Part shown: positions 1 through 64,000 of the stretch, one piece after another
Layout of the letters: every line of letters begins with the position of its first letter
Position numbering within the stretch: position 1 is the first letter of the stretch
NCBI GenBank assembly: GCA_963708025.1
Contig: CAVPSB010000013.1
Coordinates: 480,001-544,000 of the forward strand
DNA: 64,000 nucleotides
Direction: 5' to 3'
Source of the DNA: an uncultured Candidatus Rokubacteria bacterium
GTDB lineage: Bacteria; Methylomirabilota; Methylomirabilia; Rokubacteriales; DASRDR01
The notes under the pieces: generated by a model
Databases searched by the model: none
What the model was told of the DNA's origin: nothing
Seen by the model: only the letters and a program-made list of their open reading frames with translations
Position numbers and translations under genes: made by a program

Positions 1-2
1 AC

Positions 3-356
3 GCCCGGTTCTACGAGACCTGCTTCCCGATCCGACAGTTCGGGCCCCTCCGGCCATACCCGCGGATCAACGGCACCCGGGTCATCGGCCTCGTGGGCGA
101 CCTCGTCATGACCCGGGCCCTCATCCGGGTGGCGCGGTTCGGGGTGGCGCTGGGGGGGTGCCACGACTTCTTCTTCGCGCCGCGGCACTGCCGCCCGGTG
201 CTCGCCCGCCTCCGCCGCGACCTGGCGGGCTCCGCCCTGACTCCGGACCAGGTGGCCCACTTCTTCGCGGGACACAGGGCCGATGCCGCCACCTCCCTGG
301 CGCTGGCCACCGGGCTCACGGGCGCCGCCCACCGGCACCTTCAGCTGACGGCGTAG
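3..356 (+). CDS. Hypothetical protein, C-terminal part (5' end outside the window)
   Basis: Frame open from base 3 (ARFYETCFPIRQFG...) to TAG at 354-356; GC3-rich codon usage; converges on the ABC operon. Confidence 0.5.
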   Translation, partial: ARFYETCFPIRQFGPLRPYPRINGTRVIGLVGDLVMTRALIRVARFGVALGGCHDFFFAPRHCRPVLARLRRDLAGSALTPDQVAHFFAGHRADAATSLALATGLTGAAHRHLQLTA

Positions 357-360
357 GCCC

Positions 361-1275
361 TCAGCCCTGCTGGATCCGCATGCGGGGGTCCAGCGCGTCG
401 CGCAGGCCGTCGCCGAGCAGGTTCAGCCCCAGCACGGTGACGGCGATCGCGATGCCCGGGACGAGGGCGATCCACGGCGCCTCGCGCATGTAGCCACGGC
501 CTTCCGCGATGATGTTGCCCCAGGTCGGGGTCGGCGGCTGCGGCCCCATGCCGAGGAAGGAGAGGATCGCCTCGGTCAGCACGGCGTAGGCGAAGACGAA
601 GGTGAGCTGGACGATGAGCGGCGCCAGGCAGTTCGGGAGCACGTGCCGCAGGAGGACCCGGTCGTGGCGCGCGCCGGCCGCCCGGGCGGCCTGGACGTAC
701 TCCAGCTCGCGGACGACCAGCACCGAGGCGCGGACGATCCGCGCGGTCCGCGGTGTGTACACGGCGGTGAGCGCGATCATGGCGTTCCCCATCGAGGGGC
801 CCAGCGCCGACGCGATCCCGATCGCCAGCAGCACGGCGGGAAACGCCATCAGCGCATCCATCACGCGCATGAGCACGTCGTCGAGCCGGCGGTAGTAGCC
901 GGCCACGGCGCCGATGAGCGTGCCGGCCAGCCCGCTCAGCACCATCACACCGAAGCCGATCTCGAGGGACAGCCGCGCGCCGTAGACGACGCGGCTCAGC
1001 AGATTCCGCCCGAAGTTGTCGGTCCCGAACCAGAAGTCGGCGCCGGGGGGCGTGAAGCGCTCGCGGAAGACCATCCGGTCCGGCGGCGAGGGCGCGATCA
1101 CACCGGCCAGCAGCGCGACGACCACCACGAGCGCGAAGAGCAGCGCACCGATGACGAACGAGCGGTGTCCGCGGAGGCGCCGCACGGTCCGCGACCGCGC
1201 GAGACGCGCCAAAGCCGATCCGCGCCAGAGATGGGTCGCCGGGATCGGTCTAGCCAGCTGTCCGGGCAAAGGCAT
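361..1275 (-). CDS. Peptide/nickel ABC transporter permease (DppC/OppC-like)
   Basis: FGTDNFGRNLLSRVVYGARLSL, EAA-type loop EYVQAARAAGA, PTPTWGNII, LNLLGDGLRDALDP; start codon uncertain. Confidence 0.93.
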   Translation of the reverse strand: MPLPGQLARPIPATHLWRGSALARLARSRTVRRLRGHRSFVIGALLFALVVVVALLAGVIAPSPPDRMVFRERFTPPGADFWFGTDNFGRNLLSRVVYGARLSLEIGFGVMVLSGLAGTLIGAVAGYYRRLDDVLMRVMDALMAFPAVLLAIGIASALGPSMGNAMIALTAVYTPRTARIVRASVLVVRELEYVQAARAAGARHDRVLLRHVLPNCLAPLIVQLTFVFAYAVLTEAILSFLGMGPQPPTPTWGNIIAEGRGYMREAPWIALVPGIAIAVTVLGLNLLGDGLRDALDPRMRIQQG

Positions 1276-1321
1276 GACGGCTCCCGCGCCGTTGCCGGTC
1301 CGCCGAAGGTCGGTGGTCCAC

Positions 1322-1392
1322 TCCGAGCGCCGGCTTTGCCGGCGCAACCCTCCGGGAGGGTCTCGGGGGGGTCTTCCGAGACCCCCCCGATG
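1322..1392. repeat. Two-hairpin intergenic repeat, family A copy 1
   Basis: GCGCCGGC-TTT-GCCGGCGC followed by GGGGGGGTCT-TCCG-AGACCCCCCC; near-identical to 5948-6014. Confidence 0.85.
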
Positions 1393-1394
1393 AC

Positions 1395-2348
1395 TTACCG
1401 CTCGTGCTCATATCGGACCCGGGGGTCGAGGTAGCCGTAGAGCACGTCGACCAGGAGATTCAGGAGGACGAAGCCGGCCGCGGTCACCAGGAGCCCGCCC
1501 TGGATCACCGGGTAGTCGCGGCGCAGGACCGCCGAGCCCAGCAGGCGCCCGATCCCCGGGAGCGAATACACGGTCTCGATCACGACGGATCCGCTGAGGA
1601 GCAGGCTGGTGATGATGCCGACGATCGTGACGACCGGGATCATCACGTTCCGGAAGGCGTGCTTCCACACCACCGCGCTCCCCGGCAGCCCCTTGGTCCG
1701 CGCGGTGCGGATGTAGTCCTGGCCGAGCACCTCCAGCATCGTCGCCCGGGTGATCCGCGCCAGGAGGCCGATCTGGAGGAGGGCGAGCGAGACCGCCGGG
1801 AGCGTCGCGCTGCGCAGCCAGCCCACCACGCTCTCGGTCAGCGGGACATACCCCCCCGAGGGGAGCCAGTCGAGCTGGACGGCGAAGAGGACGATCAGCA
1901 TGAGCCCGAGCCAGAAGCTCGGGAACGAGACGCCCAGGAGGGCGATCGTCATGAGCGCCTGATCGAGCCAGGTGTTCGGGCGCAGCGAGGCGGCGACGCC
2001 GCTCAGGATCCCGATCGCCAGGGTGAGGACCAGCGCGTAGGCGGTGAGGGACAGGGTGACGGGGAGGCGCTCGACCAGCGCCCGGGAGACGCTCCGCCCG
2101 AGCAGGAGGGAATCGCCGAGATCACCCCGGGCGAGCCCCTGGTACCAGCGGGCGAGCTGGACGAGCCGGGGCTGGTCGAGCCCGAGCTGGGTCCGGACCC
2201 GGGCGACCTCCTGGGGGGTGGCGCCCAGGCCGGCGATGATCATCGCCGGATCGCCCGGCACGATCTGCATGATGCCGAAGGCGATGAGCGTGACGAGGAA
2301 CAGGACCGGGATCGCGCTCAGGACCCGGCGCGCGACGTAGCCCGCCAT
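1395..2348 (-). CDS. Peptide/nickel ABC transporter permease (DppB/OppB-like)
   Basis: PGDPA, LGLDQP, GDLGDS, DYIRTARTKGL, RRDYPVIQG, YGYLDPRVRY. Confidence 0.95.
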   Translation of the reverse strand: MAGYVARRVLSAIPVLFLVTLIAFGIMQIVPGDPAMIIAGLGATPQEVARVRTQLGLDQPRLVQLARWYQGLARGDLGDSLLLGRSVSRALVERLPVTLSLTAYALVLTLAIGILSGVAASLRPNTWLDQALMTIALLGVSFPSFWLGLMLIVLFAVQLDWLPSGGYVPLTESVVGWLRSATLPAVSLALLQIGLLARITRATMLEVLGQDYIRTARTKGLPGSAVVWKHAFRNVMIPVVTIVGIITSLLLSGSVVIETVYSLPGIGRLLGSAVLRRDYPVIQGGLLVTAAGFVLLNLLVDVLYGYLDPRVRYEHER

Positions 2349-2364
2349 CGGGGGCGCCCCGGCC

Positions 2365-2455
2365 CTATTCCCCTCGCCCCCACCGGGGGAGAGGAACAGG
2401 GTGAGGGGGCGCGCTCCCGTGCACCCTCACCCCAGCCCTGAAAAGGAGAGGGAGT
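2365..2455. repeat. Inverted pair of REP-like palindromes (CCCTCACCC..CCTCTCCCC/GGAGAGGG type)
   Basis: Minus strand CCCCTCACCCTGTTCCTCTCCCCCGGTGGGGGCGAGGGG and plus strand CCCTCACCCCAGCCCTGAAAAGGAGAGGG, between the SBP and permease genes. Confidence 0.55.
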
Positions 2456-2459
2456 GGAA

Positions 2460-4032
2460 CTACTCCTCGAACCAGACGCCCCACAGGCGCGGGATCCGGT
2501 ACGGCTTGAAGCCCTTGACCTGGGACCGCGTCGCCTGGACCTTGGTCAGGTCGCCGAACTTGATGGCGTGGACCTGCTCGTAGAGCCGGGCCTGGGCGCG
2601 GGCGAAGGCCGCCTTGCGCTCCTCCAGGGTCGGCTTGCTCAGCATGTCCTCGTACGCCTGGACGAACACCGGGTCCCCCGGGGTGTACTGGAGCGCCGTC
2701 GGCGGGATCAGGTCGAGGATGGCGCCGGACGCGCCGACGGCTGGCCCGGTGCCGAAGCCGGTGAAGTAGATGTTCCACGGGTAGGTCTTGTCCTGCTGCT
2801 TCTTCCGCTGGGTCGGCCAGTCCGAGACCTCGATCTTCACGGTCATGCCGATCGCCTTCAGCTGCTCGCCCATCACCAGGGCCGCGTTGTACATGTTCTG
2901 GTAGTCGGTGTTGGTGATGAGGACCAGCTCCTCGCCCTTGTACCCGCCCTCCCGGAGGAGTCGCTTGGCCTGCTCCTTGTCGTTGACGTTGTAGCGCTCC
3001 TTGCCGGCGTCGGTGTAGTACGGGTTCCCGGGGTACTGGTACCCGGCCTGGAGCTTGTACGCCCCGTCGCTCGCCGCCTCCATGATCTCTTCCATGTTGA
3101 GGCCGACCTGGATCGCCCGCCGGACCAGGAGGTTGTCCGTCGGGGGCCGGGAGTGGTTGGGGATGGCGATGTGGATCCAGAACCGCTCGAGCGGGTAGAA
3201 CGTGATGCTCTTGTTGCCCTGGAGCCGCTGGGCCGCCTTGGTCGGCACGTCCTCGACGGCCTGGAACTCGCCCTTCTCGAGGCCGGCCACGCGGGCCCCG
3301 CCCTCCGTCACGATCCGGAAGGTGACGGTGTTGAACCAGGCGAGCTTCCGCCCGCCGAACCCCGTCCGGTCCGGGTAGGCCTCGTTGACCTTGTACCGGT
3401 CGAAGCGCTTCAGCTTGACGTGGGAGTCGGGCACCCACTCGACGAACTGGAAGGGGCCGGTCCCGATGTAGGGCTCCGTCTTCCCGGCCGGCCTTGGCGG
3501 TCTCCTCCGCGGGCATGATGACGATCGGGACGCGGAAGGACGACAGCTCCTCGATGAACGTCGGGACCGCCTTCTTGAGCTTGAGCTGGAAGGTGTACTT
3601 GTCGGGCGCCGTCATCGAGGCGACCAGCTCCAGCATCTTCCGGTCGACGCCGACCTTCTGGTAGCGCTCGAACGAGGCCAGCACGTCGGCCGAGGTCATC
3701 TCCTTGCCGTTGTGGAACAGCACGCCCTTGCGCAGGGGGAAGGTGTAGGTCAGGTTGTCCGGGCTCGTGGTCCAGCGCTCGGCCAGCTCGGCGATCGGCG
3801 CGTTCGACTCGTCCCGCGTCAGCAGGCACTCGTACATGTGCATGGCCACGTTGCGGGTCGCGATCGCCGACGAGAAGTGCATGTCGAGGTTGGGGACCTG
3901 CGCCTCCTGGGCGAAGACCATGTCCCCGCCGCGCTTCGGCGCCGCCTCCCCCGGGCCGGCGAAGCCCAAGGCCATGACGGCCACACCCACCAGGCCGAGC
4001 GATCCGATCCGCACGAGTCGCGCGATGTTCAT
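2460..4032 (-). CDS. Peptide ABC transporter substrate-binding protein (family 5), frameshifted near 3485
   Basis: Signal peptide, RGGDMVFA, LAERWTTSPDNLTYTFPLRKGVLFHNG in one frame; PYIGTGPFQFVEWVPDSHVKL...RLWGVWFEE in another. Confidence 0.92.
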
Positions 4033-4100
4033 CGTGTGTCCTCCTCAGGCGTTTTCAACGGCCGGTCCAGCCTACTCCCGACCGCCCCGACGCCGCAAGC

Positions 4101-4131
4101 GGCCGTCACACCAGCTGGCCGTCACACCAGC
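4101..4131. repeat. Tandem 15-bp direct repeat GGCCGTCACACCAGC
   Basis: Exact copies at 4101-4115 and 4117-4131, upstream of the SBP gene. Confidence 0.7.
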
Positions 4132-4191
4132 CAGCCGCTCAGGTCACCCAGCTTCGATCGGTCAGCCGGTTGGATCGGGCGGCTCACCCGC

Positions 4192-4731
4192 TCACGATCC
4201 GGGAGCCTGGAGCGGGCGCTGGTAGGAGAGGTCGCCGCGGTCCCAGCGGCCGAGCGGGAAGCCGCGATCGTCCTTCTGCTCGCCGGGTCGGGCCTTGAAC
4301 AGGCTGGCATCGGCGTCGAATCTCCAGTCCCGCACCACCCGCCGGAGCGCGATCCGCCACTCGCCGTTGCGGCGCTCGAAGCGGTCGATGTATCGCCCGC
4401 CGAGCACCATCACCGACTTGCCGTCCGGCTTCAGCAGCACGGTCAGCACGTAGCTTTCCGTGTGGGCGACGTCCCCGTCGATCTCGGCGAAATGGCAGGT
4501 GATGTTGTGGTTGTGACTCAGCGCCTCGGTGGTCGAATCGCGTGCGAACTCGAGAAACTCAGGCAGCCCCCCGAGGAAGTCCCCGTGCTGGTCGATGGCG
4601 TCCGTGTGGAAGGCGCTGGCGAGTAGCTCCGGGTCGTGCCGGTCGAGGCCACGACAATAGCGATATACGCAATCGAGAATGGCCTGCCGGTCGAGTAGCC
4701 GCTGGACGTCCGGGCTATGGGTGTCGGTCAT
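4192..4731 (-). CDS. SnoaL-like / NTF2 family protein
   Basis: LLDRQAILDCVYRYCRGLDRHD, HNITCH, GGRYIDRFERRNGEWRIALR; GAGGGAGG RBS. Confidence 0.88.
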   Translation of the reverse strand: MTDTHSPDVQRLLDRQAILDCVYRYCRGLDRHDPELLASAFHTDAIDQHGDFLGGLPEFLEFARDSTTEALSHNHNITCHFAEIDGDVAHTESYVLTVLLKPDGKSVMVLGGRYIDRFERRNGEWRIALRRVVRDWRFDADASLFKARPGEQKDDRGFPLGRWDRGDLSYQRPLQAPGS

Positions 4732-4769
4732 GGTTGCGCCTCCCTCAGCGCGAGCGGACAGTTTCAGGA

Positions 4770-5618
4770 TCAGCCCTTGAGGGCGCCGCCGGTCAGGCCC
4801 TCCACGAAATGCCGCTGCATGGCGACGTAAACTGCCACGATCGGGGCGATGGCGAGCGCCAGCGTGGCGAACATCCGCGGGAAGTCGGCCTGGAACTCAT
4901 CGATGATGAACACCTGCAGGCCGAGCGGCAGGGTTCTCAGCCGCGGATCCTGGATGAAGACCAGCGCGAGGAAAAACTCGTTCCAGGCCAGCACAAAGGT
5001 GAAGATGGCGACGACCGCCAGCACCGGTCGCGACAGCGGCAGCACGATACGGACGAACGCCTCGTAACGACGGCAGCCATCCACTCGCGCGGCATCCATC
5101 AACTCCTGGGGAAGGGCGTCGAAGGCGCTCCGCAGGAGCAGGATGGCGAGAGGCAGGCTGCTGGCGCAATACGGGAGGATCAGGCCGAGATAATTGTTGA
5201 CGAGACCGAGACGGATGACGATGACGTAGAGGGGCAAGACGTAGACCTGGATGGGAATGCTGATCATCGCCACGATGCTCAGGTACAGGACGCTGCCCCC
5301 GCGAAAGCGGAAGGCGCTGAAGCCATAGGCGGCAGCGCTGGCGAGCGCCAGCGTGAGTAGCACCGTTGCCGCGGAGACCAGGGCGCTGTTCAGCATCAGC
5401 CGGCCGAGGCGCGCGGCCCCCCAGGCCGAAAGGTAGTTGGCGAGGAGCAGCCGCTTGGGAAACCCCAGCGGATCGATGGCGAACTCTCCCTGGGTCTTCA
5501 GCGAGTCGGTGACCAGGACCCAGAACGGGTAGAGCACGGCCAGCGAGGCGACTCCGAGCCCAGCGTAGCAGAGGAGAAGCGCGCCCCTCGGCAGCCGGCC
5601 GAACGGCGGCGCACTCAT
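4770..5618 (-). CDS. Carbohydrate ABC transporter permease (MalG-like)
   Basis: ELMDAARVDGC, IVLPLSRP, AWNEFFLAL, QRHFVEGLTGGALKG. Confidence 0.92.
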   Translation of the reverse strand: MSAPPFGRLPRGALLLCYAGLGVASLAVLYPFWVLVTDSLKTQGEFAIDPLGFPKRLLLANYLSAWGAARLGRLMLNSALVSAATVLLTLALASAAAYGFSAFRFRGGSVLYLSIVAMISIPIQVYVLPLYVIVIRLGLVNNYLGLILPYCASSLPLAILLLRSAFDALPQELMDAARVDGCRRYEAFVRIVLPLSRPVLAVVAIFTFVLAWNEFFLALVFIQDPRLRTLPLGLQVFIIDEFQADFPRMFATLALAIAPIVAVYVAMQRHFVEGLTGGALKG

Positions 5619-5746
5619 GCGGCGGCCCCCCGGTGGCGCGACCAGCCCATGATCGCTGCCGCGATCACGGTGACGATGGCGAGCATCACCACCGACTGGG
5701 CGGCGGCGTAGCCGAGCCGATTGTAGAAGAAGGCCTGTTGGTACGA
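5615..5746 (-). pseudogene. C-terminal remnant of a carbohydrate ABC permease (MalF-like)
   Basis: YQQAFFYNRLGYAAAQSVVMLAIVTVI is the typical last helix of MalF-type permeases; its TGA overlaps the next ATG; no permease-like sequence upstream. Confidence 0.75.
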
Positions 5747-5947
5747 TCCCGTGAAAGCGCGTCGCGAAGCAAGGCGGGGCCGGCCGGCACCGTCGAGATC
5801 CGGGCTCGGCCCGTGGCGCATGATACATGCGATCCGAGGAAGTTGTCCACGCGCCGACACCCACGGTAACCGTGATCGCTAAATCGGGCTGGCCGCATGC
5901 GCTAGAAGCGGGTACGCGATCCGGCGCGTGTCAAGCGTCGGCCAGCG

Positions 5948-6014
5948 TCCGAGCGGCGGCTTTGCCGCCGCAATCGAAGGAGGCCTCCGGGGGGGGTCTT
6001 CCGAGACCCCCCGA
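5948..6014. repeat. Two-hairpin intergenic repeat, family A copy 2
   Basis: GCGGCGGC-TTT-GCCGCCGC followed by GGGGGGGTCT-TCCG-AGACCCCCC. Confidence 0.85.
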
Positions 6015-6019
6015 AGGAC

Positions 6020-8467
6020 CTAGAAGGTCTTCAGGAACTCGATCAGCGCCCGCTTGTCGTCGTCGCCGAGGCCCGGCTCCTCCTTGAAGGCGTCGGTGCC
6101 GAAGTAGTGGCCGCGGTTGACGACGAAATCGGGGCACTTGTTGAGCTCGAGGAGCGGGTCGACCAGGCCGGCCAGGATCTTCCGGGCCTCCTCGTCGCTC
6201 GCGTCCCTGGGCAGCGCCTTCAGGGCGTGCTTGACCTTGAGCAGGAGATCGACGACCTTCTTCTTCTGCGCGATCCGTTCGGTGGGGCTCGTGCTTTCCG
6301 ACAGCAGGTTGACGTTGGCCAGGAGGTTGACCGGCGTGCCGGCCGGGATGGGGCCGATCACGAGACCTTCCTTCTGGAACAGCCACGGCGCGATGCGGGT
6401 CAGCGGGCCCAGCAGCTGCCGCAGGTCGTCGCGCAGGTAGCCGGTCGGCACCCGCAGGAAGCTCCGGCTCGTCGTCCGGTCGATGACGCCCGGCACCTTG
6501 TCGCCGAGCACCGTGTCCTTCTCCCGCCGCTCGGGCCACAGGAGCTGCTCGATCGAGTCCTGGAACGAGCGCATCCGCGCCTCGACCGACGGCCTCGGAT
6601 CGAACCGTCCGAGGGCGTTGTTCAGGAAGAACGGCGCCGTGGACCACACGCTGATCAGCGAGGCCGGACGCGTGTAGCCCCGGCCGCCGGCCGGCATGAC
6701 GTACGGCCGCGGCTCGCCCGTGCCGGGGTGGTGGACGGTGATCGTCCCCACCGACGGGAGGTCCTTGTAGGACCGGGAGGAGAAATTGTCCCAGATGTCG
6801 CCGCCGATCGCGTTGGTCGCCAGCGGGCTGCAGGCGTTGGTCTCCAAGAGCGTCACCGGCACGCGGAGGTCCGTGGACAGGAAGTTCCCTTCCAGGAAGT
6901 CGTCGGCCAGGACGATCTCCCGCATCCTCGCCTTGAACTCGTCGGTCTTCGTCCAGCTCCAGTAGCGGCTCCAGCACTCGAGGTAACCGGCGCCCCCGCA
7001 GCCGCCCGGGTCGATGCCGACCGCCGGCGCCGGGGCCTTGCTCGAGTGGCAGCGAGCGCAGCGCTCGGCGAAGACTTCCTTGCCGCGGGTGAGCCGGGCC
7101 GCGTCCGCCGTCAGGTACGCCTGCCCGCCCGGCGCGTCCTTCAGCTTGTGCGGCGACGTGCTCTTCAGGAAGAAGAGGGCCATGCCGGGCGTCTGGGCCT
7201 CGGTGGCCTCCCAGTAGCTCGAGTTCTTCCGCGCGATCGCGATCTCGATCGGCGTGGTGGGCTTGCCGCCGATCAGGGCGTTGAAGTGCAGCAGCCACTC
7301 CTCGCTGAAGAGCCCGATGTTGAGGTAGACCCGGTTGAGGGCCCCCAGGGCGCCCACCGAGTCGGCGCCGTCCTTGAGCACGCGAGGCGTCAACACGCTG
7401 GCCGGGGGCTGGAAGAACTGGGTGAGCGGACCCGAGGCGACGTAGTCGTTGAACTGCTTGTTGTTCAGGCTGCCGCCCCCCAGGGTCTCCTGGCCCCAGC
7501 GCTGGGCCAGCGCCAGCCGCGGGCCCAGGCTGTACACGGCGTTCATGGTGCGGGGGTTGTTGATGTTGTCGGTGGAGACCAGGGACGTGTCGAGGGCGCC
7601 CGGCCGCGACGTGTGGAAGAGCTGGAACACGAAGCTCGTCTCGTCGGCCTCCCAGGCGAAGATGCGGTCGATCCAGAAGTACTGGGCGCCGACGTTCGAG
7701 CTGAGGTTCTCCCACGCCGGCCGCTCGGGGTCGGCGGGGGGCTTGATCGGGTTCGGCCCCACGTGGCAGAAGCCGCAGGACATGCCGACCCGGTACGGCT
7801 TCACCAGGTCCTTGTCGAGGTAGTAGTCCTTGTCCTCGTAGTACTTCTTCGCGTCCCACTTGCGGGCCGCCTCGGCGTCGAACGCCGGGTTCGGGAAGAG
7901 CCGCAGGCCGACGATCCCGGTGGCGTAGCCGTAGTAGGAGCCGAGCGGGACCGTCTTGCCCCGGGCGCCGACGGCGACGCCGGGATACTTCTGCTCGTTC
8001 TCGAAGGGATCCGGAGGGCAGTCGGCGCGGCGCCGATCGAGCCACAGGCCGAACCGCTGGGGGTCGGGGCCGGTGGCCTTCTCGAAGCACGGCTCGTTGA
8101 CCAGGCCGAGGTAGTACCACCGGCTGTCCCGGCTGTACTTGAGGCTCGGGTGGGAGGAGAGCGTCTTCAGGAAGTCGAGGGCGCCGAAGCTGGACTCCGA
8201 GATCCGGTCCCAGAAGCGGTCGTTCCCCCCGGTCCAGACGATCCAGGTGTTGCGACCCTTGACCTCCTCGCCGGCGAGGGTCACGCCGCCGTCCATGTCG
8301 CGGAAGTAGTCCTCGTCCGCCGCCGGGAACGACGCGGGGACCCGGCCGACGCGGCGGGCCTCGTCGAGGACCTCGCCCGGGCGGCCCTGGTCGGTGCCGC
8401 AGCTCACCAGGGCCATCGCACAGAGCGACATCACGGTGATGATCCGGCGCGAGCCGTTCCACGTCAT
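6020..8467 (-). CDS. Large di-haem c-type cytochrome lipoprotein (distantly RoxA/bCcP-MauG-like), function unknown
   Basis: 815 aa; lipobox-like LVSC; CGFCH (7763-7777) and CARCH (7046-7060); SLISVWSTAPFFLNN resembles the W.TAPY.HNG motif. Confidence 0.8.
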   Translation of the reverse strand: MTWNGSRRIITVMSLCAMALVSCGTDQGRPGEVLDEARRVGRVPASFPAADEDYFRDMDGGVTLAGEEVKGRNTWIVWTGGNDRFWDRISESSFGALDFLKTLSSHPSLKYSRDSRWYYLGLVNEPCFEKATGPDPQRFGLWLDRRRADCPPDPFENEQKYPGVAVGARGKTVPLGSYYGYATGIVGLRLFPNPAFDAEAARKWDAKKYYEDKDYYLDKDLVKPYRVGMSCGFCHVGPNPIKPPADPERPAWENLSSNVGAQYFWIDRIFAWEADETSFVFQLFHTSRPGALDTSLVSTDNINNPRTMNAVYSLGPRLALAQRWGQETLGGGSLNNKQFNDYVASGPLTQFFQPPASVLTPRVLKDGADSVGALGALNRVYLNIGLFSEEWLLHFNALIGGKPTTPIEIAIARKNSSYWEATEAQTPGMALFFLKSTSPHKLKDAPGGQAYLTADAARLTRGKEVFAERCARCHSSKAPAPAVGIDPGGCGGAGYLECWSRYWSWTKTDEFKARMREIVLADDFLEGNFLSTDLRVPVTLLETNACSPLATNAIGGDIWDNFSSRSYKDLPSVGTITVHHPGTGEPRPYVMPAGGRGYTRPASLISVWSTAPFFLNNALGRFDPRPSVEARMRSFQDSIEQLLWPERREKDTVLGDKVPGVIDRTTSRSFLRVPTGYLRDDLRQLLGPLTRIAPWLFQKEGLVIGPIPAGTPVNLLANVNLLSESTSPTERIAQKKKVVDLLLKVKHALKALPRDASDEEARKILAGLVDPLLELNKCPDFVVNRGHYFGTDAFKEEPGLGDDDKRALIEFLKTF

Positions 8468-8613
8468 CGCTGATTCCCCTCCTGCCGCTCGCTGGAATCC
8501 GTGACGAGCGGGGTCGCGCCAGAATGTGTCTCCCTCGTGCCGCGAGTCAAGTGTGTAACGCGGTCGGACCGCGGTGTATCCAAACGGATACGGCGAGGTG
8601 TCTCAGCCGAGAA

Positions 8614-8651
8614 CATCGGGGGGTCTCGGAAGACACCCGAGATCCCCGATG
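8614..8651. repeat. Family A hairpin, partial copy in opposite orientation
   Basis: CATCGGGGGGTCTCGGAAGACACCCGAG closely matches the reverse complement of 1362-1392; ends in CCCCGATG. Confidence 0.7.
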
Positions 8652-9056
8652 CTCTTAGCTAATTAGCAGTCCCGTCGCCCTCCTCTGGGGTACCCTGCAT
8701 CCAGTTCGTGTCCCACCCAGTAAGCTGATCCGCTCGTCGCGCCGGCCCTGGCTCCTGGTCTACGTAGGGCGCGGGGGAGGCGCGGGGCCCGGTCCACACG
8801 ACCATTCCCCTGCCCACGCCCCCTTGCGGCGTCCGCTCACGGTGGGCTACGCTCCGGTAACTCGGAGACGGCCCCCGGGGAAGGCGTCTGGGACTCGGGT
8901 GCGTCAGGCACGGCCCATGGAAGAGGAGCCGCCGGCGATGAACGAGGCGCTTTGGATCTCCTGCACTTCGCGGTCCCGGGGGCGCTGTGTGGCGATGCTT
9001 GTCAGTGTCGGTGTGAAGACCGATGCTCAAGACCGCAGCGGCGGGAGGAGGCAGAC

Positions 9057-9621
9057 ATGAAGATCCTCAGCAGGCGAATGCTCAGTTGGGTTCTGTTGGC
9101 AACGGCACTGGCGGTTTCCTCGGTCCTCGGCGCTTCACGGCCGGCGGGGCGGTGGAGGTAGGCGAGCCGGCGCCCGCCTTCACGCTGGCGAGCACCACTG
9201 GTGGCGATATCTCCCTCAGCGACTTTCGGGGCAAGAAGTGGGTGCTCCTCGAGTTCTACGGCGCCGACTTCGCTCCGACGTGAGCGGCGAACCTGTCGGC
9301 CAGGAAGGCCGACTACAAGCGCTTCGAAGACCTGGGGATCCAGAACCTCGCCGTCAGCGCCAACATGACCTTCTCGCAGCAGACGTTCGCCGAATCGCTG
9401 AAGCTGCCGTTCCCGCTGCTCAGCGACTTCCCCGACCGGAAGGTCATGCGCAGCTACGGGGTCCTCAACGAGAAGATCGATGATCGCGAACAGGTCATTC
9501 TTTCTCATCGATCCGCAGGGCATCATCCGCAAGAAGTGGATCATCGAGAACGGCGGCGACGACGGTCGTCTATAGCGACACCCTCCTGCGGGATATCCGA
9601 GAGGTGATCGGCAAGCGCTGA
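9057..9621 (+). CDS. Exported peroxiredoxin-like (AhpC/TSA, redoxin) protein, probable selenoprotein (UGA at 9281-9283); three apparent 1-bp frameshifts (~9150, ~9479, ~9556)
   Basis: GGAGGAGG RBS; signal peptide; VGEPAPAFTL...SLSDFRGKKWVLLEFYGADFAPT-UGA-AANL...FPLLSD...RSFFLIDPQGIIR; frame stays open and homologous after the UGA. Confidence 0.85.
9295..9313 (+). promoter_or_regulatory. Candidate bacterial SECIS element
   Basis: Perfect 7-bp stem GTCGGCC/GGCCGAC with loop AGGAA; loop starts 18 nt after the UGA and has G at position 2. Confidence 0.72.
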
Positions 9622-9623
9622 CC

Positions 9624-10245
9624 ATGACGCCGAGCCGTCCCGGCGGCGATGGAGCATGGTCGCCCGCCTGGCTCGCCGCCCGGGCAGGGCTGCTCGCGTT
9701 CGGCCTGCTCGTCGTCGCCGTCCTGGCCGGTGCCGCCAGCGCCGACCAGCCGGCGCTGGCATCTCTTCTCAAGACCCTCGACCTCCGTGGCTATACCTCC
9801 CGCACGGCGCCTCCCCCGTTCAGTGGCAGCACGCTCGACGCCCGGCAACTGTCACTGACGGAGCTACCGGGGAACGGTCATCGTTCTGAACTTCTGGGCG
9901 AGCTGGTGTCTCGAGTGTCGCTCAGAGATGCCCGTGCTGGAGCGGCTCCAGCGCGAGTTCTCGTCGCGGGGACTCGCCATCATCGGGGTCAATGCCCGTG
10001 AGAACAAGGAGGCCGTCGGGCGCTACGCCAAGGAGCTGGGCCTGACGTTCCCACTCGTGCTCGATCCGGACGGCAAGATCAATGCCCTGTACGGTGTCAT
10101 CGGGCTTCCGACGACGTTCGTCGTCGGCCGGGATGGACGCGCCATCGCCTTGGCCATCGGACCTCGCGAGTGGGAGAGTGCGCCGGCCCGCGCGCTCATC
10201 GAGGCGCTGCTGGCCGAGCCGGCCCCAGGTCCGGCCGCCCAGTGA
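9624..10245 (+). CDS. TlpA/ResA-family disulfide reductase, frameshift near 9870
   Basis: N-terminal hydrophobic anchor; VIVLNFWASWCLECRSEMP; GLPTTFVVGRDG; GPREW. Confidence 0.9.
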
Positions 10246-11228
10246 CGGCAGGCCGCGGCGTTCTGCTGGTGCTCGGAATCGTGCTCACGATCGCAGGGCC
10301 GATGGCTCGCGCGACCGAAGCGCAATCGCCTCGCCTGGTCAAGATCGGAGCGCTGACGGAGTCATGGGGACCCACGCCGGCCATCGTCGGCCTCCGCGAC
10401 GGTCTTCAGGAGCTTGGATACCGCGAGAACCAGGACTTCGTGATCGGAGTGCGCTTCACACAGGGCAACGTCGCCGAGCTGCCCGAGGCCGCCCGCGCCC
10501 TCGTCCGCCACGGGGTGGATCTCATTGTCACCAGTGGCGGAGACATGCGGCGAAGGCCGCCCAGATGGCGACGACGCGGATCCCGATCGTCTTCATGGGC
10601 GGAAGCGACCCGGTAGAGGCAGGACTGGTGAAGAGCTTCGCGCGACCCGGCGGCAACATCACCGGGATCGCGGATCTCGAGTCGAGCTCGTGCCGAAGCG
10701 AATGGAGATCTTTCGCGAGCTCGTCCCGGGCCTGAAACGCAGTTCTCTTGGTCTACGACGCGACGAACGCCGTCGCTGTCTCGAGACTGGCAGGTGCACC
10801 GCGACGCCGCGCACCGCCTCGGCCTCACGCTCGTCGAACGACCGGTGCGGACAGAAGATGAGGCTCGATCCGTGATCAGCGCGGTCAGGAAGGGCGAGGT
10901 GGACGGAATCTTCTCGCCCCGCTCGCTGTCGCTCAATATCCCGGGCTTGATTCTCGAGATCGCACCCAAGCGGGCGATTCCGACCATGTTCGACGACGCG
11001 TTCTTCGTGGAGCAGGCCGGGCTGGCGAGCTATGCCGCGAACCTCTACGGGCTGGGCCGCCAGGCCGCGCGCCTGGTGGACAAGATCCTCAAGGGCGCGA
11101 AGCCGGGTGATGTCCCGGTCGAGCAGCCGACGAAGTTCGAGCTGGTGATCAATCTGAAGGCCGCCAAGGCGCTCGGCATCACGATTCCTCAATCCATACT
11201 GCTGCGGGCGGACCGGGTCATCGAATGA
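10242..11228 (+). CDS. Stand-alone ABC substrate-binding protein (ABC_sub_bind type), several frameshifts
   Basis: GLQELGYREN, TTRIPIVF..SDPVEAGLVKSFARPGGNITG, ILKGAKPGDVPVEQPTKFELVINLKAAKALGITIPQSILLRADRVIE. Confidence 0.88.
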
Positions 11229-11237
11229 TCGGGCGCG

Positions 11238-11996
11238 TCAGCCGCGGCCGATGAAGGGCATCTTGGTCGCCATCACCGTCATGAACTGGACGTTCGCATC
11301 GAGGGGCAGGCTGGCCATGTAGAGCACGGCGCTGGCGACGTGGGCCACGTCCATCAGCGGCTCGATCGCGACGGTGCCGTTCGCCTGCGGCACGCCCGAC
11401 GCCATGCGGGCGGCCAGGTCGGTCAGGGCGTTGCCGATGTCGATCTGGCTGCAGGCGATGTCGTACTTCCGCCCGTCCAGCGAGGTGGACCTGGTGAGCC
11501 CCGTGATCGCGTGCTTGGTCGAGGTGTAGGGCGCCGAGTTGGGCCGGGGCACGTGAGCCGAGATGGAGCCGTTGTTGATGATCCGCCCGCCGCGCGGGTC
11601 CTGGCTCTTCATGAGCTTGAACGCCTCCTGCGTGCACAGGAAAGAGCCGGTCAGGTTGGTGTCCACCACCGCCTTCCACTGCGCGTAGGTGAGATCCTCC
11701 AGCGGGACCCCCGGCGCGCCGATCCCGGCGTTGTTGAACAGGAGGTCGAGGCGGCCGAACGCCTCCTTCGTTCGCGCGAACAGGCCCTGGATGGACTGGT
11801 GATCGGCCACGTCGGTGGGGATGGCCAGCGCCTGGGCGCCCGCCGGCCCGGCCTCGGCCACCGCCTGCTCCAGCCGATCCTTGCGCCGGCCGGCCAGGGC
11901 CACCCGATACCCCTCCTTCAGCAGCGCGACCGCGACCGCCTTGCCGATGCCGCTGCCCGCACCCGTGACGATGGCGACCTTGCTCGACGATGTCAT
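11238..11996 (-). CDS. SDR family oxidoreductase
   Basis: [17 protein letters not shown] catalytic motif. Confidence 0.95.
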
Positions 11997-12056
11997 GCGT
12001 AGTCTCCTCGGTTGGTCCGGTTGAGTGGCCGCCCCATGGCGGCGGGATGAGCCTCC

Positions 12057-13325
12057 TCAGCTTCCTGCCCCCGGTGCCCGACCCGCGCGGCCTGGCCAGT
12101 CGAGGACGAACCGGGTCCAGTCCCTGGCGACGACGATCTCGTCGGCGGCCGCCCGGTAGTCGGCCTCGATAGGATACGCCAGGATCCGAAGGCCCTCGGT
12201 GCCCGGGCGGCCGGCGACGTCCCAGGCCCTGATCTCGTCGAGGAGGTGCCGGGCCAGCGCCGCGCTCTCGCCGAACACGCGAAGGAAGAGATCGAACGCC
12301 GGCGGGACGCACACCCGCTCGACTGGCGGCGCCTCGCCCGGGGGACGCATCAGGAAGGCGGCGCCGTGCTCCTCGAACAGGCCGGCCGAGCTCACGTACT
12401 GTCCGGCCAGCGCGAAGAGATGGGGCACGGGGTTGGCTCCCGCGCCCGACCCCTGCATCTCGAACCAGCAGAAGCGCCCGTCGTGGAGCGCCACCCACGG
12501 GACCAGCCCGCCGTACACCTCGCGGGGCGTCACCCGCACGTCCGCCGGGATGTCCCCGTGCGGTCCGGTCAGCAGCGCGTGGGCCGCCCCGGCATCGACC
12601 TCGGCGGGGTCCCGGACCCAGAGGTTGAGCCCGGGACCGGGCCCGAGCGGCACGCGCCGGTCCGGCGCCGCGAACGCCCCGCGGAGCGTCATGAACACAC
12701 ACTCCTTCACCGAGAGGCTCGCCAGGTGACCGGCGCGACGCTCGAACGCCACCGACTTCTGGGAGCCGCCGATCGCCAGCGGCAGGACGAGGCGCCCCCC
12801 GGGCTCGAGCTGCTCGCGCCAGGCAGGCGCCACGTCCCAGGCGGCCACGGTGAGAATGATGCGATCGTACGGCGCGGCCTCCGGGTATCCGAAGCCGCCA
12901 TCCGCGCACACGACGCGCACGCGCTCGAACCCGGCCGCCGCCAGATGGGCCCGGGCCCCGTTGACGATGTCCTGGTCGAGGTCGAGGGCGGTGACCTCCC
13001 CGGTGTCCCCGACGATGTGGGCCATGAGCGCGGCATTGTAGCCGGTGCCGGCCCCGACCTCCAGCACCCGGTGGCCCGGCTCCAGGCCGAGCTGGTCGAG
13101 CATGACCGCCATGATCTGCGGCTGCGAGGACGAGCTGACCACCTCGCCATCCACCTTCTTCGTCACGATCCACCGGTCACGGTAGACCTCCTCGGGCGCC
13201 ACGTCCGGGAGAAACAGGTGACGTGGCACGTCGCGAAACGCCTGCTCGATGGCCGGCGAGCGCAGGTGGCCGCCGCGCGCGAGCTCGTCGACGAGAGCCT
13301 GGCGGAGCGCCGATGGGTCGGTCAC
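12057..13325 (-). CDS. Protein-L-isoaspartate O-methyltransferase-like protein with long C-terminal extension (FxLD-system methyltransferase-like)
   Basis: AFRDVPRHLF, SSSSQP, VLEVGAGTGYNAALMA, APYDRIILT, QLEPGGRLVLP, plus about 200 extra residues. Confidence 0.85.
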   Translation of the reverse strand: MTDPSALRQALVDELARGGHLRSPAIEQAFRDVPRHLFLPDVAPEEVYRDRWIVTKKVDGEVVSSSSQPQIMAVMLDQLGLEPGHRVLEVGAGTGYNAALMAHIVGDTGEVTALDLDQDIVNGARAHLAAAGFERVRVVCADGGFGYPEAAPYDRIILTVAAWDVAPAWREQLEPGGRLVLPLAIGGSQKSVAFERRAGHLASLSVKECVFMTLRGAFAAPDRRVPLGPGPGLNLWVRDPAEVDAGAAHALLTGPHGDIPADVRVTPREVYGGLVPWVALHDGRFCWFEMQGSGAGANPVPHLFALAGQYVSSAGLFEEHGAAFLMRPPGEAPPVERVCVPPAFDLFLRVFGESAALARHLLDEIRAWDVAGRPGTEGLRILAYPIEADYRAAADEIVVARDWTRFVLDWPGRAGRAPGAGS

Positions 13326-13358
13326 GGTGGGCTGGCGGTGGCAGGAGCGCCGCGCCGA

Positions 13359-14504
13359 CTACGCCCGCATCGAGCGGCGGCCTTGCTCGTCCAGGACCTG
13401 GTCCAGCACCCAGTTGTTGACCCGGTGCACCGCGGGCTCCCGGAGGGCAAACGGGCCGGGCCGACGGAGGGTCGAGGCGAGCCCGGCCTGCTGGGCCTCG
13501 CAGATCGCGTTGTCTTCCCCGATGCCGGTCTCCCAGCGGTGGAAGTACTTCTTGACGCCCGACTCGAAGTCGGGCCGCGCGACCGTCGTGGCGGGGAAGC
13601 AGAACCCGACCCCGAGCCGCGAGCGCGTGGGACCGAGCGGGAGGACCCGCAGCCACCACATGCAGTCCTGGGTGCAGGCGAACTGGGTGGCGGGGTGGAG
13701 CACCGTGAAGTACGTCCCGTGGGCAGGCCGGCCGGCGAGGCCGGGCACGTGGGGAAACGGCGCGGCCTCGGCGGGCAGGACCGCGATGCTCGTCTCCTGC
13801 GGGATGTAGAGCGCGTCCCAGTGCCCCCGGCTTTCCTCCTGCACCGCGTGCTGCTGGCCCAGGCTGGCGTGGTGCACGGTCCCGGTGTGGTACTCCTCCA
13901 TCGCGTTCTCGACCAGGAGCTTCCAGTTGCAGGCGACCTCGTAGTCGATGCGCCGCACGCAGACCATCCGGTCGAAGGCGTAGCACCCAAGCTTGTCGGT
14001 GAGGTCGCCCAGGTGCTCGACCAGCCCCGGCGCCGCCGGATCGAAGCTCACGAAGACGAAGCCCTGCCACGACTCGCAGCGCACGGGCGTGAGCCCCCAG
14101 CCGGCGGGGTCGAATCCCGGACGATCGCGCATCCCCGGGGCGCCCAGCAGGCGGCCGTCCGGCGCGTAGGTCCAGCCATGGTACGGGCACACGATGGTCC
14201 GACAGCGGCCGCGGCCGTCGAGGAGCCGGGCGCCCCGGTGCCGGCAGGTGTTGGCGAACGCGCCGACCCGGCCCGCGGCGTCGCGCAGCAGGACGAGCGG
14301 GCCCGGCACCGTGTCGACGGTGAGGTAGTCGCCGGGCTCCGGCACCTCGTCGACGCGCCCCACGAAGTGCCAGCCGGGCGTGAAGAGGCGCTCCACCTCG
14401 CGTGCGTGGAACTCGGGGCTCGTGTAGCACCAGGCGGGCAGCGTCTCCGCCTCGCCCACCGGACGCCGCACGCCGCGGTAGTGCGCCGGATCGAAGATGT
14501 CCAC
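13359..14504 (-). CDS. Rieske non-haem iron oxygenase alpha subunit (choline monooxygenase-like)
   Basis: CRHRG...CPYHGW Rieske motif; NWKLLVENAMEEYHTGTVH and EDNAICE iron ligands; CAGGAGG RBS before GTG at 14504. Confidence 0.93.
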   Translation of the reverse strand: MDIFDPAHYRGVRRPVGEAETLPAWCYTSPEFHAREVERLFTPGWHFVGRVDEVPEPGDYLTVDTVPGPLVLLRDAAGRVGAFANTCRHRGARLLDGRGRCRTIVCPYHGWTYAPDGRLLGAPGMRDRPGFDPAGWGLTPVRCESWQGFVFVSFDPAAPGLVEHLGDLTDKLGCYAFDRMVCVRRIDYEVACNWKLLVENAMEEYHTGTVHHASLGQQHAVQEESRGHWDALYIPQETSIAVLPAEAAPFPHVPGLAGRPAHGTYFTVLHPATQFACTQDCMWWLRVLPLGPTRSRLGVGFCFPATTVARPDFESGVKKYFHRWETGIGEDNAICEAQQAGLASTLRRPGPFALREPAVHRVNNWVLDQVLDEQGRRSMRA

Positions 14505-14648
14505 GGGAGGATGCCTCCTGCCGCTGGTGGCCTCGGGCCGCGGATCGAGAGCCTGAATCGCACGGCACCGGCGACGATCGCTCTCCGGGAGCCTAGCCCG
14601 CGCTCGAATGGCTGTCAATCGAGGGGCTCCGCTCATCGCCCGATCCGG

Positions 14649-14684
14649 GCCTCTCGTCCGATTTTCCCGCCTTTCGTCCCTTTC
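14649..14684 (+). promoter_or_regulatory. Imperfect direct repeat (20-bp period), candidate LytTR operator
   Basis: GCCTCTCGTCCGATTT (14649-14664) and GCCTTTCGTCCCTTTC (14669-14684), upstream of an operon ending in LytS/LytTR. Confidence 0.55.
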
Positions 14685-14756
14685 CTCGCGTCGTTCCCGG
14701 CCCGCGTCGCTATCGTGATCCCCGTGACGATCATGACCCGAGGAAAGGAGAGCGCC

Positions 14757-15511
14757 ATGCACCACTCCACTCGAACCGCTCTCACGACCGGGCTCCTCGC
14801 CCTGCTGGTCGTGGCCCCCGACGTCCTCGCCCAGCCGCCCGCGGCCCCGGAGCCCGCGGTCGCGCCGGCGGCGAGGGCACAGCCCGCTTCGACTACCTCG
14901 TGCGCGCGGACTTCTTCGCCGGGATGCGGGGCGACCGGGCGCGGCTCGAGCGCGCCATGCAGCTCTGCGACGAGACGCTCGCCCGCGAGCCCCGGCATGC
15001 CGAGGCGATGGTCTGGTACGGCTCGGGGCTGCTGGTCCTCGCCGGCCAGTCGTTCCGGAGCGGCGACGCCGCCAAGGGCGGCGAGCTGTGGGAGCGCGGC
15101 CTCCGGATGATGGCGGACGCCGTCGCCCTCGCCCCGGACCGGGTGGGCGTGCTCATCCCGCGCGGGGCCACGCTGCTCCTGGCCGCGCGCCAGCTCCCGC
15201 CGGGCGCCGAGAGCCGGGCGCTGCTCCAGACCGGCGTCACCGACTACGAGAAGGCGCTGGCGCTCCAGACCCCGTACTTCGAGCGGCTCTCGCTCCACGC
15301 CCGGGGGGAGCTCCTGGCCGGGCTGGCCGAGGGCTGGCACCAGCTGGGCCGGGACGAGACGGCGCGCGCCTACCTCGAGCGGATGGTCACGGAGCTGGAC
15401 GGCTCGGGCTACCAGGCGCGGGCGAAGGCGTGGCTCGAGACGGGGCCCCCGCTCGGAGGCTTCGCCTGCGCCAGCTGTCATCGGAGCGGTGGCCATGGCC
15501 CGTCGAACTGA
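14757..15511 (+). CDS. Exported TPR-like helical protein with C-terminal haem c motif (CASCH), frameshift near 14883
   Basis: AAGGAG RBS; signal peptide ending VLA-Q; amphipathic helical repeats; CxxCH at 15467-15481, 9 residues before the stop. Confidence 0.75.
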
Positions 15512-15539
15512 GCTATATACGAGCCCAGGAGGGCCCGCG

Positions 15540-16714
15540 ATGACTACCATGCGCGCTGTCGCCAGCCCGTCCGCCCTTGCCCTCGACGTCGACCGCGCCG
15601 CGGGCGCCGAGGCCGCCGCGCTCGGCGTGCGGCGCGCGGTCTTCTGGGGGATGATCGCCGGCAAGCTCCTGAGCGGCTGGGGCGTCGGGTGGGACATCCA
15701 GTGGCACGTCCGGATCGGGCGGGACTCGTTCTGGATCGCCCCGCACCTGATGACCTACGCCGGCGTCACCCTGGTCGTCCTGCTGAGCTTCGGCATCCTC
15801 GCCTGGGAGACGTGGCGGGGTCCGGCGGGGGCGAGGACGCTCCGGATCCTGGGTCTCCGGGGCACCCGCGGCTTTCACGCCGCGGCCTGGGGTATCGCGG
15901 TCACCGTGGCCGCCGCGCCGATCGACGATCTCTGGCACCGGCTCTTCGGCCTCGACGTGACGATCTGGAGTCCGCCGCACCTGCTCGGCTTCCTGGGGGG
16001 TGCCCTCAACGCCATCGGTCTCCTCCGTGTCGCCACCGAGATCTACCCGGCCGGTGGCTGGGCGCGACTCGCCGCGCTCGCCGTGGCGGGGGCCGACCTC
16101 TACGGCGGGCTGCGCTTCACGCTCCAGCCGGCGATGCTGGTCGCCTACCACCACGGGGGCGTCCGCTTCCACAGCTACGCGATGCTCGCCGCCCTGATCC
16201 TCCCGCTCGGGCTGATGGCGCCGGCCCGGCTGTCCGGCTCCCGCGCGGCGCCGCTCCTCGTGATGAGCGTGGGCTTGCTGTTCGGCGTGGTCGGCGAGCA
16301 GATCGCCCAGACGGGCTTCGCGCTCCTCCAGCCGGTCCCGGCGCTCGACGCAGGCGATCGCGCAGGATCCCACCTCGCCGATCGCCACCACCGCCGCCAT
16401 CGCGCGAAAGAACGGGGCCACGCGCCCGCCGTGGTTCATGCGGCTCCTGCCGCTCGTCACCGTGCGTCGGGATGGTCCTGACGGACCCGCGGCGGCGCCC
16501 CGTCCTGGCGACGGTCGCGTTCGCCGTGAGCCTGTTCGCCGTCACGGGCTGGTCACTGGCCGCCCGCCCCGCCTACGCCCCGATGGTGCCGGGGGCGGGT
16601 GAGACGCTCCTCGCCCTGGCCCTCACGGTGGCGGCGGCCGTCGCCGGCGGCACGGCGGCCCGGGCGCTCGCGGATCGTCTCGCCGGCGCGGGGCCGGTGG
16701 CCCGGAGCGGCTGA
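15540..16714 (+). CDS. Multi-pass membrane protein with two D-x3-H-x12/13-H motifs, frameshifts near 16350 and 16465
   Basis: AGGAGG RBS; WDIQWHVRIGRDSFWIAPH and IDDLWHRLFGLDVTIWSPPH; many hydrophobic segments. Confidence 0.78.
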
Positions 16715-16718
16715 CGCC

Positions 16719-17819
16719 GTGCCCGACGTCGGGGAGTGCGCGCGCCGCGTCTGGTCGGGCTACTGGCTCCGGATCCTGGCCACGACGTCGGCGGCGGCGC
16801 TGACCGTCGCGCTGCTCGCGCAGCTCCTCGGCGGCCGGGTCCCCTTCGGTCAGAACCTGGCGGTGGCGCTGATCCACGCGAACTGCATCGGGCTGCTGGC
16901 CGCCCTGACGCTGCCGCGGGTCGGGCGGCGCATCGACCGGACGCGCACCACGGCCCGCATCGCCGTGCTGGTGGGCGTGCTGATGGGGCTGGCGGTGGTC
17001 GGCTCGCTCCTGGCCGGGGGCATCGTCTCGCTGCTCGGGATCTTCCCGCCCGGCCGCGCGCTGACCTCCGTCTGGGTCAGCCTGCGGATCTCGGTGGTGA
17101 TGACCCTCGTGTTCGGCACCAGCATGGCGCTCTACGAGACGATGCGCTCGCGGCTCGAGGCCACCACCCTGGAGCTCCGGACCCAGGAGCTGGAGCGCGA
17201 GCGGGCCCAGAAGCTGGCCACCGAGGCCCGGCTCGCCTCCCTCGAGTCGCGGCTCCAGCCCCACTTCCTCTTCAACACGCTGAACTCGATCTCGGCGCTC
17301 ATCCAGGAGGACCCGCCACGGGCCGAGCGGATGGTGGAGCGCCTGGCCACCCTCCTCCGCTTCGCGCTCGACGCCACCGGGCGCAGCACGGTGCCGCTCG
17401 GCGAGGAGCTGCGGATCGTCACCGATTACCTGGAGATCGAGCAGGCCCGGCTGGGCGATCGGCTGCGCTACGCGGTGGACGTCCCGTCCGAGCTGGAGGC
17501 GGTGCCGGTGCCGCCGCTCGCGCTCCAGACCCTCGTCGAGAACAGCGTCAAGCACGTGGCGGCGCCCCGGCGGGCGGGCGCCACGATCCGCATCGAGGCC
17601 CGCGCGGTCGAGCGCGGCGTCGTGCTGGCGGTGTGGGACGATGGCCCCGGCGTGCGGCTCGACGTCGCCGCCGCTGGCCACGGGCTCGACAACCTCCGGG
17701 GGCGCCTGGCCGCGCTGTTCGGCTCCGCGGCCCGGCTGGACGCGGCGGCCCGGGACGGGGGCAGCGTCGTGACCATCGAGCTGCCCCCGGGTCCAGGGCA
17801 GCCCGCCGCGCGCCCGTGA
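16719..17819 (+). CDS. LytS/YehU-family sensor histidine kinase
   Basis: Four N-terminal TM segments; LQPHFLFNTLNSI H-box; LQTLVENSVKH; DDGPG; GHGLDNLRGRL. Confidence 0.93.
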   Translation: MPDVGECARRVWSGYWLRILATTSAAALTVALLAQLLGGRVPFGQNLAVALIHANCIGLLAALTLPRVGRRIDRTRTTARIAVLVGVLMGLAVVGSLLAGGIVSLLGIFPPGRALTSVWVSLRISVVMTLVFGTSMALYETMRSRLEATTLELRTQELERERAQKLATEARLASLESRLQPHFLFNTLNSISALIQEDPPRAERMVERLATLLRFALDATGRSTVPLGEELRIVTDYLEIEQARLGDRLRYAVDVPSELEAVPVPPLALQTLVENSVKHVAAPRRAGATIRIEARAVERGVVLAVWDDGPGVRLDVAAAGHGLDNLRGRLAALFGSAARLDAAARDGGSVVTIELPPGPGQPAARP

Positions 17820-18584
17820 CCAGCCGGCTCCGCGCCTACCTGGTGGACGACGAGCCGCTGGCGCTCAAGCGCCTCACCCGCCTGCTGGAGGCTACCGGCC
17901 GCGTCCGCATCGCCGGGAGCGCCACCGACCCCGAGGCGGCGCTCGCGTACCTCGCGGCCCACGACGTCGACGTGCTCTTCCTCGACATCCAGATGCCCGG
18001 GATGACCGGGTTCGAGCTGCTGGCGCGCCTGCCGGCCCCGCCGCCGGTCGTCTTCACCACCGCCTACGACCGCTACGCGGTCAAGGCCTTCGAGGTCAAC
18101 TCGCTCGACTACCTCCTGAAGCCGGTCGAGAAGCCCCGCCTGGCCGCCACCCTCGACAAGCTCGAGCGCCTGCGCGGCGGCCCCGCCCGGCCCGACCTGC
18201 GCGCGGTGGTCGCGGAGGTGGCCGCGGCCTTGCGGACCGGGCCGGCGTTCCCCGACCGGATCGCCTCCCGGTCGGGCGAGCGAGTCCAGCTCGTCGAGCT
18301 GGCCCACGTCACCCACTTCTTCGCCCGCGACAAGCTGACCTTCGCCGCCAGCGCCGGCAAGGACTACGTCGTCGAACGCCACCATCGCCGAGCTGGAGGC
18401 CCGGCTCGACCCCCGGACCTTCGTCCGCATCCACCGCGCCACCCTCCTCAACCTCGACTGGGTCCAGGAGGTCCACGCCTGGTTCGGCGGCCGCCTGATG
18501 GTGCGGCTCAAGGACGACAAGCGCACCGAGCTCGAAGTGGCCCGCGACCGGGCCCGCGCCTTCAAGGAGCGCCTGGCGCTGTAG
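17816..18584 (+). CDS. LytTR-family response regulator, frameshift near 18378
   Basis: LVDDEPLA, FLDIQMP, FTTAYD, DYLLKP; after the shift FVRIHRATLLNL...ELEVARDR. Confidence 0.93.
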
Positions 18585-18591
18585 CCCGTGC

Positions 18592-18843
18592 TCACGCCAC
18601 CTGGCGGACGTCTGTCGCGGCGTACAGGGTCTCCGGCGCTACGTCCGCGCCATTCGGCCAGCAGACCGTAGAGCCGGACACGAAGAACTCGCGGAAGTAG
18701 CTGACATCACGGAGTGGCTCGAAGATCGGCCCTTGGAGCCACGGCTGGAAGTCCACGGTTTTCGAGGTCCCGTCGTTGAACGTGAGGTGGATTCGAAATT
18801 CACCCCCGTACTCGGCCTTCACGACACCTGGGAGGATCGTCAT
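18592..18843 (-). CDS. DUF2442 domain protein (putative toxin-antitoxin partner)
   Basis: LTFNDG, GPIFEPLRD, TVCWPNGADVAPETLY. Confidence 0.88.
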   Translation of the reverse strand: MTILPGVVKAEYGGEFRIHLTFNDGTSKTVDFQPWLQGPIFEPLRDVSYFREFFVSGSTVCWPNGADVAPETLYAATDVRQVA

Positions 18844-18855
18844 CTAGCAACGCTC

Positions 18856-19093
18856 CTATTCCAGCGGCGCGATCTGCCTCAGAGGTTGGCGGGCTTTCGC
18901 CAGACGCCAGTTCTCCTCCAGCTCGCCGCGGTGCAGCAGCGCCCATCCGAGACTCGACGGCACCGACGATCATCTCACCATCGAAGTCGAACTTCCCCTG
19001 CAGCCCCTGGTACTCCGCATGGAAATGCGGCGGTTCGTGATCATTGTAGAACATCCGAACAATGATCCCGAAGAAGACCGATATCGATGGCAC
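18856..19093 (-). pseudogene. DUF4160 domain protein with an internal frameshifting deletion near 18945
   Basis: MPSISVFFGIIVRMFYNDHEPPHFHAEY...GAVESR then, in another frame, WALLHRGELEENW...IAPLE*; the connecting helix appears to be missing. Confidence 0.8.
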
Positions 19094-19214
19094 GGTCCAA
19101 TTCTAGCAACGACTGCCACCAGCCCGTACCGAATGGTGTCGGGTAGCCCGACACAGGATGGTGCCGGTGACCGAGCATCGCTGGCGCCGCACAGCGTCCC
19201 TCGCCGGCGGAATC

Positions 19215-19844
19215 TCAACGAGCCTCCACGATGCCACCGGCGCCCAGACCATGCGCCGCGAGGCCGGCCCGCACGCCTGCCGCTCCGCCCACCTGCTGGG
19301 CCGACAGTCCGGCCTCGCGGGCACCCGCCACGTACATTGCCTCGTCGTCGAAGAAGAGGATCTCGTCGGCCGCAACCTCCAGGCGGAGGGCCAGGCGGCG
19401 GAAGGCCTCCGGGTCCGGCTTGCTCCGGCCGAGCTCCGCCGAGAAGATCGCCCGCGCGCCGAAGATGTCCGGGGCGGCGGGAAACACCTCCGCGATGTGT
19501 CGCTTCAGGAGCCATGGGTTGTTGGTGAACATCCCAACCGGACGGTCCGCACCGAGCTGTCGGGCGATGGAGAGCACCGCCAGGTCGGGCTCGATCGCCG
19601 CCCGCCGGGCCTCCACCCACTGGGCCGCGGTGAGCGGATACCCAATGCGCTCGCCGAATCCCCTCAGGTAGTCGTCCGCCGACACCACGCCGCGCTCCGC
19701 CTCGTCCTCGAATCCCGACCGCCAGATGGCGGCGTGGATCGCGTCCGGGCTCTGCCCGCTCCACGACGCGAGGAGGGCCAGCCGGCGCTCGATGCGGTAG
19801 TGACAGAGGACGCCGTCCATGTCGAAGACGACCGCCTTGATCAA
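19215..19844 (-). CDS. HAD-family phosphatase
   Basis: VVFDMDGVL, TNN, KPDP, FFDD. Confidence 0.92.
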   Translation of the reverse strand: MIKAVVFDMDGVLCHYRIERRLALLASWSGQSPDAIHAAIWRSGFEDEAERGVVSADDYLRGFGERIGYPLTAAQWVEARRAAIEPDLAVLSIARQLGADRPVGMFTNNPWLLKRHIAEVFPAAPDIFGARAIFSAELGRSKPDPEAFRRLALRLEVAADEILFFDDEAMYVAGAREAGLSAQQVGGAAGVRAGLAAHGLGAGGIVEAR

Positions 19845-19908
19845 GTGCGCTCTCTCCTCAGCGACGCGTGCCGCCAGCGTCAGGCGGTGTTGGCGGCGTT
19901 GCGGCGGC

Positions 19909-20307
19909 TCACGCCTTGCCCTTCCGTCGTAGCTCGGCGATACGGGCCTTCACGAGCCGCCTCACGAGCGCCGACGGCAGCGGCTCGGTCAGTGGAAATC
20001 GAATCGTCCCCTTCGAGGTCTCGTATCCCTCGAGCGCGGCCGCATGGGCGCGCCTGACGGCCGCGCTCATCGGGTAGAGGCTGGTGTGGTGCCTCCAGGC
20101 GGCATACCACACGAGCGGCTGTCCATCGAGCCTGAAGGCGGGAATCCCGTAGCTGAAGCTCTCGGCGGCGCCGGGGGCCGCGGCGCGGATGGCCTCGCGC
20201 AGCGTCCGGAGGGCTCGGCGAGCATCGGGCGGCAACGACGCCAGGTAGGCTCGCACCCGCACCCCGGCTCGCTTGGCGTCACTTTTCGAAGGCGAGGGGG
20301 ATGTCAC
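19909..20307 (-). CDS. DUF1801 / YdhG-like protein
   Basis: YLASLP...[20 protein letters not shown]...SKGTIRFP...[12 protein letters not shown]. Confidence 0.88.
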
Positions 20308-20354
20308 AGCGAGCCGGTGGGATCGTCAGTCCCAGACACGCCAACAACCGGCCA

Positions 20355-20708
20355 TCATGCGGCGACCTCCATGAGGTACGTGGTCAGCCACTTGATCTTG
20401 CCGCGCTGCATGACGAACACATCGCAGAACACCGCGCTCAGAACGCCGCCGGCCCTTCTCTGGGCGCGAACCGCGCCCTCGGCGACCACGACGTCGCCTT
20501 CCTCCGTCAGGCGCGTGATCGTTATCGTGGGGCTACCCACGAACGCAGGGTTCTCGATCTCCTTGTCGAAGGCCTCCTTGCCAGTCAAATGAAATGCCCC
20601 GGGCATCTCCCACTCGACGTCGTCGGTCAGGCAGGACAGGATCTCCTCATGGTCGCTCCGCCGGAAGCCTTCCATGTACCTTTCCACGGTTCGCTTGTTC
20701 TCTGTCAC
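20355..20708 (-). CDS. SnoaL-like / NTF2 family protein
   Basis: NKRTVERYMEGF, LTDDVEW, EEGDVVVAEG, FCDVFVM. Confidence 0.88.
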   Translation of the reverse strand: MTENKRTVERYMEGFRRSDHEEILSCLTDDVEWEMPGAFHLTGKEAFDKEIENPAFVGSPTITITRLTEEGDVVVAEGAVRAQRRAGGVLSAVFCDVFVMQRGKIKWLTTYLMEVAA

Positions 20709-20757
20709 GTCCGAACTCCATGGAATCTGGGCCGAGACCGACCGGGTCGGCGTGCCC

Positions 20758-21682
20758 TCACGTGTGGGCATACAGCTCCGTGCTCAGGTACTTCATCCCA
20801 GAATCGACGGCCACGGTGACCACCGTGTGGTCGGGCCCCAGGCGCTCGGCGACCCGCAACGCCACCGCCACGTTTGCTCCCGTGGAGGTGCCGGCGAAGA
20901 TTCCCTCGAGCCGGGCCAGGCGCCGGGCGGTCGCCATCGCTTCCTGAGTCGATACCGTCTGGATCTCGTCGGCGAGTGTTCCGGTCCAGAGCGGCACCAC
21001 GAACCCGGCGCCGGTGCCCTCGATCCTGTGAGACCCGCTCGGCTTGCCCGACAGCACCGCCGACTCCTCGGGCTCGACCGCAACGACGTACACCGCCTCG
21101 TTGTGGGCTCGAAGGCGTGTCGAGATCCCCCGCAACGACCCGCAACTACCGACGCATCTGGACGAAAGCGTCAACCCGCCCGTGGGCCTGCTCCCAGATC
21201 TCCTCGCCCATCCGCTCGTAGCTGGACAGCTGATCGGTATTGTTCAGCTGATCCGTCCAGTAGCACCCGGGGGCGGAGGCGAGCTGTCTGGCGGTCTCGA
21301 TCATCTCGAGCGTGAGGGCCTTCGTCGTCCCCCCGGTGGGACTGGCGACGAGTGTGAGCCGAGCCCCCAGCGCCGCCATGTGGGCCCGCTTCTCCTGGCT
21401 GAACGCCTCCGATGTCACGATCTGCAGCGGGATGCGCTTCGCGGCGCACACGAAGGCGAGTGACACGCCCGTGCTTCCACCCGTGTACTCGATCACCGAG
21501 CCGCCCGGACGCAGCCGCCCATCCGCCTCGGCCGCCTCGACCATCGCGAGCGCCATGCGGTCCTTCATGCTCCCCGTCGGGTTTTCGTACTCCAGCTTGA
21601 CCAGGATCCTGGCGCTCTTCTCCGGGACCATGTGCTGGAGCGGCATGAGCCTCGTCCGGCCAATGGTATCGAGCACGTTCAC
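20758..21682 (-). CDS. PLP-dependent cysteine synthase family protein, frameshift near 21158
   Basis: IGRTRL, VKLEYENPTGSMKDR (PLP lysine), HRIEGTGAG, LEGIFAGTSTGAN, DSGMKYLS. Confidence 0.9.
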
Positions 21683-21753
21683 GCTTGCTCTTCCTTTCTA
21701 CGAGGTTCACTGACTCTGGCTCAGTTTGACTGCAAGGTCCCATGGCAATCTCT

Positions 21754-21812
21754 TCCTAACAGCAGCTTTAGCGGCGGTGCCGAGCAGCGCGAGGCGACGT
21801 CCGCTGGCTGAA
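21754..21812 (-). mobile_element. Degenerate integron attC-like site
   Basis: Minus strand CCAGCGGACG...GCCGCTAAAGCTGCT-GTTAGGA: paired inner boxes with one extra base and a GTTAGG core; the RYYYAAC half is not recognisable. Confidence 0.5.
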
Positions 21813-22649
21813 GTCCGCCTGCGCCTCGTGGTCCGCGCCCTCCCACAGCTGCTCTACCTCGATAAGAAGGCAGCAGAGTTCGTCTGCTGCCTCGCGACAG
21901 CCCGCGATGATGATCTCGTACGTACGATAGTCGCGAATCGCCTTGATCTGACTGACTACGTGCGTCTTGGCGAGGATGTCGCGGCGGTCAGCGAAGCGTC
22001 GGCCCAGGCCGCTCCACAGGCCTGCGTCGATCGGCGGATGCAGCAGCCGCGCGAGTCCAGGTCGCCCCAACCCGCCGATGTAGGTAGCGGTCTTGAGATA
22101 GACGTTGATCATCTTGGACGCCCAGCCGACGCACAGAGACCGCTCCTCGGCGCACAGTAGAGCGGTCGCATCGCGGTGCCAGTGAGCGAACTCCATCGGC
22201 GTGACTCTGGTGCGACGCGGTGCCAAGACACGCTGGAAGTCCACTAAGCGGAGGAGCGGGTACACTTGGTCACGCGACTTGACCGGCGCGCCCGAGCGGA
22301 GGGCGGACAGCACCGTCCAACCAGCGTACGTTTCATCGTGTGGGTGTCCGGCCTCCTGAGCCAGCACTCTTCTGCCGTACTCGGTGACGTGGAACCACGG
22401 CAGGTTCTGGTTCGTCGAGTTCATCCCCGGAGCCACGATTCCCTCGATGAGCAGCTGCCAGAAGACCTCAGTCACATGGAAAGCTAGGACTTGAGGCTGC
22501 CGGTTGTTGTTCGCGTATTCGACGAAGCGCTGATAAGCGTCCCCAGTCGAATTGAGCTGATTCGCGTTGGGATCGGAACGAAGCCAGTCAAAGAAAATAC
22601 GGCGTACTGCCGACCAATCGGGACGCGCAGGATCATAGGGAACCGGCAC
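21768..22649 (-). CDS. Hypothetical protein, lower GC, probably an in-frame chimera of two genes
   Basis: 293 aa; GGAGG RBS; atypical codon usage; C-terminal half has GWASKMINVYLK...LHPPID. Confidence 0.65.
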   Translation of the reverse strand: MPVPYDPARPDWSAVRRIFFDWLRSDPNANQLNSTGDAYQRFVEYANNNRQPQVLAFHVTEVFWQLLIEGIVAPGMNSTNQNLPWFHVTEYGRRVLAQEAGHPHDETYAGWTVLSALRSGAPVKSRDQVYPLLRLVDFQRVLAPRRTRVTPMEFAHWHRDATALLCAEERSLCVGWASKMINVYLKTATYIGGLGRPGLARLLHPPIDAGLWSGLGRRFADRRDILAKTHVVSQIKAIRDYRTYEIIIAGCREAADELCCLLIEVEQLWEGADHEAQADFSQRTSPRAARHRR

Positions 22650-22705
22650 CGTTCCGCCTCCGGCAGTCTAACGTTCGGGGCTCGTCTGGCTCCGGGGGGG
22701 CGCAC

Positions 22706-24309
22706 CTACTCCCGGAGCCAGACCTTCATGAAGGTGTTGTTGTCGTAGGTGGTGAGGGCGGGCTTGTAGCCCCGCACCCGCTTGTCCACGAAGAACCACC
22801 CTTCGACCCACGCCACCGGCACCGCCGCCGGCGGGCTCGGCCAGGATGTGGCGCTGGAGCTCCCAGTAGAGCTGCTTGCGCTTGTCGTGGCTCGTCTCGC
22901 GGAGGGCGCGCTCGGCCAGGTCGTCCACCTTGGGGTCCGAGTACCGCCCGTAGTTGCTGCCGGCGTTCGTCGAGTAGACGACCGAGAAGAGCGACTCGGG
23001 ATCGGGCGTGTCCATGGCGCGGTCCTGGGCGGCGATGAGGGCGAAGTCGCCCTTGCCGAACACCGCGTAGCCGGCCGCGCTCTCGTGGCTCTTGAGCGTC
23101 CCCCGGATCCCGGCCTTGCGGAGCTGGGCGAGGACGAGCTGGGCCCGGTCCAGGTAGTTGCCGACCGAGCGGATCGACACCTCGACGTCGAGGCCGTTCG
23201 GGTGGTGCTTCTCGACGAGCCGCTTGGCCTCGGCGACGTCCTGGTCCTTGGCCGCGCGGCAGCCGGGCAGCTTGCTCACCTCGTCGAGCGGCAGCGCGAA
23301 GTCGCCGACCAGCTTGGGGTCGAGCAGCGCGCACGGCACGCCGGCGCCCTCCAGGGCCTTGGCCACCAGCTCCTGGCGGTCGAGCGCGAGGAACACGGCC
23401 CGCCGCAGGTCGGGCTCGTTGAAGGGCGGCCGCTGCGGCGTTCAGGAAGACCAGCCAGATGGTGTTGATGGACTGCTGGGAGATGTCCACCTCGTTGCCG
23501 CGCGCCCGGGCCAGCTCGTCGGCCTGGGTCTTCCGCATCGGCGGCCAGGTGTCCCACAGCATGACGCGACCGGCCTTGGCGGCGGCGAGCTGGGTGGGCC
23601 CGGCGGTCAGGATGTACTGGCGGACGCCGTCGAGATACGGCAGGCCCGGGATGAAGTAGTCCTTGTTCTTCTCCCACTCGATCAGGTTGCCCCGCTCGTA
23701 GCGCTTGAACCGGAACGGCCCGGTGCCGATCTGGGCCTCCGGCCGGTCGAGGTCGCCGAACTTCTCGAGCACGTGCTTGGCCGCCACCCGGCACCAGGCG
23801 GAGGCCACCACGCCCACGAAGGGCGCGGCCGGGAACTTCAGCCGGAACTGCACGGTGGCCGGGTCGAGCACCTCGACGCCCGCCACCATCGGCTTGAGGG
23901 CGGCCCCGCACTTCGGGCTCTTGAAGTCGGGATTCAGGAGGCGGTCGAAGGTGGCCTTGACGTCGGCCGCGCTGAACGGCTGGCCGTCGTGCCACTTCAC
24001 GCCTCGGCGCAGGTGGAAGGTGTACGTCCGCCCGTCGGGCGACGCCGTCCACCGCTCGGCGAGGTCGCCCGCGATCTTGCTCGGGTCGTCGGGGTCGTAG
24101 TGGAGGAGCCCGCTCCAGATCCCGGCGGTCGCCTGCTGGACGACGAGCGGCGACTCGGCGTGGACGTCGAGGCGACCCGGGTCGCCGTAGTCGAACCAGT
24201 TGAGGATCCCGCCGTAGCGGGGCTTGTCCTGAGCCAGGGCATCCCCGGCCCCGAGGCCGAGCAGCGTCACGATCGTCAGCATCACCGCGAGCCTGATCGC
24301 CAGCTTCAT
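22706..24309 (-). CDS. Peptide ABC transporter substrate-binding protein (family 5), frameshifts near 23435 and 22835
   Basis: Signal peptide; DLAERWTASPDGRTYTFHLRRGVKWHDG; IGTGPFRF; NYGRYSDPKVD. Confidence 0.92.
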
Positions 24310-24544
24310 GGGTCTCCCCCTTTCGGTCAGCGGGCCTGGCGCATTATCCACGGGGCGCGCCCCTACCGTCAACGCGCGCCGATCCGGCCGAGGGCCCCGT
24401 CGAGATTTGCCCGTAAGGGCAATGCCGGCCCCGGCCGGCGGCCGCCTTGTGAGACTCTTTCCGCTTGACAGGGGGCCGGCTCGTCGAGCCTGGCCACACC
24501 CGTCGGTCGCCACCCGCCCAGGACGTGTCAGAGAGGAGGCCGCC

Positions 24545-26044
24545 GTGCCCCACTACCTCAGCGACGATGAGCTCCGAAGCGTGGCACCCGCCGAGTCAGC
24601 CTTCCGGGCGCCGATCCCGACGCAGATCGTCTCCAATGGCGAGTTCAACCCCCTGCCCCAGACGAGCGACCAGCGTCGCGTGGAAGCGCGCGTCAAGGCG
24701 CTGGCCGACGAGCTGGGGCCCCGGCACGGGATGGGCCGCCGGCAGTTCCTGACGACCAGCGCCGGAATGGCCGCCGCGTTTCTCGCGATGAACGAGGTGT
24801 TCGGCCCCCTGTTCGAGGTCAGCCGCGCCGAGGCCGCCGCCCCCGGTGTCGCCGTCGAGCGGGCGGCCGCGATGGCCGGGCAGTTCATCGTCAACGTCCA
24901 GACGCACTTCGTCCGGGACGACTTCAAGCAGGACGGCCTGCTGGACCTGGCGAAGTACGCGCGCCAGCACTGGAATCCCGCGCTGGCCGGCGAGAATTCC
25001 CTCGCCCGCTTCAAGTTCGAGAACTACGTCAAGGAGGTCTTCGTCGACAGCGACACGAAGGTCGCGCTGCTCTCCGGCGCGCCGTTCGACGATCCGACCT
25101 GGGACCTGCTGAACAACGACCAGATCGCGGCGGCGCGGTCCGCCATCAACCGGATCGCCGGCTCGCGGCGCCTGCTGGCGCACTCCGTGTTCACCCCGAA
25201 GAAGGCCGGCTGGCTGGACGAGGTCAACCGCTGCATCGCGCAGATCCAGCCCGATAGCTGGAAGGGTTACACGATCGGGGATCCGCTCTTCCCGTCCAAG
25301 CTGGGGTCCTACTGGCGGCTGGACGACGAGAAGCTCGTCTACCCCTTCTACGAGAAGATCGTCAAATCCGGCATCACGACGGTCTGCATCCACAAAGGCC
25401 TGCTTCCGCTGGACTACGAGAAGTCGTGGCCCGGCGTCTGGGAGTACGCCACGGTCTCGGACCTGGGCAAGGCGGCCAAGGACTGGCCCCAGATCAACTT
25501 CGTCATGTACCACGGGGCCCTGCGAGCCTTCCTGGAGACCCCCGATGCGGCGCTGGCCGAGTTCGAGCAGACCGGCCGGATCAAGTGGTCTACCGACCTC
25601 GCCGAGATCCCGGGCAAGTACGGCGTCAACAACGTCTACGGTGAGATCGGCACCGCTTTCGCCAACTCGGCGGTGGCGAACCCCCGCTTCGCCGCCGCGT
25701 TCGTGGGCTCCCTGCTCAAGGGTCTCGGCCCCGACCGGGTGCTGTGGGGCACCGACTCGGTGTGGTACGGCTCACCGCAGTGGCAGATCGAGGCGATGCG
25801 GCGCCTGGAGATCCCCGAGGACATGCAGAAGAAGCACGGCTTCGCGCCGCTCGGGCCCGCGGAGGGCATGGTGAAGACCGCGCTCTTCAGCGGCAACGCG
25901 GCCCGGCTCTACAGCCTCCAGGTGCGGACCGCGCACGGCGCCATCACGAACGACAAGATCGCGGCGATCAAGGCGGAGTACCTGGCCAGCGGGGGCATGC
26001 GCAGCAACACCCGCTACGGCTACGTCCACCGGTCGGTCGCCTGA
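24545..26044 (+). CDS. Amidohydrolase family protein (amidohydro_2-like) with an internal twin-arginine motif
   Basis: GAGGAGG RBS; VQTH, WKGY, CIHKG, YHGA, VLWGTDSVWYGSPQW; GRRQFL near residue 63. Confidence 0.88.
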   Translation: MPHYLSDDELRSVAPAESAFRAPIPTQIVSNGEFNPLPQTSDQRRVEARVKALADELGPRHGMGRRQFLTTSAGMAAAFLAMNEVFGPLFEVSRAEAAAPGVAVERAAAMAGQFIVNVQTHFVRDDFKQDGLLDLAKYARQHWNPALAGENSLARFKFENYVKEVFVDSDTKVALLSGAPFDDPTWDLLNNDQIAAARSAINRIAGSRRLLAHSVFTPKKAGWLDEVNRCIAQIQPDSWKGYTIGDPLFPSKLGSYWRLDDEKLVYPFYEKIVKSGITTVCIHKGLLPLDYEKSWPGVWEYATVSDLGKAAKDWPQINFVMYHGALRAFLETPDAALAEFEQTGRIKWSTDLAEIPGKYGVNNVYGEIGTAFANSAVANPRFAAAFVGSLLKGLGPDRVLWGTDSVWYGSPQWQIEAMRRLEIPEDMQKKHGFAPLGPAEGMVKTALFSGNAARLYSLQVRTAHGAITNDKIAAIKAEYLASGGMRSNTRYGYVHRSVA

Positions 26045-26063
26045 GATCTCCGGAGCCTCCCGG

Positions 26064-26113
26064 CCATCCCCCCTTCCCCACCCACTGGGGGAGGGGGGAG
26101 TCGGGGGCCCCGA
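26064..26113. repeat. G/C-tract palindromic repeat, family B copy 1
   Basis: Reverse complement matches 52759-52809 (CTCCCCCCTCCCCC.GTGGGTGGGG.AGGGGGG). Confidence 0.7.
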
Positions 26114-26124
26114 TGCTTCACGCC

Positions 26125-26610
26125 CTACCGGGCAAGCTCGAACTCGCCCTCGAGACTATCCCACAAGAGGCCGGGCGCAACCACAGAGACGCGCCACTTC
26201 CCTCCGCCCTTGATGCCGGCAAGCTTGTCGGTCCCGCCCATGAACTGAAACGTCCCCTCGGCACCGTCGTCAAGGATACGGATCGTTTCGAAGCGCGCGA
26301 AGGCCTTGGACCCGTCGCGCTGCGCGAAAATCTTGTATCCTCCGGCCGTGGGGGCTGCCTTGTTCCCCCCACTAGTGCCCTTGACGATGTACTGAGCCGT
26401 GTCGAGGAATCCGCTACCCGCGCTGTTGAACACGACACCGATCCAGTCGCTCACTCCGACGCGGTGACCCTCGGGGTCACCGACCTCCAGAGTCTCCGCC
26501 TTGGTCCGGTACAGCGTACCGCGGAGAACGAACTTCTCGCCCGCCGCCGCGGGGTCGGGATAGCTGAAGAGCCCTACTAGCAGCAGACCGCAGATCGCAA
26601 ATGTCCGCAT
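26125..26610 (-). CDS. Exported hypothetical beta-rich protein
   Basis: AGGAGGAGG RBS; signal peptide ending AAA-G; GTFQFMGGTDKLAGIKGGG resembles the GGTG-x-F/Y-x-G motif of AOC/dirigent-like barrels. Confidence 0.7.
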   Translation of the reverse strand: MRTFAICGLLLVGLFSYPDPAAAGEKFVLRGTLYRTKAETLEVGDPEGHRVGVSDWIGVVFNSAGSGFLDTAQYIVKGTSGGNKAAPTAGGYKIFAQRDGSKAFARFETIRILDDGAEGTFQFMGGTDKLAGIKGGGKWRVSVVAPGLLWDSLEGEFELAR

Positions 26611-27013
26611 ATCGCCCTCCTCCTGGGAACGGCGAGACTAGACCCTGTACCTGCTGCGCGACGTGGGAGGCATCGAGCGGGATTGGGGGACTGCGACAGT
26701 GGAACGCACGCCATCGCCCACGGTCCGGCGCGTCCAGCCGAGCGGCGAAGTGGTGCCCGAGCCCCTGGGCGACGCGCATCATGACCTCCCGAACTCGAGG
26801 GCGAATGAGGGCGACGCGAATATACGGCCAGCGCCGGGGTCCGCGCAACCTCACCCTGCTGGCCGTCGGAAGGCGTGGACGGCGCCGGTGGACGCCAGCC
26901 CCCATTCGCGTTCGTTCGGGTGTTGAGGCCTTGTCCGTCACAACGCCCACCCTCGCTGGCGTGGAAATCCTCCTAGGATCGCTCTCTTCCAGGGACAGTC
27001 TAGCTCGTCTTCC

Positions 27014-27076
27014 TTACTGGATCACTTCATCCGCCCGCGCTAGCACCGATGGCGGGATCGTCAGCCCAATCTGCTT
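27014..27076 (-). pseudogene. Orphan 3' end of an ABC_sub_bind gene
   Basis: Encodes KQIGLTIPPSVLARADEVIQ*, matching the C-terminus of 10242-11228. Confidence 0.8.
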
Positions 27077-27119
27077 GCCTTCATCAGTTGGCCCATGTAA
27101 GCGAACGCGGCGGATCTTC

Positions 27120-27968
27120 TCAGCCCAGCCCGCCCCGCAGTCGCGGATCGGTGAGATCGCGGATCGCGTCGCCCAGCAGGTTGAGCCCGAACACCGTCAC
27201 GCTGATGGCCAGCCCCGGGAACAGGAACATCCACGGCGCCTGCTCGATGGCCTGGGTCCCCGCCGTCAGCATGGCCCCCCACGATGGCTCGTCGGGCGGC
27301 GCCCCGAGGCCGAGAAAGCTGAGCGATGCCTCCACCACGATGGCATAGGAGACGTTGACGGTCACCAGCACGATATAGGTGGCGAGGGTGTTGGGCAAGA
27401 CGTGCCGGGCGATCACCCGCCCGTGCGAGCAGCCCGCCGCCCGCGCCGCCTCCACGTACGGGCTCTCGCGGAGGCCGAGGACCAGCGACCGCAGCGTCCG
27501 CGAGGCCGTCGGCGTCAGGAGGATCGTCAGGGCCAGGATCACGTTGGTCACCGACTGGCCGAGGGCTGCCATGAGCGAGAGAGCCAGGATGATGGGGGGC
27601 AGGGCCATGAGCGTGTCCACCACCCGCTGGCTGGCCGTGTCGGCGACGCCGCCGAGGTAGGCGGTGACGATCCCCCACAGCCCGCCGAGCGTGATGCCGA
27701 AGGCCACCGAGGTGAGCCCCACGTAGAGGGACAGGCGGGCCCCCCAGATGACGCGGCTCAGCAGGTCGCGCCCGAGGTGGTCGGTGCCGAGCGGGAACTC
27801 GCGGCCGGGCGGCACGTAGGGCGCGAACCCGGTTTCCTTGGCACCGTGGGGCGCGAGCTGGGGGGCCAGCACCGCGGTGGCGACCAGGCCCAGCACGATG
27901 ACGGCCCCCAGCGCCCCCAGCGGCTGGCGGGCGGCGACCCGGCCGAGGCGGGCAAGCCCGATGCGCAT
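27120..27968 (-). CDS. Peptide ABC transporter permease (DppC-like)
   Basis: LGTDHLGRDLLSRVIWGARLSL, YVEAARAAG, PSWGAML, NLLGDAIRDLTDP. Confidence 0.93.
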   Translation of the reverse strand: MRIGLARLGRVAARQPLGALGAVIVLGLVATAVLAPQLAPHGAKETGFAPYVPPGREFPLGTDHLGRDLLSRVIWGARLSLYVGLTSVAFGITLGGLWGIVTAYLGGVADTASQRVVDTLMALPPIILALSLMAALGQSVTNVILALTILLTPTASRTLRSLVLGLRESPYVEAARAAGCSHGRVIARHVLPNTLATYIVLVTVNVSYAIVVEASLSFLGLGAPPDEPSWGAMLTAGTQAIEQAPWMFLFPGLAISVTVFGLNLLGDAIRDLTDPRLRGGLG

Positions 27969-28933
27969 CACGCGTACCGGATGCGGGGATCGAGCCAGGC
28001 GTACAGGAGATCCACCAGCAGGTTGATGACGAGGAAGATCACCGCCATCACGAACACCAGGGCCTGCACGGTCGGATAGTCGCGCTGGCTCACCGCCTGG
28101 GCGAGGGCGCTCCCCATCCCCGGCACCGAGAAGATGATCTCGACGATCACGATGCCGCCCAGGAGCCGCCCGCCCCACCACCCGATGAAGGTCACCACCG
28201 GCAGCAGGGAGTTGGCGAGCGCGTGGCGGTAGACGATGGCGCGCTCGGCCAGTCCCTTGGCGCGCGCGGTGCGGACGTAGTCCTGGCGGATCACCTCCAG
28301 GAGCTGGGAGCGCGTGAGACGCGTGATGGGGGCGCTGATGTAGTAGGCCTGCACGAGGGCCGGCCAGATGAGTTGCTTGAGGTTCTCGACCGGGCTGGTC
28401 CAGAGCGCGACGAACTCCAGCGGCGGCAGCCACTGGAAGAACCGCACCAGCAGGTAGAGGACCAGCACCCCGGTGAAGAAGATCGGCAGGCTGAGCCCGC
28501 TGAGGGAGAGCAGTCGCACGAGGTAGTCGGCCCAGGTGTTCTGGCGCACGGCCGACACGACGCCGAGCGGCACCGCCCACACGATGGCGATGAGGATGGT
28601 GAGCACGGCCAGCTCGAGCGAGCGGGGCACCCGCTCTCCGAGGATCTCGGCGACGGGCCGGCGCTGCGTGTACGACTGGCCGAAGTCGCCGCGCAGGGCG
28701 CTCCCCAGCCACCCCGCGTACTGCACCAGCACCGGGCGGTCCAGGCCGAGCTCGGCGCGGATCTGCCGGATCTGCTTCTGCTGGATGGCGCTCGCCTCGC
28801 TGCCCGTCTGGTAGACGAGGATCTCGGCGATGTCGCCGGGCACCACCCTCAGGATGACGAAGATGAGGAGGGACGCGCCCACGAGGGTGGGGACGAACAG
28901 CAGCAAGCGGCGGACGACGTAGCGGCGGCCCAC
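27968..28933 (-). CDS. Peptide ABC transporter permease (DppB-like)
   Basis: LGLDRP, GDFGQS, QDYVRTARAKGL, QRDYPTVQ, YAWLDPRIRY. Confidence 0.94.
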   Translation of the reverse strand: MGRRYVVRRLLLFVPTLVGASLLIFVILRVVPGDIAEILVYQTGSEASAIQQKQIRQIRAELGLDRPVLVQYAGWLGSALRGDFGQSYTQRRPVAEILGERVPRSLELAVLTILIAIVWAVPLGVVSAVRQNTWADYLVRLLSLSGLSLPIFFTGVLVLYLLVRFFQWLPPLEFVALWTSPVENLKQLIWPALVQAYYISAPITRLTRSQLLEVIRQDYVRTARAKGLAERAIVYRHALANSLLPVVTFIGWWGGRLLGGIVIVEIIFSVPGMGSALAQAVSQRDYPTVQALVFVMAVIFLVINLLVDLLYAWLDPRIRYA

Positions 28934-28963
28934 GTGGACCGTGACGCCCGGGGGCCCGGGCGC

Positions 28964-29575
28964 TCAGCCGTGACGCGCGTCCGGGCTCGGGACGAGCGCG
29001 CGGTCGCCCGCTGGCGGCGGCAGGGGCGCGGAGGCCGTCACCCCCGCTCCGATCGTCTCGCGGGCGAAGGAGTCGCGGATCTCGCGCCTCGGCGGCGGCG
29101 CCGGCCAGATGGGCAGCCAGCCGGCCAGGCGATGCGCCTGCACCCGCGACCGGAAGTACTGCTCGTGGTCCCACTCGACCTCCGCCATGGTGAGCAGGCA
29201 GTCCACGAACTCCGGCCGGCCGGCCCGCACCGCCAGGCGCGCCGCCGTCTCGTATTCCACGATGTTGCCGCGCTCGAGCCGGCCGGCGCCGTACATGGGC
29301 GCCAGCCAGCCCATCACGTGACACAGGACGCCGAGCGTCCGCCCGATCTTGCGGGCCCGTCGCTCGCGGTCCCCGGACGGCTCCGTCCCGATCCGGGCCA
29401 GCATGGCGCCCACCAGATCGCGGTGATGCCACTCGTCCTGCTCGATCTGGCGGATCCGGGCGCGGTCCTCGGGGTCCCGGACCGAGCGCCCGTGGCCCCG
29501 GTACGCCAGCGCGGCGGCAAGCTCACCCGAGTAGGCGCCTCGGAGAATGGCCACGAGCCCCTCGAGATCACTCAT
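28964..29575 (-). CDS. Ferritin-like di-iron protein (Coq7/rubrerythrin-like fold)
   Basis: SGELAAALAY, DEWHH, LERGNIVEY, VEWDH: E...ExxH repeated twice. Confidence 0.75.
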   Translation of the reverse strand: MSDLEGLVAILRGAYSGELAAALAYRGHGRSVRDPEDRARIRQIEQDEWHHRDLVGAMLARIGTEPSGDRERRARKIGRTLGVLCHVMGWLAPMYGAGRLERGNIVEYETAARLAVRAGRPEFVDCLLTMAEVEWDHEQYFRSRVQAHRLAGWLPIWPAPPPRREIRDSFARETIGAGVTASAPLPPPAGDRALVPSPDARHG

Positions 29576-29603
29576 GCCGCACCCCCTCTCCGGTCACACG
29601 CGC

Positions 29604-29990
29604 TCAGAACATGGTGTTGCCGTGGGCCGCGGTCTCGGGCACCTCCTGGATCACGTCCCAGTGCTCGACGATCTTGCCGTTGTCGTCGAGCCGGAAGATG
29701 TCGATGCCGGCACAGGCCCGCGCGCCGGGCCACTCCTGCAAGCAGTGGAGGACGACGTAGTTCCCCTCGGCGATGGCGCGCTTCACGTGGACGCGCTTGC
29801 CGGGGTATTCCCGGGCCATCCGCGTGAAGAACTGGATGAACGCCTCCTTGCCGTCGGCCACGCCGGGATTGTGCTGGATGTAGACGGCCCCGGCGTACCG
29901 CTCGATCGCCTCGGCCGGGCGGCTCTGGTTGAACATCAGGTCGTAGAAGGCGATGACGGTCTGCTTGTTCTGCTGGAGCCGGTCGGTCAT
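29604..29990 (-). CDS. SnoaL-like / ester cyclase family protein
   Basis: [41 protein letters not shown]. Confidence 0.9.
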
Positions 29991-30171
29991 CGGCCGTCCC
30001 TCCTCGCCCGCCGGTCCCGGTGGCCTCGGCCCGCGTTTGGCCCGCGCCGGCGGCGGCGATGCGCTAGAATCCCAGACAAGTGTACGCCCACTCGACGACG
30101 CCGACCGACGGCCGCTCGCCCGCCATCGTCCGCCCGCCCGCGCCCGGGGGCCGGGGCTGAGCGAGGCGCCC

Positions 30172-31191
30172 ATGGAGTTCGGCCTCTTCACCGAGTTCCA
30201 GTGTCCGCCCGGGATGAGCGAGGCGACCGCGTTCGAGGAGTCGATGGCCCAGATGCGGGCGGCCGAGGACCTGGGCTTCGACGCCGTGTGGCTGGGCGAG
30301 CTGCACTTCCAGAAGGACCGCTCCGTCCTCGCCTCGCCGCTGGTGGTGGCGGCGGCCATCGCGGCCTGCACCCGCCGCGTCAAGATCGGGATCGCGGTCC
30401 AGGTGCTGCCCCTGAGCCATCCCCTGCGCCTGGCCGAGGACGTCGCCACCGTGGATCATTTGTCCCACGGCCGTCTCGACTTCGGCGTGGGCCGGAGCGG
30501 CCTGCCCGGCCACTACCAGGGCTTCAACATCCCGTACGGCGAGAGCCGCGACCGCTTCTCCGAGACCCTGGAGATCCTCGTGAAGGCCTGGACGCAGGAG
30601 CGCTTCTCCCACGCGGGTCGCTACTACCAGTTCCGCGACGTGTGCGTGACGCCGAAGCCCTACCAGAAGCCTCACCCGCCCCTGCGGATCGCCGCCACCT
30701 CCGAGGAGACCTACCCGATGGTGGGCCGTCTGGGCCACCCGCTCTTCGTCGCCGTGCGGACGAGCGCGATCTCCGGCCTCCGGCGCTTTCTCGGCGGCTA
30801 CCACGAGGCGTGGCAGGCGGCCGGTCACCCCGGGCGCGGCGACGTCGCCCTCCTCGTCCCCGTGTACGTGGCGGAGACGGCGCGCCAGGCCCGCGAGGAG
30901 CCGGAGGCCAGCACCCGGCACTGGTTCCGCTCGATCGCCGAGGCGCTGATGCAGTCGCCCACCCGGCGGGCGGAAGCGGAGCGGCTGGCGGTCGTCACCT
31001 ACGAGGACATCCTCGCCGAGCAGGTGGTCTACGGGACGCCGGAGGCGGTGGCGGAGCGGCTCGGCGCGCTGCGCGTGGAGCTGGGATTCTCGACGCTGTC
31101 GGTGTGGATGAACGTGGGAGGCCTGATCCCGCACGAGCGCGTGCTCGCATCGATGCGCCTCTTCGCGGAACGGGTGGCGCCCCGCCTCTAG
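30172..31191 (+). CDS. LLM-class flavin-dependent oxidoreductase
   Basis: [63 protein letters not shown]. Confidence 0.94.
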
Positions 31192-31238
31192 ACAGCGTCC
31201 GAGCACCCACCCACGAGCGAGGCCGGTCTGACCTCCCG

Positions 31239-32903
31239 TCACGCCTCCTCGTGGACCACGCGCCCGCCGACGACGGTCAGGCGCGACTCGATCCCCGGGA
31301 GCTCCTCGAGCGGCGCCGCCAGCGGGTCGCGGTCGAGCACCGCCAGGTCGGCGGCGTAGCCGGGCGCCAGGACGCCGCGCTCGCGCTCCGCGAACGTCAC
31401 CCACGCGCCACCGACCGTGAGCGCACGGAGCGCCTGGACCCGCGTGAGACGCTCGGAGGCCCCGAGGATCTCGCCGGTCGTCATGTCGCGCCGCGCGACG
31501 GCGGCCGCGAAAGCGAGCCAGGGGTCGGCGGGCTTGTTGTCGGTGGCGAGGCCGAACGGGATCCGGTGGCGGGCGAGGCTCCGGTGGGGCACGAGCCGCT
31601 CGGCCGCCCCGCCCAGGCGCGCGACCTCGGCGGCGCCCGAGCGCCAGAGGTAGCTGATCGGGTTCGTCGTCACCACCGCCCCGAGCCGCCGGATGCGCGC
31701 CAGCTCGTCCGGCGTCGCGCCCGCCGGGTGGACGAGCACCCAGCGCCGCCCGGCGATGGGTGTCCGGGCGTGGATCGCTTCCCAGGCGTCGAGCACCTCC
31801 GGCAGGCAGCGCGTGACGAGCGTGCTGACGCGGAGTCCATGGCGCGCGGCCAGCTCCGCCTGCACGCGGTAGGCTCGGGGCGAGTTCGCGCTCTCGACGA
31901 AGCCCGCCCAGCCCGTGTAGGGCTGGCTCTGGTGCAGGAGGCGCGCGACCTCCGGGTCACCCCCCCAGTGCAGGCAGATGCCCGCGATGCGCAGGCAGTC
32001 GTCGCCGGTCCCGCGGCCGCCCGCCCACGCCGCCCACTCCGGGATCGCGCGCGCCCCCTCGACCGGGCCGTACCAGGTCGGGCTCAGCGCGAGCATTGCC
32101 CGCAGCACGAGCTCGCCCCGCTCGTGCGCCTCGCGATAGACCTGGAGCACCTCCGGCGCCACCCCGTGGCCCTCGTAGACCGCGGTCACCCCGCGCGCCG
32201 CGTAGCGACGCTGCGACACACGGAGTGCGCGGAGCCGGTCGCCAGGCGTGAACCGAGGAGCCGCCCGCATGACGGTGAACTCCAGCACCTGGATCGCGTT
32301 CGATTCGACGAACACCCCGGTCGGCTCCCCGGTCGCGTCCCTCAGGATCTCGACGCCACGGGGCGGGACCGTGTCGCGCGTCACGCCGGCTCGCGCGAGG
32401 GCGAGGGTGTTGGCGCTCGAGTAGACCGGGGGCTTGTTCCAGTAGCCCCAGATGCCGCGGACGTAGACGGGATGCTCGGGCGCGGCGGCGTCCAGGTCGG
32501 CGCGCGTGGGCCAGCGCCGCTCGGCGAGCGCGTGCGGCGCGTCCTGGTAGAAGGGCGGCGAGCCCACCGGCATCGTCACGATCCACTCGCCCCGCGGCGT
32601 GCGGGCGGCCCGGCGCCGGATCACCGCCTGGACGTCATTGATCGAGCGGCAATGGGCGAGCGAGGGGGAGAGGGTCTTCAGTCCCTCGCGGTCGAGGTGG
32701 GCGTGGGCGTCAACGAGGCCGGGGACGACGGTGGCCCCGTGGAGGTCAACGACGCGCGTCCGCCGCCCGCGCCAGGCCCGCTCGTCGGCGCGCGCGCCCA
32801 CGGCCACGATGCGCCCGCCCGCCGCCGCCAGCGCCGTGGTCGACGGCCGGCGGGGGTCGAGCGTGACGATCCGGCCGTCGAGGAGGACGAGATCGGCCGA
32901 GAT
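31239..32903 (-). CDS. Amidohydrolase 3 (YtcJ-like) family protein; no canonical start upstream of the conserved N-terminus
   Basis: ADLVLLDGRIVTLD, VVDLHGATVVPGLVDAHAH, RGVLAPGYAADLAVLD, LTVVGGRVVH; homology extends upstream of the GTG at 32807. Confidence 0.88.
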   Translation of the reverse strand: MSADLVLLDGRIVTLDPRRPSTTALAAAGGRIVAVGARADERAWRGRRTRVVDLHGATVVPGLVDAHAHLDREGLKTLSPSLAHCRSINDVQAVIRRRAARTPRGEWIVTMPVGSPPFYQDAPHALAERRWPTRADLDAAAPEHPVYVRGIWGYWNKPPVYSSANTLALARAGVTRDTVPPRGVEILRDATGEPTGVFVESNAIQVLEFTVMRAAPRFTPGDRLRALRVSQRRYAARGVTAVYEGHGVAPEVLQVYREAHERGELVLRAMLALSPTWYGPVEGARAIPEWAAWAGGRGTGDDCLRIAGICLHWGGDPEVARLLHQSQPYTGWAGFVESANSPRAYRVQAELAARHGLRVSTLVTRCLPEVLDAWEAIHARTPIAGRRWVLVHPAGATPDELARIRRLGAVVTTNPISYLWRSGAAEVARLGGAAERLVPHRSLARHRIPFGLATDNKPADPWLAFAAAVARRDMTTGEILGASERLTRVQALRALTVGGAWVTFAERERGVLAPGYAADLAVLDRDPLAAPLEELPGIESRLTVVGGRVVHEEA

Positions 32904-32939
32904 GCCGTCGCCTCGGGCGGAGCGCGTCCGCGGGTCGAG

Positions 32940-33812
32940 CTAGCTCATCCCCGGCACGAAGGCGTCCCGCCCGCGCTGATAGGTCGGCTGCCGCTGGGCC
33001 GGATTCCGGTTGACCAGCGGGCGCAGGTAGAGCGGGCTCAGGAGGCTCCGGACCTCGTGCTCGATCGTGAAGAGCGGTCGGTTCGTGTCCGGATCGACGA
33101 TGTCCTGGAACCGGTACTGGTACCAGTTGCTCTCCTCGGTGACGAGCCCGCGCTCGCCGAGCCACCGGTGCGGCCCCGAGAAGTTCGCGATGTAGATCTG
33201 GAGATGGTGGCCGTCGTAGACGGGCATCGGGTCGGCGGTCTCCCGGAAGACGAGCTCCTGCTGGGGACCGACCGTCACCCGCGCCGCCGTCCCGCCGCCG
33301 TTCCGGACCACCGCCGCCGGCGCGCCGAAAGCGGCCCGGTAGAACCGCGCGACCCCGTCGGCGGCCCCCGGCTCGACCGGGAACTCGACGTAGGGCATGC
33401 CGAGCGTCATGGTCCCGAAGGCGGGACCCGGCGCGTAGCAGCGGATCACGTTGCCCCAGGGCGAGACCACGCGGACGTGCTTGTCCTCCACCGCGTACTC
33501 GAACTTCGTCCCCGCCAGCCGGGGCTTGACGGCTTCCAGTCGCCCGGGCAGCTCGTCGTGATCGGGGATGACGAGGCCCACGTGGCCGCGGAGCACCTGG
33601 GGCCGGCCGGTGGGCAGGTGGAACTGCTGCTGCCCGATGTTGACCCACATGTTCTCGAGGCCGGGCATCAGGTACGGGTCACGGGTCAGTCCGAGGCCCA
33701 CCACGTAGAAGAGGGTGGCGACCTGCTGGTCGGGAACCATCACGTTGACGTGTTCCAGCGCCACGATGTTGCCGACGTCCTGGGTGCTCCGGTCGTGCGT
33801 CTCGCCCGCCAT
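32940..33812 (-). CDS. VOC/glyoxalase-like two-domain protein
   Basis: AAGGAGG RBS; LEHVNVMVPD, FYVVGLG, QQFHLP, YDGHHLQIY. Confidence 0.72.
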   Translation of the reverse strand: MAGETHDRSTQDVGNIVALEHVNVMVPDQQVATLFYVVGLGLTRDPYLMPGLENMWVNIGQQQFHLPTGRPQVLRGHVGLVIPDHDELPGRLEAVKPRLAGTKFEYAVEDKHVRVVSPWGNVIRCYAPGPAFGTMTLGMPYVEFPVEPGAADGVARFYRAAFGAPAAVVRNGGGTAARVTVGPQQELVFRETADPMPVYDGHHLQIYIANFSGPHRWLGERGLVTEESNWYQYRFQDIVDPDTNRPLFTIEHEVRSLLSPLYLRPLVNRNPAQRQPTYQRGRDAFVPGMS

Positions 33813-33884
33813 GGCTGGCCTCCTTGGTCGGATTGCCGTTGCGCCGTCCAGCATAGCGCGGTTCCCGGGCCCGGACAACGAACG

Positions 33885-35240
33885 CTACCCGGGGGAGGGC
33901 CACACGGGCCGGGCCGCGAGCGGATTGGCCGCGGGGTGCAGGACGTCGGTCGCCCAGCCGAGGTCGAGCCGCTCGCCGAGCCAGCTCGGACACCCCGTCC
34001 GCGCGTCGATCGCCAGGCCGCGCGCTCGATTCGCCGTGACCAGCGCCCAGATCGGGTCGGCCGGCACTCCCGGCGGCGCCGGCACCTCGGGGATCGGCCG
34101 GCCGTTCGGCGTGCGGAAGTGGAGCGTCCCGTCGGCGTCCCGCTCGACCTGGTAGCCCTCCTCGTGGACGGCCCCGTGGTGACGTCGACACAGAAGGGCA
34201 AGATTGTCCAGCCGCGTCGGGCCGCCGTTGGCCCAGTGGTGGAGATGATGCCCCTGGGCGTGGCGCACCCCGCAGCCCGGGAAGCGGCAGCCGTGGTCCC
34301 GCGCCTGGAGTGCCCGCCGCAGGGCCGGCGGGATTGCTCTGGTCCGCCGCCCGACGTCGAGCACCGAGCCGTCCCCCGCGTGGTGCATCACCACCCGGGT
34401 CGCGTCGCACGCCAGCCGCCGGGACGTCTCCGCGGAAACGCGCACGCCGTCCTCGAGCGCGGACTGCCCGGGCTGCTCGGGGTCGGCCAGCGCCGCGGCG
34501 TCCACGTGGACCACGACCTGGTACCGCTCGCTCCCCGCGCCGGGATCGAGCCCGTGCCCGAGGGCCGTCTCCGCCACCAGCGCGAGGGCGTCCGCCCGCT
34601 GCTGGCCGTGCGTCGGGAGGTCCCCGTCCACCCCCGCCTCGGGCGTGGCCCGCGCCCGCGCGTACAGCGCCTCCCGCGCCGCCTCCAGCGCCCGCACCAG
34701 CACCGCCCCCACCTCCGGCGTGAGCCGCCCCCGCACCACCAGCATCCCGTCCTCGTCCGGGTACACCTGGAGCGACCGCCCCCGGTGGCGCGCCGCCGCC
34801 TCCCGCCCCTCCACCTGCCGGTCCACCCGCCGCCACCCCCGCACGATCCGCTCCACGTGGGCCGCCGTCCCCGCCCGCCCCACCGCCAGGAGCCGCGCCT
34901 CGGTCTCCGGCGTCGCGACCCGCGTGAGGGCGCGCACCTTCGAGTACGACAGCTCCCCGCGCTCCAGGGCCGCCGCGAGCTGGGGCAGCCCCCCCAGTGC
35001 CCGCGCCACCCGCACCCGCTCCCGGGCCGCTCCCAGATCCAGCCCGACCCGCCAACTCAGCCATTCGGCGCAGGAGCGGGCCCCGTTGGCCCAGCCGCCC
35101 TGCGCGTCGAACTCGCGGAGCAGCACCAGCAGCCGGGCGGTGGCGGCGTCGAGGTGCGCGGAGAGCTCGGCGATCTCGTCGCCGAGCTGGTCGAGATCGG
35201 CTGCGGGGGACAAGGGCGCGAGCGTCGTCACAAGCTGCAT
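33885..35240 (-). CDS. DUF222 / HNH endonuclease (13E12 repeat family)
   Basis: CAEWLSWR, LSYSKVRA, RRLACDA, ARDHGCRFPGC, HHLHHWANGGPTRLDNLALLCRRHH. Confidence 0.92.
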   Translation of the reverse strand: MQLVTTLAPLSPAADLDQLGDEIAELSAHLDAATARLLVLLREFDAQGGWANGARSCAEWLSWRVGLDLGAARERVRVARALGGLPQLAAALERGELSYSKVRALTRVATPETEARLLAVGRAGTAAHVERIVRGWRRVDRQVEGREAAARHRGRSLQVYPDEDGMLVVRGRLTPEVGAVLVRALEAAREALYARARATPEAGVDGDLPTHGQQRADALALVAETALGHGLDPGAGSERYQVVVHVDAAALADPEQPGQSALEDGVRVSAETSRRLACDATRVVMHHAGDGSVLDVGRRTRAIPPALRRALQARDHGCRFPGCGVRHAQGHHLHHWANGGPTRLDNLALLCRRHHGAVHEEGYQVERDADGTLHFRTPNGRPIPEVPAPPGVPADPIWALVTANRARGLAIDARTGCPSWLGERLDLGWATDVLHPAANPLAARPVWPSPG

Positions 35241-35492
35241 GGCGAGCCTCCTGGCTCGCACTCTATCACCCGAATTTCGGGCCACCTGGTAGGCCATCTG
35301 ACGGCCGCTCGTCAACAGAGGAATGATTTTCGACTCCACACCGGCGCCGCGTGGCACCACGCGGCAGCACGGCCCGCTGGACGGAACTGACGCCGAGGCC
35401 GCGACCGCAGCGCGCGGCCGATCCGAAGTCGTGTCAAGCGGAAAGTGCGGCGTGGACGTGAAGAGTGTGCCCCACCGGCGACCCTGCGGCGA

Positions 35493-36425
35493 CTACGCGC
35501 CGAGGCGGCCGAGCCGCTCCGTCAGCAGCTCGAACAGGCGGTCGGCCTCGACGCGGGTGACGACGTGGCAGTTCGGCGGGTAGCCGGCCAGGTGCCGCTC
35601 CCGCGCGCGGACGATCGTCTGGCCGAGCGTCCGGGGCGACTCGCACTCCACCGCCACGTGGGCGTCGACGCCGCCGAACAGCGCGGGGTCGATCAGGGAC
35701 GCGATGACGCACGGGTCGTGCAGGCGCGGGTCGGCGCCGCCGTAGGCGCGCACCATCCGGGCCGCCGCCCCGGTGACCGGGCTGGCCACGGCCTCCCAGG
35801 TGGCGAGGCGGTCGGCCGTCGCCCGGGCCTGCCGGGTGACGTCGAGACCGAACATCGTGAGCGGCACGCCGGATCCCAGGACCACGTGGGCCGCGTGCGG
35901 ATCCACGAAGACGTTGAACTCGGCCACCGGCGAGACGTTGCCCGGACAGAACGCGGCGCCGCCCATGAAGAGGATCCGGTCCAGTCGCCGGGCCAGGCGC
36001 GGCTCCTTGATCAGGGCCAGCGCGGCGTTGGTCATGGGCCCGACGCAGCAGAGCGTGACGGCCCCGCCCTCCCCCGCCAGCGCCTGCTCGATGATGAAGT
36101 CAACGGCGTGCTGGGGCCGCAGCTCGAACGCAGGCTCGGGGAGGCCCACGTCGCCCAGGCCGTCCTTCCCGTGGACCGATGCCGCCGTCTCCCCGACCCG
36201 CGACATCAGCGGGCGCGCGCACCCGGCCAGCACCGGCACGTCGCGCCGCCCGGCCAGCGTGCAGACGCGGCGGGCGTTCCGGGCGGTCGCCGCCAGCGGC
36301 ACGTTGCCGGCGACGCAGGTGATGCCGAGGAGCTCGATCTCCGCCGGCGAGGCCAGGGCCAGCAGGATGGCGATGGCGTCGTCGACACCCGGATCACAGT
36401 CGAGGATGACGCGGTGTCGCGCCAC
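35493..36425 (-). CDS. Nucleoside hydrolase (IU-NH family)
   Basis: VILDCDPGVDDA, VHGKDGLGD, GPMTN, AEFNVFVDPHAA, LHDP. Confidence 0.94.
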   Translation of the reverse strand: MARHRVILDCDPGVDDAIAILLALASPAEIELLGITCVAGNVPLAATARNARRVCTLAGRRDVPVLAGCARPLMSRVGETAASVHGKDGLGDVGLPEPAFELRPQHAVDFIIEQALAGEGGAVTLCCVGPMTNAALALIKEPRLARRLDRILFMGGAAFCPGNVSPVAEFNVFVDPHAAHVVLGSGVPLTMFGLDVTRQARATADRLATWEAVASPVTGAAARMVRAYGGADPRLHDPCVIASLIDPALFGGVDAHVAVECESPRTLGQTIVRARERHLAGYPPNCHVVTRVEADRLFELLTERLGRLGA

Positions 36426-36439
36426 GGAGGGGCCCGGGC

Positions 36440-37519
36440 TCACACGTCCCGGCCGGTGTAGCCGACGAACGGCGGCTCGCCGGGCTCTTGCTTCGACGGC
36501 ATCGAGATGCGGAACTGGCAGGTCGCGTCGCCGCGGGTCTTGATGCCTTCGAACTGCACGATCATGTCGGGGTGGTACCGGCGGTAGTACGTCGGGTGCA
36601 GCTCGTAGTCGTAGATGTAGCCGAGCTGGAGGCCGCGCCGGCCGAACTCGCCCCACACGGCGGCGTAGGGACACCACGTGCAGTCCTGGTGCCAGGATCC
36701 CTCGGTCAGCAGGCCCGGCGCGAATCGCCAGATCGAGATGAGCTGGCCGTCCCAGTGGTCCATCAGCGTCTTGACGTTGAGGTCCCAGCCGGCGGCGAGG
36801 TGGGCCGCCTTCTGGCGGTCGGCGCGCTCGTAAGCCAGGTCCCGGACCTGCTGGCGCAGCGCCGCCTCGCCCAGCATGTCGAAGCGCTTCGTCTCCTCGT
36901 CGGCGCAGAAGTAGTACAGGGCGCCATTGTTCATGGCCGTGCGGCGGGCCAGCTCGACCGAGTCCTCCAGGCGGTCGAAGACGCGCGAGTGCACCGGCGC
37001 CGAGGGACCGTCGGCGCCCGTCTCGACCCGCCACGTCACCGTCCACGGGCGTTCCAGGTCGAGGGCGGCGGCGTCGAAGGCCACCGAGACGCCGAGGCCC
37101 TCGGCCAGGCCGGGCAGGACGCCGCGGTAGTAGAGGCGGGCGATCTCGACTCCCGCTTCGTACTCGCGCCAGCGCTGCCACTCCGGCGCCTCGCGGACGG
37201 TGACCGTCACCGCGCGATCCGTTCCCTCGATGGACCCCGCGCCCGTCTCGGTGAGCAGGTGGAGGTCGGCCATGTCCCAGTGCTCGATGACGGTCCGCGC
37301 GGTGAGGGCGGTGCTGGCCTTCTCGAGCGCCGTCCGGATCAGCCCGGCGCGATACTGCCCGTACCGGTGGAGACCCCGCAGCACCGTCGTCTCGCCCTCG
37401 TCACCGAGCCGCTTCGCGGCGGAATGGGCGAAGTGACGACTGAACATCGCCTGGAAGCGCATCAGGTCCTGGCAGCTCTGGACGACGCCCGCGCGGTCAA
37501 CCTGCTCGTCGAATCCCAT
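36440..37519 (-). CDS. Tandem ATC-hydrolase-like (V4R-related) domain protein
   Basis: Two similar halves; the C-terminal half has WCPYAAVW...TRGDATCQF. Confidence 0.62.
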   Translation of the reverse strand: MGFDEQVDRAGVVQSCQDLMRFQAMFSRHFAHSAAKRLGDEGETTVLRGLHRYGQYRAGLIRTALEKASTALTARTVIEHWDMADLHLLTETGAGSIEGTDRAVTVTVREAPEWQRWREYEAGVEIARLYYRGVLPGLAEGLGVSVAFDAAALDLERPWTVTWRVETGADGPSAPVHSRVFDRLEDSVELARRTAMNNGALYYFCADEETKRFDMLGEAALRQQVRDLAYERADRQKAAHLAAGWDLNVKTLMDHWDGQLISIWRFAPGLLTEGSWHQDCTWCPYAAVWGEFGRRGLQLGYIYDYELHPTYYRRYHPDMIVQFEGIKTRGDATCQFRISMPSKQEPGEPPFVGYTGRDV

Positions 37520-37573
37520 GACGGTCCCTCCCGAGCCTGGCCCGGCCGGCGCCGGCCCGCCTCGGCTGTCGCG

Positions 37574-39529
37574 CTAGCCGGCGTGGCCGCCGGCGCCGTC
37601 GTGACCGCACGCCGCGTGGCCGGCCGGCCGCGGCACGTCGAGCGCCGGGTTGCGGTCGAAGAAGCCGACCGGCTTGAGCATGAAGCCGATGTAGGTGACC
37701 GGCATCACCGGCCAGTCCTCCGGCCGGACGACGTGGTGGGCGCCGAACGTGTACCAGACCACCACGTCGGTGTTCTCGAGCGGCGCGTCGTCCCGCACGT
37801 AGCTGGGCAGCCCGGCCCCGCCCGGGTGCTGGTTCGGGTAGTCGCCGCCGGCGTACCGCTCGCGCGGGTCGTACCGGGTCACCCAGAGGTGCCGGGTCAT
37901 GAAGGCGGCCCGCCGGGTCACCGGACGCCTCGGGCCCGGCGAAGGGCCGCACGTTCTCGCCCGGCACCAGCTTGTACCCGACCGGCGTCGCCCAGGCGGT
38001 TCCGGACGGACGGGTTGACGATCTTCCAGAAGCGGCCGCGCGAGCGGGTCGACCAGCCGCTGGGCCTCGGACTCGGAGCGGAGCAGGGTGGCCTCGGTGT
38101 GGAAGGCGTTGGCGTGCGGGTTCTCGGGGCCCGGGGCGTCGGCCACCGTGTTCACCTCGTAGACGGAGTTGTGGGGGCCGTCGACCGTCATGTCGAGCCG
38201 CACGTTGAAGAAGTGCTGGTGGATGGGAGCGTACACCCCGGGCGCCACCAGCTCGCCCCAGCGGCGGCGTCTCGCCGGGCCCCACCGCCCCGTTGGAGAC
38301 GATGCCGGTCAGCTTCACCTCGAGCTGGATCGTCCCGTCCAGGTAGAAGTACCAGTAGAAGCCGTACTCGTAGTTGCCCACGGTGGCGATGAACGACACC
38401 ACGAGCCGGCGCGAGCGCCGGACCTCGGTGTACCCCGTCCGCCAGTCGAAGTGCTTCCAGAGGATGCCGTAGTCCTCCTCGTGCACGCAGATGGCGTTGG
38501 CCAGCGTCACCGCCCCGCCCCGGCTGTCGTTGACGACGGCGTCCAGGTACCGGATCTCGCCGAGGCAGTCGCAGCCGTTCTCGAGGGAGTTGGCCAGGTA
38601 CCCGATGCCGTACTCGCCCACGTCGAACGCGTTGCGGTGGAAGTAGGTGGGCCGCGGGTCGCCGTACGGGACCACCATGTCGACGACCGAGGCCCGGTGG
38701 AGGATCGGCCGCTCGCGCTCCTGGTCGCGGTAGCTCACCGTGTGGAGCACCAGGCCCTCGCGCGGCGTGAACCCGAGACGCATGCGCCACCTCTGCCAGG
38801 GCAGCTCGTGGCCCGTCCAGCTCGAAGCTCGGCCCCTCCGGCTGGCGGATCTCGATCGGCTTGAGGCCCGGTGCGGGTCCCGGCGACCTCCGGCGAGTAG
38901 TTGGCGTCCTCGGGCGGCAGCGGGACGACGCCGTAGTCCTCGACCCGCGAGCACCTTCATCTCGTTCAGGTCGACGAGCGCGATCACGTTGGCCACGGGT
39001 CGGGCGTAGCCGTTGTCGGTCGGGCTCCGCTTGATCCAGGTCAGCGTCCGGGAGAGCCGCCGGCCCTCCTCGTCCGCGAGGCCGAAGTTCCCCGCCGACC
39101 ACGGGTCGATCATGGTCAGGTCGAAGTCGGTCACCCCTCGCTTGCGCATGGCCGCCTGCCAGCGCGGATCGGCGCGCACCGCCGCCTCGCACTCGAAGAA
39201 CTCGTCGAGGACGATGGCCGGCTGGACGCCGGGCACGTGCTCCCAGGAGAGCACCCGGTCCCCGGTCAGGGAGACGACCGCCTCGTAGGTCCTGGCCGCC
39301 GCGCTGTCGATGAGCACGACGAAGGCGGCCCGCTCCACCGGCCTCGCCGGGCCGGTGGCGCCCCACGAGCCTCCTTGGGCGGCTCGTGCAGGGTGATGGA
39401 GACGACCCGGATCCGCCCGCTCAACGTCTGCCGGGTGCGGAGGATCTCCCACGCGCGGTTGATCTCGTCGGCGGTGAGGGGCTCCAGCGGATGGGTGGCG
39501 CGCGTGGCCTCGGCCGTGGGGGACGTCAT
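37574..39529 (-). CDS. tynA: Copper-containing primary amine oxidase, multiple frameshifts
   Basis: HPLEPLTADEI, NAFDVGEYG, GCDCLG, TVGNYEY (TPQ consensus), HQH, HHVVRPEDWPVMP, GFFDRNP. Confidence 0.93.
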
Positions 39530-40182
39530 GGCTCGGCTCTCCTTGCTGTCACCGCGACCTCGGGGGCGCGGCCCGGACGCTCGGCCGGTTCGACCCGCGT
39601 CGAGCGGGAAGACGCCCGCCGGAGGAGCTCGCGCCAGAGGGTGGCGGGGTCGGCGCGAAAGATCGTGTCGGCGTCGGGCTCGAGGACGTACCAGTCGTCG
39701 CGGGCGATCTCCGCCTCGAGCTGCCCCGGCGCCCAGCCCGCGTAGCCGGCGTACACCCGCAGCTCGCGGGGGGCGTCGGACCGCCGGAGCAGTCCGTCCA
39801 GGAAGACCCCATCGAGGCTCAGGTAGACGTCCGCCAGCACCCGCAGCGCGGCCTCGGGCCGCTCCCTCGATCGGAACACGGCGACCAGGCGCCGCGGCGA
39901 GACGGGGCCCCCGGCGAACAGCCGGTCCGTCCGGCCCCGGAGCGCCTCGTGCTCCGGAAGGAGCTGGCTCGCCGGCACCCGCGTGGGCCGGTTCAGGATG
40001 ACGCCGACCGACCCCGCCACCGGGGTGTCGGGTGACCAGCACCACCGTCTCCCGGAAGTTCGGGTCGCCGAGCACCGGCTTGGCGACGAGCACGACGCCG
40101 TTGGGCGCGTCCTGCGCGGCGGCGGCGGTCGCCGCAGATCAGCCAGAGCCCGGCGGCGAGGAGTCCCGTCCTTGCTTGACAT
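39526..40182 (-). CDS. YqgE/AlgH (DUF179) family protein with signal-like N-terminus, frameshifted
   Basis: LVAKPVLGDPNFRETVVL, GVILNRP, GGPV, YAGYAGWAPGQLEAEI. Confidence 0.85.
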   Translation of the reverse strand: MSSKDGTPRRRALADLRRPPPPRRTRPTASCSSPSRCSATRTSGRRWCWSPDTPVAGSVGVILNRPTRVPASQLLPEHEALRGRTDRLFAGGPVSPRRLVAVFRSRERPEAALRVLADVYLSLDGVFLDGLLRRSDAPRELRVYAGYAGWAPGQLEAEIARDDWYVLEPDADTIFRADPATLWRELLRRASSRSTRVEPAERPGRAPEVAVTARRAEP

Positions 40183-40189
40183 TCCGCAG

Positions 40190-40534
40190 CTAGTGTACGC
40201 CAACGCGCGGCGCCGTTCCCTCCGCCGGCGCGAAGAAGACCAGGGCCGTCAGGTCGTCCGTGATGCTGTGGAAGCGGTGCCGGACGCCGGCGGCGACGAA
40301 CAGGATCGAGCCGGCCTCCGCCACCCGGTCCTCGGTCCCGACGCGCAGCATCGCCCGCCCGGCCAGCACGTAGTAGACCTCGTCCTCCGTGTGGGGGCCC
40401 TGGGGGTCCTCCGCCCCCGCCGGCAGCGCGTAGATGCCCATGCTGAGCGCCGGGACCCGCAGGAACTCCAGCCACGACTTCCCCGACTGGCGGCGTTGCT
40501 CGAGCAGCTGGGACAGCGTGAACGTCTCCGGCAC
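40190..40534 (-). CDS. Cupin domain protein
   Basis: DPQGPHTEDEVYYVLAG, FVAAGVRHRFH. Confidence 0.9.
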   Translation of the reverse strand: MPETFTLSQLLEQRRQSGKSWLEFLRVPALSMGIYALPAGAEDPQGPHTEDEVYYVLAGRAMLRVGTEDRVAEAGSILFVAAGVRHRFHSITDDLTALVFFAPAEGTAPRVGVH

Positions 40535-40789
40535 CTTCTCCCTCCTCTCCTCCCGGTGCCTGGTCCGCCCCGGGTCAGGATGAGCTCGTCCGAGGCGCAG
40601 GCCCCGGTCGGCGGGTCCAGCCCTTGGCGAGTGACCCGGTGCCTATCCGGGGGGGATGGTCAGCGCCCGGAGGCCGAAATGGCGGGCGCCAGCCGACATG
40701 TGATGGTCATTGGTGTAATCGCCCTTCGACTCGTGGTGGGGCGTGATGCCAGAGTGTCGTGCCGCCACCGGGACGATTCGCTCCTCTGC

Positions 40790-40870
40790 TCATCGGAGTA
40801 GCTCCGCTTCGGCTTGCTCAGGCCAGAACCGCATGTCCATCTCGCGGTACAGGTGCTCCCGCGCCTGCCG
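40790..40870 (-). pseudogene. Orphan C-terminal remnant of a cyclase-STAND-TPR gene
   Basis: RQAREHL-YREMDMRFWPEQAEAELLR* versus EQAQEHLTTATTMYREMDMRFWLEQ at the end of 41709-45074. Confidence 0.78.
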
Positions 40871-41060
40871 AGCCGAGACCGTCAACGCCGGCAGCCGGGA
40901 ATGTGCCGGTGGCCGGAAAAAGCCGGCAACCGGGACACGAGTAGGCCGGCCCGGAGGCCGGGGCGTTGCCGATGTCCTGGGGGCGGTAACCCGCGAGCGC
41001 AGTGGACTTCGGCTGCGGCCTTGCCCTCTCTTCCCCGCCCAGGTTGTCCCCTGTCCGAGC

Positions 41061-41109
41061 TTGACGGGTCGTGGGGCCCAGAGGTAGAGTCTGGTCACAA
41101 TCGTGACCA
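41061..41109 (+). promoter_or_regulatory. Sigma70-type promoter and palindromic operator of the TA operon
   Basis: TTGACG (41061-41066), 18-nt spacer, TAGAGT (41085-41090), then TGGTCAC-AATC-GTGACCA (41092-41109). Confidence 0.7.
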
Positions 41110-41128
41110 TTCCTGCCTGGAGGGGCCG

Positions 41129-41392
41129 ATGAAGACGCTGCCGCTCGCCCACGTGAAGGCGAATCTCAGCCGCCTCGTGGACCAGGTCGTGGAAACGGAT
41201 GAGGAGATCGTGATCACCCGCAACGGCCGCCCGGCAGCCATTCTCGTGAGCCCCGACGAGTACGAGGGATGGAAGGAGACGCAGGCGATCCGATCGGACC
41301 GGGAGCTCGTGGCCGAAATCCGGCGTGGCCTGCGGATGCTCAAGCGCGGCGCCAAGATCTACACGCTGGAGGAGCTCCTGCCCGAGGACTGA
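41129..41392 (+). CDS. Phd/YefM family antitoxin
   Basis: KANLSRLVDQV..EEIVITRNGRPAAILVSPDEYE. Confidence 0.93.
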   Translation: MKTLPLAHVKANLSRLVDQVVETDEEIVITRNGRPAAILVSPDEYEGWKETQAIRSDRELVAEIRRGLRMLKRGAKIYTLEELLPED

Positions 41393-41411
41393 TGCGGGTG
41401 GCGCGGGCACC

Positions 41412-41693
41412 ATGGAGCCCTACCGCCTCCGGGTGCCAGGACGGATCGAGGAACTTGTCCGGACCCTTCATCCCGAGCTCAAGCGCAAAGTGCGGGCAGG
41501 CCTCGACCTCATTCGCACCGACCCGGAGGTCGGCAAGGAGCTACGCGATGAGCTGGCGGGACTGCGGAGCCTCCGGGTCGGACGGTTCCGAATCGTCTAC
41601 CGGGTCGCGCCGAGACGGCTGATCGATCTCGTCGCCATCGGCCCGCGCCGGACCATCTACCAGGAGACGCTTCGACTACTCCGGCGAGCGTGA
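41412..41693 (+). CDS. RelE/ParE family toxin
   Basis: GKELRDELAGLRSLRVGRFRIVY..LVAIGPRRTIY. Confidence 0.92.
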   Translation: MEPYRLRVPGRIEELVRTLHPELKRKVRAGLDLIRTDPEVGKELRDELAGLRSLRVGRFRIVYRVAPRRLIDLVAIGPRRTIYQETLRLLRRA

Positions 41694-41708
41694 AGGTGGG
41701 CCCCGCGG

Positions 41709-44700
41709 TCATGACGCCCCTCAGCTCCCTCTCGACCTGCTCCAGCCAGAAGCGCATGTCCATCTCGCGGTACATCGTCGTCGCGGTGGTGAGGTGCTCC
41801 TGCGCCTGCTCGCCGCTTGCCCGTGCGCCGGTAGAGCTTGCCGAGGCCGAGGTGGCAGTGGGCGACGAGCGGGCGCATGCCGAGCTCGCCGGCGAGGGCC
41901 AGCGCCTCGCGGTAGTAACCTTCAGCGTCCTCGGCGCCGCCGGTCGACGCGACGTCACCGGCGAGGCAGAGGGCGTGGGCCTCGCTTCCCCGAGCCCCCA
42001 GCCGGCGGGTGAGCGCCAGCGCCTCTCGGGCGTGGCTGGCGGCCTCGTCGATCCGCCCGGCCGAGAGGTAGGTCATCCCCGCGCACAGAAGAATGAGCGC
42101 CGGCCAGGTGTGAATCTGGCGACCGCGGAACTCCTCGACGGCGCCCGCGACCAGCGGGAGCGCCTCGTCAGCCCGGCCGGCGAGGGCGTAGGCGGCGCCG
42201 AGGGTCGCGGCGACGAGCGGTGTCCCGACGACGAACTGCCACGTTCGGCAGAGGTCGAGGCCCCGCTCGAGGACCCGGGTCGCGCGCGGGAGATCCCCGC
42301 GACGGAGGTGGGCGAGGCCGAGATCGAGCAACCCGACGTACAGCGTGAAGGGATGATCGGCCGCTTCAGCGATCCGCACGGCGGCCTCGGCGTGCCCGAT
42401 GGCCTCGTCGAACCGGCCGAGCTGGGAGAGCACGTCGGCGAGGCGGGCCCCCGAGAGCGCCGACTGGATGGCGGGCGCCCCGAAGCGCTCGTAGCGCAGG
42501 TCGCCCTCGAGCGCGACGTTTCGCTCGAGGAAGGTGGCCGCGTCGCTGAACTCGCCCCGGGCGACGTGCGTCATGCCCAGAAAGGACGTGGCGACCACCT
42601 CGATCGAGCGATCGCCGAGGGTTCGCGCGATGCTCAGGGCCTCCTGCCCGAATCTGACGGCCTCGTCGTAGTCGCCAGTGACCAGGCACTGGATCACCAT
42701 GAAGGTGGCGATCCGCGCGAGCCGGTGCTGGTCGCCGAGCGTCCTGGCGAGCCCCTCCGCCTCGTGGAGGTGCTCCCCCATGCGCGCCCGATCGCCGAGC
42801 GGGAGGAGCGCGTTCCGGAGGTCGATGTGGAGGTCGATGGTCAGCTCGGTCGTCTCCCGGGTCTCGGGGAGACGGCGGAGGGCCCCGAGCGCCTGCTCCA
42901 GGTGGGCGATGGCCTCGCGGTTGGCCGCCCGCGCCATGGCCCGGAGCCCCGCCTGGCGGAGATAGGCGACCGCCTTCTCCCACAGCTCCCCGCGCAGGGC
43001 GTGGTGGGCCAGCCGCTCGGCCTGCTCGGCGACGCGCTCGGTCGAGAGCCGCTCGATGGCCTCGGTGATGCGGGCGTGCAGGGCGCGCCGCCGGTCGTGG
43101 AGCAGGCCCTGGTACGCCACCTCGTGCGTGAGCGCGTGCTTGAACGTGTACTCGAGGTCCGGAAAGAGCCGGGTCTCGTAGAGGAACTCCGCGGCCTGGA
43201 GGTGCGTGAGCTCGGCGCGCACCTCGTGCTCCGGCGCGTCGGCGATGGCCAGGAGCAGCGGCATGGGCACGTCCTTGCCGATGACGGCGGCGGCCTGGAG
43301 CAGTCGCTTGGCCTCGGGCGCCAGGCGGTCGATGCGCGCGGCCAGGATGGCCTGCACGGTGGCGGGGATCGTCAGGGGCTCGACGGGCCGGGTGAGCCGG
43401 TAGGCGCCGCGCTCGCCGGCCAGGGCCGCCGTCTCCACCAGGGCCCGCACACTCTCCTCGAGGAAGAGGGGATTCGCCTCCGTCCGCTCGACCAGGAGCT
43501 GCTTGAGCGGGCCGAGGGCCGCGTCAGGGCCGAGGAGCGCCTCGAGCAGCTCGTCCGCGCTCTCGGGCGGCAGGGGATCGATCCGGAGCTGGCGGTAGTA
43601 GGTCTTGCCGCCCCAGGCGTGCTGGTACTCGGGGCGGTAGTTGACGAGGAGCAGGAGGCGCGCCGCGGGCAGGCTCTCGACGAGGCTGTCGAGCAAGGCT
43701 CTGGGTCTCGCCGTCGATCCAGTGCAGGTCCTCGAAGACCACCACCAGCGGCTGGACCTCGCTCTCGCGCAGCAGCAGGCGCTTGACCGCGTCGAGCGTC
43801 TGCTGGCGCCGCTGGAGCGGATCGAGGGCGTGCCAGGACGCCTCGTCCACCGGCACGTCGAGCAGCGCCAGGAGGGCGGGCACGGCGGGCGCGAGCGCCG
43901 GGGCGAGCGTCAGGACCTTCCCCGTGACCTTCTCCCGGATCTTCCGCGGGTCGTCGCGGCTCTCGATCGCGAAGTAGCCGCGGAGCAGCTCGATCACGGG
44001 CAGGTAGGCGGTGGCCTTGCCGTAGGAGACCGAGGCGGACTGCACGATGAGCCAGCCGTGCACGCGGTGGGAGTGGGTGAGCTCCCAGAAGAGACGCGAC
44101 TTGCCCACGCCCGGCTCCCCGACCACGGCGACCACCTGGCCGTGCCCCAGGCTCGCCCGGTCGAGGGCGTCGCGGAGCTGCTCCAGCTCCGCGGTCCGGC
44201 CGACGAAGCGCGTGAGCCCCCGCCGCGCCGCGGCCTCGAGGCGGGTGCGGGCGGCGCCGGCCCCCACCAGCTCGAACACCTCGACCGGCTCGCCGAGCCC
44301 CTTGATCGGCACCGGGCCGAGCGGGGTGACCTGGACGAAGCCCTCGGCCAGGTGCAGCGTCTCGGCGGTGAGCCGGATGCTGCCGGGCGCCGCGAGCTGC
44401 TCCATGCGGGCCGCCAGGTGCGTGGTCTGGCCCACGGCGGTGTAGTCCATGCGGAGATCGCTGCCGATCGAGCGCACCACGACGTCGCCGGAGTTGAGGC
44501 CGACGCGGATCTGCACCTCCACGCCCTGCGCGCGGCGCAGCTCGTCCGAGTAGCGCCGCACGACCTCCTGCATCCGGAGCGCGGCGTAGCACGCGCGCAC
44601 GGCGTGATCCTCGTGGGCGAGCGGCGCGCCGAAGAGCGCCATGATCCCGTCGCCCATCACCTGGTTCACGGTGCCCTCGTAGCGATGGACGGCCTCCATC

Positions 44701-45074
44701 ATCCGCTCGAGCACCGGGTCGAGGAGCTTCCGCGCCTCCTCGGGGTCCCGGTCGGCGAGCAGCTCCATCGAGCCCTTGAGGTCGGCGAAGAGGACGGTCA
44801 CCTGCTTCCGCTCGCCCTCGAGGGCGGCCTTGGAGGTGAGGATCTTCTCGGCGAGGTGCTTGGGGGTGTACGACCCCGGTGAGGCGAAGGCGGGAGAATC
44901 TTGAAGGGCCGGTGCAGGAGCCTCGACCACGCGCGCGCCGCACTTGCCGCAGAAGGCGAACCCCTCGGGGTTGACGAAGCCGCACGAGGGACACAGGGAG
45001 GCCAGCCTGGCTCCGCAGCGCCCGCAGAACGCCATCGCGGGAGGATTCTCGAAGGCGCACTGCGGACAGGTCAC
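41709..45074 (-). CDS. Double zinc ribbon + class III nucleotide cyclase + AAA/STAND ATPase + TPR protein (copy 2), frameshifts near 43695 and 41815; 3' end approximate
   Basis: Four CxxC; VTVLFADLKGS, MGDGIMALFG, GEPGVGKS, FEDLHWID, FKHALTHEVAY, helical repeats. Confidence 0.92.
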
Positions 45075-48000
45075 GCGCCGAGCTCCATCGACTCCGCCTC
45101 CGGCCTGCTCCAGCCAGAAGCCCATGCCCATCTCGCGGTACATCGCCGCCGCGGTGGTGAGGTGCTCGTGGGCCTGCTCGCGCTTGCCCGTGCGCCGGGA
45201 GAGCCTGCCGAGGCCGAGGTGGCAGTGGGCGACGAGCGGGCGCATGCCGCGCGGCTCGGCGAGGGCCAGCGCCTCGCGGTAGTGGGCCTCGCCGCTCTCG
45301 GCGTCGAACCGGTCGGGATGGGTCGCGATGTCGCCGAGCAGGTGCCGGACGTGGGGCGCGAACCCGGGCTGATGCGGAGAGGATTCGAGCGCGCGGTCGG
45401 CCAGGCGCCGCGCCTCGTCGAGCCGGCCGAGCAGCAGACAGGTGCGTCCCAGCAAGTGGTACGCCCAGGCGCGATGGCCGACGATGCCCCTCGCCGCATG
45501 CTCGCTCGCAGGAGCTGCTCGCCTTCCCGGAGCCGGTTCAGCGCCTCGCTCGACTCGCCGAGCTGGGCCAGGACCCAGGCCGAGGACGTGACCGCCCAGG
45601 GAAGATGGACGCCGACGTTCCCCGTCTCGGCCACGGCGATCCACTGCTCGACCAGCGCAGCGCGCCCTCGCCCAGTCGCCCTCGACGAGATGGCGCGTGC
45701 TCGCGGCGAAGTAGGCCAGGCTGATGCTGAACGGCATGGTGCGTCGGCTCGGCGAGACGGATCGCCTCGGCTTCGTGCGGGGCCGCCTCGGCGAATCGGC
45801 CGAGCTGGGCGAGGCTCACGACCAGCCAGACGCGATCGAGGATCGAGATCGGAGCGCTGCTCCCCAGGGACTCGTAGACCCGGTCGGCGGACAGGGCCGC
45901 GATGTTGTCGCTGGCCAGCTCGACCACCCGCTCGAACTCGCCCCGGTAGTAGTGCACCTGGGTCAGGAAGCTCAAGCTCAGGAGGCGGAGTCGCGGGTCC
46001 CCGAGGCGCCCGGCGATCGCCAGGGCGCGGGTGCCGGCCGCCAGCCCCTCGTCCAGCTCGCCGAGCAGCGAGTGGACGACGGCCAAGAACACGCAGACCT
46101 GACCGCGGCGGCGCTCGTCGTTCAGCTTCTCGGCGAGCGTCTCGGCCTCCCGCAGGCGCTCCAGCATCTGCTCGGCCTTCCCCGAGCTGGAGCAGCACCG
46201 GCCGCAGATCGAGTCGGATCTCGAAGGCCTGCTCCAGGGTGGACTGACTCTCCGGCAGCGCCGCCACGACCTCCAGCGCCTGCTCGAACCAGCCCCGGGC
46301 GTCCGGGAGCGCCGACCGCGCGGCCGCCTTCAGGCCGGCCTGCCGCAGGTAGTCCACCGCCTTCTCCCGGAGCTCGCCCCGGACCGCGTGATGGGCGAGC
46401 CGCTCGGTGTGCTCGCCGAGCCGGTCCCGGTGGAGCGTCTCGATCGCCGCGACGATCCGCGCGTGGAGCTCCCGCCGGCGCTCCTGCAGCAGCCCGCCGT
46501 AGGTGACCTCGTGCGTGAGCGCGTGCTTGAACGAGTACTCGAGATCCGGATAGAGCCCGGTCTCGTAGACGAACTCGGCCGCCTGCAGCCGGTCGAGCCC
46601 GCCGCGGAGCGCCTCGTCGGGCAGCTCGGCGATCGCCTGGAGCAGTGTCAGCGGCACGTCCTTGCCGACGACCGAGGCGACCTGCAGGAGGCGCTTGTCC
46701 TCCGGGGCAAGCCGGTCGATGCGGGCCGCCAGGATCGTCTGGACGGTGGGGGGAACCTGGATCGCCTGGACCGGTTGCGTCAGCCGATACCGGCCTCGCT
46801 CCCCCACCAGCGCCTTCGTCTCCACCAGCGTCCGGACCGTCTCCTCCAGGAAGAACGGGTTCCCGCGCCTGACGAGGCGCTGCTTGAGCGGCGCCAGCCC
46901 GGGATCGTCGCCGAGGAGCGCCTCCAGCAGCTCGGCGGCGGTCTCGGCCGGGAGCGCGTCCAGCCGCAGCTGGCTGTAGTAGCGTCTTGCCACCCCAGCC
47001 GTGCTGGTACTCGGGACGGTAGTTCACGAGCAGCAGCAGACGCGCCGAGCCCAGGCTATCGACCAGGCCATCGAGTAACGCCTGCGTCTCGCTGTCGATC
47101 CAGTGGAGGTCCTCGAAGATCAGGAGGAGGGCTTGCTCGCGCGCTTCCCGCAGCAGCAGTCGCTGCACGGCGTCGAGCGTGCGCTGGCGTCGCTGCGTCG
47201 GGTCGAGCGTCCGCCACGCGGCGTCGTCCACGGGCACGTCGAGCAGGGCCAGCAACGCCGGCAGCGTCGGCTCCAGCGCGCGGTCGAGCGTGAGCAGCTT
47301 GCCCGTCACCTTCTCGCGGATCTCCCGGAGGTCGTCGCGGTCCTGGATCTTGAAGTAGCCCTTGAGGAGGTCGATGACCGGCAAGTAGCTCGTCGCCTTG
47401 CCGTACGAGACCGACGCACTCTCGAGGACCAGCCAGCCCTGCAGGCGATGCGAGTGGGTGAACTCGTAGACGAGGCGCGACTTGCCCACGCCCGCCTCGC
47501 CCACGACCGCCGCCACCTGACCGCGCCCGGTGCCGGCGAGCTCGCTGCGCGCGGCGGAGCTGCTCCAGCTCGACGTCGCGGCCGACGAACCGCGTCAAGC
47601 CCCGCCGGGCGGCCGCCTGCAGGCGGGTCCGCGCCGGGCCCGCCCCCGTCACCTCGAAGACCTCCACGGGATCGGCCAGTCCCTTCACCGGCACCGGGCC
47701 GAGCGGCTTCACCGCGACGTAGCCTTCCACCAGCTCCAGCGTCGCTGCCGTCGAGGAGAATGCTGCCCGGGCTCGCGAGCTGCTCCAGCCGCGCCGCCAG
47801 GTGCGTCGTCTGGCCCACGGCCGTGTAGTCCATGTGCAGATCGCTGCCGATGGCGCGCACGACGACCTCGCCCGAGTTGAGCCCGACCCGGATCTGGACG
47901 TTCACGCCGTGCGCGCGGCGCGCCTCCTCCGCGTAGCGCGCCACCAGCTCCTGCATCCGGAGCGCCGCGTAGCACGCCCGCACCGCGTGGTCCTCGTGCG

Positions 48001-48451
48001 CGACGGGCGCGCCGAAGAGCGCCATGATCCCGTCGCCCATCACCTGGTTGACGGTGCCCTCGTAGCGGTGGACCGCCTCCATCATCCGCTCGAGCACCGG
48101 GTCGAGCAGCTTGCGCGCCTCCTCGGGGTCCCGGTCGGCCAGCAGCTCCATCGAGCCCTTGAGGTCCGCGAACAGCACCGTGACCTGCTTGCGCTCCCCT
48201 TCGAGGGCGCTCCGGGAGGTGAGGATCTTCTGGGCCAGGTGCTGGGGGGTGTACGTCTGCGGCGAGACGAAGCGAGTCCGACCGGGAGTTGGCTCGACTC
48301 CGGTAACGGGATGCGCGCACTCCACGCAGAACTTGGCCGCTGGTGGAAGGACGGCCCCACAGCCCGGGCAGTTACGCGCGAGAGGCGCCGCGCACTCCAG
48401 ACAGAACTTCGCCTGGGGAGGATTGTCCGTCTGGCACCGGGAACACAGCAT
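45071..48451 (-). CDS. Double zinc ribbon + class III nucleotide cyclase + AAA/STAND ATPase + TPR protein (copy 1), multiple frameshifts
   Basis: MLCSRC..FCLEC..CPGC..FCVEC; VTVLFADLKGS; GEAGVGKS; FEDLHWID; ends MYREMGMGFWLEQ; stop overlaps the start of copy 2. Confidence 0.92.
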
Positions 48452-48699
48452 GCCGGCCGCCTCCAGTGCGCCAAGGCTAGTCCCGGGGGAAGGAGGCGTC
48501 AAGCACGGCGCGGGGTCGCGGCGTGGGGTCGTGCGCGATCGAGCGCCCTGGCCCGGCGCCGCTCTTGTCTTGCCTGCGGGTCTGTGCTGAGATGTGGCCC
48601 TGCGGCCGGACGCCGCGGCGACGGCATCGATCGCCGGGAAGCGCCGGCCCTGGACAACTCGAGCGATTCCGACCAGAACCCGGCGGTCAGCGTCTTCGG

Positions 48700-49782
48700 A
48701 TGGTCCCGGCTCTCGAGCTCGCGCAGCTGGTGAAGCGGTTCGGCTCGATCACGGCGGTGGACCGCATCGACCTGGTCGTCCCGTCGGGTGAGCTGGTCGC
48801 GCTGCTGGGGCCCAGCGGGTGTGGCAAGACGACGACCCTCCGGATCGTCGCCGGCTTCGAGCGGCCCGACTCCGGCCGGGTGCGCATCCAGGGGGTCAAC
48901 GTCACCGCGTCGCCGCCGTACCGGCGCGACACCGGCATGGTCTTTCAGCACTACGCCCTCTTTCCCCACATGACCGTCCGCGAGAACGTCGGCTTCGGCC
49001 TCCGGATGCGGGGCGTCAACCGGAGCGAGGCCGAGACGCGCGTGCGGGAGGCGCTGGCCCTGGTCTCGCTGAGCGGGCTCGAGGGCCGATACCCCCGGCA
49101 GCTCAGCGGAGGCCAGCAGCAGCGGGTCGCGCTGGCCCGCGCGCTCGTCATCCGGCCCCAGCTGCTCCTCCTCGACGAGCCCCTCAGCTCGCTGGACGCC
49201 AAGCTGCGCCAGGAGATGCGGCTGGAGGTGCGGGCGATCCAGCGGCGGGTCGGCATCACCGCCCTGTTCGTGACCCACGATCAGGAGGAGGCCCTCTCCC
49301 TCGCCGACCGCGTGGCCGTGATCAACCAGGGCCGGGTGGAGCAGGTGGGCACGCCGGTCGAGGTCTACGAGCGACCCCGCACCGCCTTCGTCGCCGGCTT
49401 CATCGGCCAGAGCAACTTCTTCCGCGGCGAGATCGTCGACGCCGCCGCCGACGGCGGGCGGGGCGTTCTGCGCGGGGAGGATGGCCGCCTCTTCCACGCG
49501 AGCAATCCGCTCCACCTCGCCGCCCGCAGTCCGGCGCTCCTGGCCGTGAAGGACCAGCGGGTGCGCCTGCGCAGCGCGCCATCCCCGGCGGCCCTCAACT
49601 CCCTGGCGGCGACCGTCGAGTCCGTCGCCTATCTCGGCACCGCCGTCCAGTACGTCTGCCGGGCCGGGGAGCGCTCGGTGGTGGCCCTGGTGGGAAACGA
49701 CGGCCACCAGTCGCTGCTGCCGGCCCAGACCAGGGTCTGGATCGAATGGGACCCCGACGATGCCGTGCTGCTCCCCCCGTGA
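48700..49782 (+). CDS. PotA-like ABC transporter ATP-binding protein
   Basis: GPSGCGKT, VFQHYALFPH, LSGGQQQR, LLLDEP, VTHDQEEA. Confidence 0.95.
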   Translation: MVPALELAQLVKRFGSITAVDRIDLVVPSGELVALLGPSGCGKTTTLRIVAGFERPDSGRVRIQGVNVTASPPYRRDTGMVFQHYALFPHMTVRENVGFGLRMRGVNRSEAETRVREALALVSLSGLEGRYPRQLSGGQQQRVALARALVIRPQLLLLDEPLSSLDAKLRQEMRLEVRAIQRRVGITALFVTHDQEEALSLADRVAVINQGRVEQVGTPVEVYERPRTAFVAGFIGQSNFFRGEIVDAAADGGRGVLRGEDGRLFHASNPLHLAARSPALLAVKDQRVRLRSAPSPAALNSLAATVESVAYLGTAVQYVCRAGERSVVALVGNDGHQSLLPAQTRVWIEWDPDDAVLLPP

Positions 49783-49825
49783 GCGCGATCGAGCCCCCAC
49801 CCGACACCCGAGGAGGATTTCACCC

Positions 49826-50887
49826 ATGAGCACCCCGAGCCAGAGTTCCCGAGCGGTGAGCCGGCGGTCCTTCCTGCGGCAGAGCCTCATCGCCGGCGCC
49901 GCCCTCGCCGCCTCCCGCCCGGCCACCGCCCAGACCCGGACGCTCAGCATCATGATCAACGCGGGGCAGTACCAGGACACCCTGACCCGCCTGGTCATCG
50001 AGCCCTTCCAGAAGAAGCACAACGTCCGGGTGCTGGTCACGCCGGGCAGCAGCACGGAGATGCTCGCCAAGCTCCGGGCCGAGAAGGCCAGCCCCAGCGT
50101 GGACCTCGTCGTCATCGCGGAGACGGTGGCCGTCACCGGCCGACTGGAGGGCATCTTCGAGAAGATGGAGCGGGCCAAGATCCCCAACATGGCCGACGTG
50201 GAGCCCAAGGCTCTCAACCCGGACGGCTTCGGGTTCGCCTCGCTCTACGCGACCGCCGGCATCGGCTACAACGCCGAGAAGGTGAAGCCGGCTCCCCGGG
50301 CCTGGAAGGACATGTGGAATCCGGCCTACAAGGGCATGATCGGACTGCAGGACGTCGCCGGGACAACCGGGGTCCAGTTCCTGATCACCGCCGCTCGGCT
50401 TCACGGCGGCAGCGAGCAGAACATCGACCCCGGCTTCAAGGCGATCGGCGAGCTGATGAAGATGGGCGCCTCGATCAACTCCGGCAAGCCGGCGGAGATC
50501 ACCAACCTCTTCCAGACCGACACGATCCTGATGAGCCCCGGGGTCGAGAACAGCTTCTACAAGGTCTACGCGCCCAAGGACAAGCGCTTCGCGTTCGTCC
50601 TCCCACAGGAGGGCTTCTTCGCCATCCCCTACACGGTCGAGATCGTCAAGGGCCGCAAGGGCGGCGACCTGGTCTACGAGTTCATCAACATGCAGCTCGA
50701 CCCGGAGGTCCAGCAGGGCTTCATGGAGTCCATCCTGATGACGCCCGTCAACACCCGGGTCAAGATCCCGTCGAGCCTGGCGACGCTGGTCCCGGAGGCG
50801 CGGGCCGCCCTCCAGTTCGACTGGGGAGCCATCGCCCGGAACCGGGGGGCGTGGCAGGAACGCTTCAACAAGGAGATCGCGCGATAG
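49826..50887 (+). CDS. PotD-like substrate-binding protein with Tat signal
   Basis: GAGGAGG RBS; SRRSFL; IEPFQKKHN; GIGYN; WKDMWNP; position in the operon. Confidence 0.88.
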   Translation: MSTPSQSSRAVSRRSFLRQSLIAGAALAASRPATAQTRTLSIMINAGQYQDTLTRLVIEPFQKKHNVRVLVTPGSSTEMLAKLRAEKASPSVDLVVIAETVAVTGRLEGIFEKMERAKIPNMADVEPKALNPDGFGFASLYATAGIGYNAEKVKPAPRAWKDMWNPAYKGMIGLQDVAGTTGVQFLITAARLHGGSEQNIDPGFKAIGELMKMGASINSGKPAEITNLFQTDTILMSPGVENSFYKVYAPKDKRFAFVLPQEGFFAIPYTVEIVKGRKGGDLVYEFINMQLDPEVQQGFMESILMTPVNTRVKIPSSLATLVPEARAALQFDWGAIARNRGAWQERFNKEIAR

Positions 50888-50901
50888 GCCTCGGGTCTTC
50901 C

Positions 50902-51786
50902 GTGCTCCCGACGAGCCCCGGCGCCCGGCGGGCGGTGACGGGCGGCCTCCTGGCGCTGCCCGCCGTGTGCGCCCTCGGCCTCTTCTGCGCCGCGCCGCTC
51001 CTCTATCTCGTCCGCTACAGCTTCTTCGTGTACGTCCCGGGCGACCCGCTGGCCACCGGGTTCACGCTCGGGAACTACGGCAAGTTCCTCTCGGACCGCT
51101 ACTACCTCGGCGTCCTGGGCCAGACGCTCGGCATCGGGCTGGCGGTCACGGTCGCCTCGCTCGTCCTCGGCTTCCCGGTAGCCTACGGGCTGGCCCGCAT
51201 GCGCTCGCGCTGGCGCGCCGTCTGCCTGGTCCTGATCATCAGCCCGCTCTACGTGAGCGCCGTCGTCCGCGCCTACGGCTGGCTGGTCATCCTGGGCGAC
51301 GCCGGCGTCGTCAACAACCTGCTCCGCTGGCTCCACGTGATCGAGCGGCCTGTCCGCATGATGTTCACGCCGCTGGCGGTCGTGATCGCGCTGACCGAGG
51401 TCGCCCTGCCGTTCATGATCCTGATCCTGGCCAGCGTGATCCAGAGCATCGATCCCGCGCTCGAGGACGCGGCCGCCAACCTCGGGGCCCGCCCGTGGTC
51501 GGTCTTCTGGAAGGTGGTGCTGCCGCTGAGCCTGCCGGGGGTCGTGGCCGGCTCGCTGCTGGTGTTCATCCTGGCCACCGGGTCCTACGTGACGCCGGCG
51601 CTCACCGGAGGCAAGAGCGTCAAGATGCTCGTCACCGAGGTCTACCAGCAGATGACGGCGATCTACAACTGGCCGTTCGGCGCCGCGACGGCGTTCATCC
51701 TGCTCGTGGTCACGCTGCTCTGCGTCGCCGGGTTCGCCGCGGCCGTCGAGGGCTCCACGCGCGAGCGGCTGGGTCGCGTGCGATGA
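50902..51786 (+). CDS. PotB-like ABC permease
   Basis: VVRAYGW, LEDAAANLGA, VLPLSLPG, NWPFGAA. Confidence 0.92.
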   Translation: MLPTSPGARRAVTGGLLALPAVCALGLFCAAPLLYLVRYSFFVYVPGDPLATGFTLGNYGKFLSDRYYLGVLGQTLGIGLAVTVASLVLGFPVAYGLARMRSRWRAVCLVLIISPLYVSAVVRAYGWLVILGDAGVVNNLLRWLHVIERPVRMMFTPLAVVIALTEVALPFMILILASVIQSIDPALEDAAANLGARPWSVFWKVVLPLSLPGVVAGSLLVFILATGSYVTPALTGGKSVKMLVTEVYQQMTAIYNWPFGAATAFILLVVTLLCVAGFAAAVEGSTRERLGRVR

Positions 51787-51787
51787 A

Positions 51788-51949
51788 ACATTCGGGGGCG
51801 ACCCTCTCGTTCCGCCGGTCTCGCGCCACGTCGGGACGGCGAGCCGCCTCCCCTCCCCCCGCCAGAGGCCGAAGGCCGTCCGGTCAGTCGGGAGGGGTCG
51901 CCAAAGGCCGCAGGCCGTCAACAGGTGGGGGTGGACCCGAATGAGCGGT
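51788..51949. mobile_element. Short non-coding insertion (MITE/REP-like) between the potB- and potC-like genes
   Basis: Inverted ends CATTCGGG (51789-51796) / CCCGAATG (51936-51943); internal GGCGACCCTCTC / GAGGGGTCGCC; flanked by direct repeat CGATGAA (51781-51787, 51950-51956). Confidence 0.6.
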
Positions 51950-51951
51950 CG

Positions 51952-52746
51952 ATGAAGCGGCTCTTCGTCGCGGTGAACGTCCTCATCTACGCCTTCATCC
52001 TGTCGGCCGTGGTGTTCGTGGTGATCCTCTCGTTCAGCCCGTCGGCCATCCTCCGCTTCCCGCCGGAAGGCGTGTCGCTGGTCTGGTACCGGAAGATGCT
52101 CGCCTACGGGCCGTTCTGGGACAGCATGGGCCTGAGCCTGGTCATCGCGGCCGGCGCCTCGCTGGTCGCCATGCTCCTCGGTCTCCCCGCCGCGCTGGCG
52201 GTGGTCCGGTACCGCTTCCCCGGGCGCGACCTCCTGGCGGCGGTCCTCATGGCGCCGATCGTCGTCCCGGCCATCATCCTGGGCGTCGGCCTCCTCATGC
52301 TCTACACGCAGTTCTTCGTCCACACGCTGCACGTGGCCGTGAACGGCACGGTACCCGGGCTGATGATCGGCCACGTGATGGTCTGCCTGCCCTGGGTCGT
52401 GCGGGTGCTGATCGCCGGCCTCCAGGGAGCCGACCCCGCCGTCGAGGAGGCCGCCATGAACCTGGGCGCCCGGCCGCTGGCGGTGCTGTGGCACATCACC
52501 CTGCCGCTCCTCCGGCCCGCCCTGGTGGCGGCCGGGATCTTCGCGTTCATCGCCTCGTTCGGCAACGTGGAGCTGTCCCTGATGCTGAGCGTGCCCGGGA
52601 CCAGCACGCTGCCGGTCGTGATCCTGACCTATCTCGACAACTACAACGACCCCTCGGTGGCGGCGCTGTCCACGGTCCTCATCGCCGGCACCGCCGCGGT
52701 GATCGTGATCGCCGACCGGCGCTTCGGACTGGCCAAGCTGATCTGA
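51952..52746 (+). CDS. PotC-like ABC permease
   Basis: FPPEGVSLVWY, PIVVPAII, VEEAAMNLGA, ITLPLLRP, TLPV. Confidence 0.92.
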   Translation: MKRLFVAVNVLIYAFILSAVVFVVILSFSPSAILRFPPEGVSLVWYRKMLAYGPFWDSMGLSLVIAAGASLVAMLLGLPAALAVVRYRFPGRDLLAAVLMAPIVVPAIILGVGLLMLYTQFFVHTLHVAVNGTVPGLMIGHVMVCLPWVVRVLIAGLQGADPAVEEAAMNLGARPLAVLWHITLPLLRPALVAAGIFAFIASFGNVELSLMLSVPGTSTLPVVILTYLDNYNDPSVAALSTVLIAGTAAVIVIADRRFGLAKLI

Positions 52747-52758
52747 GAGCCTATCAAC

Positions 52759-52809
52759 TCGGGCCCTCCGGCTCCCCCCTCCCCCCGGTGGGTGGGGGAG
52801 GGGGGTTGG
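52759..52809. repeat. G/C-tract palindromic repeat, family B copy 2
   Basis: Matches the reverse complement of 26064-26113. Confidence 0.7.
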
Positions 52810-52830
52810 GGGGGTAGGCGGGAGGTGCTA

Positions 52831-53619
52831 ATGGAACTCGGGCTTCGGGGAAAGGTCGCGCTGGTGACCGGCGCCAACCGCGGGATCGGCCTGGCGATCG
52901 CCATGGAGCTCGCCCGGGAGGGCTGTGACCTCGCCATCTGTGCCCGCGGCGAGAGCACCCTGGCGGCGGCCGCCGAGCGCATCGGGGGGCTGGGCGTCCG
53001 GGTGGCCGCCATCCCGGCCGACGTCCTGCAACCCGCCGACGCGCAGCGCTTCGTGGAGGAGGCGGCCGCCCGGCTCGGCGGCATCGACATCCTGGTCAAC
53101 AACGCCGGGAAGAACGTCGGCCGGCGGCTGGCGGAGGCCACCGACGAGGAGTGGCGCCAGACGTTCGACTACAACGTCTTCCAGGCGGCCCGGCTCGTCC
53201 GGCTGGTCGTCCCCCACATGCGGCAGCGGGGCGGCGGCGCCGTGGTGCTGGTCTCGTCCATCTCGGGGTGGATCCCGCAGCTCGCCGGGACCGGCCAGTA
53301 CGGCGCCTCCAAGGCGGCGCAGATCTTCATGGCCGAGCCCCTCGCGCTGGAGCTGGTGCGCGACCGCATCCGGGTCAACGTGGTGTCGCCGGGCTCGATC
53401 CTCTTCGAGGGGGGCGGCTGGGATACCCGCCGGCGCACCGAGCCGGAGAAGTTCGCGGCCTACGAGCGGAACGGGTTCCCGGCGGGGCGCCTGGGGACCC
53501 CGGAGGAGGTCGCCGACGTCGTGGTGTTCCTGGTGTCCGATCGCGCGCGCTGGGTCAATGGCGCCAATGTCCGCGTGGACGGGCTCGAGCAGCCCGTGCC
53601 GTACGAGCGACCGTGGTGA
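52831..53619 (+). CDS. SDR family oxidoreductase (FabG-like)
   Basis: TGANRGIG, NNAG, YGASK, RLGTPEEVADVVVFL. Confidence 0.94.
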   Translation: MELGLRGKVALVTGANRGIGLAIAMELAREGCDLAICARGESTLAAAAERIGGLGVRVAAIPADVLQPADAQRFVEEAAARLGGIDILVNNAGKNVGRRLAEATDEEWRQTFDYNVFQAARLVRLVVPHMRQRGGGAVVLVSSISGWIPQLAGTGQYGASKAAQIFMAEPLALELVRDRIRVNVVSPGSILFEGGGWDTRRRTEPEKFAAYERNGFPAGRLGTPEEVADVVVFLVSDRARWVNGANVRVDGLEQPVPYERPW

Positions 53620-53767
53620 CGGACCGAGGCAGACTCTGTCACGCCGCTTCTTACCGGGGCCGTGATGGTGTGAAGCCCTCCCCTGCTCTTCGCCCGAGAG
53701 GTCGGGATTACGCCGACAGGGTGAAGAGATGCGGCTGGACGAGAACGACATTCAGGAGGGAGGACCC

Positions 53768-54157
53768 ATGATCGAGTTCTTCAACCCGCCGGAGGCGCCG
53801 CCGCCCGGCGCCTTCTCGCGCGCCACCCGGGCCGCCGGGCTCGTCTTCGTGTCGGGGACGAGCGCCGGCCCCGACGCCGAGGGGCGGCCACGTCAGGGGA
53901 CGGCGGCCCAGGAGACTCGCTGGGCGTTGGAGCACATCTCCGCCATCCTCCGGGCGGCGGGGTCGTCGCTGGAGCGGGTGGTCCAGGTCACGCTGCTCAT
54001 CACCGACCCCGCGGACTACCACGAGGTCAACGCCGAGTACGTCAGACACTTCCCGCGCGGGCTGCCGGCCCGCCACACCGCCCGGTTCGGCGTCCCCACC
54101 AGCGCCCGGGTGGCTTTCGCCTGCATCGCCCTCGCGCCGGAGACGCCGGCGGGATAG
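53768..54157 (+). CDS. RidA/YjgF family protein
   Basis: FSRA, VFVSG, ILRAAGSSLERVV, NAEY, LPAR. Confidence 0.88.
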   Translation: MIEFFNPPEAPPPGAFSRATRAAGLVFVSGTSAGPDAEGRPRQGTAAQETRWALEHISAILRAAGSSLERVVQVTLLITDPADYHEVNAEYVRHFPRGLPARHTARFGVPTSARVAFACIALAPETPAG

Positions 54158-54173
54158 GCACCGGGGGAGAGGA

Positions 54174-54854
54174 ATGGACATCTTCGAAGCGCTCTACACG
54201 ACCCGGGCGATGCGACGCATGCAGGATCGGGACGTCCCGGACGAGCTGATCCCGCGCCTCCTCGACGCCGCGATCCGCGCACCTAGCGGGGGCAACTTCC
54301 AGAACTGGGGCTTCGTCGTGATCCGCGACCGCGCGATGAAGGCGTATCTGGGCGGCTTGTTCCGGGAGGACGTCGTCAGCGCGCGCCGGACCCGGTACCG
54401 GGAGCTGGACGAGGCCGTCGCCCGGGGCGAGCGCAGCGAGCGGTTGGACGCGCACGCGGCCTTCATCCGGTCAATGGTCCACCTGGCCGACCGCTTCGAG
54501 TCCGTGCCGGTCTTCATCGCGGCCCTGATCCGCTCCGGCGAGAACACCATCTGGCCGGGCGGCTCCATCTATCCCGCCGTCTGGAGCCTCCAGCTCGCCG
54601 CCCGGGCCCATGGGATCGGCACCGTCCCGGTGGGCAGCCTCGCCCGCCACCAGAGCGAGATCTTCCCCCGTCTCGGCGTCCCGGAGGACGAGGGATGGGT
54701 GCTGGCGACGTTCGTGGCGCTCGGCTATCCCACCGGCCGCTGGGGCGTGCCGCCCCGCAAGCCGGCCCACGAGGTCACCTTCGTCGAGCGCTGGGGCCAG
54801 CGGCCATCGTGGACGGTTCCCAGGCCGCTCTGGCCCTCGAAGGCGAGGCCTTGA
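54174..54854 (+). CDS. Nitroreductase family protein
   Basis: TTRAMRR, AIRAPSGGNFQNWGF, SIYPAV.SLQLAARAHG, ALGYP. Confidence 0.92.
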   Translation: MDIFEALYTTRAMRRMQDRDVPDELIPRLLDAAIRAPSGGNFQNWGFVVIRDRAMKAYLGGLFREDVVSARRTRYRELDEAVARGERSERLDAHAAFIRSMVHLADRFESVPVFIAALIRSGENTIWPGGSIYPAVWSLQLAARAHGIGTVPVGSLARHQSEIFPRLGVPEDEGWVLATFVALGYPTGRWGVPPRKPAHEVTFVERWGQRPSWTVPRPLWPSKARP

Positions 54855-54924
54855 CGGCCCTCGGGGCCGTCCCTACGATGGTTCCACCGCCGCTTGCCAT
54901 GACACCCCGTCCAAGGAGGAGAAC

Positions 54925-56262
54925 ATGACCAGCCTTGCGCGCGCCACGGCGTCCTCGTTCTTCTTCGTGTCCCTGACCCTGATCGTGATCCTGGTCGCCG
55001 GACCGGGACCGGCCCACGGCCAGGCGGGCGGCCCGGTGACGCTCAACCTGGTGTCGTGGAGCTACGGGGTCGAGATCGTGCGCGACAACATCGACAAGTT
55101 CCAGCAGCGGCACCCCGGCGTGGTCGTCAAGTACAGCGACTTCTCCTGGGCGACCTACCACGACGCGATGGTGGCCCGCTTCGCCAGCCGCACGCCCACC
55201 GACGTCCTCTACTCGTCGGACCACTGGCTCCAGGAGTGGGCCGCCGCCGGCTGGATCGTCCCGGTTGACGAGCACTTCCCGCAGGTGCGGCAGTACCTCG
55301 CCGAGTACTCCCCGTTCGTCCGGGAGGCGCTGACCTACAAGGGGCGGATCTACGGCACGCCGTACTACGCCGACACCTTCATCTTCGTGTACAACGCCGA
55401 CCACCTGCAGAGGGCCGGCTTCAAGGCACCGCCGGCGACCCTCGACGAGTGGACCCGGCAGGCGGAGGCCATCAAGGCCAAGGGCATCGCCGATTTCCCC
55501 ATCGCGCTGGGCTGGGGCCAGCAGGACCCGTTTTCCATCGAGAGCTTCACCGCCCTGGTGTTCGCCCAGCAGAACGGGACGATGTTCGACAAGGCGCTCA
55601 ACCCCGCGTTCAAGGCCCCGGGCAGCGCGGCCGAGAAGGTCGTGGCCTGGGCCACCGACGCGCTCCAGACGAAGAAGATCCTGGGGCCGACGTCGCTGCA
55701 GGCCATGAACATCGACATGATCAAGGCGCTCCAGGCGGGCGCGGCCACGTTCGGCGTCATCCCGTCGTACTCGCTGGCGGTGCTCAACGACCCCGGCCAG
55801 ACCCAGCAGGCGGGCAAGTTCAAGATCGGCCTGATGCCCGGGGAGAGCCACGCCACCGTGGGCTTCATCCGCTTCTACGCCATCAGCGCGCAGGTCCCGC
55901 GTCGCGGGAAGGAAGCGCTCACCGCCGCCTGGAACTTCCTCGACTACTTCGGCGGCAAGATCGACGGCGAGTACCGGGTCACCAAGCGCTGGTCCCTGGA
56001 GAAGGGCCTGGGCTTCGCCCAGACGGCGCTGTTCGGGGACAAGGAGATCCGGGCCGCCTTCGGCAAATGGGCCGACGTCGACATGCTCCAGAAGCAGGCG
56101 GACCTCGCCCGGGCCAAGGAAGGGATGACATCCTACTACGGCACCTGGGACGTCTTCAGCCGGGCGGAGCTGCACAAGGCCTATCTCGGCCAGCAGAAGC
56201 CGGCGGAGAGCCTCGCCAACATGGCGAAGAAGTGGGAGGAGCTCCGGGCCAAGGCCAAGTAA
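54925..56262 (+). CDS. Carbohydrate ABC transporter substrate-binding protein
   Basis: AAGGAGG RBS; signal peptide; FQQRHP, YKGRIYGTPYY, FVYN, PPATLDEW. Confidence 0.9.
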   Translation: MTSLARATASSFFFVSLTLIVILVAGPGPAHGQAGGPVTLNLVSWSYGVEIVRDNIDKFQQRHPGVVVKYSDFSWATYHDAMVARFASRTPTDVLYSSDHWLQEWAAAGWIVPVDEHFPQVRQYLAEYSPFVREALTYKGRIYGTPYYADTFIFVYNADHLQRAGFKAPPATLDEWTRQAEAIKAKGIADFPIALGWGQQDPFSIESFTALVFAQQNGTMFDKALNPAFKAPGSAAEKVVAWATDALQTKKILGPTSLQAMNIDMIKALQAGAATFGVIPSYSLAVLNDPGQTQQAGKFKIGLMPGESHATVGFIRFYAISAQVPRRGKEALTAAWNFLDYFGGKIDGEYRVTKRWSLEKGLGFAQTALFGDKEIRAAFGKWADVDMLQKQADLARAKEGMTSYYGTWDVFSRAELHKAYLGQQKPAESLANMAKKWEELRAKAK

Positions 56263-56283
56263 CTAGCCAGCTAACGGGGCCCC

Positions 56284-57195
56284 GTGCCGCCGAGCGCCAC
56301 CGCGCCGCGGGCCAGGGCGACCGCCCTGGCCCGCTCGTACCCGTACGTCACCGTCCTGCCCGTCATGCTGGTGGTGGCGCTCTTCACCGTCTACCCGCTG
56401 CTCTACAGCATCGACCTCAGCCTCCACGAGAACGTCCTCACCCGGCCGCTCGACCACGACTTCGTCGGCCTGCAGAACTTCCGGGAGGTGATCACCGGAT
56501 ACTACTTCTGGCGGTCCCTGTGGTCCACCGCGGTCTTCGCCGTCATGGCCGTGCTCGCCGTCACCCTCTACGGCCTGGGGGCCGCGCTGCTCCTGAACCA
56601 GCCGGTGTTCGGCGGCGCGCTGCTGAAGGTCGTGATCCTGCTCCCGTGGGCCATCCCGGCCGTCATCAGCGGGATCATCTGGCGCTGGATCTTCGACGGC
56701 GACTACGGGGTGCTGAACGGCCTGCTCCTGGCCACCGGCGCCGTCGACCGCTACGTGCCGTGGATGAGCAACATCGTCAGTGCCCGCATCTGCCTCGTCA
56801 TCGCCCACGTGTGGAAGCAGGGGCCGCTGGCTTCGGTGTTCCTGCTGGCGGCGCTGCAGGTCATTCCCGCCGACCTCTACGACGCCGCCCGCATCGACGG
56901 CGCCGGGCGCTGGAACGGCTTCCGCTACGTGACGATCCCGTACCTCCGGGCCACGCTGGCGCTGGTGCTGATCTACGAGACCATCGTGGCCATCGCCACG
57001 TTCGACCTCGTCTACGTGATGACCGGCGGGGGGCCGGCCGACGCCACCGCCATCATCGGGTGGTACGCCTACACCGAGATCTTCCGCTTCCTCAACCTCG
57101 GGCACGGCGCCGCGCTGGCGCTCATCCTGGCGGTCTTGCTGCTCGGCATGGTGATCCTCTACCTGCGCGCGCTGCGGTGGGAGGAGACGTCGTGA
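56284..57195 (+). CDS. Carbohydrate ABC permease (MalF-like)
   Basis: FVGLQNF, LPWAIP, DLYDAARIDGA, MTGGGP. Confidence 0.93.
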   Translation: MPPSATAPRARATALARSYPYVTVLPVMLVVALFTVYPLLYSIDLSLHENVLTRPLDHDFVGLQNFREVITGYYFWRSLWSTAVFAVMAVLAVTLYGLGAALLLNQPVFGGALLKVVILLPWAIPAVISGIIWRWIFDGDYGVLNGLLLATGAVDRYVPWMSNIVSARICLVIAHVWKQGPLASVFLLAALQVIPADLYDAARIDGAGRWNGFRYVTIPYLRATLALVLIYETIVAIATFDLVYVMTGGGPADATAIIGWYAYTEIFRFLNLGHGAALALILAVLLLGMVILYLRALRWEETS

Positions 57196-58109
57196 TCGAT
57201 CGCCCGGCGCCGCGCCGGCGGCCCCGGTCCCGCCGGGTCGAGCGGACGCTGCTCAACCTGGCCAGCGTCCTGCTGGGGGCGTTCATCCTGGCGCCGTTCG
57301 CCTGGATGCTGGTCTCGAGCCTCGCGGGCGAGGCCGAGCTGACGCGCCGACCGCCGGTCTTCGTCCCGTCGCCGCCGACCGCGGCCAACTACACCTACAT
57401 CTTCACCGGCCGGCTGCCCACCGACCCTACCCGTCACGGCATCTTCACCTGGCAGACGTCGTACGAGGTGCGGCTGCTCGTGCCGGCCTTGAAGAACAGC
57501 TTCATCGTGGCCCTGTCGGTGATGGCGGCGAACGTGGTGTTCGGCGGACTGGCGGCCTACAGCTTCGCCCGCCTCCGCTTCCGCGGCCGGCGCGCGGCGT
57601 ACGCCTTCATCCTGACCAGCCGGCTGCTGCCGGCGGTGGCGGTGGCGATCCCGTTCTATGCCATCGTGCAGCAGCTGGAGCTGCTGGACACGTACCGGGC
57701 CCTGATCCTCGTGTACCTGGCCTTCACCTTCCCCTTCACCATCTACTTCCTGTCCGTCTACTTCCGCTACCTGCCGGTGGAGGTGGAGGAGGCGGCGCTG
57801 CTCGACGGCTGCAGCCGCTTCCAGACGCTCCTGCGCATCGTGGTGCCGTGCGCCGGGCCGGGGCTGGTGGCGGCCGCGGCCTTCGCCTTCATGACCTCGT
57901 ACAACGAGTTCCTCTTCGCCCTCCTGCTCACCCAGACGATCGAGGCCCAGACGATGCCGGTGCTGATGGCGGCGGTGGCCACGAATCCCGCCGTCAGCCA
58001 CGCCCTGCTGGCCGCCTGCGTGATGCTGGCCATCGTTCCCCCGGGGCTGCTGGCCCTGGCCCTGCGGCGCTACCTCACCCGGGGCCTGATGGCGTCCATC
58101 GCCCGGTGA
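57192..58109 (+). CDS. Carbohydrate ABC permease (MalG-like)
   Basis: LKNSFIVA, EVEEAALLDGC, SYNEFLFAL, RRYLTRGL. Confidence 0.93.
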   Translation: MIDRPAPRRRPRSRRVERTLLNLASVLLGAFILAPFAWMLVSSLAGEAELTRRPPVFVPSPPTAANYTYIFTGRLPTDPTRHGIFTWQTSYEVRLLVPALKNSFIVALSVMAANVVFGGLAAYSFARLRFRGRRAAYAFILTSRLLPAVAVAIPFYAIVQQLELLDTYRALILVYLAFTFPFTIYFLSVYFRYLPVEVEEAALLDGCSRFQTLLRIVVPCAGPGLVAAAAFAFMTSYNEFLFALLLTQTIEAQTMPVLMAAVATNPAVSHALLAACVMLAIVPPGLLALALRRYLTRGLMASIAR

Positions 58110-58140
58110 GAGGATGCGCGGGGCGATCCTTGCTACGTCA

Positions 58141-59299
58141 TCACTGTGCGGTCCGTAGGCCCGCGGGCCCGCCGTTGACCTTGATCGCACCGATCTTCGT
58201 CAGGCCCTTGCTGTCAAAACTCAGCACCTCCAGCTCCTTCTCGATCATGCTCTGCGCGAGAAGGGTCTTGCCGTCCCTGCTCCAGACCACACCCTGTCCC
58301 CAATGGCCGACCTTGGCCTCGGCCACGAGCGTGAGTTTCGTCCCATTGATGCGAAACACTTTGACCAATCCAAAGTCGTTGAAGGCCTGGTGCGACTTCG
58401 GCCGCTGCGAGCCGTTCTGGATGGTCACCGCCACGTGGGAGCCGTCGGGTGATATGGCGACGCCCTCCGGAATCTGACCGACGGAGATGGTGTCGACGAT
58501 GCGCGGCGGGCTCATTCTGAGGTCGATGACATTGATCGTGTCGATGTCACCCACACCCCCGCCTTGATTGACGAGTACGGCTACGTCGCCCTTGGAGCTG
58601 ATGTCGATGGCGTAGGGCCGTATTCCCCCGACCATGAACTGCTTGGTGTCCTCGATCTTGCTGCCGTTGACCGACAGCACCGAGATACGGTGATCACCGT
58701 CGCGCGTAACGAGCACCATCTTGCCGTCGGGAGTGAAAGCGGCGTGACTCGGCCCGGACTTGGCGTCGCCGAGTTGAATCTTGCCAGCGGCCGTGAGCAC
58801 CTTGCCTGAAATCGCATAGATCGAGACGGTGCCCTCCGCCCGGTTGGCGACGAGCGCCAGCGTGCCGGCGCGATTGATCGAGACCCCGGAGGCACCCATT
58901 CCGGCCTCCAGCGTCGCGATCACCGCCGGGGGCGACACCTTGAGATCGATCACGCTGAGCTTGTTGTCGGGAACCGTCTTCTTGGGATCGGCGGGATCGA
59001 TCTTCAGCGCCGCCGCTACCAGCGCAAAACTCTCGTCGGGCGCGACCGCCACGTTCTGCGGCGGGCCAGCCACACTCGATGGCGCCTTGACTTCGCCGAT
59101 GACCCTGGGCGGCGAAGCGCCGAGATCGACGATCGTGACCGTGTCCGCCGGCGGATTCTCGACGATCTGGTTGACGCCGTTGACATTGATGACCTTGTTG
59201 TCATTGGAGGAGACCGCGATCTGGGCGGCGGCGCCGACCGACAGGAGCGGCAGGGTGATGAGGGCGAGCCCGGTCGTCGTGCGACATGCGGAATGTCAT
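58141..59299 (-). CDS. Exported YncE/YVTN-type beta-propeller protein, frameshift in the signal-peptide region
   Basis: AAGGAGG RBS; repeated blades (VAVAPDE, FTPDGK, ISPDGS, WSRDGK; TVTIVDL, LSVIDL, INVIDL). Confidence 0.85.
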
Positions 59300-59434
59300 G
59301 GAGAGTCCTCCCTTGCTGGGATTGAATCGGCCTTCAGCCGATATGGCCGCGAACCATTGGACATGTACGACCCCGCGCGTGCGGGCGTGGTCACCCGGAC
59401 CGTCATCGCCCTCGCTCCGTAAGGGGGCTGGCGA

Positions 59435-59516
59435 TCACGTGGGGCGCCACGCCAGGCCCTCGATTCGGGCAAGGATCTGCCCAAACAGGTACCGCGTCAA
59501 GTGGCTCTCGGCCACT
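59435..59516 (-). mobile_element. IS1380-family transposase, C-terminal remnant
   Basis: AESHLTRYLFGQILARIEGLAWRPT* resembles the IS1380 (DDE_Tnp_1_4) C-terminus; recognised from memory, not searched. Confidence 0.65.
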
Positions 59517-59656
59517 GTGGCTCGTCCGCGGGCCGGGCCCGGTGGCAAGGAAGAACGCGGCATTGTCGGGATAGGCCGGCTGTTGGCCGTGGCTGCCCAG
59601 CAGGGGCTTGTCTCGGCCACGCGACGCGCCGGCCGTCACCGGCCAACGACGACGAG

Positions 59657-60088
59657 CTACCCGCCGAGCCCGCTCGTCCCGACCCAGCCGGTCTCGGAGA
59701 CGTTGACCATCACGCCGTCGGGCCCGTTGTACTTCACCTCGACGTTGGCGTGATGGACGCCGGGCATCCCGACGCCGAGAGCGCGATTGACGTCGTCGCG
59801 GGGCTGGGCGCCTGCCGCCGCGAGCTTCTCCTTGATTTCCTCGAGGCTCTCGACCTGGAACCCTATGTGGTGGATGCCGCTCCAGTCCTTGCCGCGCTCC
59901 ACGCCGGCCACCGCGTCGTTCTTGAAGTCGAGGATGGCCAGGTTGAGGTCGCCATCGCTCAGGTAGTAGCCGCTGGCGGTCGGGCTGTCGATCTTGGCGA
60001 TCTGCTTCATGCCGAACACGTCCATGTAGAACTTGGCCGTCTTCTCCACATCCTGGGTCGCGAGCGCGATGTGCTTGATCTTGGGCAT
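59657..60088 (-). CDS. VOC family protein
   Basis: KIKHIAL, FYMDVFG, LSDGDLNLA, GIHHIGFQV, EVKYNGPDG. Confidence 0.92.
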   Translation of the reverse strand: MPKIKHIALATQDVEKTAKFYMDVFGMKQIAKIDSPTASGYYLSDGDLNLAILDFKNDAVAGVERGKDWSGIHHIGFQVESLEEIKEKLAAAGAQPRDDVNRALGVGMPGVHHANVEVKYNGPDGVMVNVSETGWVGTSGLGG

Positions 60089-60376
60089 GACGGTTCCCCC
60101 TCTCGCCGGTTCAGGTCGGTCCACGTGGCTGCCCTGCTAGGGTAAGGCAGCGCCCGGCGAAACGCCAGGGTCGCGATGGGCGCGAGGCCGCGGGCCGAGT
60201 TGGCCCGCTGCGCCCGATCCCCCCGCGGCCCAGGCGAGGGGCCTGGAGACCCACCTGCGCAGAGAGACCCGGGCGTCGGCGGCGCGACCCGGAGATCCGT
60301 TCCCCCGGGGATCGGTCGGGGCGGTCAGCCGGGATGGCGGGCACCCGCGTGCCGTGTCCGGACGGGGCGGATCATG

Positions 60377-60421
60377 ATTTTTCAATGACCACGAGTGGGG
60401 ATTATTGGATGACCGCTGACA
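60377..60421 (-). mobile_element. IS21-type terminal repeat remnant
   Basis: TGTCAGCGGTCATCCAATAATCCCCACTCGTGGTCATTGAAAAAT: starts with TG and has an internal repeat GGTCATYSAAWAAT; abuts the CoA-transferase stop. Confidence 0.6.
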
Positions 60422-61618
60422 CTAGACGACGCCGTCGGCGCGTAGTGCGGCGATCTCGGTGGCTGTGAGACCGAGCAGCTCGGACAGGATTTCGTCGGTG
60501 TGACGCCCGAGAGCGGCGCCGGCGTGGGTGACGCGGCCCGGTGTGCGCGAGAGCTTGGGCACAACTCCGGGCTGGGGTAACGCGCCGAGCCCCTCTGCCG
60601 GGACGTCGATGATCATTTCGCGGGCGCGGTAGTGGGGGTCGGCGAAGATGTCGGCCATGCTCATGATGGGCGAGTGCGGGATCTCGGAGGCCGAGAGCTC
60701 GGCCACGGCCTTGTCGTAGGGCCGGGCCGCGAACCACTCGGTCATCAGATCCAGGATCACCCCGATGTGCTTCGGCCGCTCGGCCGCGCTGGCGAACCGC
60801 GGGTCGCGCGGAAGCTCCGGCCGCCCGATCATCGCGCAAAGGCGCTCGAAGAGATGCTGGGCCGGCGCGGTGAAGACCACCCACCGGCCGTCCAGCGTCT
60901 GAAAGGCGCCGCCCGGCCAGCCGACGTGCTGCAGGCTGCCGCGTTCGCGGACGACGCCCTGCCGGCCGTAGAGCGTGGGCGCGTACTCCATGATGCGAAA
61001 GGCCGATTCGTAGAGCGCGGCGTCGATCCACTGGCCCTCGCCGGTCGCGTCGCGATGGCGGAGCGCGGCGAGCACGCCGAAGGCCGTGAACAGGCCGGTC
61101 AGGTAGTCGGGATAGACCGGCGTCGGGCGCGCCGGCGGCCGGTCGGCGTGGCCGTTCACGTACCAGGTGCCGCCGAAGGCCGAGCCGATGGCCGCGTACC
61201 CCGGTCCCATCTTGAGAGGGCCCGTCTGGCCGAAGGTCGTGATGCGCGCCATCACCAGGCGCGGATTGGCCGCGTGGAGCGCCTCCCAGCCGAGCCCCCA
61301 GCGCTCCAGGACCCCGGGCCGGAAATTTTCCAGCACCACGTCGCAGTGGGGCACCAGCCGGCGGACGATGTCCTGGCCTTTTGCCGTGTGGAGGTCGAGC
61401 GTCATGAGCTTCTTGTTGCGGTTGTCGGCGGCGAACCAGTAGCCGTGACCGTCTTCGACCGGCCCGAGGCGCCGGAGGTCGTCACCCCGGCCCGGCATCT
61501 CGGTCTTGATGACCTCGGCCCCGAACTCGGCCATGAGGGTGCCGCAGAACGGGCCGGCGACCACCTGGGCCAGCTCGAGCACACGGATGCCGTCGAGGGG
61601 AGCTCGTGGCTCCGTCAT
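60422..61618 (-). CDS. CaiB/BaiF family III CoA-transferase
   Basis: PLDGIRVLEL..VAGPF, FGAEVIK, NRNKK, VLENFRPG, GEGQWID, PKLSRTPG. Confidence 0.94.
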   Translation of the reverse strand: MTEPRAPLDGIRVLELAQVVAGPFCGTLMAEFGAEVIKTEMPGRGDDLRRLGPVEDGHGYWFAADNRNKKLMTLDLHTAKGQDIVRRLVPHCDVVLENFRPGVLERWGLGWEALHAANPRLVMARITTFGQTGPLKMGPGYAAIGSAFGGTWYVNGHADRPPARPTPVYPDYLTGLFTAFGVLAALRHRDATGEGQWIDAALYESAFRIMEYAPTLYGRQGVVRERGSLQHVGWPGGAFQTLDGRWVVFTAPAQHLFERLCAMIGRPELPRDPRFASAAERPKHIGVILDLMTEWFAARPYDKAVAELSASEIPHSPIMSMADIFADPHYRAREMIIDVPAEGLGALPQPGVVPKLSRTPGRVTHAGAALGRHTDEILSELLGLTATEIAALRADGVV

Positions 61619-61735
61619 TCCGGAGGAACGACCTCCCGGAGGCGAGGCAGGACCTCCTTGGCGAACAGGGTGAGGCCGTTCTTGGCTTCGGCGTGCGTCA
61701 TGACGCCTGACCGGCTGGCCAGGATCAGATGCTCC
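61615..61735 (-). pseudogene. C-terminal remnant of an LLM-class oxidoreductase
   Basis: EHLIL...MTHAEAKNGLTLFAKEVLPRLR; compare [13 protein letters not shown] of 30172-31191; TGA overlaps the CoA-transferase ATG. Confidence 0.75.
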
Positions 61736-62019
61736 GTGCTGGAGCAGCTCCGTATTGAGACGTGAGAGCCCCCGGTAGTTCCACGGGTCGGCGAGCACCT
61801 CGGTCTCGAACCAATGGAGCGTCGAGGTGAGCGCGACGCTCGTCTCCCTCCGCTCGCGCGAGGCCAGCATCCGAAAGGCGGGGTCCCGGGCCAGCCGCTC
61901 GGCGTCGTCGTGTCCTCATAGCCCGCGAGGCGGCTGTAGATCGACTGGCGGAACAGATCAGGCAACGCGAATTGGAAGTTGCGCCCCGTACGGGGATCGG
62001 TGAGGTGTCGTTCTACGAC
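61736..62019 (-). mobile_element. IS1380-family transposase, N-proximal fragment (frameshifted)
   Basis: HLTDPRTGRN.QF.LPDLFRQSIYSRLAGYED..DAERLA.DPAFR...TSTLHWFE: the D-x-R...RQ...AGYED-x-ND...DP...S-T-L signature. Confidence 0.82.
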
Positions 62020-62168
62020 CGGCGGGGGACGGAGGATCCCGGCATCCAACGGGGTTCTCCTCCCCGAGGGGCCCGGAGCCGCCTGGCGCGGCCCGGCACT
62101 GGGGGGCCTCGAGGCGCTTGGGCCGTAGACCGTCGTCAGGGCCGGGGCGATCCGCGTATGGGCCATCG

Positions 62169-63138
62169 TTACGACCTCTTCGCGCGCTTCTGACCCGGGC
62201 CCTGCGTGAGGCGCACGAACAGAATCCCGAAGCCGAGAAAGACGAGGCCCATCAGCAGCATGCCGCCCGACAGCGCGAACGTGGTGAACGACCAGTCCAG
62301 GTTGTAACGGATCACATTCGGGTCATCGGGCCGATGGTGAATCCGGTGGCGCGTGCCCGGCGCGAACTGTTGCAGCAGCTCGTCCCGACGGCTGAGGCTG
62401 GACGACGCGAGACCGGACGTGGTCTGGCTCTCGAACCGTGCGCCGCTGACCTCGTAACGGAAGGTGACCTGGACGTCGTACATCAGTTGTGAGGGCCGGT
62501 TGCCGACGCTCGTCCGGCTGCTGATCGGACGCACCGCTACCGCCTCGGCGTCGAACGGGCTGCCAGCTTCGCAGCATGGCCACGTCGAGCGACACCAGCC
62601 ACACGCCCAGCCCGAGGATGCCGACGCCGATGGCGACGAAGAGCAGCGCCACGCGCCGCGTCAGTCGCACGTTGTCGGCCGGGGAGGCTCTCCGCGGCTG
62701 GCGAGAGCGGGTCAGCGTCCACACCCCGATGCCCGAGAAGATCAGCCCCATGATGCCCAGCACGCCGGGGCCGATCAGGTTCGTGAGCGTCGCCCCCAGC
62801 TCGTACCGCACGTCGTTCTCGTCGGCCGGGTTGATGGCCACCTCGACGGTCGATCCGGCAGGATAGCGATCGACGTGGCTCTTCACCAGGTTGTACGAGC
62901 TCGAATCCCACGACGGGCGAACGGTGACCTGCCGGATGCCGCCGGCCGTCTGGAACCGCAGCACCAGCTCCGGCTTGTGCTGATTGGGGTTGCGTGGGTT
63001 GATGACGCGGCTGGAGACGACCGTCGCCTCGACCCGCGGCCAGGTGAGCGGCCGCTGCACGCCGTAGTAGTACCACGTGCCACCGCCGCCCAGCAGCGCC
63101 AGGCCGATCAGGAGGAAGACGGCCCCGGTGATCTTCAT
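62169..63138 (-). CDS. Membrane protein with two DUF3592-like domains, frameshift near 62555
   Basis: Two TM-WPxV.A.V...Y/F..G..V.V..NP/RP.D-TM units. Confidence 0.75.
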
Positions 63139-63317
63139 CCGGGCGCCGCTCGTCGTCGGCCCCTCGTGCTCTTCGATCCGTCGCGCTCAGCGGCCCACGG
63201 CCAGCAACGCGGGCTTCCGGGCCCGCCCGAGCAGTGTCCCACGGCGAGTGAGCATATCACCGTTCCAGCGCACCATCCCGGTCACCCCTCGGGCGCGTGC
63301 CGGCGGAAGGCCCGCGG

Positions 63318-64000
63318 CTATGAGCGGCGCAGCGCGGCGAGCAGGTCGTCGGCGGCGGCGAGGAGGCGGTCGATCTCGCCGCGGTCCACGTTCGAGTTCG
63401 TGATCCCGTAGGCCCAGCGGTACCGCGTCTGGTCGAGGACCGTCTCGAGCGGGACATCGACGATCCGGTCCAGGTCGGCCGTCGGGGGCAGGTAGCCGAG
63501 GTAGTCGTTGCAGTAGCCGAGCACGGCCGTCGTCGGGAAGGGGCTCCGCTCGCGGAGGGCCCGGCCGGGCCCGCTGAACAGCTCGAACGGGAGGCCGACC
63601 AGAGCGGTCTCGCCGACGGCGAGCACCTGGACCTCGGCCTCCACCGCCACGTCCTGGCGCCGGCGCATGTCGCGGTACATCCCGAGCGCGCCACGCTGGT
63701 AATGGAGGGGGAAGCGCTGGGCCGAGGTGGCGGTGTGGACGTCGTCGGGCCAGGCCGCCGGGTATGCCGGCTCGGCCTGCGCGGCCAGCCGGCGCTCCGT
63801 CGCGTCCAGGTCGGCGTCGCGCCAGGGCAGCCGGCGGCGCCGCAGCGGGACCACGCGGCTCGCCGCCGCCAGCGCGATGTCGGGCGCCGTCCGGATCGCG
63901 GGCAGGAGGCGCCGCACCTCGGCCGCGAGCCCGCTGCCGACCCGGTCGCGCGCCGGGAAGCCGTGCGACGTGGCCGCCTCGTTCCCGAACCAGAAGTCGA
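63318..64000 (-). CDS. Neutral/alkaline ceramidase-like protein, C-terminal part (5' end outside the window)
   Basis: EVQVLAVG, GLPFELFS, VLGYCNDYLGYLP. Confidence 0.75.
   Translation of the reverse strand, partial: DFWFGNEAATSHGFPARDRVGSGLAAEVRRLLPAIRTAPDIALAAASRVVPLRRRRLPWRDADLDATERRLAAQAEPAYPAAWPDDVHTATSAQRFPLHYQRGALGMYRDMRRRQDVAVEAEVQVLAVGETALVGLPFELFSGPGRALRERSPFPTTAVLGYCNDYLGYLPPTADLDRIVDVPLETVLDQTRYRWAYGITNSNVDRGEIDRLLAAADDLLAALRRS

What the first reader, a model, noticed from the sequence alone, without database searches (positions are those of the whole stretch)
9057..9621. Hidden exported selenoprotein: peroxiredoxin-like gene with UGA at the catalytic position and a SECIS-like hairpin
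Seen: the ORF track breaks this gene at TGA 9281-9283, but the frame continues with AhpC/TSA-like sequence (FPLLSD, RSFFLID). The UGA sits in FYGADFAPT-U, where peroxiredoxins have FYPxDFTPV-C. A perfect GTCGGCC-AGGAA-GGCCGAC hairpin has its loop 18 nt downstream. The reconstructed protein has a signal peptide and no cysteine at all, so without recoding it has no redox residue. Established: bacterial Sec insertion needs a hairpin just 3' of the UGA, typically with a G early in the apical loop. Inference: an exported 1-Sec peroxiredoxin-like enzyme whose conserved Pro and Thr (PxxxTxxC) are replaced by Gly and Ala, which may mean altered chemistry.
Basis: partly seen in the sequence, partly recalled or inferred. 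Interest (0 to 1): 0.85.

Follow-up and report, generated by a model that had tools for sequence, protein, structure and literature searches.

The report
Exported selenocysteine peroxiredoxin-like gene, confirmed
This is a real gene for an exported peroxiredoxin-like enzyme that uses selenocysteine (encoded by UGA) as its only redox residue; enzymes of this kind are already known, but this family has an unusual active site and public annotation cuts it short.

Summary
An AhpC/TSA-family gene (9057-9621, +) has an in-frame TGA (9281-9283) at the peroxidatic-Cys position. A perfect 7-bp hairpin (9295-9313, loop AGGAA) starts 11 nt after it.

The genome, whose relatives' records are titled Rokubacteria/Methylomirabilota, has selA, selB, tRNA-Sec and selD.

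- **UGA is conserved.** 55 of 57 homologous genes in 42 of 251 genomes of the phylum keep it, as do 47 of 54 distinct metagenome copies.
- **The hairpin behaves as a SECIS.** It meets the published bacterial SECIS rules and has the lowest synonymous variation in the gene. Three of its 7 pairs show compensatory changes. All 47 TGA copies keep 6-7 pairs. Seven TGC (Cys) copies encoding the same peptide keep only 4-7 (median 5).
- **The three frameshifts are most likely assembly indels.** Orthologues are intact, and a heuristic finds about 1000 frameshift-like junctions across this genome against 0 in relatives' loci.
- **The family is distinctive.** It has a signal peptide, no conserved Cys and the catalytic Arg, but lacks the canonical Pro and mostly the Thr. 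In 31 of 36 loci a TlpA/ResA-like CxxC gene follows it.

Sec-peroxiredoxins and envelope Prx-TlpA pathways are both known, so this is a new variant. Peroxidase activity is inferred, not shown.

The parts
9043..9051 (+). Shine-Dalgarno-like GGGAGGAGG, 5 nt before the ATG
   Evidence: read directly
9057..9621 (+). Sec-peroxiredoxin-like gene (AhpC/TSA family). It spans 565 bases across three frames because of three single-base indels; intact orthologues encode about 187 aa
   Evidence: frames; indels; intact orthologues; PF00578, 98 bits against a cut-off of 26
9057..9149 (+). N-terminal signal peptide (basic n-region, hydrophobic core, small-x-Ala site just before the mature ...VEVGEPAP start)
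   Evidence: hydrophobic core in 46 of 46 homologues, Ala at -1 in 44 of 46. Judged on features only; no signal-peptide predictor was run
9146..9149 (+). G-run where one base is missing relative to orthologues (first frameshift)
   Evidence: alignment column 106; (the orthologue in L070 reads ...SRPAGAVEVG... through this site)
9281..9283 (+). UGA selenocysteine codon at the peroxidatic position (FYGADFAPT-U)
   Evidence: aligned to the Cys of 5enu and 3drn; 55 of 57 homologous genes have one TGA; 47 of 54 distinct metagenome copies have TGA, 7 have TGC
9295..9313 (+). Bacterial SECIS hairpin: 7-bp stem GTCGGCC/GGCCGAC, loop AGGAA, 18 nt between UGA and the loop
   Evidence: 94.4% of cells paired, 3 of 7 pairs with compensatory changes; lowest synonymous diversity of 105 windows; stem kept in TGA forms, relaxed in TGC forms
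9477..9477 (+). Approximate site of one extra base (second frameshift)
   Evidence: alignment column 439
9492..9494 (+). Codon of the conserved catalytic-type Arg (R of ...ANRSFFLID...)
   Evidence: invariant R148 in 33 sequences; Arg motif in 41 of 46; the 5 exceptions are truncated, frameshifted or a variant that still has R
9554..9558 (+). Approximate site of one extra base (third frameshift)
   Evidence: alignment column 516, table 4 (relatives' contigs in 4 of 4 runs leave out one base at 9557)
9619..9621 (+). True stop codon (TGA with no hairpin behind it in the gene)
   Evidence: orthologues end at the same place
9624..10245 (+). Downstream TlpA/ResA-like thiol:disulfide oxidoreductase (CxxC in orthologues), the likely reductant. 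It also carries a frameshift near 9864-9870 in this assembly
   Evidence: AhpC-TSA, Redoxin and Thioredoxin_8 on 9859-10242; ResA and TlpA models, below their cut-offs; present downstream in 31 of 36 loci; one base left out at 9864 in relatives' contigs

Best explanation
The locus encodes an exported, single-selenocysteine, peroxiredoxin-fold enzyme of the AhpC/TSA family, closest to the BCP/PrxQ and AhpE types.

The UGA at 9281-9283 is decoded as selenocysteine by the genome's own SelA/SelB/tRNA-Sec/SelD machinery. Decoding is directed by the 7-bp hairpin that starts 11 nt downstream, which acts as a bacterial SECIS.

The three frameshifts in this copy are consensus errors of an indel-rich assembly. 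The real gene is an intact reading frame of about 187 codons, as in its orthologues.

Inferred mechanism:
1. The protein crosses the membrane with a cleavable signal peptide.
2. Its selenolate, helped by the conserved Arg, reduces a peroxide and becomes a selenenic acid.
3. No resolving Cys is present, so the enzyme is regenerated through a selenenylsulfide with the CxxC protein encoded immediately downstream, a TlpA/ResA-like thioredoxin.
4. That protein would in turn be reduced by a CcdA/DsbD-type membrane electron transporter.

Shown: gene family, fold, Sec coding, SECIS constraint, the gene pair and the presence of the machinery. Inferred: export, peroxidase activity, the redox relay, and that the indels are artefacts.
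For: **Sec machinery**
- tRNA-SeC lies at C32:206334-206431, next to selA (597.8 bits, cut-off 267.9) and selB (371.9 bits, cut-off 242.25).
- selD scores 398.4 bits (cut-off 125) and has its own in-frame TGA.

**Family and fold**
- PF00578 scores 98 bits against a cut-off of 26.
- The U position aligns with the peroxidatic Cys of 5enu and 3drn.
- An AlphaFold model of the G035 orthologue has pLDDT 88.9. Its best Foldseek matches are all peroxiredoxins (3hjp Bcp4; AhpE 1xxu, TM 0.91).

**UGA conservation**
- 42 of 251 genomes of the phylum have a homologue at E <= 1e-28, and 55 of the 57 matches have exactly one TGA.
- 9 of 9 orthologous loci inspected are single open frames apart from that TGA.
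- 47 of 54 distinct metagenome copies have TGA and 7 have TGC.
- Of the 44 full-length public proteins among the 120 best listed, 27 have Cys at that position.

**SECIS**
- The hairpin meets the published constraints (loop 3-9 nt, stem 4-16 bp, G in the first two loop positions, 16-37 nt from UGA, MFE <= -7.5; passage of PMC13188914 read). It has a 5-nt loop AGGAA, a 7-bp stem and 18-nt spacing. The whole 50-nt stretch folds at -20 kcal/mol; the MFE of the hairpin alone was not computed for the window.
- On 47 sequences, 94.4% of cells are paired, 3 of 7 pairs carry changes on both sides (6 cells), and 0 of 500 shuffles reach that.
- Synonymous diversity at the seven hairpin codons is 0.043. 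This is the lowest of 105 seven-codon windows, whose mean is 0.225.
- All 47 TGA copies keep 6-7 of 7 pairs. The 7 TGC copies encode the same peptide (AANLSARKAD) but keep 7, 6, 5, 5, 5, 4 and 4 pairs (Fisher p = 6.6e-6).
- Three further Cys forms lack the hairpin.

**Indels as artefacts**
- Orthologues have none.
- At least 7 genes among the 31 ORF pieces scanned in this window are split between frames by Pfam coordinates.
- A frame-tracking heuristic finds 11 frameshift-like junctions in the window and 1013 in the genome (0.152 per coding kb). It finds 0 in 41.6 kb of coding sequence from four relatives' loci.
- Relatives' contigs in 4 of 4 sequencing runs omit the extra base at 9557.

**Redox partner**
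- A TlpA/ResA-like FWA[ST]WCxxC gene lies within 900 nt downstream in 31 of 36 loci with enough flank.
- DsbD_TM family genes occur at two places in the genome.

**Active site**
- U, Pro -2 and Arg are invariant in 33 sequences.
- 42 of 46 homologues have no Cys in the mature part. Three of the 4 exceptions lie in frameshifted tails.
Against: - **No source reads.** No run holding the source sample was served (best share of words 0.26). The indels could not be checked against this organism's own reads and could be real in this strain. Six or more indels within 9057-11228 is denser than the genome average from my heuristic.
- **Non-canonical active site.** The canonical peroxiredoxin Pro (-7) is never present (0 of 46). 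Thr or Ser at -3 occurs in only 10 of 46, so efficient peroxidase chemistry is not guaranteed.
- **Cys forms also lack Pro and Thr.** They carry A or V at -3 in 9 of 27, and H in G070 and G072. 'Sec compensates for the lost Thr' is therefore not a clean rule.
- **Weak covariation among close orthologues.** There were 0 double changes among the first 20 sequences.
- **Non-independent Cys copies.** The seven TGC copies form one FSPAC clade, so the Fisher test overstates independence.
- **Missing tests.** Export was inferred from sequence features only. No expression or selenium-incorporation data exist, and Rfam has no matching family.
Confidence: 0.85

Rival explanations
1. The gene family is a genuine selenoprotein family, but this particular copy is a recently decayed pseudogene. 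On this reading the three frameshifts, and those in the two genes downstream, are real mutations in this strain.
For: There are three indels in 565 bases, plus at least one in the TlpA-like gene and at least two in the ABC_sub_bind gene, all within 9057-11228. That is denser than the heuristic genome average of 0.152 per coding kb. No reads of the source organism were available.
Against: Frameshift-like junctions occur on nearly all contigs (1013 in total) and 0 were found in relatives' loci. That pattern points to an assembly property. Other few-contig genomes in the set show their own, different frameshifts in the same gene (L104 of G020, L064 of G143, L068 of G158, L098). Apart from the indels, the window copy keeps a perfect 7/7 SECIS stem, the TGA, the Arg codon and 81-94% protein identity to the nearest orthologues.
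Confidence: 0.08
2. The protein is a real exported selenoprotein of peroxiredoxin fold but not a peroxidase. Having lost the Pro and Thr of the PxxxTxxC site, it would act as a selenol/thiol-disulfide oxidoreductase or a sulfenic-acid or other oxidant reductase in the envelope. It would work with the TlpA-like protein, for instance in protein repair or in maturation of metal or cytochrome centres.
For: Pro -7 is absent in 46 of 46 homologues, and Thr or Ser at -3 is present in only 10 of 46. No NCBIfam peroxiredoxin model reaches its cut-off; the best is PrxU at 77 bits against 270. ResA and TlpA-type proteins also score against the sequence. In Caulobacter, a PrxL protein lacking the conserved Prx residues had no detectable peroxidase activity (heading and passage of PMC3322552 read).
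Against: The Prx-specific Arg is invariant. The redox residue sits at the peroxidatic position, not in a CxxC. The best structural matches are all peroxiredoxins, including the 1-Cys AhpE. Selenocysteine's recognised higher nucleophilicity could offset loss of the activating Thr; this last point is established chemistry and was not tested here.
Confidence: 0.25
3. The TGA is not recoded. It would instead be a true stop separating two short ORFs, a base-call error for TGC/TGT, or a sign of a genetic code that reads TGA as Trp or Gly.
For: Public gene calls treat it all three ways. Many clusters are 107-111 aa C-terminal fragments. Fifteen full-length calls read W and one reads G at that position.
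Against: The same gene and its orthologues end in TGA, so TGA is an ordinary stop in this lineage. The W calls also run on past the normal stop, which is what a wrongly applied code would produce. TGA recurs at this one codon in 55 of 57 genomic copies and 47 of 54 metagenomic copies from many assemblies. The N-terminal piece alone would be a signal peptide plus half a thioredoxin fold. A full Sec machinery is present.
Confidence: 0.02

Closest known systems
Selenocysteine-containing peroxiredoxins (the 'Prx' selenoprotein family, PF00578, TxxU; prototype PrxU of Eubacterium acidaminophilum). Listed in PMC13188914 (passages read) and PMC1794560 (passages read)
   Same: Same Pfam family, and Sec at the peroxidatic position. 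It is decoded with a downstream hairpin, and Cys homologues exist.
   Different: The review describes a conserved PxxxTxxU motif. Here the motif is G-x-x-x-[A/V/S]-P-T-U. The PrxU equivalog model NF040737 scores 77 bits against a cut-off of 270. This family has a signal peptide and an adjacent TlpA-like gene.
Caulobacter crescentus envelope peroxide-reduction pathway ScsB -> TlpA -> PprX (PMC3322552; passages read)
   Same: An exported BCP/PrxQ-type peroxiredoxin with a signal sequence, reduced by a TlpA-type thioredoxin-like protein that depends on a DsbD-family membrane electron transporter.
   Different: PprX is a Cys enzyme with the full Pro/Thr/Cys/Arg set and a resolving Cys. Here the redox residue is Sec, Pro and Thr are gone, and there is no resolving Cys. 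The two genes are also adjacent. ScsB itself was not searched for; only DsbD_TM-family genes were found.
Mycobacterium tuberculosis AhpE, a 1-Cys peroxiredoxin (PDB 1xxu, 1xvw)
   Same: Best structural superposition (TM 0.91 normalised by the target, rmsd 1.5 over 151 columns). The sequence search against solved structures gives E about 4e-10. It uses a single redox residue and an external reductant.
   Different: AhpE is cytoplasmic, Cys-based and has a canonical active site. The canonical site is recalled from memory and was not tested here.

Membership tests
Bacterial selenoprotein gene (UGA-Sec decoding) | In-frame UGA aligned with Cys in homologues | tested here: met
   Aligned to the Cys of 5enu and 3drn. 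Cys forms: L057, G070 and G072; 7 TGC metagenome copies; 27 of the 44 full-length public proteins.
Bacterial selenoprotein gene (UGA-Sec decoding) | bSECIS hairpin just 3' of UGA (loop 3-9 nt, stem 4-16 bp, G in the first two loop positions, 16-37 nt from UGA, MFE <= -7.5; rules as quoted from PMC13188914) | tested here: met
   Loop AGGAA, 7-bp stem and 18-nt spacing; the 50-nt fold is -20 kcal/mol; the hairpin-only MFE of the window copy was not computed. Covariation and synonymous constraint. Relaxation in Cys forms.
Bacterial selenoprotein gene (UGA-Sec decoding) | selA, selB, selC and selD in the genome | tested here: met
   the three protein families score above their curated cut-offs, and ARAGORN calls the tRNA-SeC.
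Bacterial selenoprotein gene (UGA-Sec decoding) | Selenium actually incorporated at the site | not testable with these tools
   Needs 75Se labelling or mass spectrometry.
Peroxiredoxin (AhpC/TSA, PF00578) | Profile score above the gathering threshold, and a thioredoxin/Prx fold | tested here: met
   98 bits against 26. AlphaFold model pLDDT 88.9, with top Foldseek hits all Prx.
Peroxiredoxin (AhpC/TSA, PF00578) | Peroxidatic Cys/Sec and conserved catalytic Arg | tested here: met
   U78 and R148 are invariant in 33 sequences. The Arg motif occurs in 41 of 46; the exceptions are truncated, frameshifted or a variant that keeps R.
Peroxiredoxin (AhpC/TSA, PF00578) | Pro at -7 of PxxxTxxC | tested here: not met
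   Position -7 is G 38, V 4, A 2, L 1 and S 1 of 46, and never P. This position was not constrained by my selection pattern.
Peroxiredoxin (AhpC/TSA, PF00578) | Thr/Ser at -3 of PxxxTxxC | tested here: not met
   The window has Ala. In the family the counts are A 20, V 12, S 8, G 3, T 2 and F 1 of 46. My pattern allowed only F, W, Y, L, A, V, S, T or G at -3. Copies it missed have H or N.
Peroxiredoxin (AhpC/TSA, PF00578) | Thiol-dependent peroxidase activity | not testable with these tools
   Needs an enzyme assay.
PrxU equivalog (NCBIfam NF040737) | Score at or above the curated cut-off (270 bits) | tested here: not met
   77 bits for the full-length G035 orthologue and 62.6 bits for the window fragment.
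Envelope TlpA-peroxiredoxin pathway (PprX type) | Export signal on the peroxiredoxin | tested here: inconclusive
   Features fit, but no dedicated predictor was available and there is no experiment.
Envelope TlpA-peroxiredoxin pathway (PprX type) | TlpA-type CxxC partner and a DsbD-family membrane transporter | tested here: met
   Adjacent TlpA/ResA-like gene in 31 of 36 loci. DsbD_TM is above its cut-off at two loci in the genome. Physical interaction was not tested.
Envelope TlpA-peroxiredoxin pathway (PprX type) | Resolving Cys and the full PxxxTxxC site, as in PprX | tested here: not met
   42 of 46 have no Cys in the mature part. See also the Pro and Thr rows above.

The most novel reading that the evidence does not exclude
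This may be a distinct, widespread soil and sediment clade of envelope selenoenzymes. In it, selenocysteine plus the Arg alone would form a minimal peroxiredoxin active site, so the otherwise 'absolutely conserved' Pro and Thr have become dispensable. The enzyme would be hard-wired to its own TlpA-like reductant, making a Sec-based periplasmic peroxide (or other oxidant) reduction relay not yet described. Public annotation misses it entirely, storing it as truncated ORFs or as Trp/Gly read-throughs.
Probability: 0.3. Interest if true: 0.6.

Novelty: new variant of a known kind. Interest (0 to 1): 0.42.

Why it matters
- **Annotation.** A common gene of soil and sediment Methylomirabilota is systematically mis-annotated. 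The metagenome scan confirmed 419 relatives. Sec forms are stored as 107-111 aa fragments or as W/G read-throughs, and no NCBIfam selenoprotein model captures the family.
- **A natural experiment on SECIS function.** Sec and Cys copies encode the same peptide, yet only the Sec copies keep the hairpin.
- **Enzymology.** The family offers a test of whether selenocysteine lets a peroxiredoxin dispense with the Pro and Thr of its catalytic site.
- **Physiology.** It would extend the envelope TlpA-peroxiredoxin pathway to a selenium-dependent form.
- **Method.** Indel-rich assemblies can make an intact selenoprotein gene look like a pseudogene.

Tried and rejected
- **Source reads.** No run with the source organism was served (best share of words 0.26). 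The four runs laid hold only short contigs of relatives that are mostly 90-99% alike. They cannot confirm or refute the window's own bases. Parts without cover say nothing.
- **Rfam.** Nothing relevant in 8900-10400 at E <= 10 (two chance-level hits). Rfam appears to hold no general bacterial SECIS model, so this is uninformative.
- **Promoter and terminator scan of 8400-11400.** 0 promoter-like sites. Two overlapping terminator-like sites lie inside the TlpA-like gene, which is within the chance expectation.
- **First covariation test.** On 20 close orthologues there were 0 double changes, no better than shuffles. Only the wider set of 47 gave signal.
- **Twin-arginine export.** The window and some orthologues have S-R-R, but others lack RR. 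I do not claim Tat export.
- **Earlier scan notes.** None for this genome on this topic.
- **Literature.** Searches for Rokubacteria plus selenocysteine, selenoprotein plus groundwater plus Methylomirabilota and selenocysteine plus TlpA plus peroxiredoxin found no description of this family. The study cited as reference 66 in PMC13188914 (groundwater MAGs, a Methylomirabilota MAG with 63 predicted selenoproteins) is not in the library. Neither it nor its supplements could be checked, and it may already list these genes.
- **Complex prediction.** A Prx-TlpA complex prediction was not run, because transient redox pairs are poor candidates for that test.
Full report
**What is in the sequence**

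The window is G000:C13:480001-544000, from an 8.17-Mb, 49-contig genome of about 71% G+C. On the + strand, an ATG at 9057 follows GGGAGGAGG (9043-9051).

Coding sequence then runs through three frames:
- The frame of 9057 gives a typical N-terminal export signal and stops.
- The frame of 9023 gives the AhpC/TSA core up to ...FYGADFAPT, then TGA 9281-9283, then continues to ...YGVLNEK.
- The first frame resumes with ...ANRSFFLIDPQGIIRKKW...
- The third frame ends the protein with ...VVYSDTLLRDIREVIGKR and TGA 9619-9621.

A DNA alignment with four intact orthologues places exactly three one-base indels in the window copy. One base is missing beside the G-run 9146-9149, one is extra near 9477 and one is extra near 9554-9558.

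The hairpin GTCGGCC-AGGAA-GGCCGAC occupies 9295-9313, and 18 nt lie between the UGA and the loop.

**Is the UGA a selenocysteine codon?**

The genome has the full machinery:
- ARAGORN finds a tRNA-SeC at C32:206334-206431.
- It lies next to selA (597.8 bits, cut-off 267.9) and selB (371.9 bits, cut-off 242.25).
- selD (398.4 bits, cut-off 125) carries its own in-frame TGA.

The 111-residue core scores 98 bits on PF00578 against a cut-off of 26. In alignments to solved BCP-type peroxiredoxins (5enu, 3drn) the UGA position falls on the peroxidatic Cys.

Conservation of the TGA:
- A six-frame search of 40 relatives plus the own genome found strong homologues. The orthologues with 81-89% identity all have exactly one TGA.
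- 9 of 9 loci inspected are single open frames apart from that TGA.
- Across the phylum, 42 of 251 genomes have a match at E <= 1e-28. Of the 57 matches, 55 have one TGA and 2 have none (G070, G072). These tallies include the unpublished G113, which contributes 2 matches.
- Record titles of related public contigs name Candidatus Rokubacteria/Methylomirabilota, with a few bins labelled otherwise.
- In metagenome contigs, 419 stretches encode a relative. Of the 80 kept, 54 are distinct around the site, 47 with TGA and 7 with TGC.

**Is the hairpin a SECIS?**

It meets the published bacterial model: loop 3-9 nt, stem 4-16 bp, G within the first two loop positions, 16-37 nt from UGA, and MFE <= -7.5 kcal/mol (passage of PMC13188914 read). 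The loop, stem and spacing are read directly; the only energy computed for the window is the 50-nt fold below, not the hairpin alone.

On its own the 50-nt fold is only moderately unusual: -20 kcal/mol, z = -2.51, and 4 of 200 shuffles fold as well.

Three comparative tests give the weight:
1. **Covariation.** With 20 close orthologues there were no double changes. The wider set had 47 sequences, 43 distinct, with L062 (unpublished) and the Cys form L057 left out. There, 94.4% of cells pair and 3 of 7 pairs carry changes on both sides, in 6 cells. The changes are G-C to C-G, C-G to U-A, and G-C to A-U and to U-A (one sequence each). None of 500 shuffles reaches this. These sequences are related, so the shuffle result is not a probability.
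2. **Synonymous constraint.** Among 26 sequences alignable without gaps at 70% identity or more, the seven hairpin codons have a synonymous diversity of 0.043. That is rank 1 of 105 seven-codon windows, whose mean is 0.225.
3. **Sec forms against Cys forms.** All 47 TGA metagenome copies keep 6 or 7 of 7 stem pairs (32 keep all 7). The seven TGC copies encode the identical peptide AANLSARKAD but use other synonymous codons, and keep 7, 6, 5, 5, 5, 4 and 4 pairs. Fisher p for >= 6 pairs is 6.6e-6. The seven form one clade, so this overstates independence.

Three further Cys forms agree. L057 (TGT) has a broken 3' arm. G070 and G072 have no hairpin, whereas their TGA-bearing relative G097 has a different 5-bp hairpin at the same distance. 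The stem is therefore maintained only where UGA must be recoded.

**Are the frameshifts real?**

Orthologues have none.

The window itself is full of genes split between frames. Pfam coordinates show this for seven genes among the 31 ORF pieces scanned:
- a PALP enzyme (20761-21697)
- two SBP_bac_5 proteins
- an ABC_sub_bind protein (10170-11225)
- the TlpA-like gene
- a TPR/cyclase protein (41660-46329)
- this gene

I wrote a GC3 frame-tracking heuristic. It counts same-strand frame switches that are not ended by a stop. It finds 11 in the window and 1013 in the genome (0.152 per coding kb, on nearly all contigs). It finds 0 in 41.6 kb of coding sequence from four relatives' loci.

Contigs of related populations in 4 of 4 public runs leave out one base at 9557. 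They show further indel differences at the neighbouring genes' shift sites (9864, 10544, 10681, 10740/1, 10792). Other few-contig genomes in the set carry their own, different frameshifts in this same gene.

I conclude that the indels are consensus errors, at about 0.9. The residual doubt is that the source reads were not available and that the local density is high, with at least 6 indels in 2.2 kb.

**What the protein is**

An AlphaFold model of the intact G035 orthologue (33-sequence alignment) has mean pLDDT 88.9. It shows an N-terminal helix followed by a thioredoxin/Prx fold. The best Foldseek matches are all peroxiredoxins, led by Bcp4 (3hjp), Prx1 entries and the 1-Cys AhpE (1xxu, TM 0.91, rmsd 1.5).

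Invariant residues in the 33-sequence alignment include U78, Pro76, Phe74, Arg148 (the Prx catalytic-type Arg, codon 9492-9494 in the window) and the PLLSD motif.

In 46 Sec forms:
- Position -7 is G 38, V 4, A 2, L 1 and S 1, and never Pro.
- Position -3 is A 20, V 12, S 8, G 3, T 2 and F 1.

My selection pattern fixed Pro at -2 and allowed only nine residues at -3. Copies it missed have H or N there.

Other family features:
- 42 of 46 have no Cys in the mature part. Three of the 4 exceptions lie in frameshifted tails.
- 46 of 46 have a hydrophobic core before the mature domain.
- 44 of 46 have Ala at -1 of the junction.

No NCBIfam model reaches its cut-off. The best is PrxU (NF040737) at 77 bits against 270.

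**Context and likely mechanism**

Two bases after the stop begins a gene for a TlpA/ResA-like protein with an N-terminal hydrophobic segment. Orthologues carry an FWASWCxEC active site. Such a gene lies within 900 nt downstream in 31 of the 36 loci that have enough flank (35 Sec forms and one Cys form). The genome has two DsbD_TM-family genes above cut-off.

The closest described system is the Caulobacter ScsB-TlpA-PprX pathway. There an exported BCP/PrxQ peroxiredoxin is reduced by TlpA (PMC3322552, passages read).

I therefore propose this relay: cytoplasmic reductant, then a CcdA/DsbD-type transporter, then the TlpA-like CxxC protein, then the selenenylsulfide or selenenic acid form of the Sec enzyme, then peroxide. 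Only the gene pair and the presence of the components are shown. Activity, export and partner specificity are inferred.

The main functional rival (about 0.25) is that loss of Pro and Thr marks a non-peroxidase redox role. Cys forms that also lack Pro and Thr weaken a simple 'Sec compensates' story. Of the 27 Cys forms, 17 have S at -3, 5 have A, 4 have V and 1 has Q. G070 and G072 have H.

**Comparison with what is known, and novelty**

Already in print:
- Sec-containing peroxiredoxins are an established selenoprotein family (TxxU, 'PxxxTxxU'; the table and text passages of PMC13188914 read, and tables of PMC1794560 read).
- A Methylomirabilota MAG with 63 predicted selenoproteins has been reported (PMC13188914 citing its reference 66). 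That study is not in the library, and neither it nor its supplements could be checked.

My searches found no description of this clade, of a Sec enzyme paired with TlpA, or of Rokubacteria selenoproteins.

Public protein collections hold the Sec forms as 107-111 aa C-terminal fragments named 'hypothetical protein' or 'peroxiredoxin'. Others are full-length calls with W (15) or G (1) at the site, which also run past the true stop.

I rate this a new variant of a known kind. It is a real and well-supported selenoprotein, of moderate interest for its non-canonical active site and envelope pairing, and useful as an annotation correction.

Noticed in passing
whole window and genome G000 (for example 20761-21697, 2463-4038, 22671-24310, 10170-11228, 41660-46329): The assembly is rich in single-base indels. 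At least 7 genes among the 31 ORF pieces scanned in the window are split between frames by Pfam coordinates. A frame-tracking heuristic counts 11 junctions in the window and 1013 in the genome, against 0 in 41.6 kb of coding sequence from relatives' loci. Any ORF-based reading of this genome needs frameshift-aware calling.
   Followed up: partly
G000:C10:102162-102470 (+), C18:445962-446276 (-), C2:404047-404271 (+), C14:270929-271231 (-), C7:91381-92304 (+): Five more genes in the same genome have an in-frame TGA at a redox position: a BCP-like FYVLDWTPGU, an exported ...TGTU Prx-like protein, two UxxC AhpC/TSA-like proteins (UPFC, ULPC), and selD (GAGU). Five of the 11 own-genome matches to the query carry one TGA. 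In relatives, most Redoxin-like matches carry one TGA. The lineage looks selenoprotein-rich, in line with the Methylomirabilota report cited in PMC13188914.
   Followed up: partly
L050 (G039:C136) 10035-10349 and 10690-11016; also G240:C192, G149:C199, G158:C106: Several relatives carry two or three tandem Sec-peroxiredoxin paralogues (about 68% and 86% identical to the query), followed by the TlpA-like gene.
   Followed up: no
public proteins P0004, P0008, P0024, P0026, P0036-P0044, P0076: Some public gene calls read the Sec-TGA as Trp (15 of the 44 full-length hits) or Gly (1), and run on past the true TGA stop. This looks like short contigs called with genetic code 4 or 25.
   Followed up: partly
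window 11044-11231: Contigs from four soil and sediment runs pile up here at summed depths of 5,000-15,000, against tens to hundreds elsewhere. This is the C-terminal end of the ABC_sub_bind (PF04392) gene. That motif must be shared by very many genes or organisms in those samples.
   Followed up: no
window 6020-8467 (-): Divergently oriented intact 815-aa ORF with an N-terminal hydrophobic segment and a CxxCH haem-binding motif. Its only Pfam signal is a weak Cytochrome_CBB3 hit (E = 4.6e-4, below cut-off). It may be an exported haem protein of unknown family next to the redox gene pair.
   Followed up: no
L104 (G020:C59), L064 (G143:C25), L068 (G158:C106), L098 (G143:C34): Orthologues in some other genomes of the set carry their own frameshifts at different places in the same gene. 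This points to a shared sequencing-technology problem, not shared biology.
   Followed up: partly
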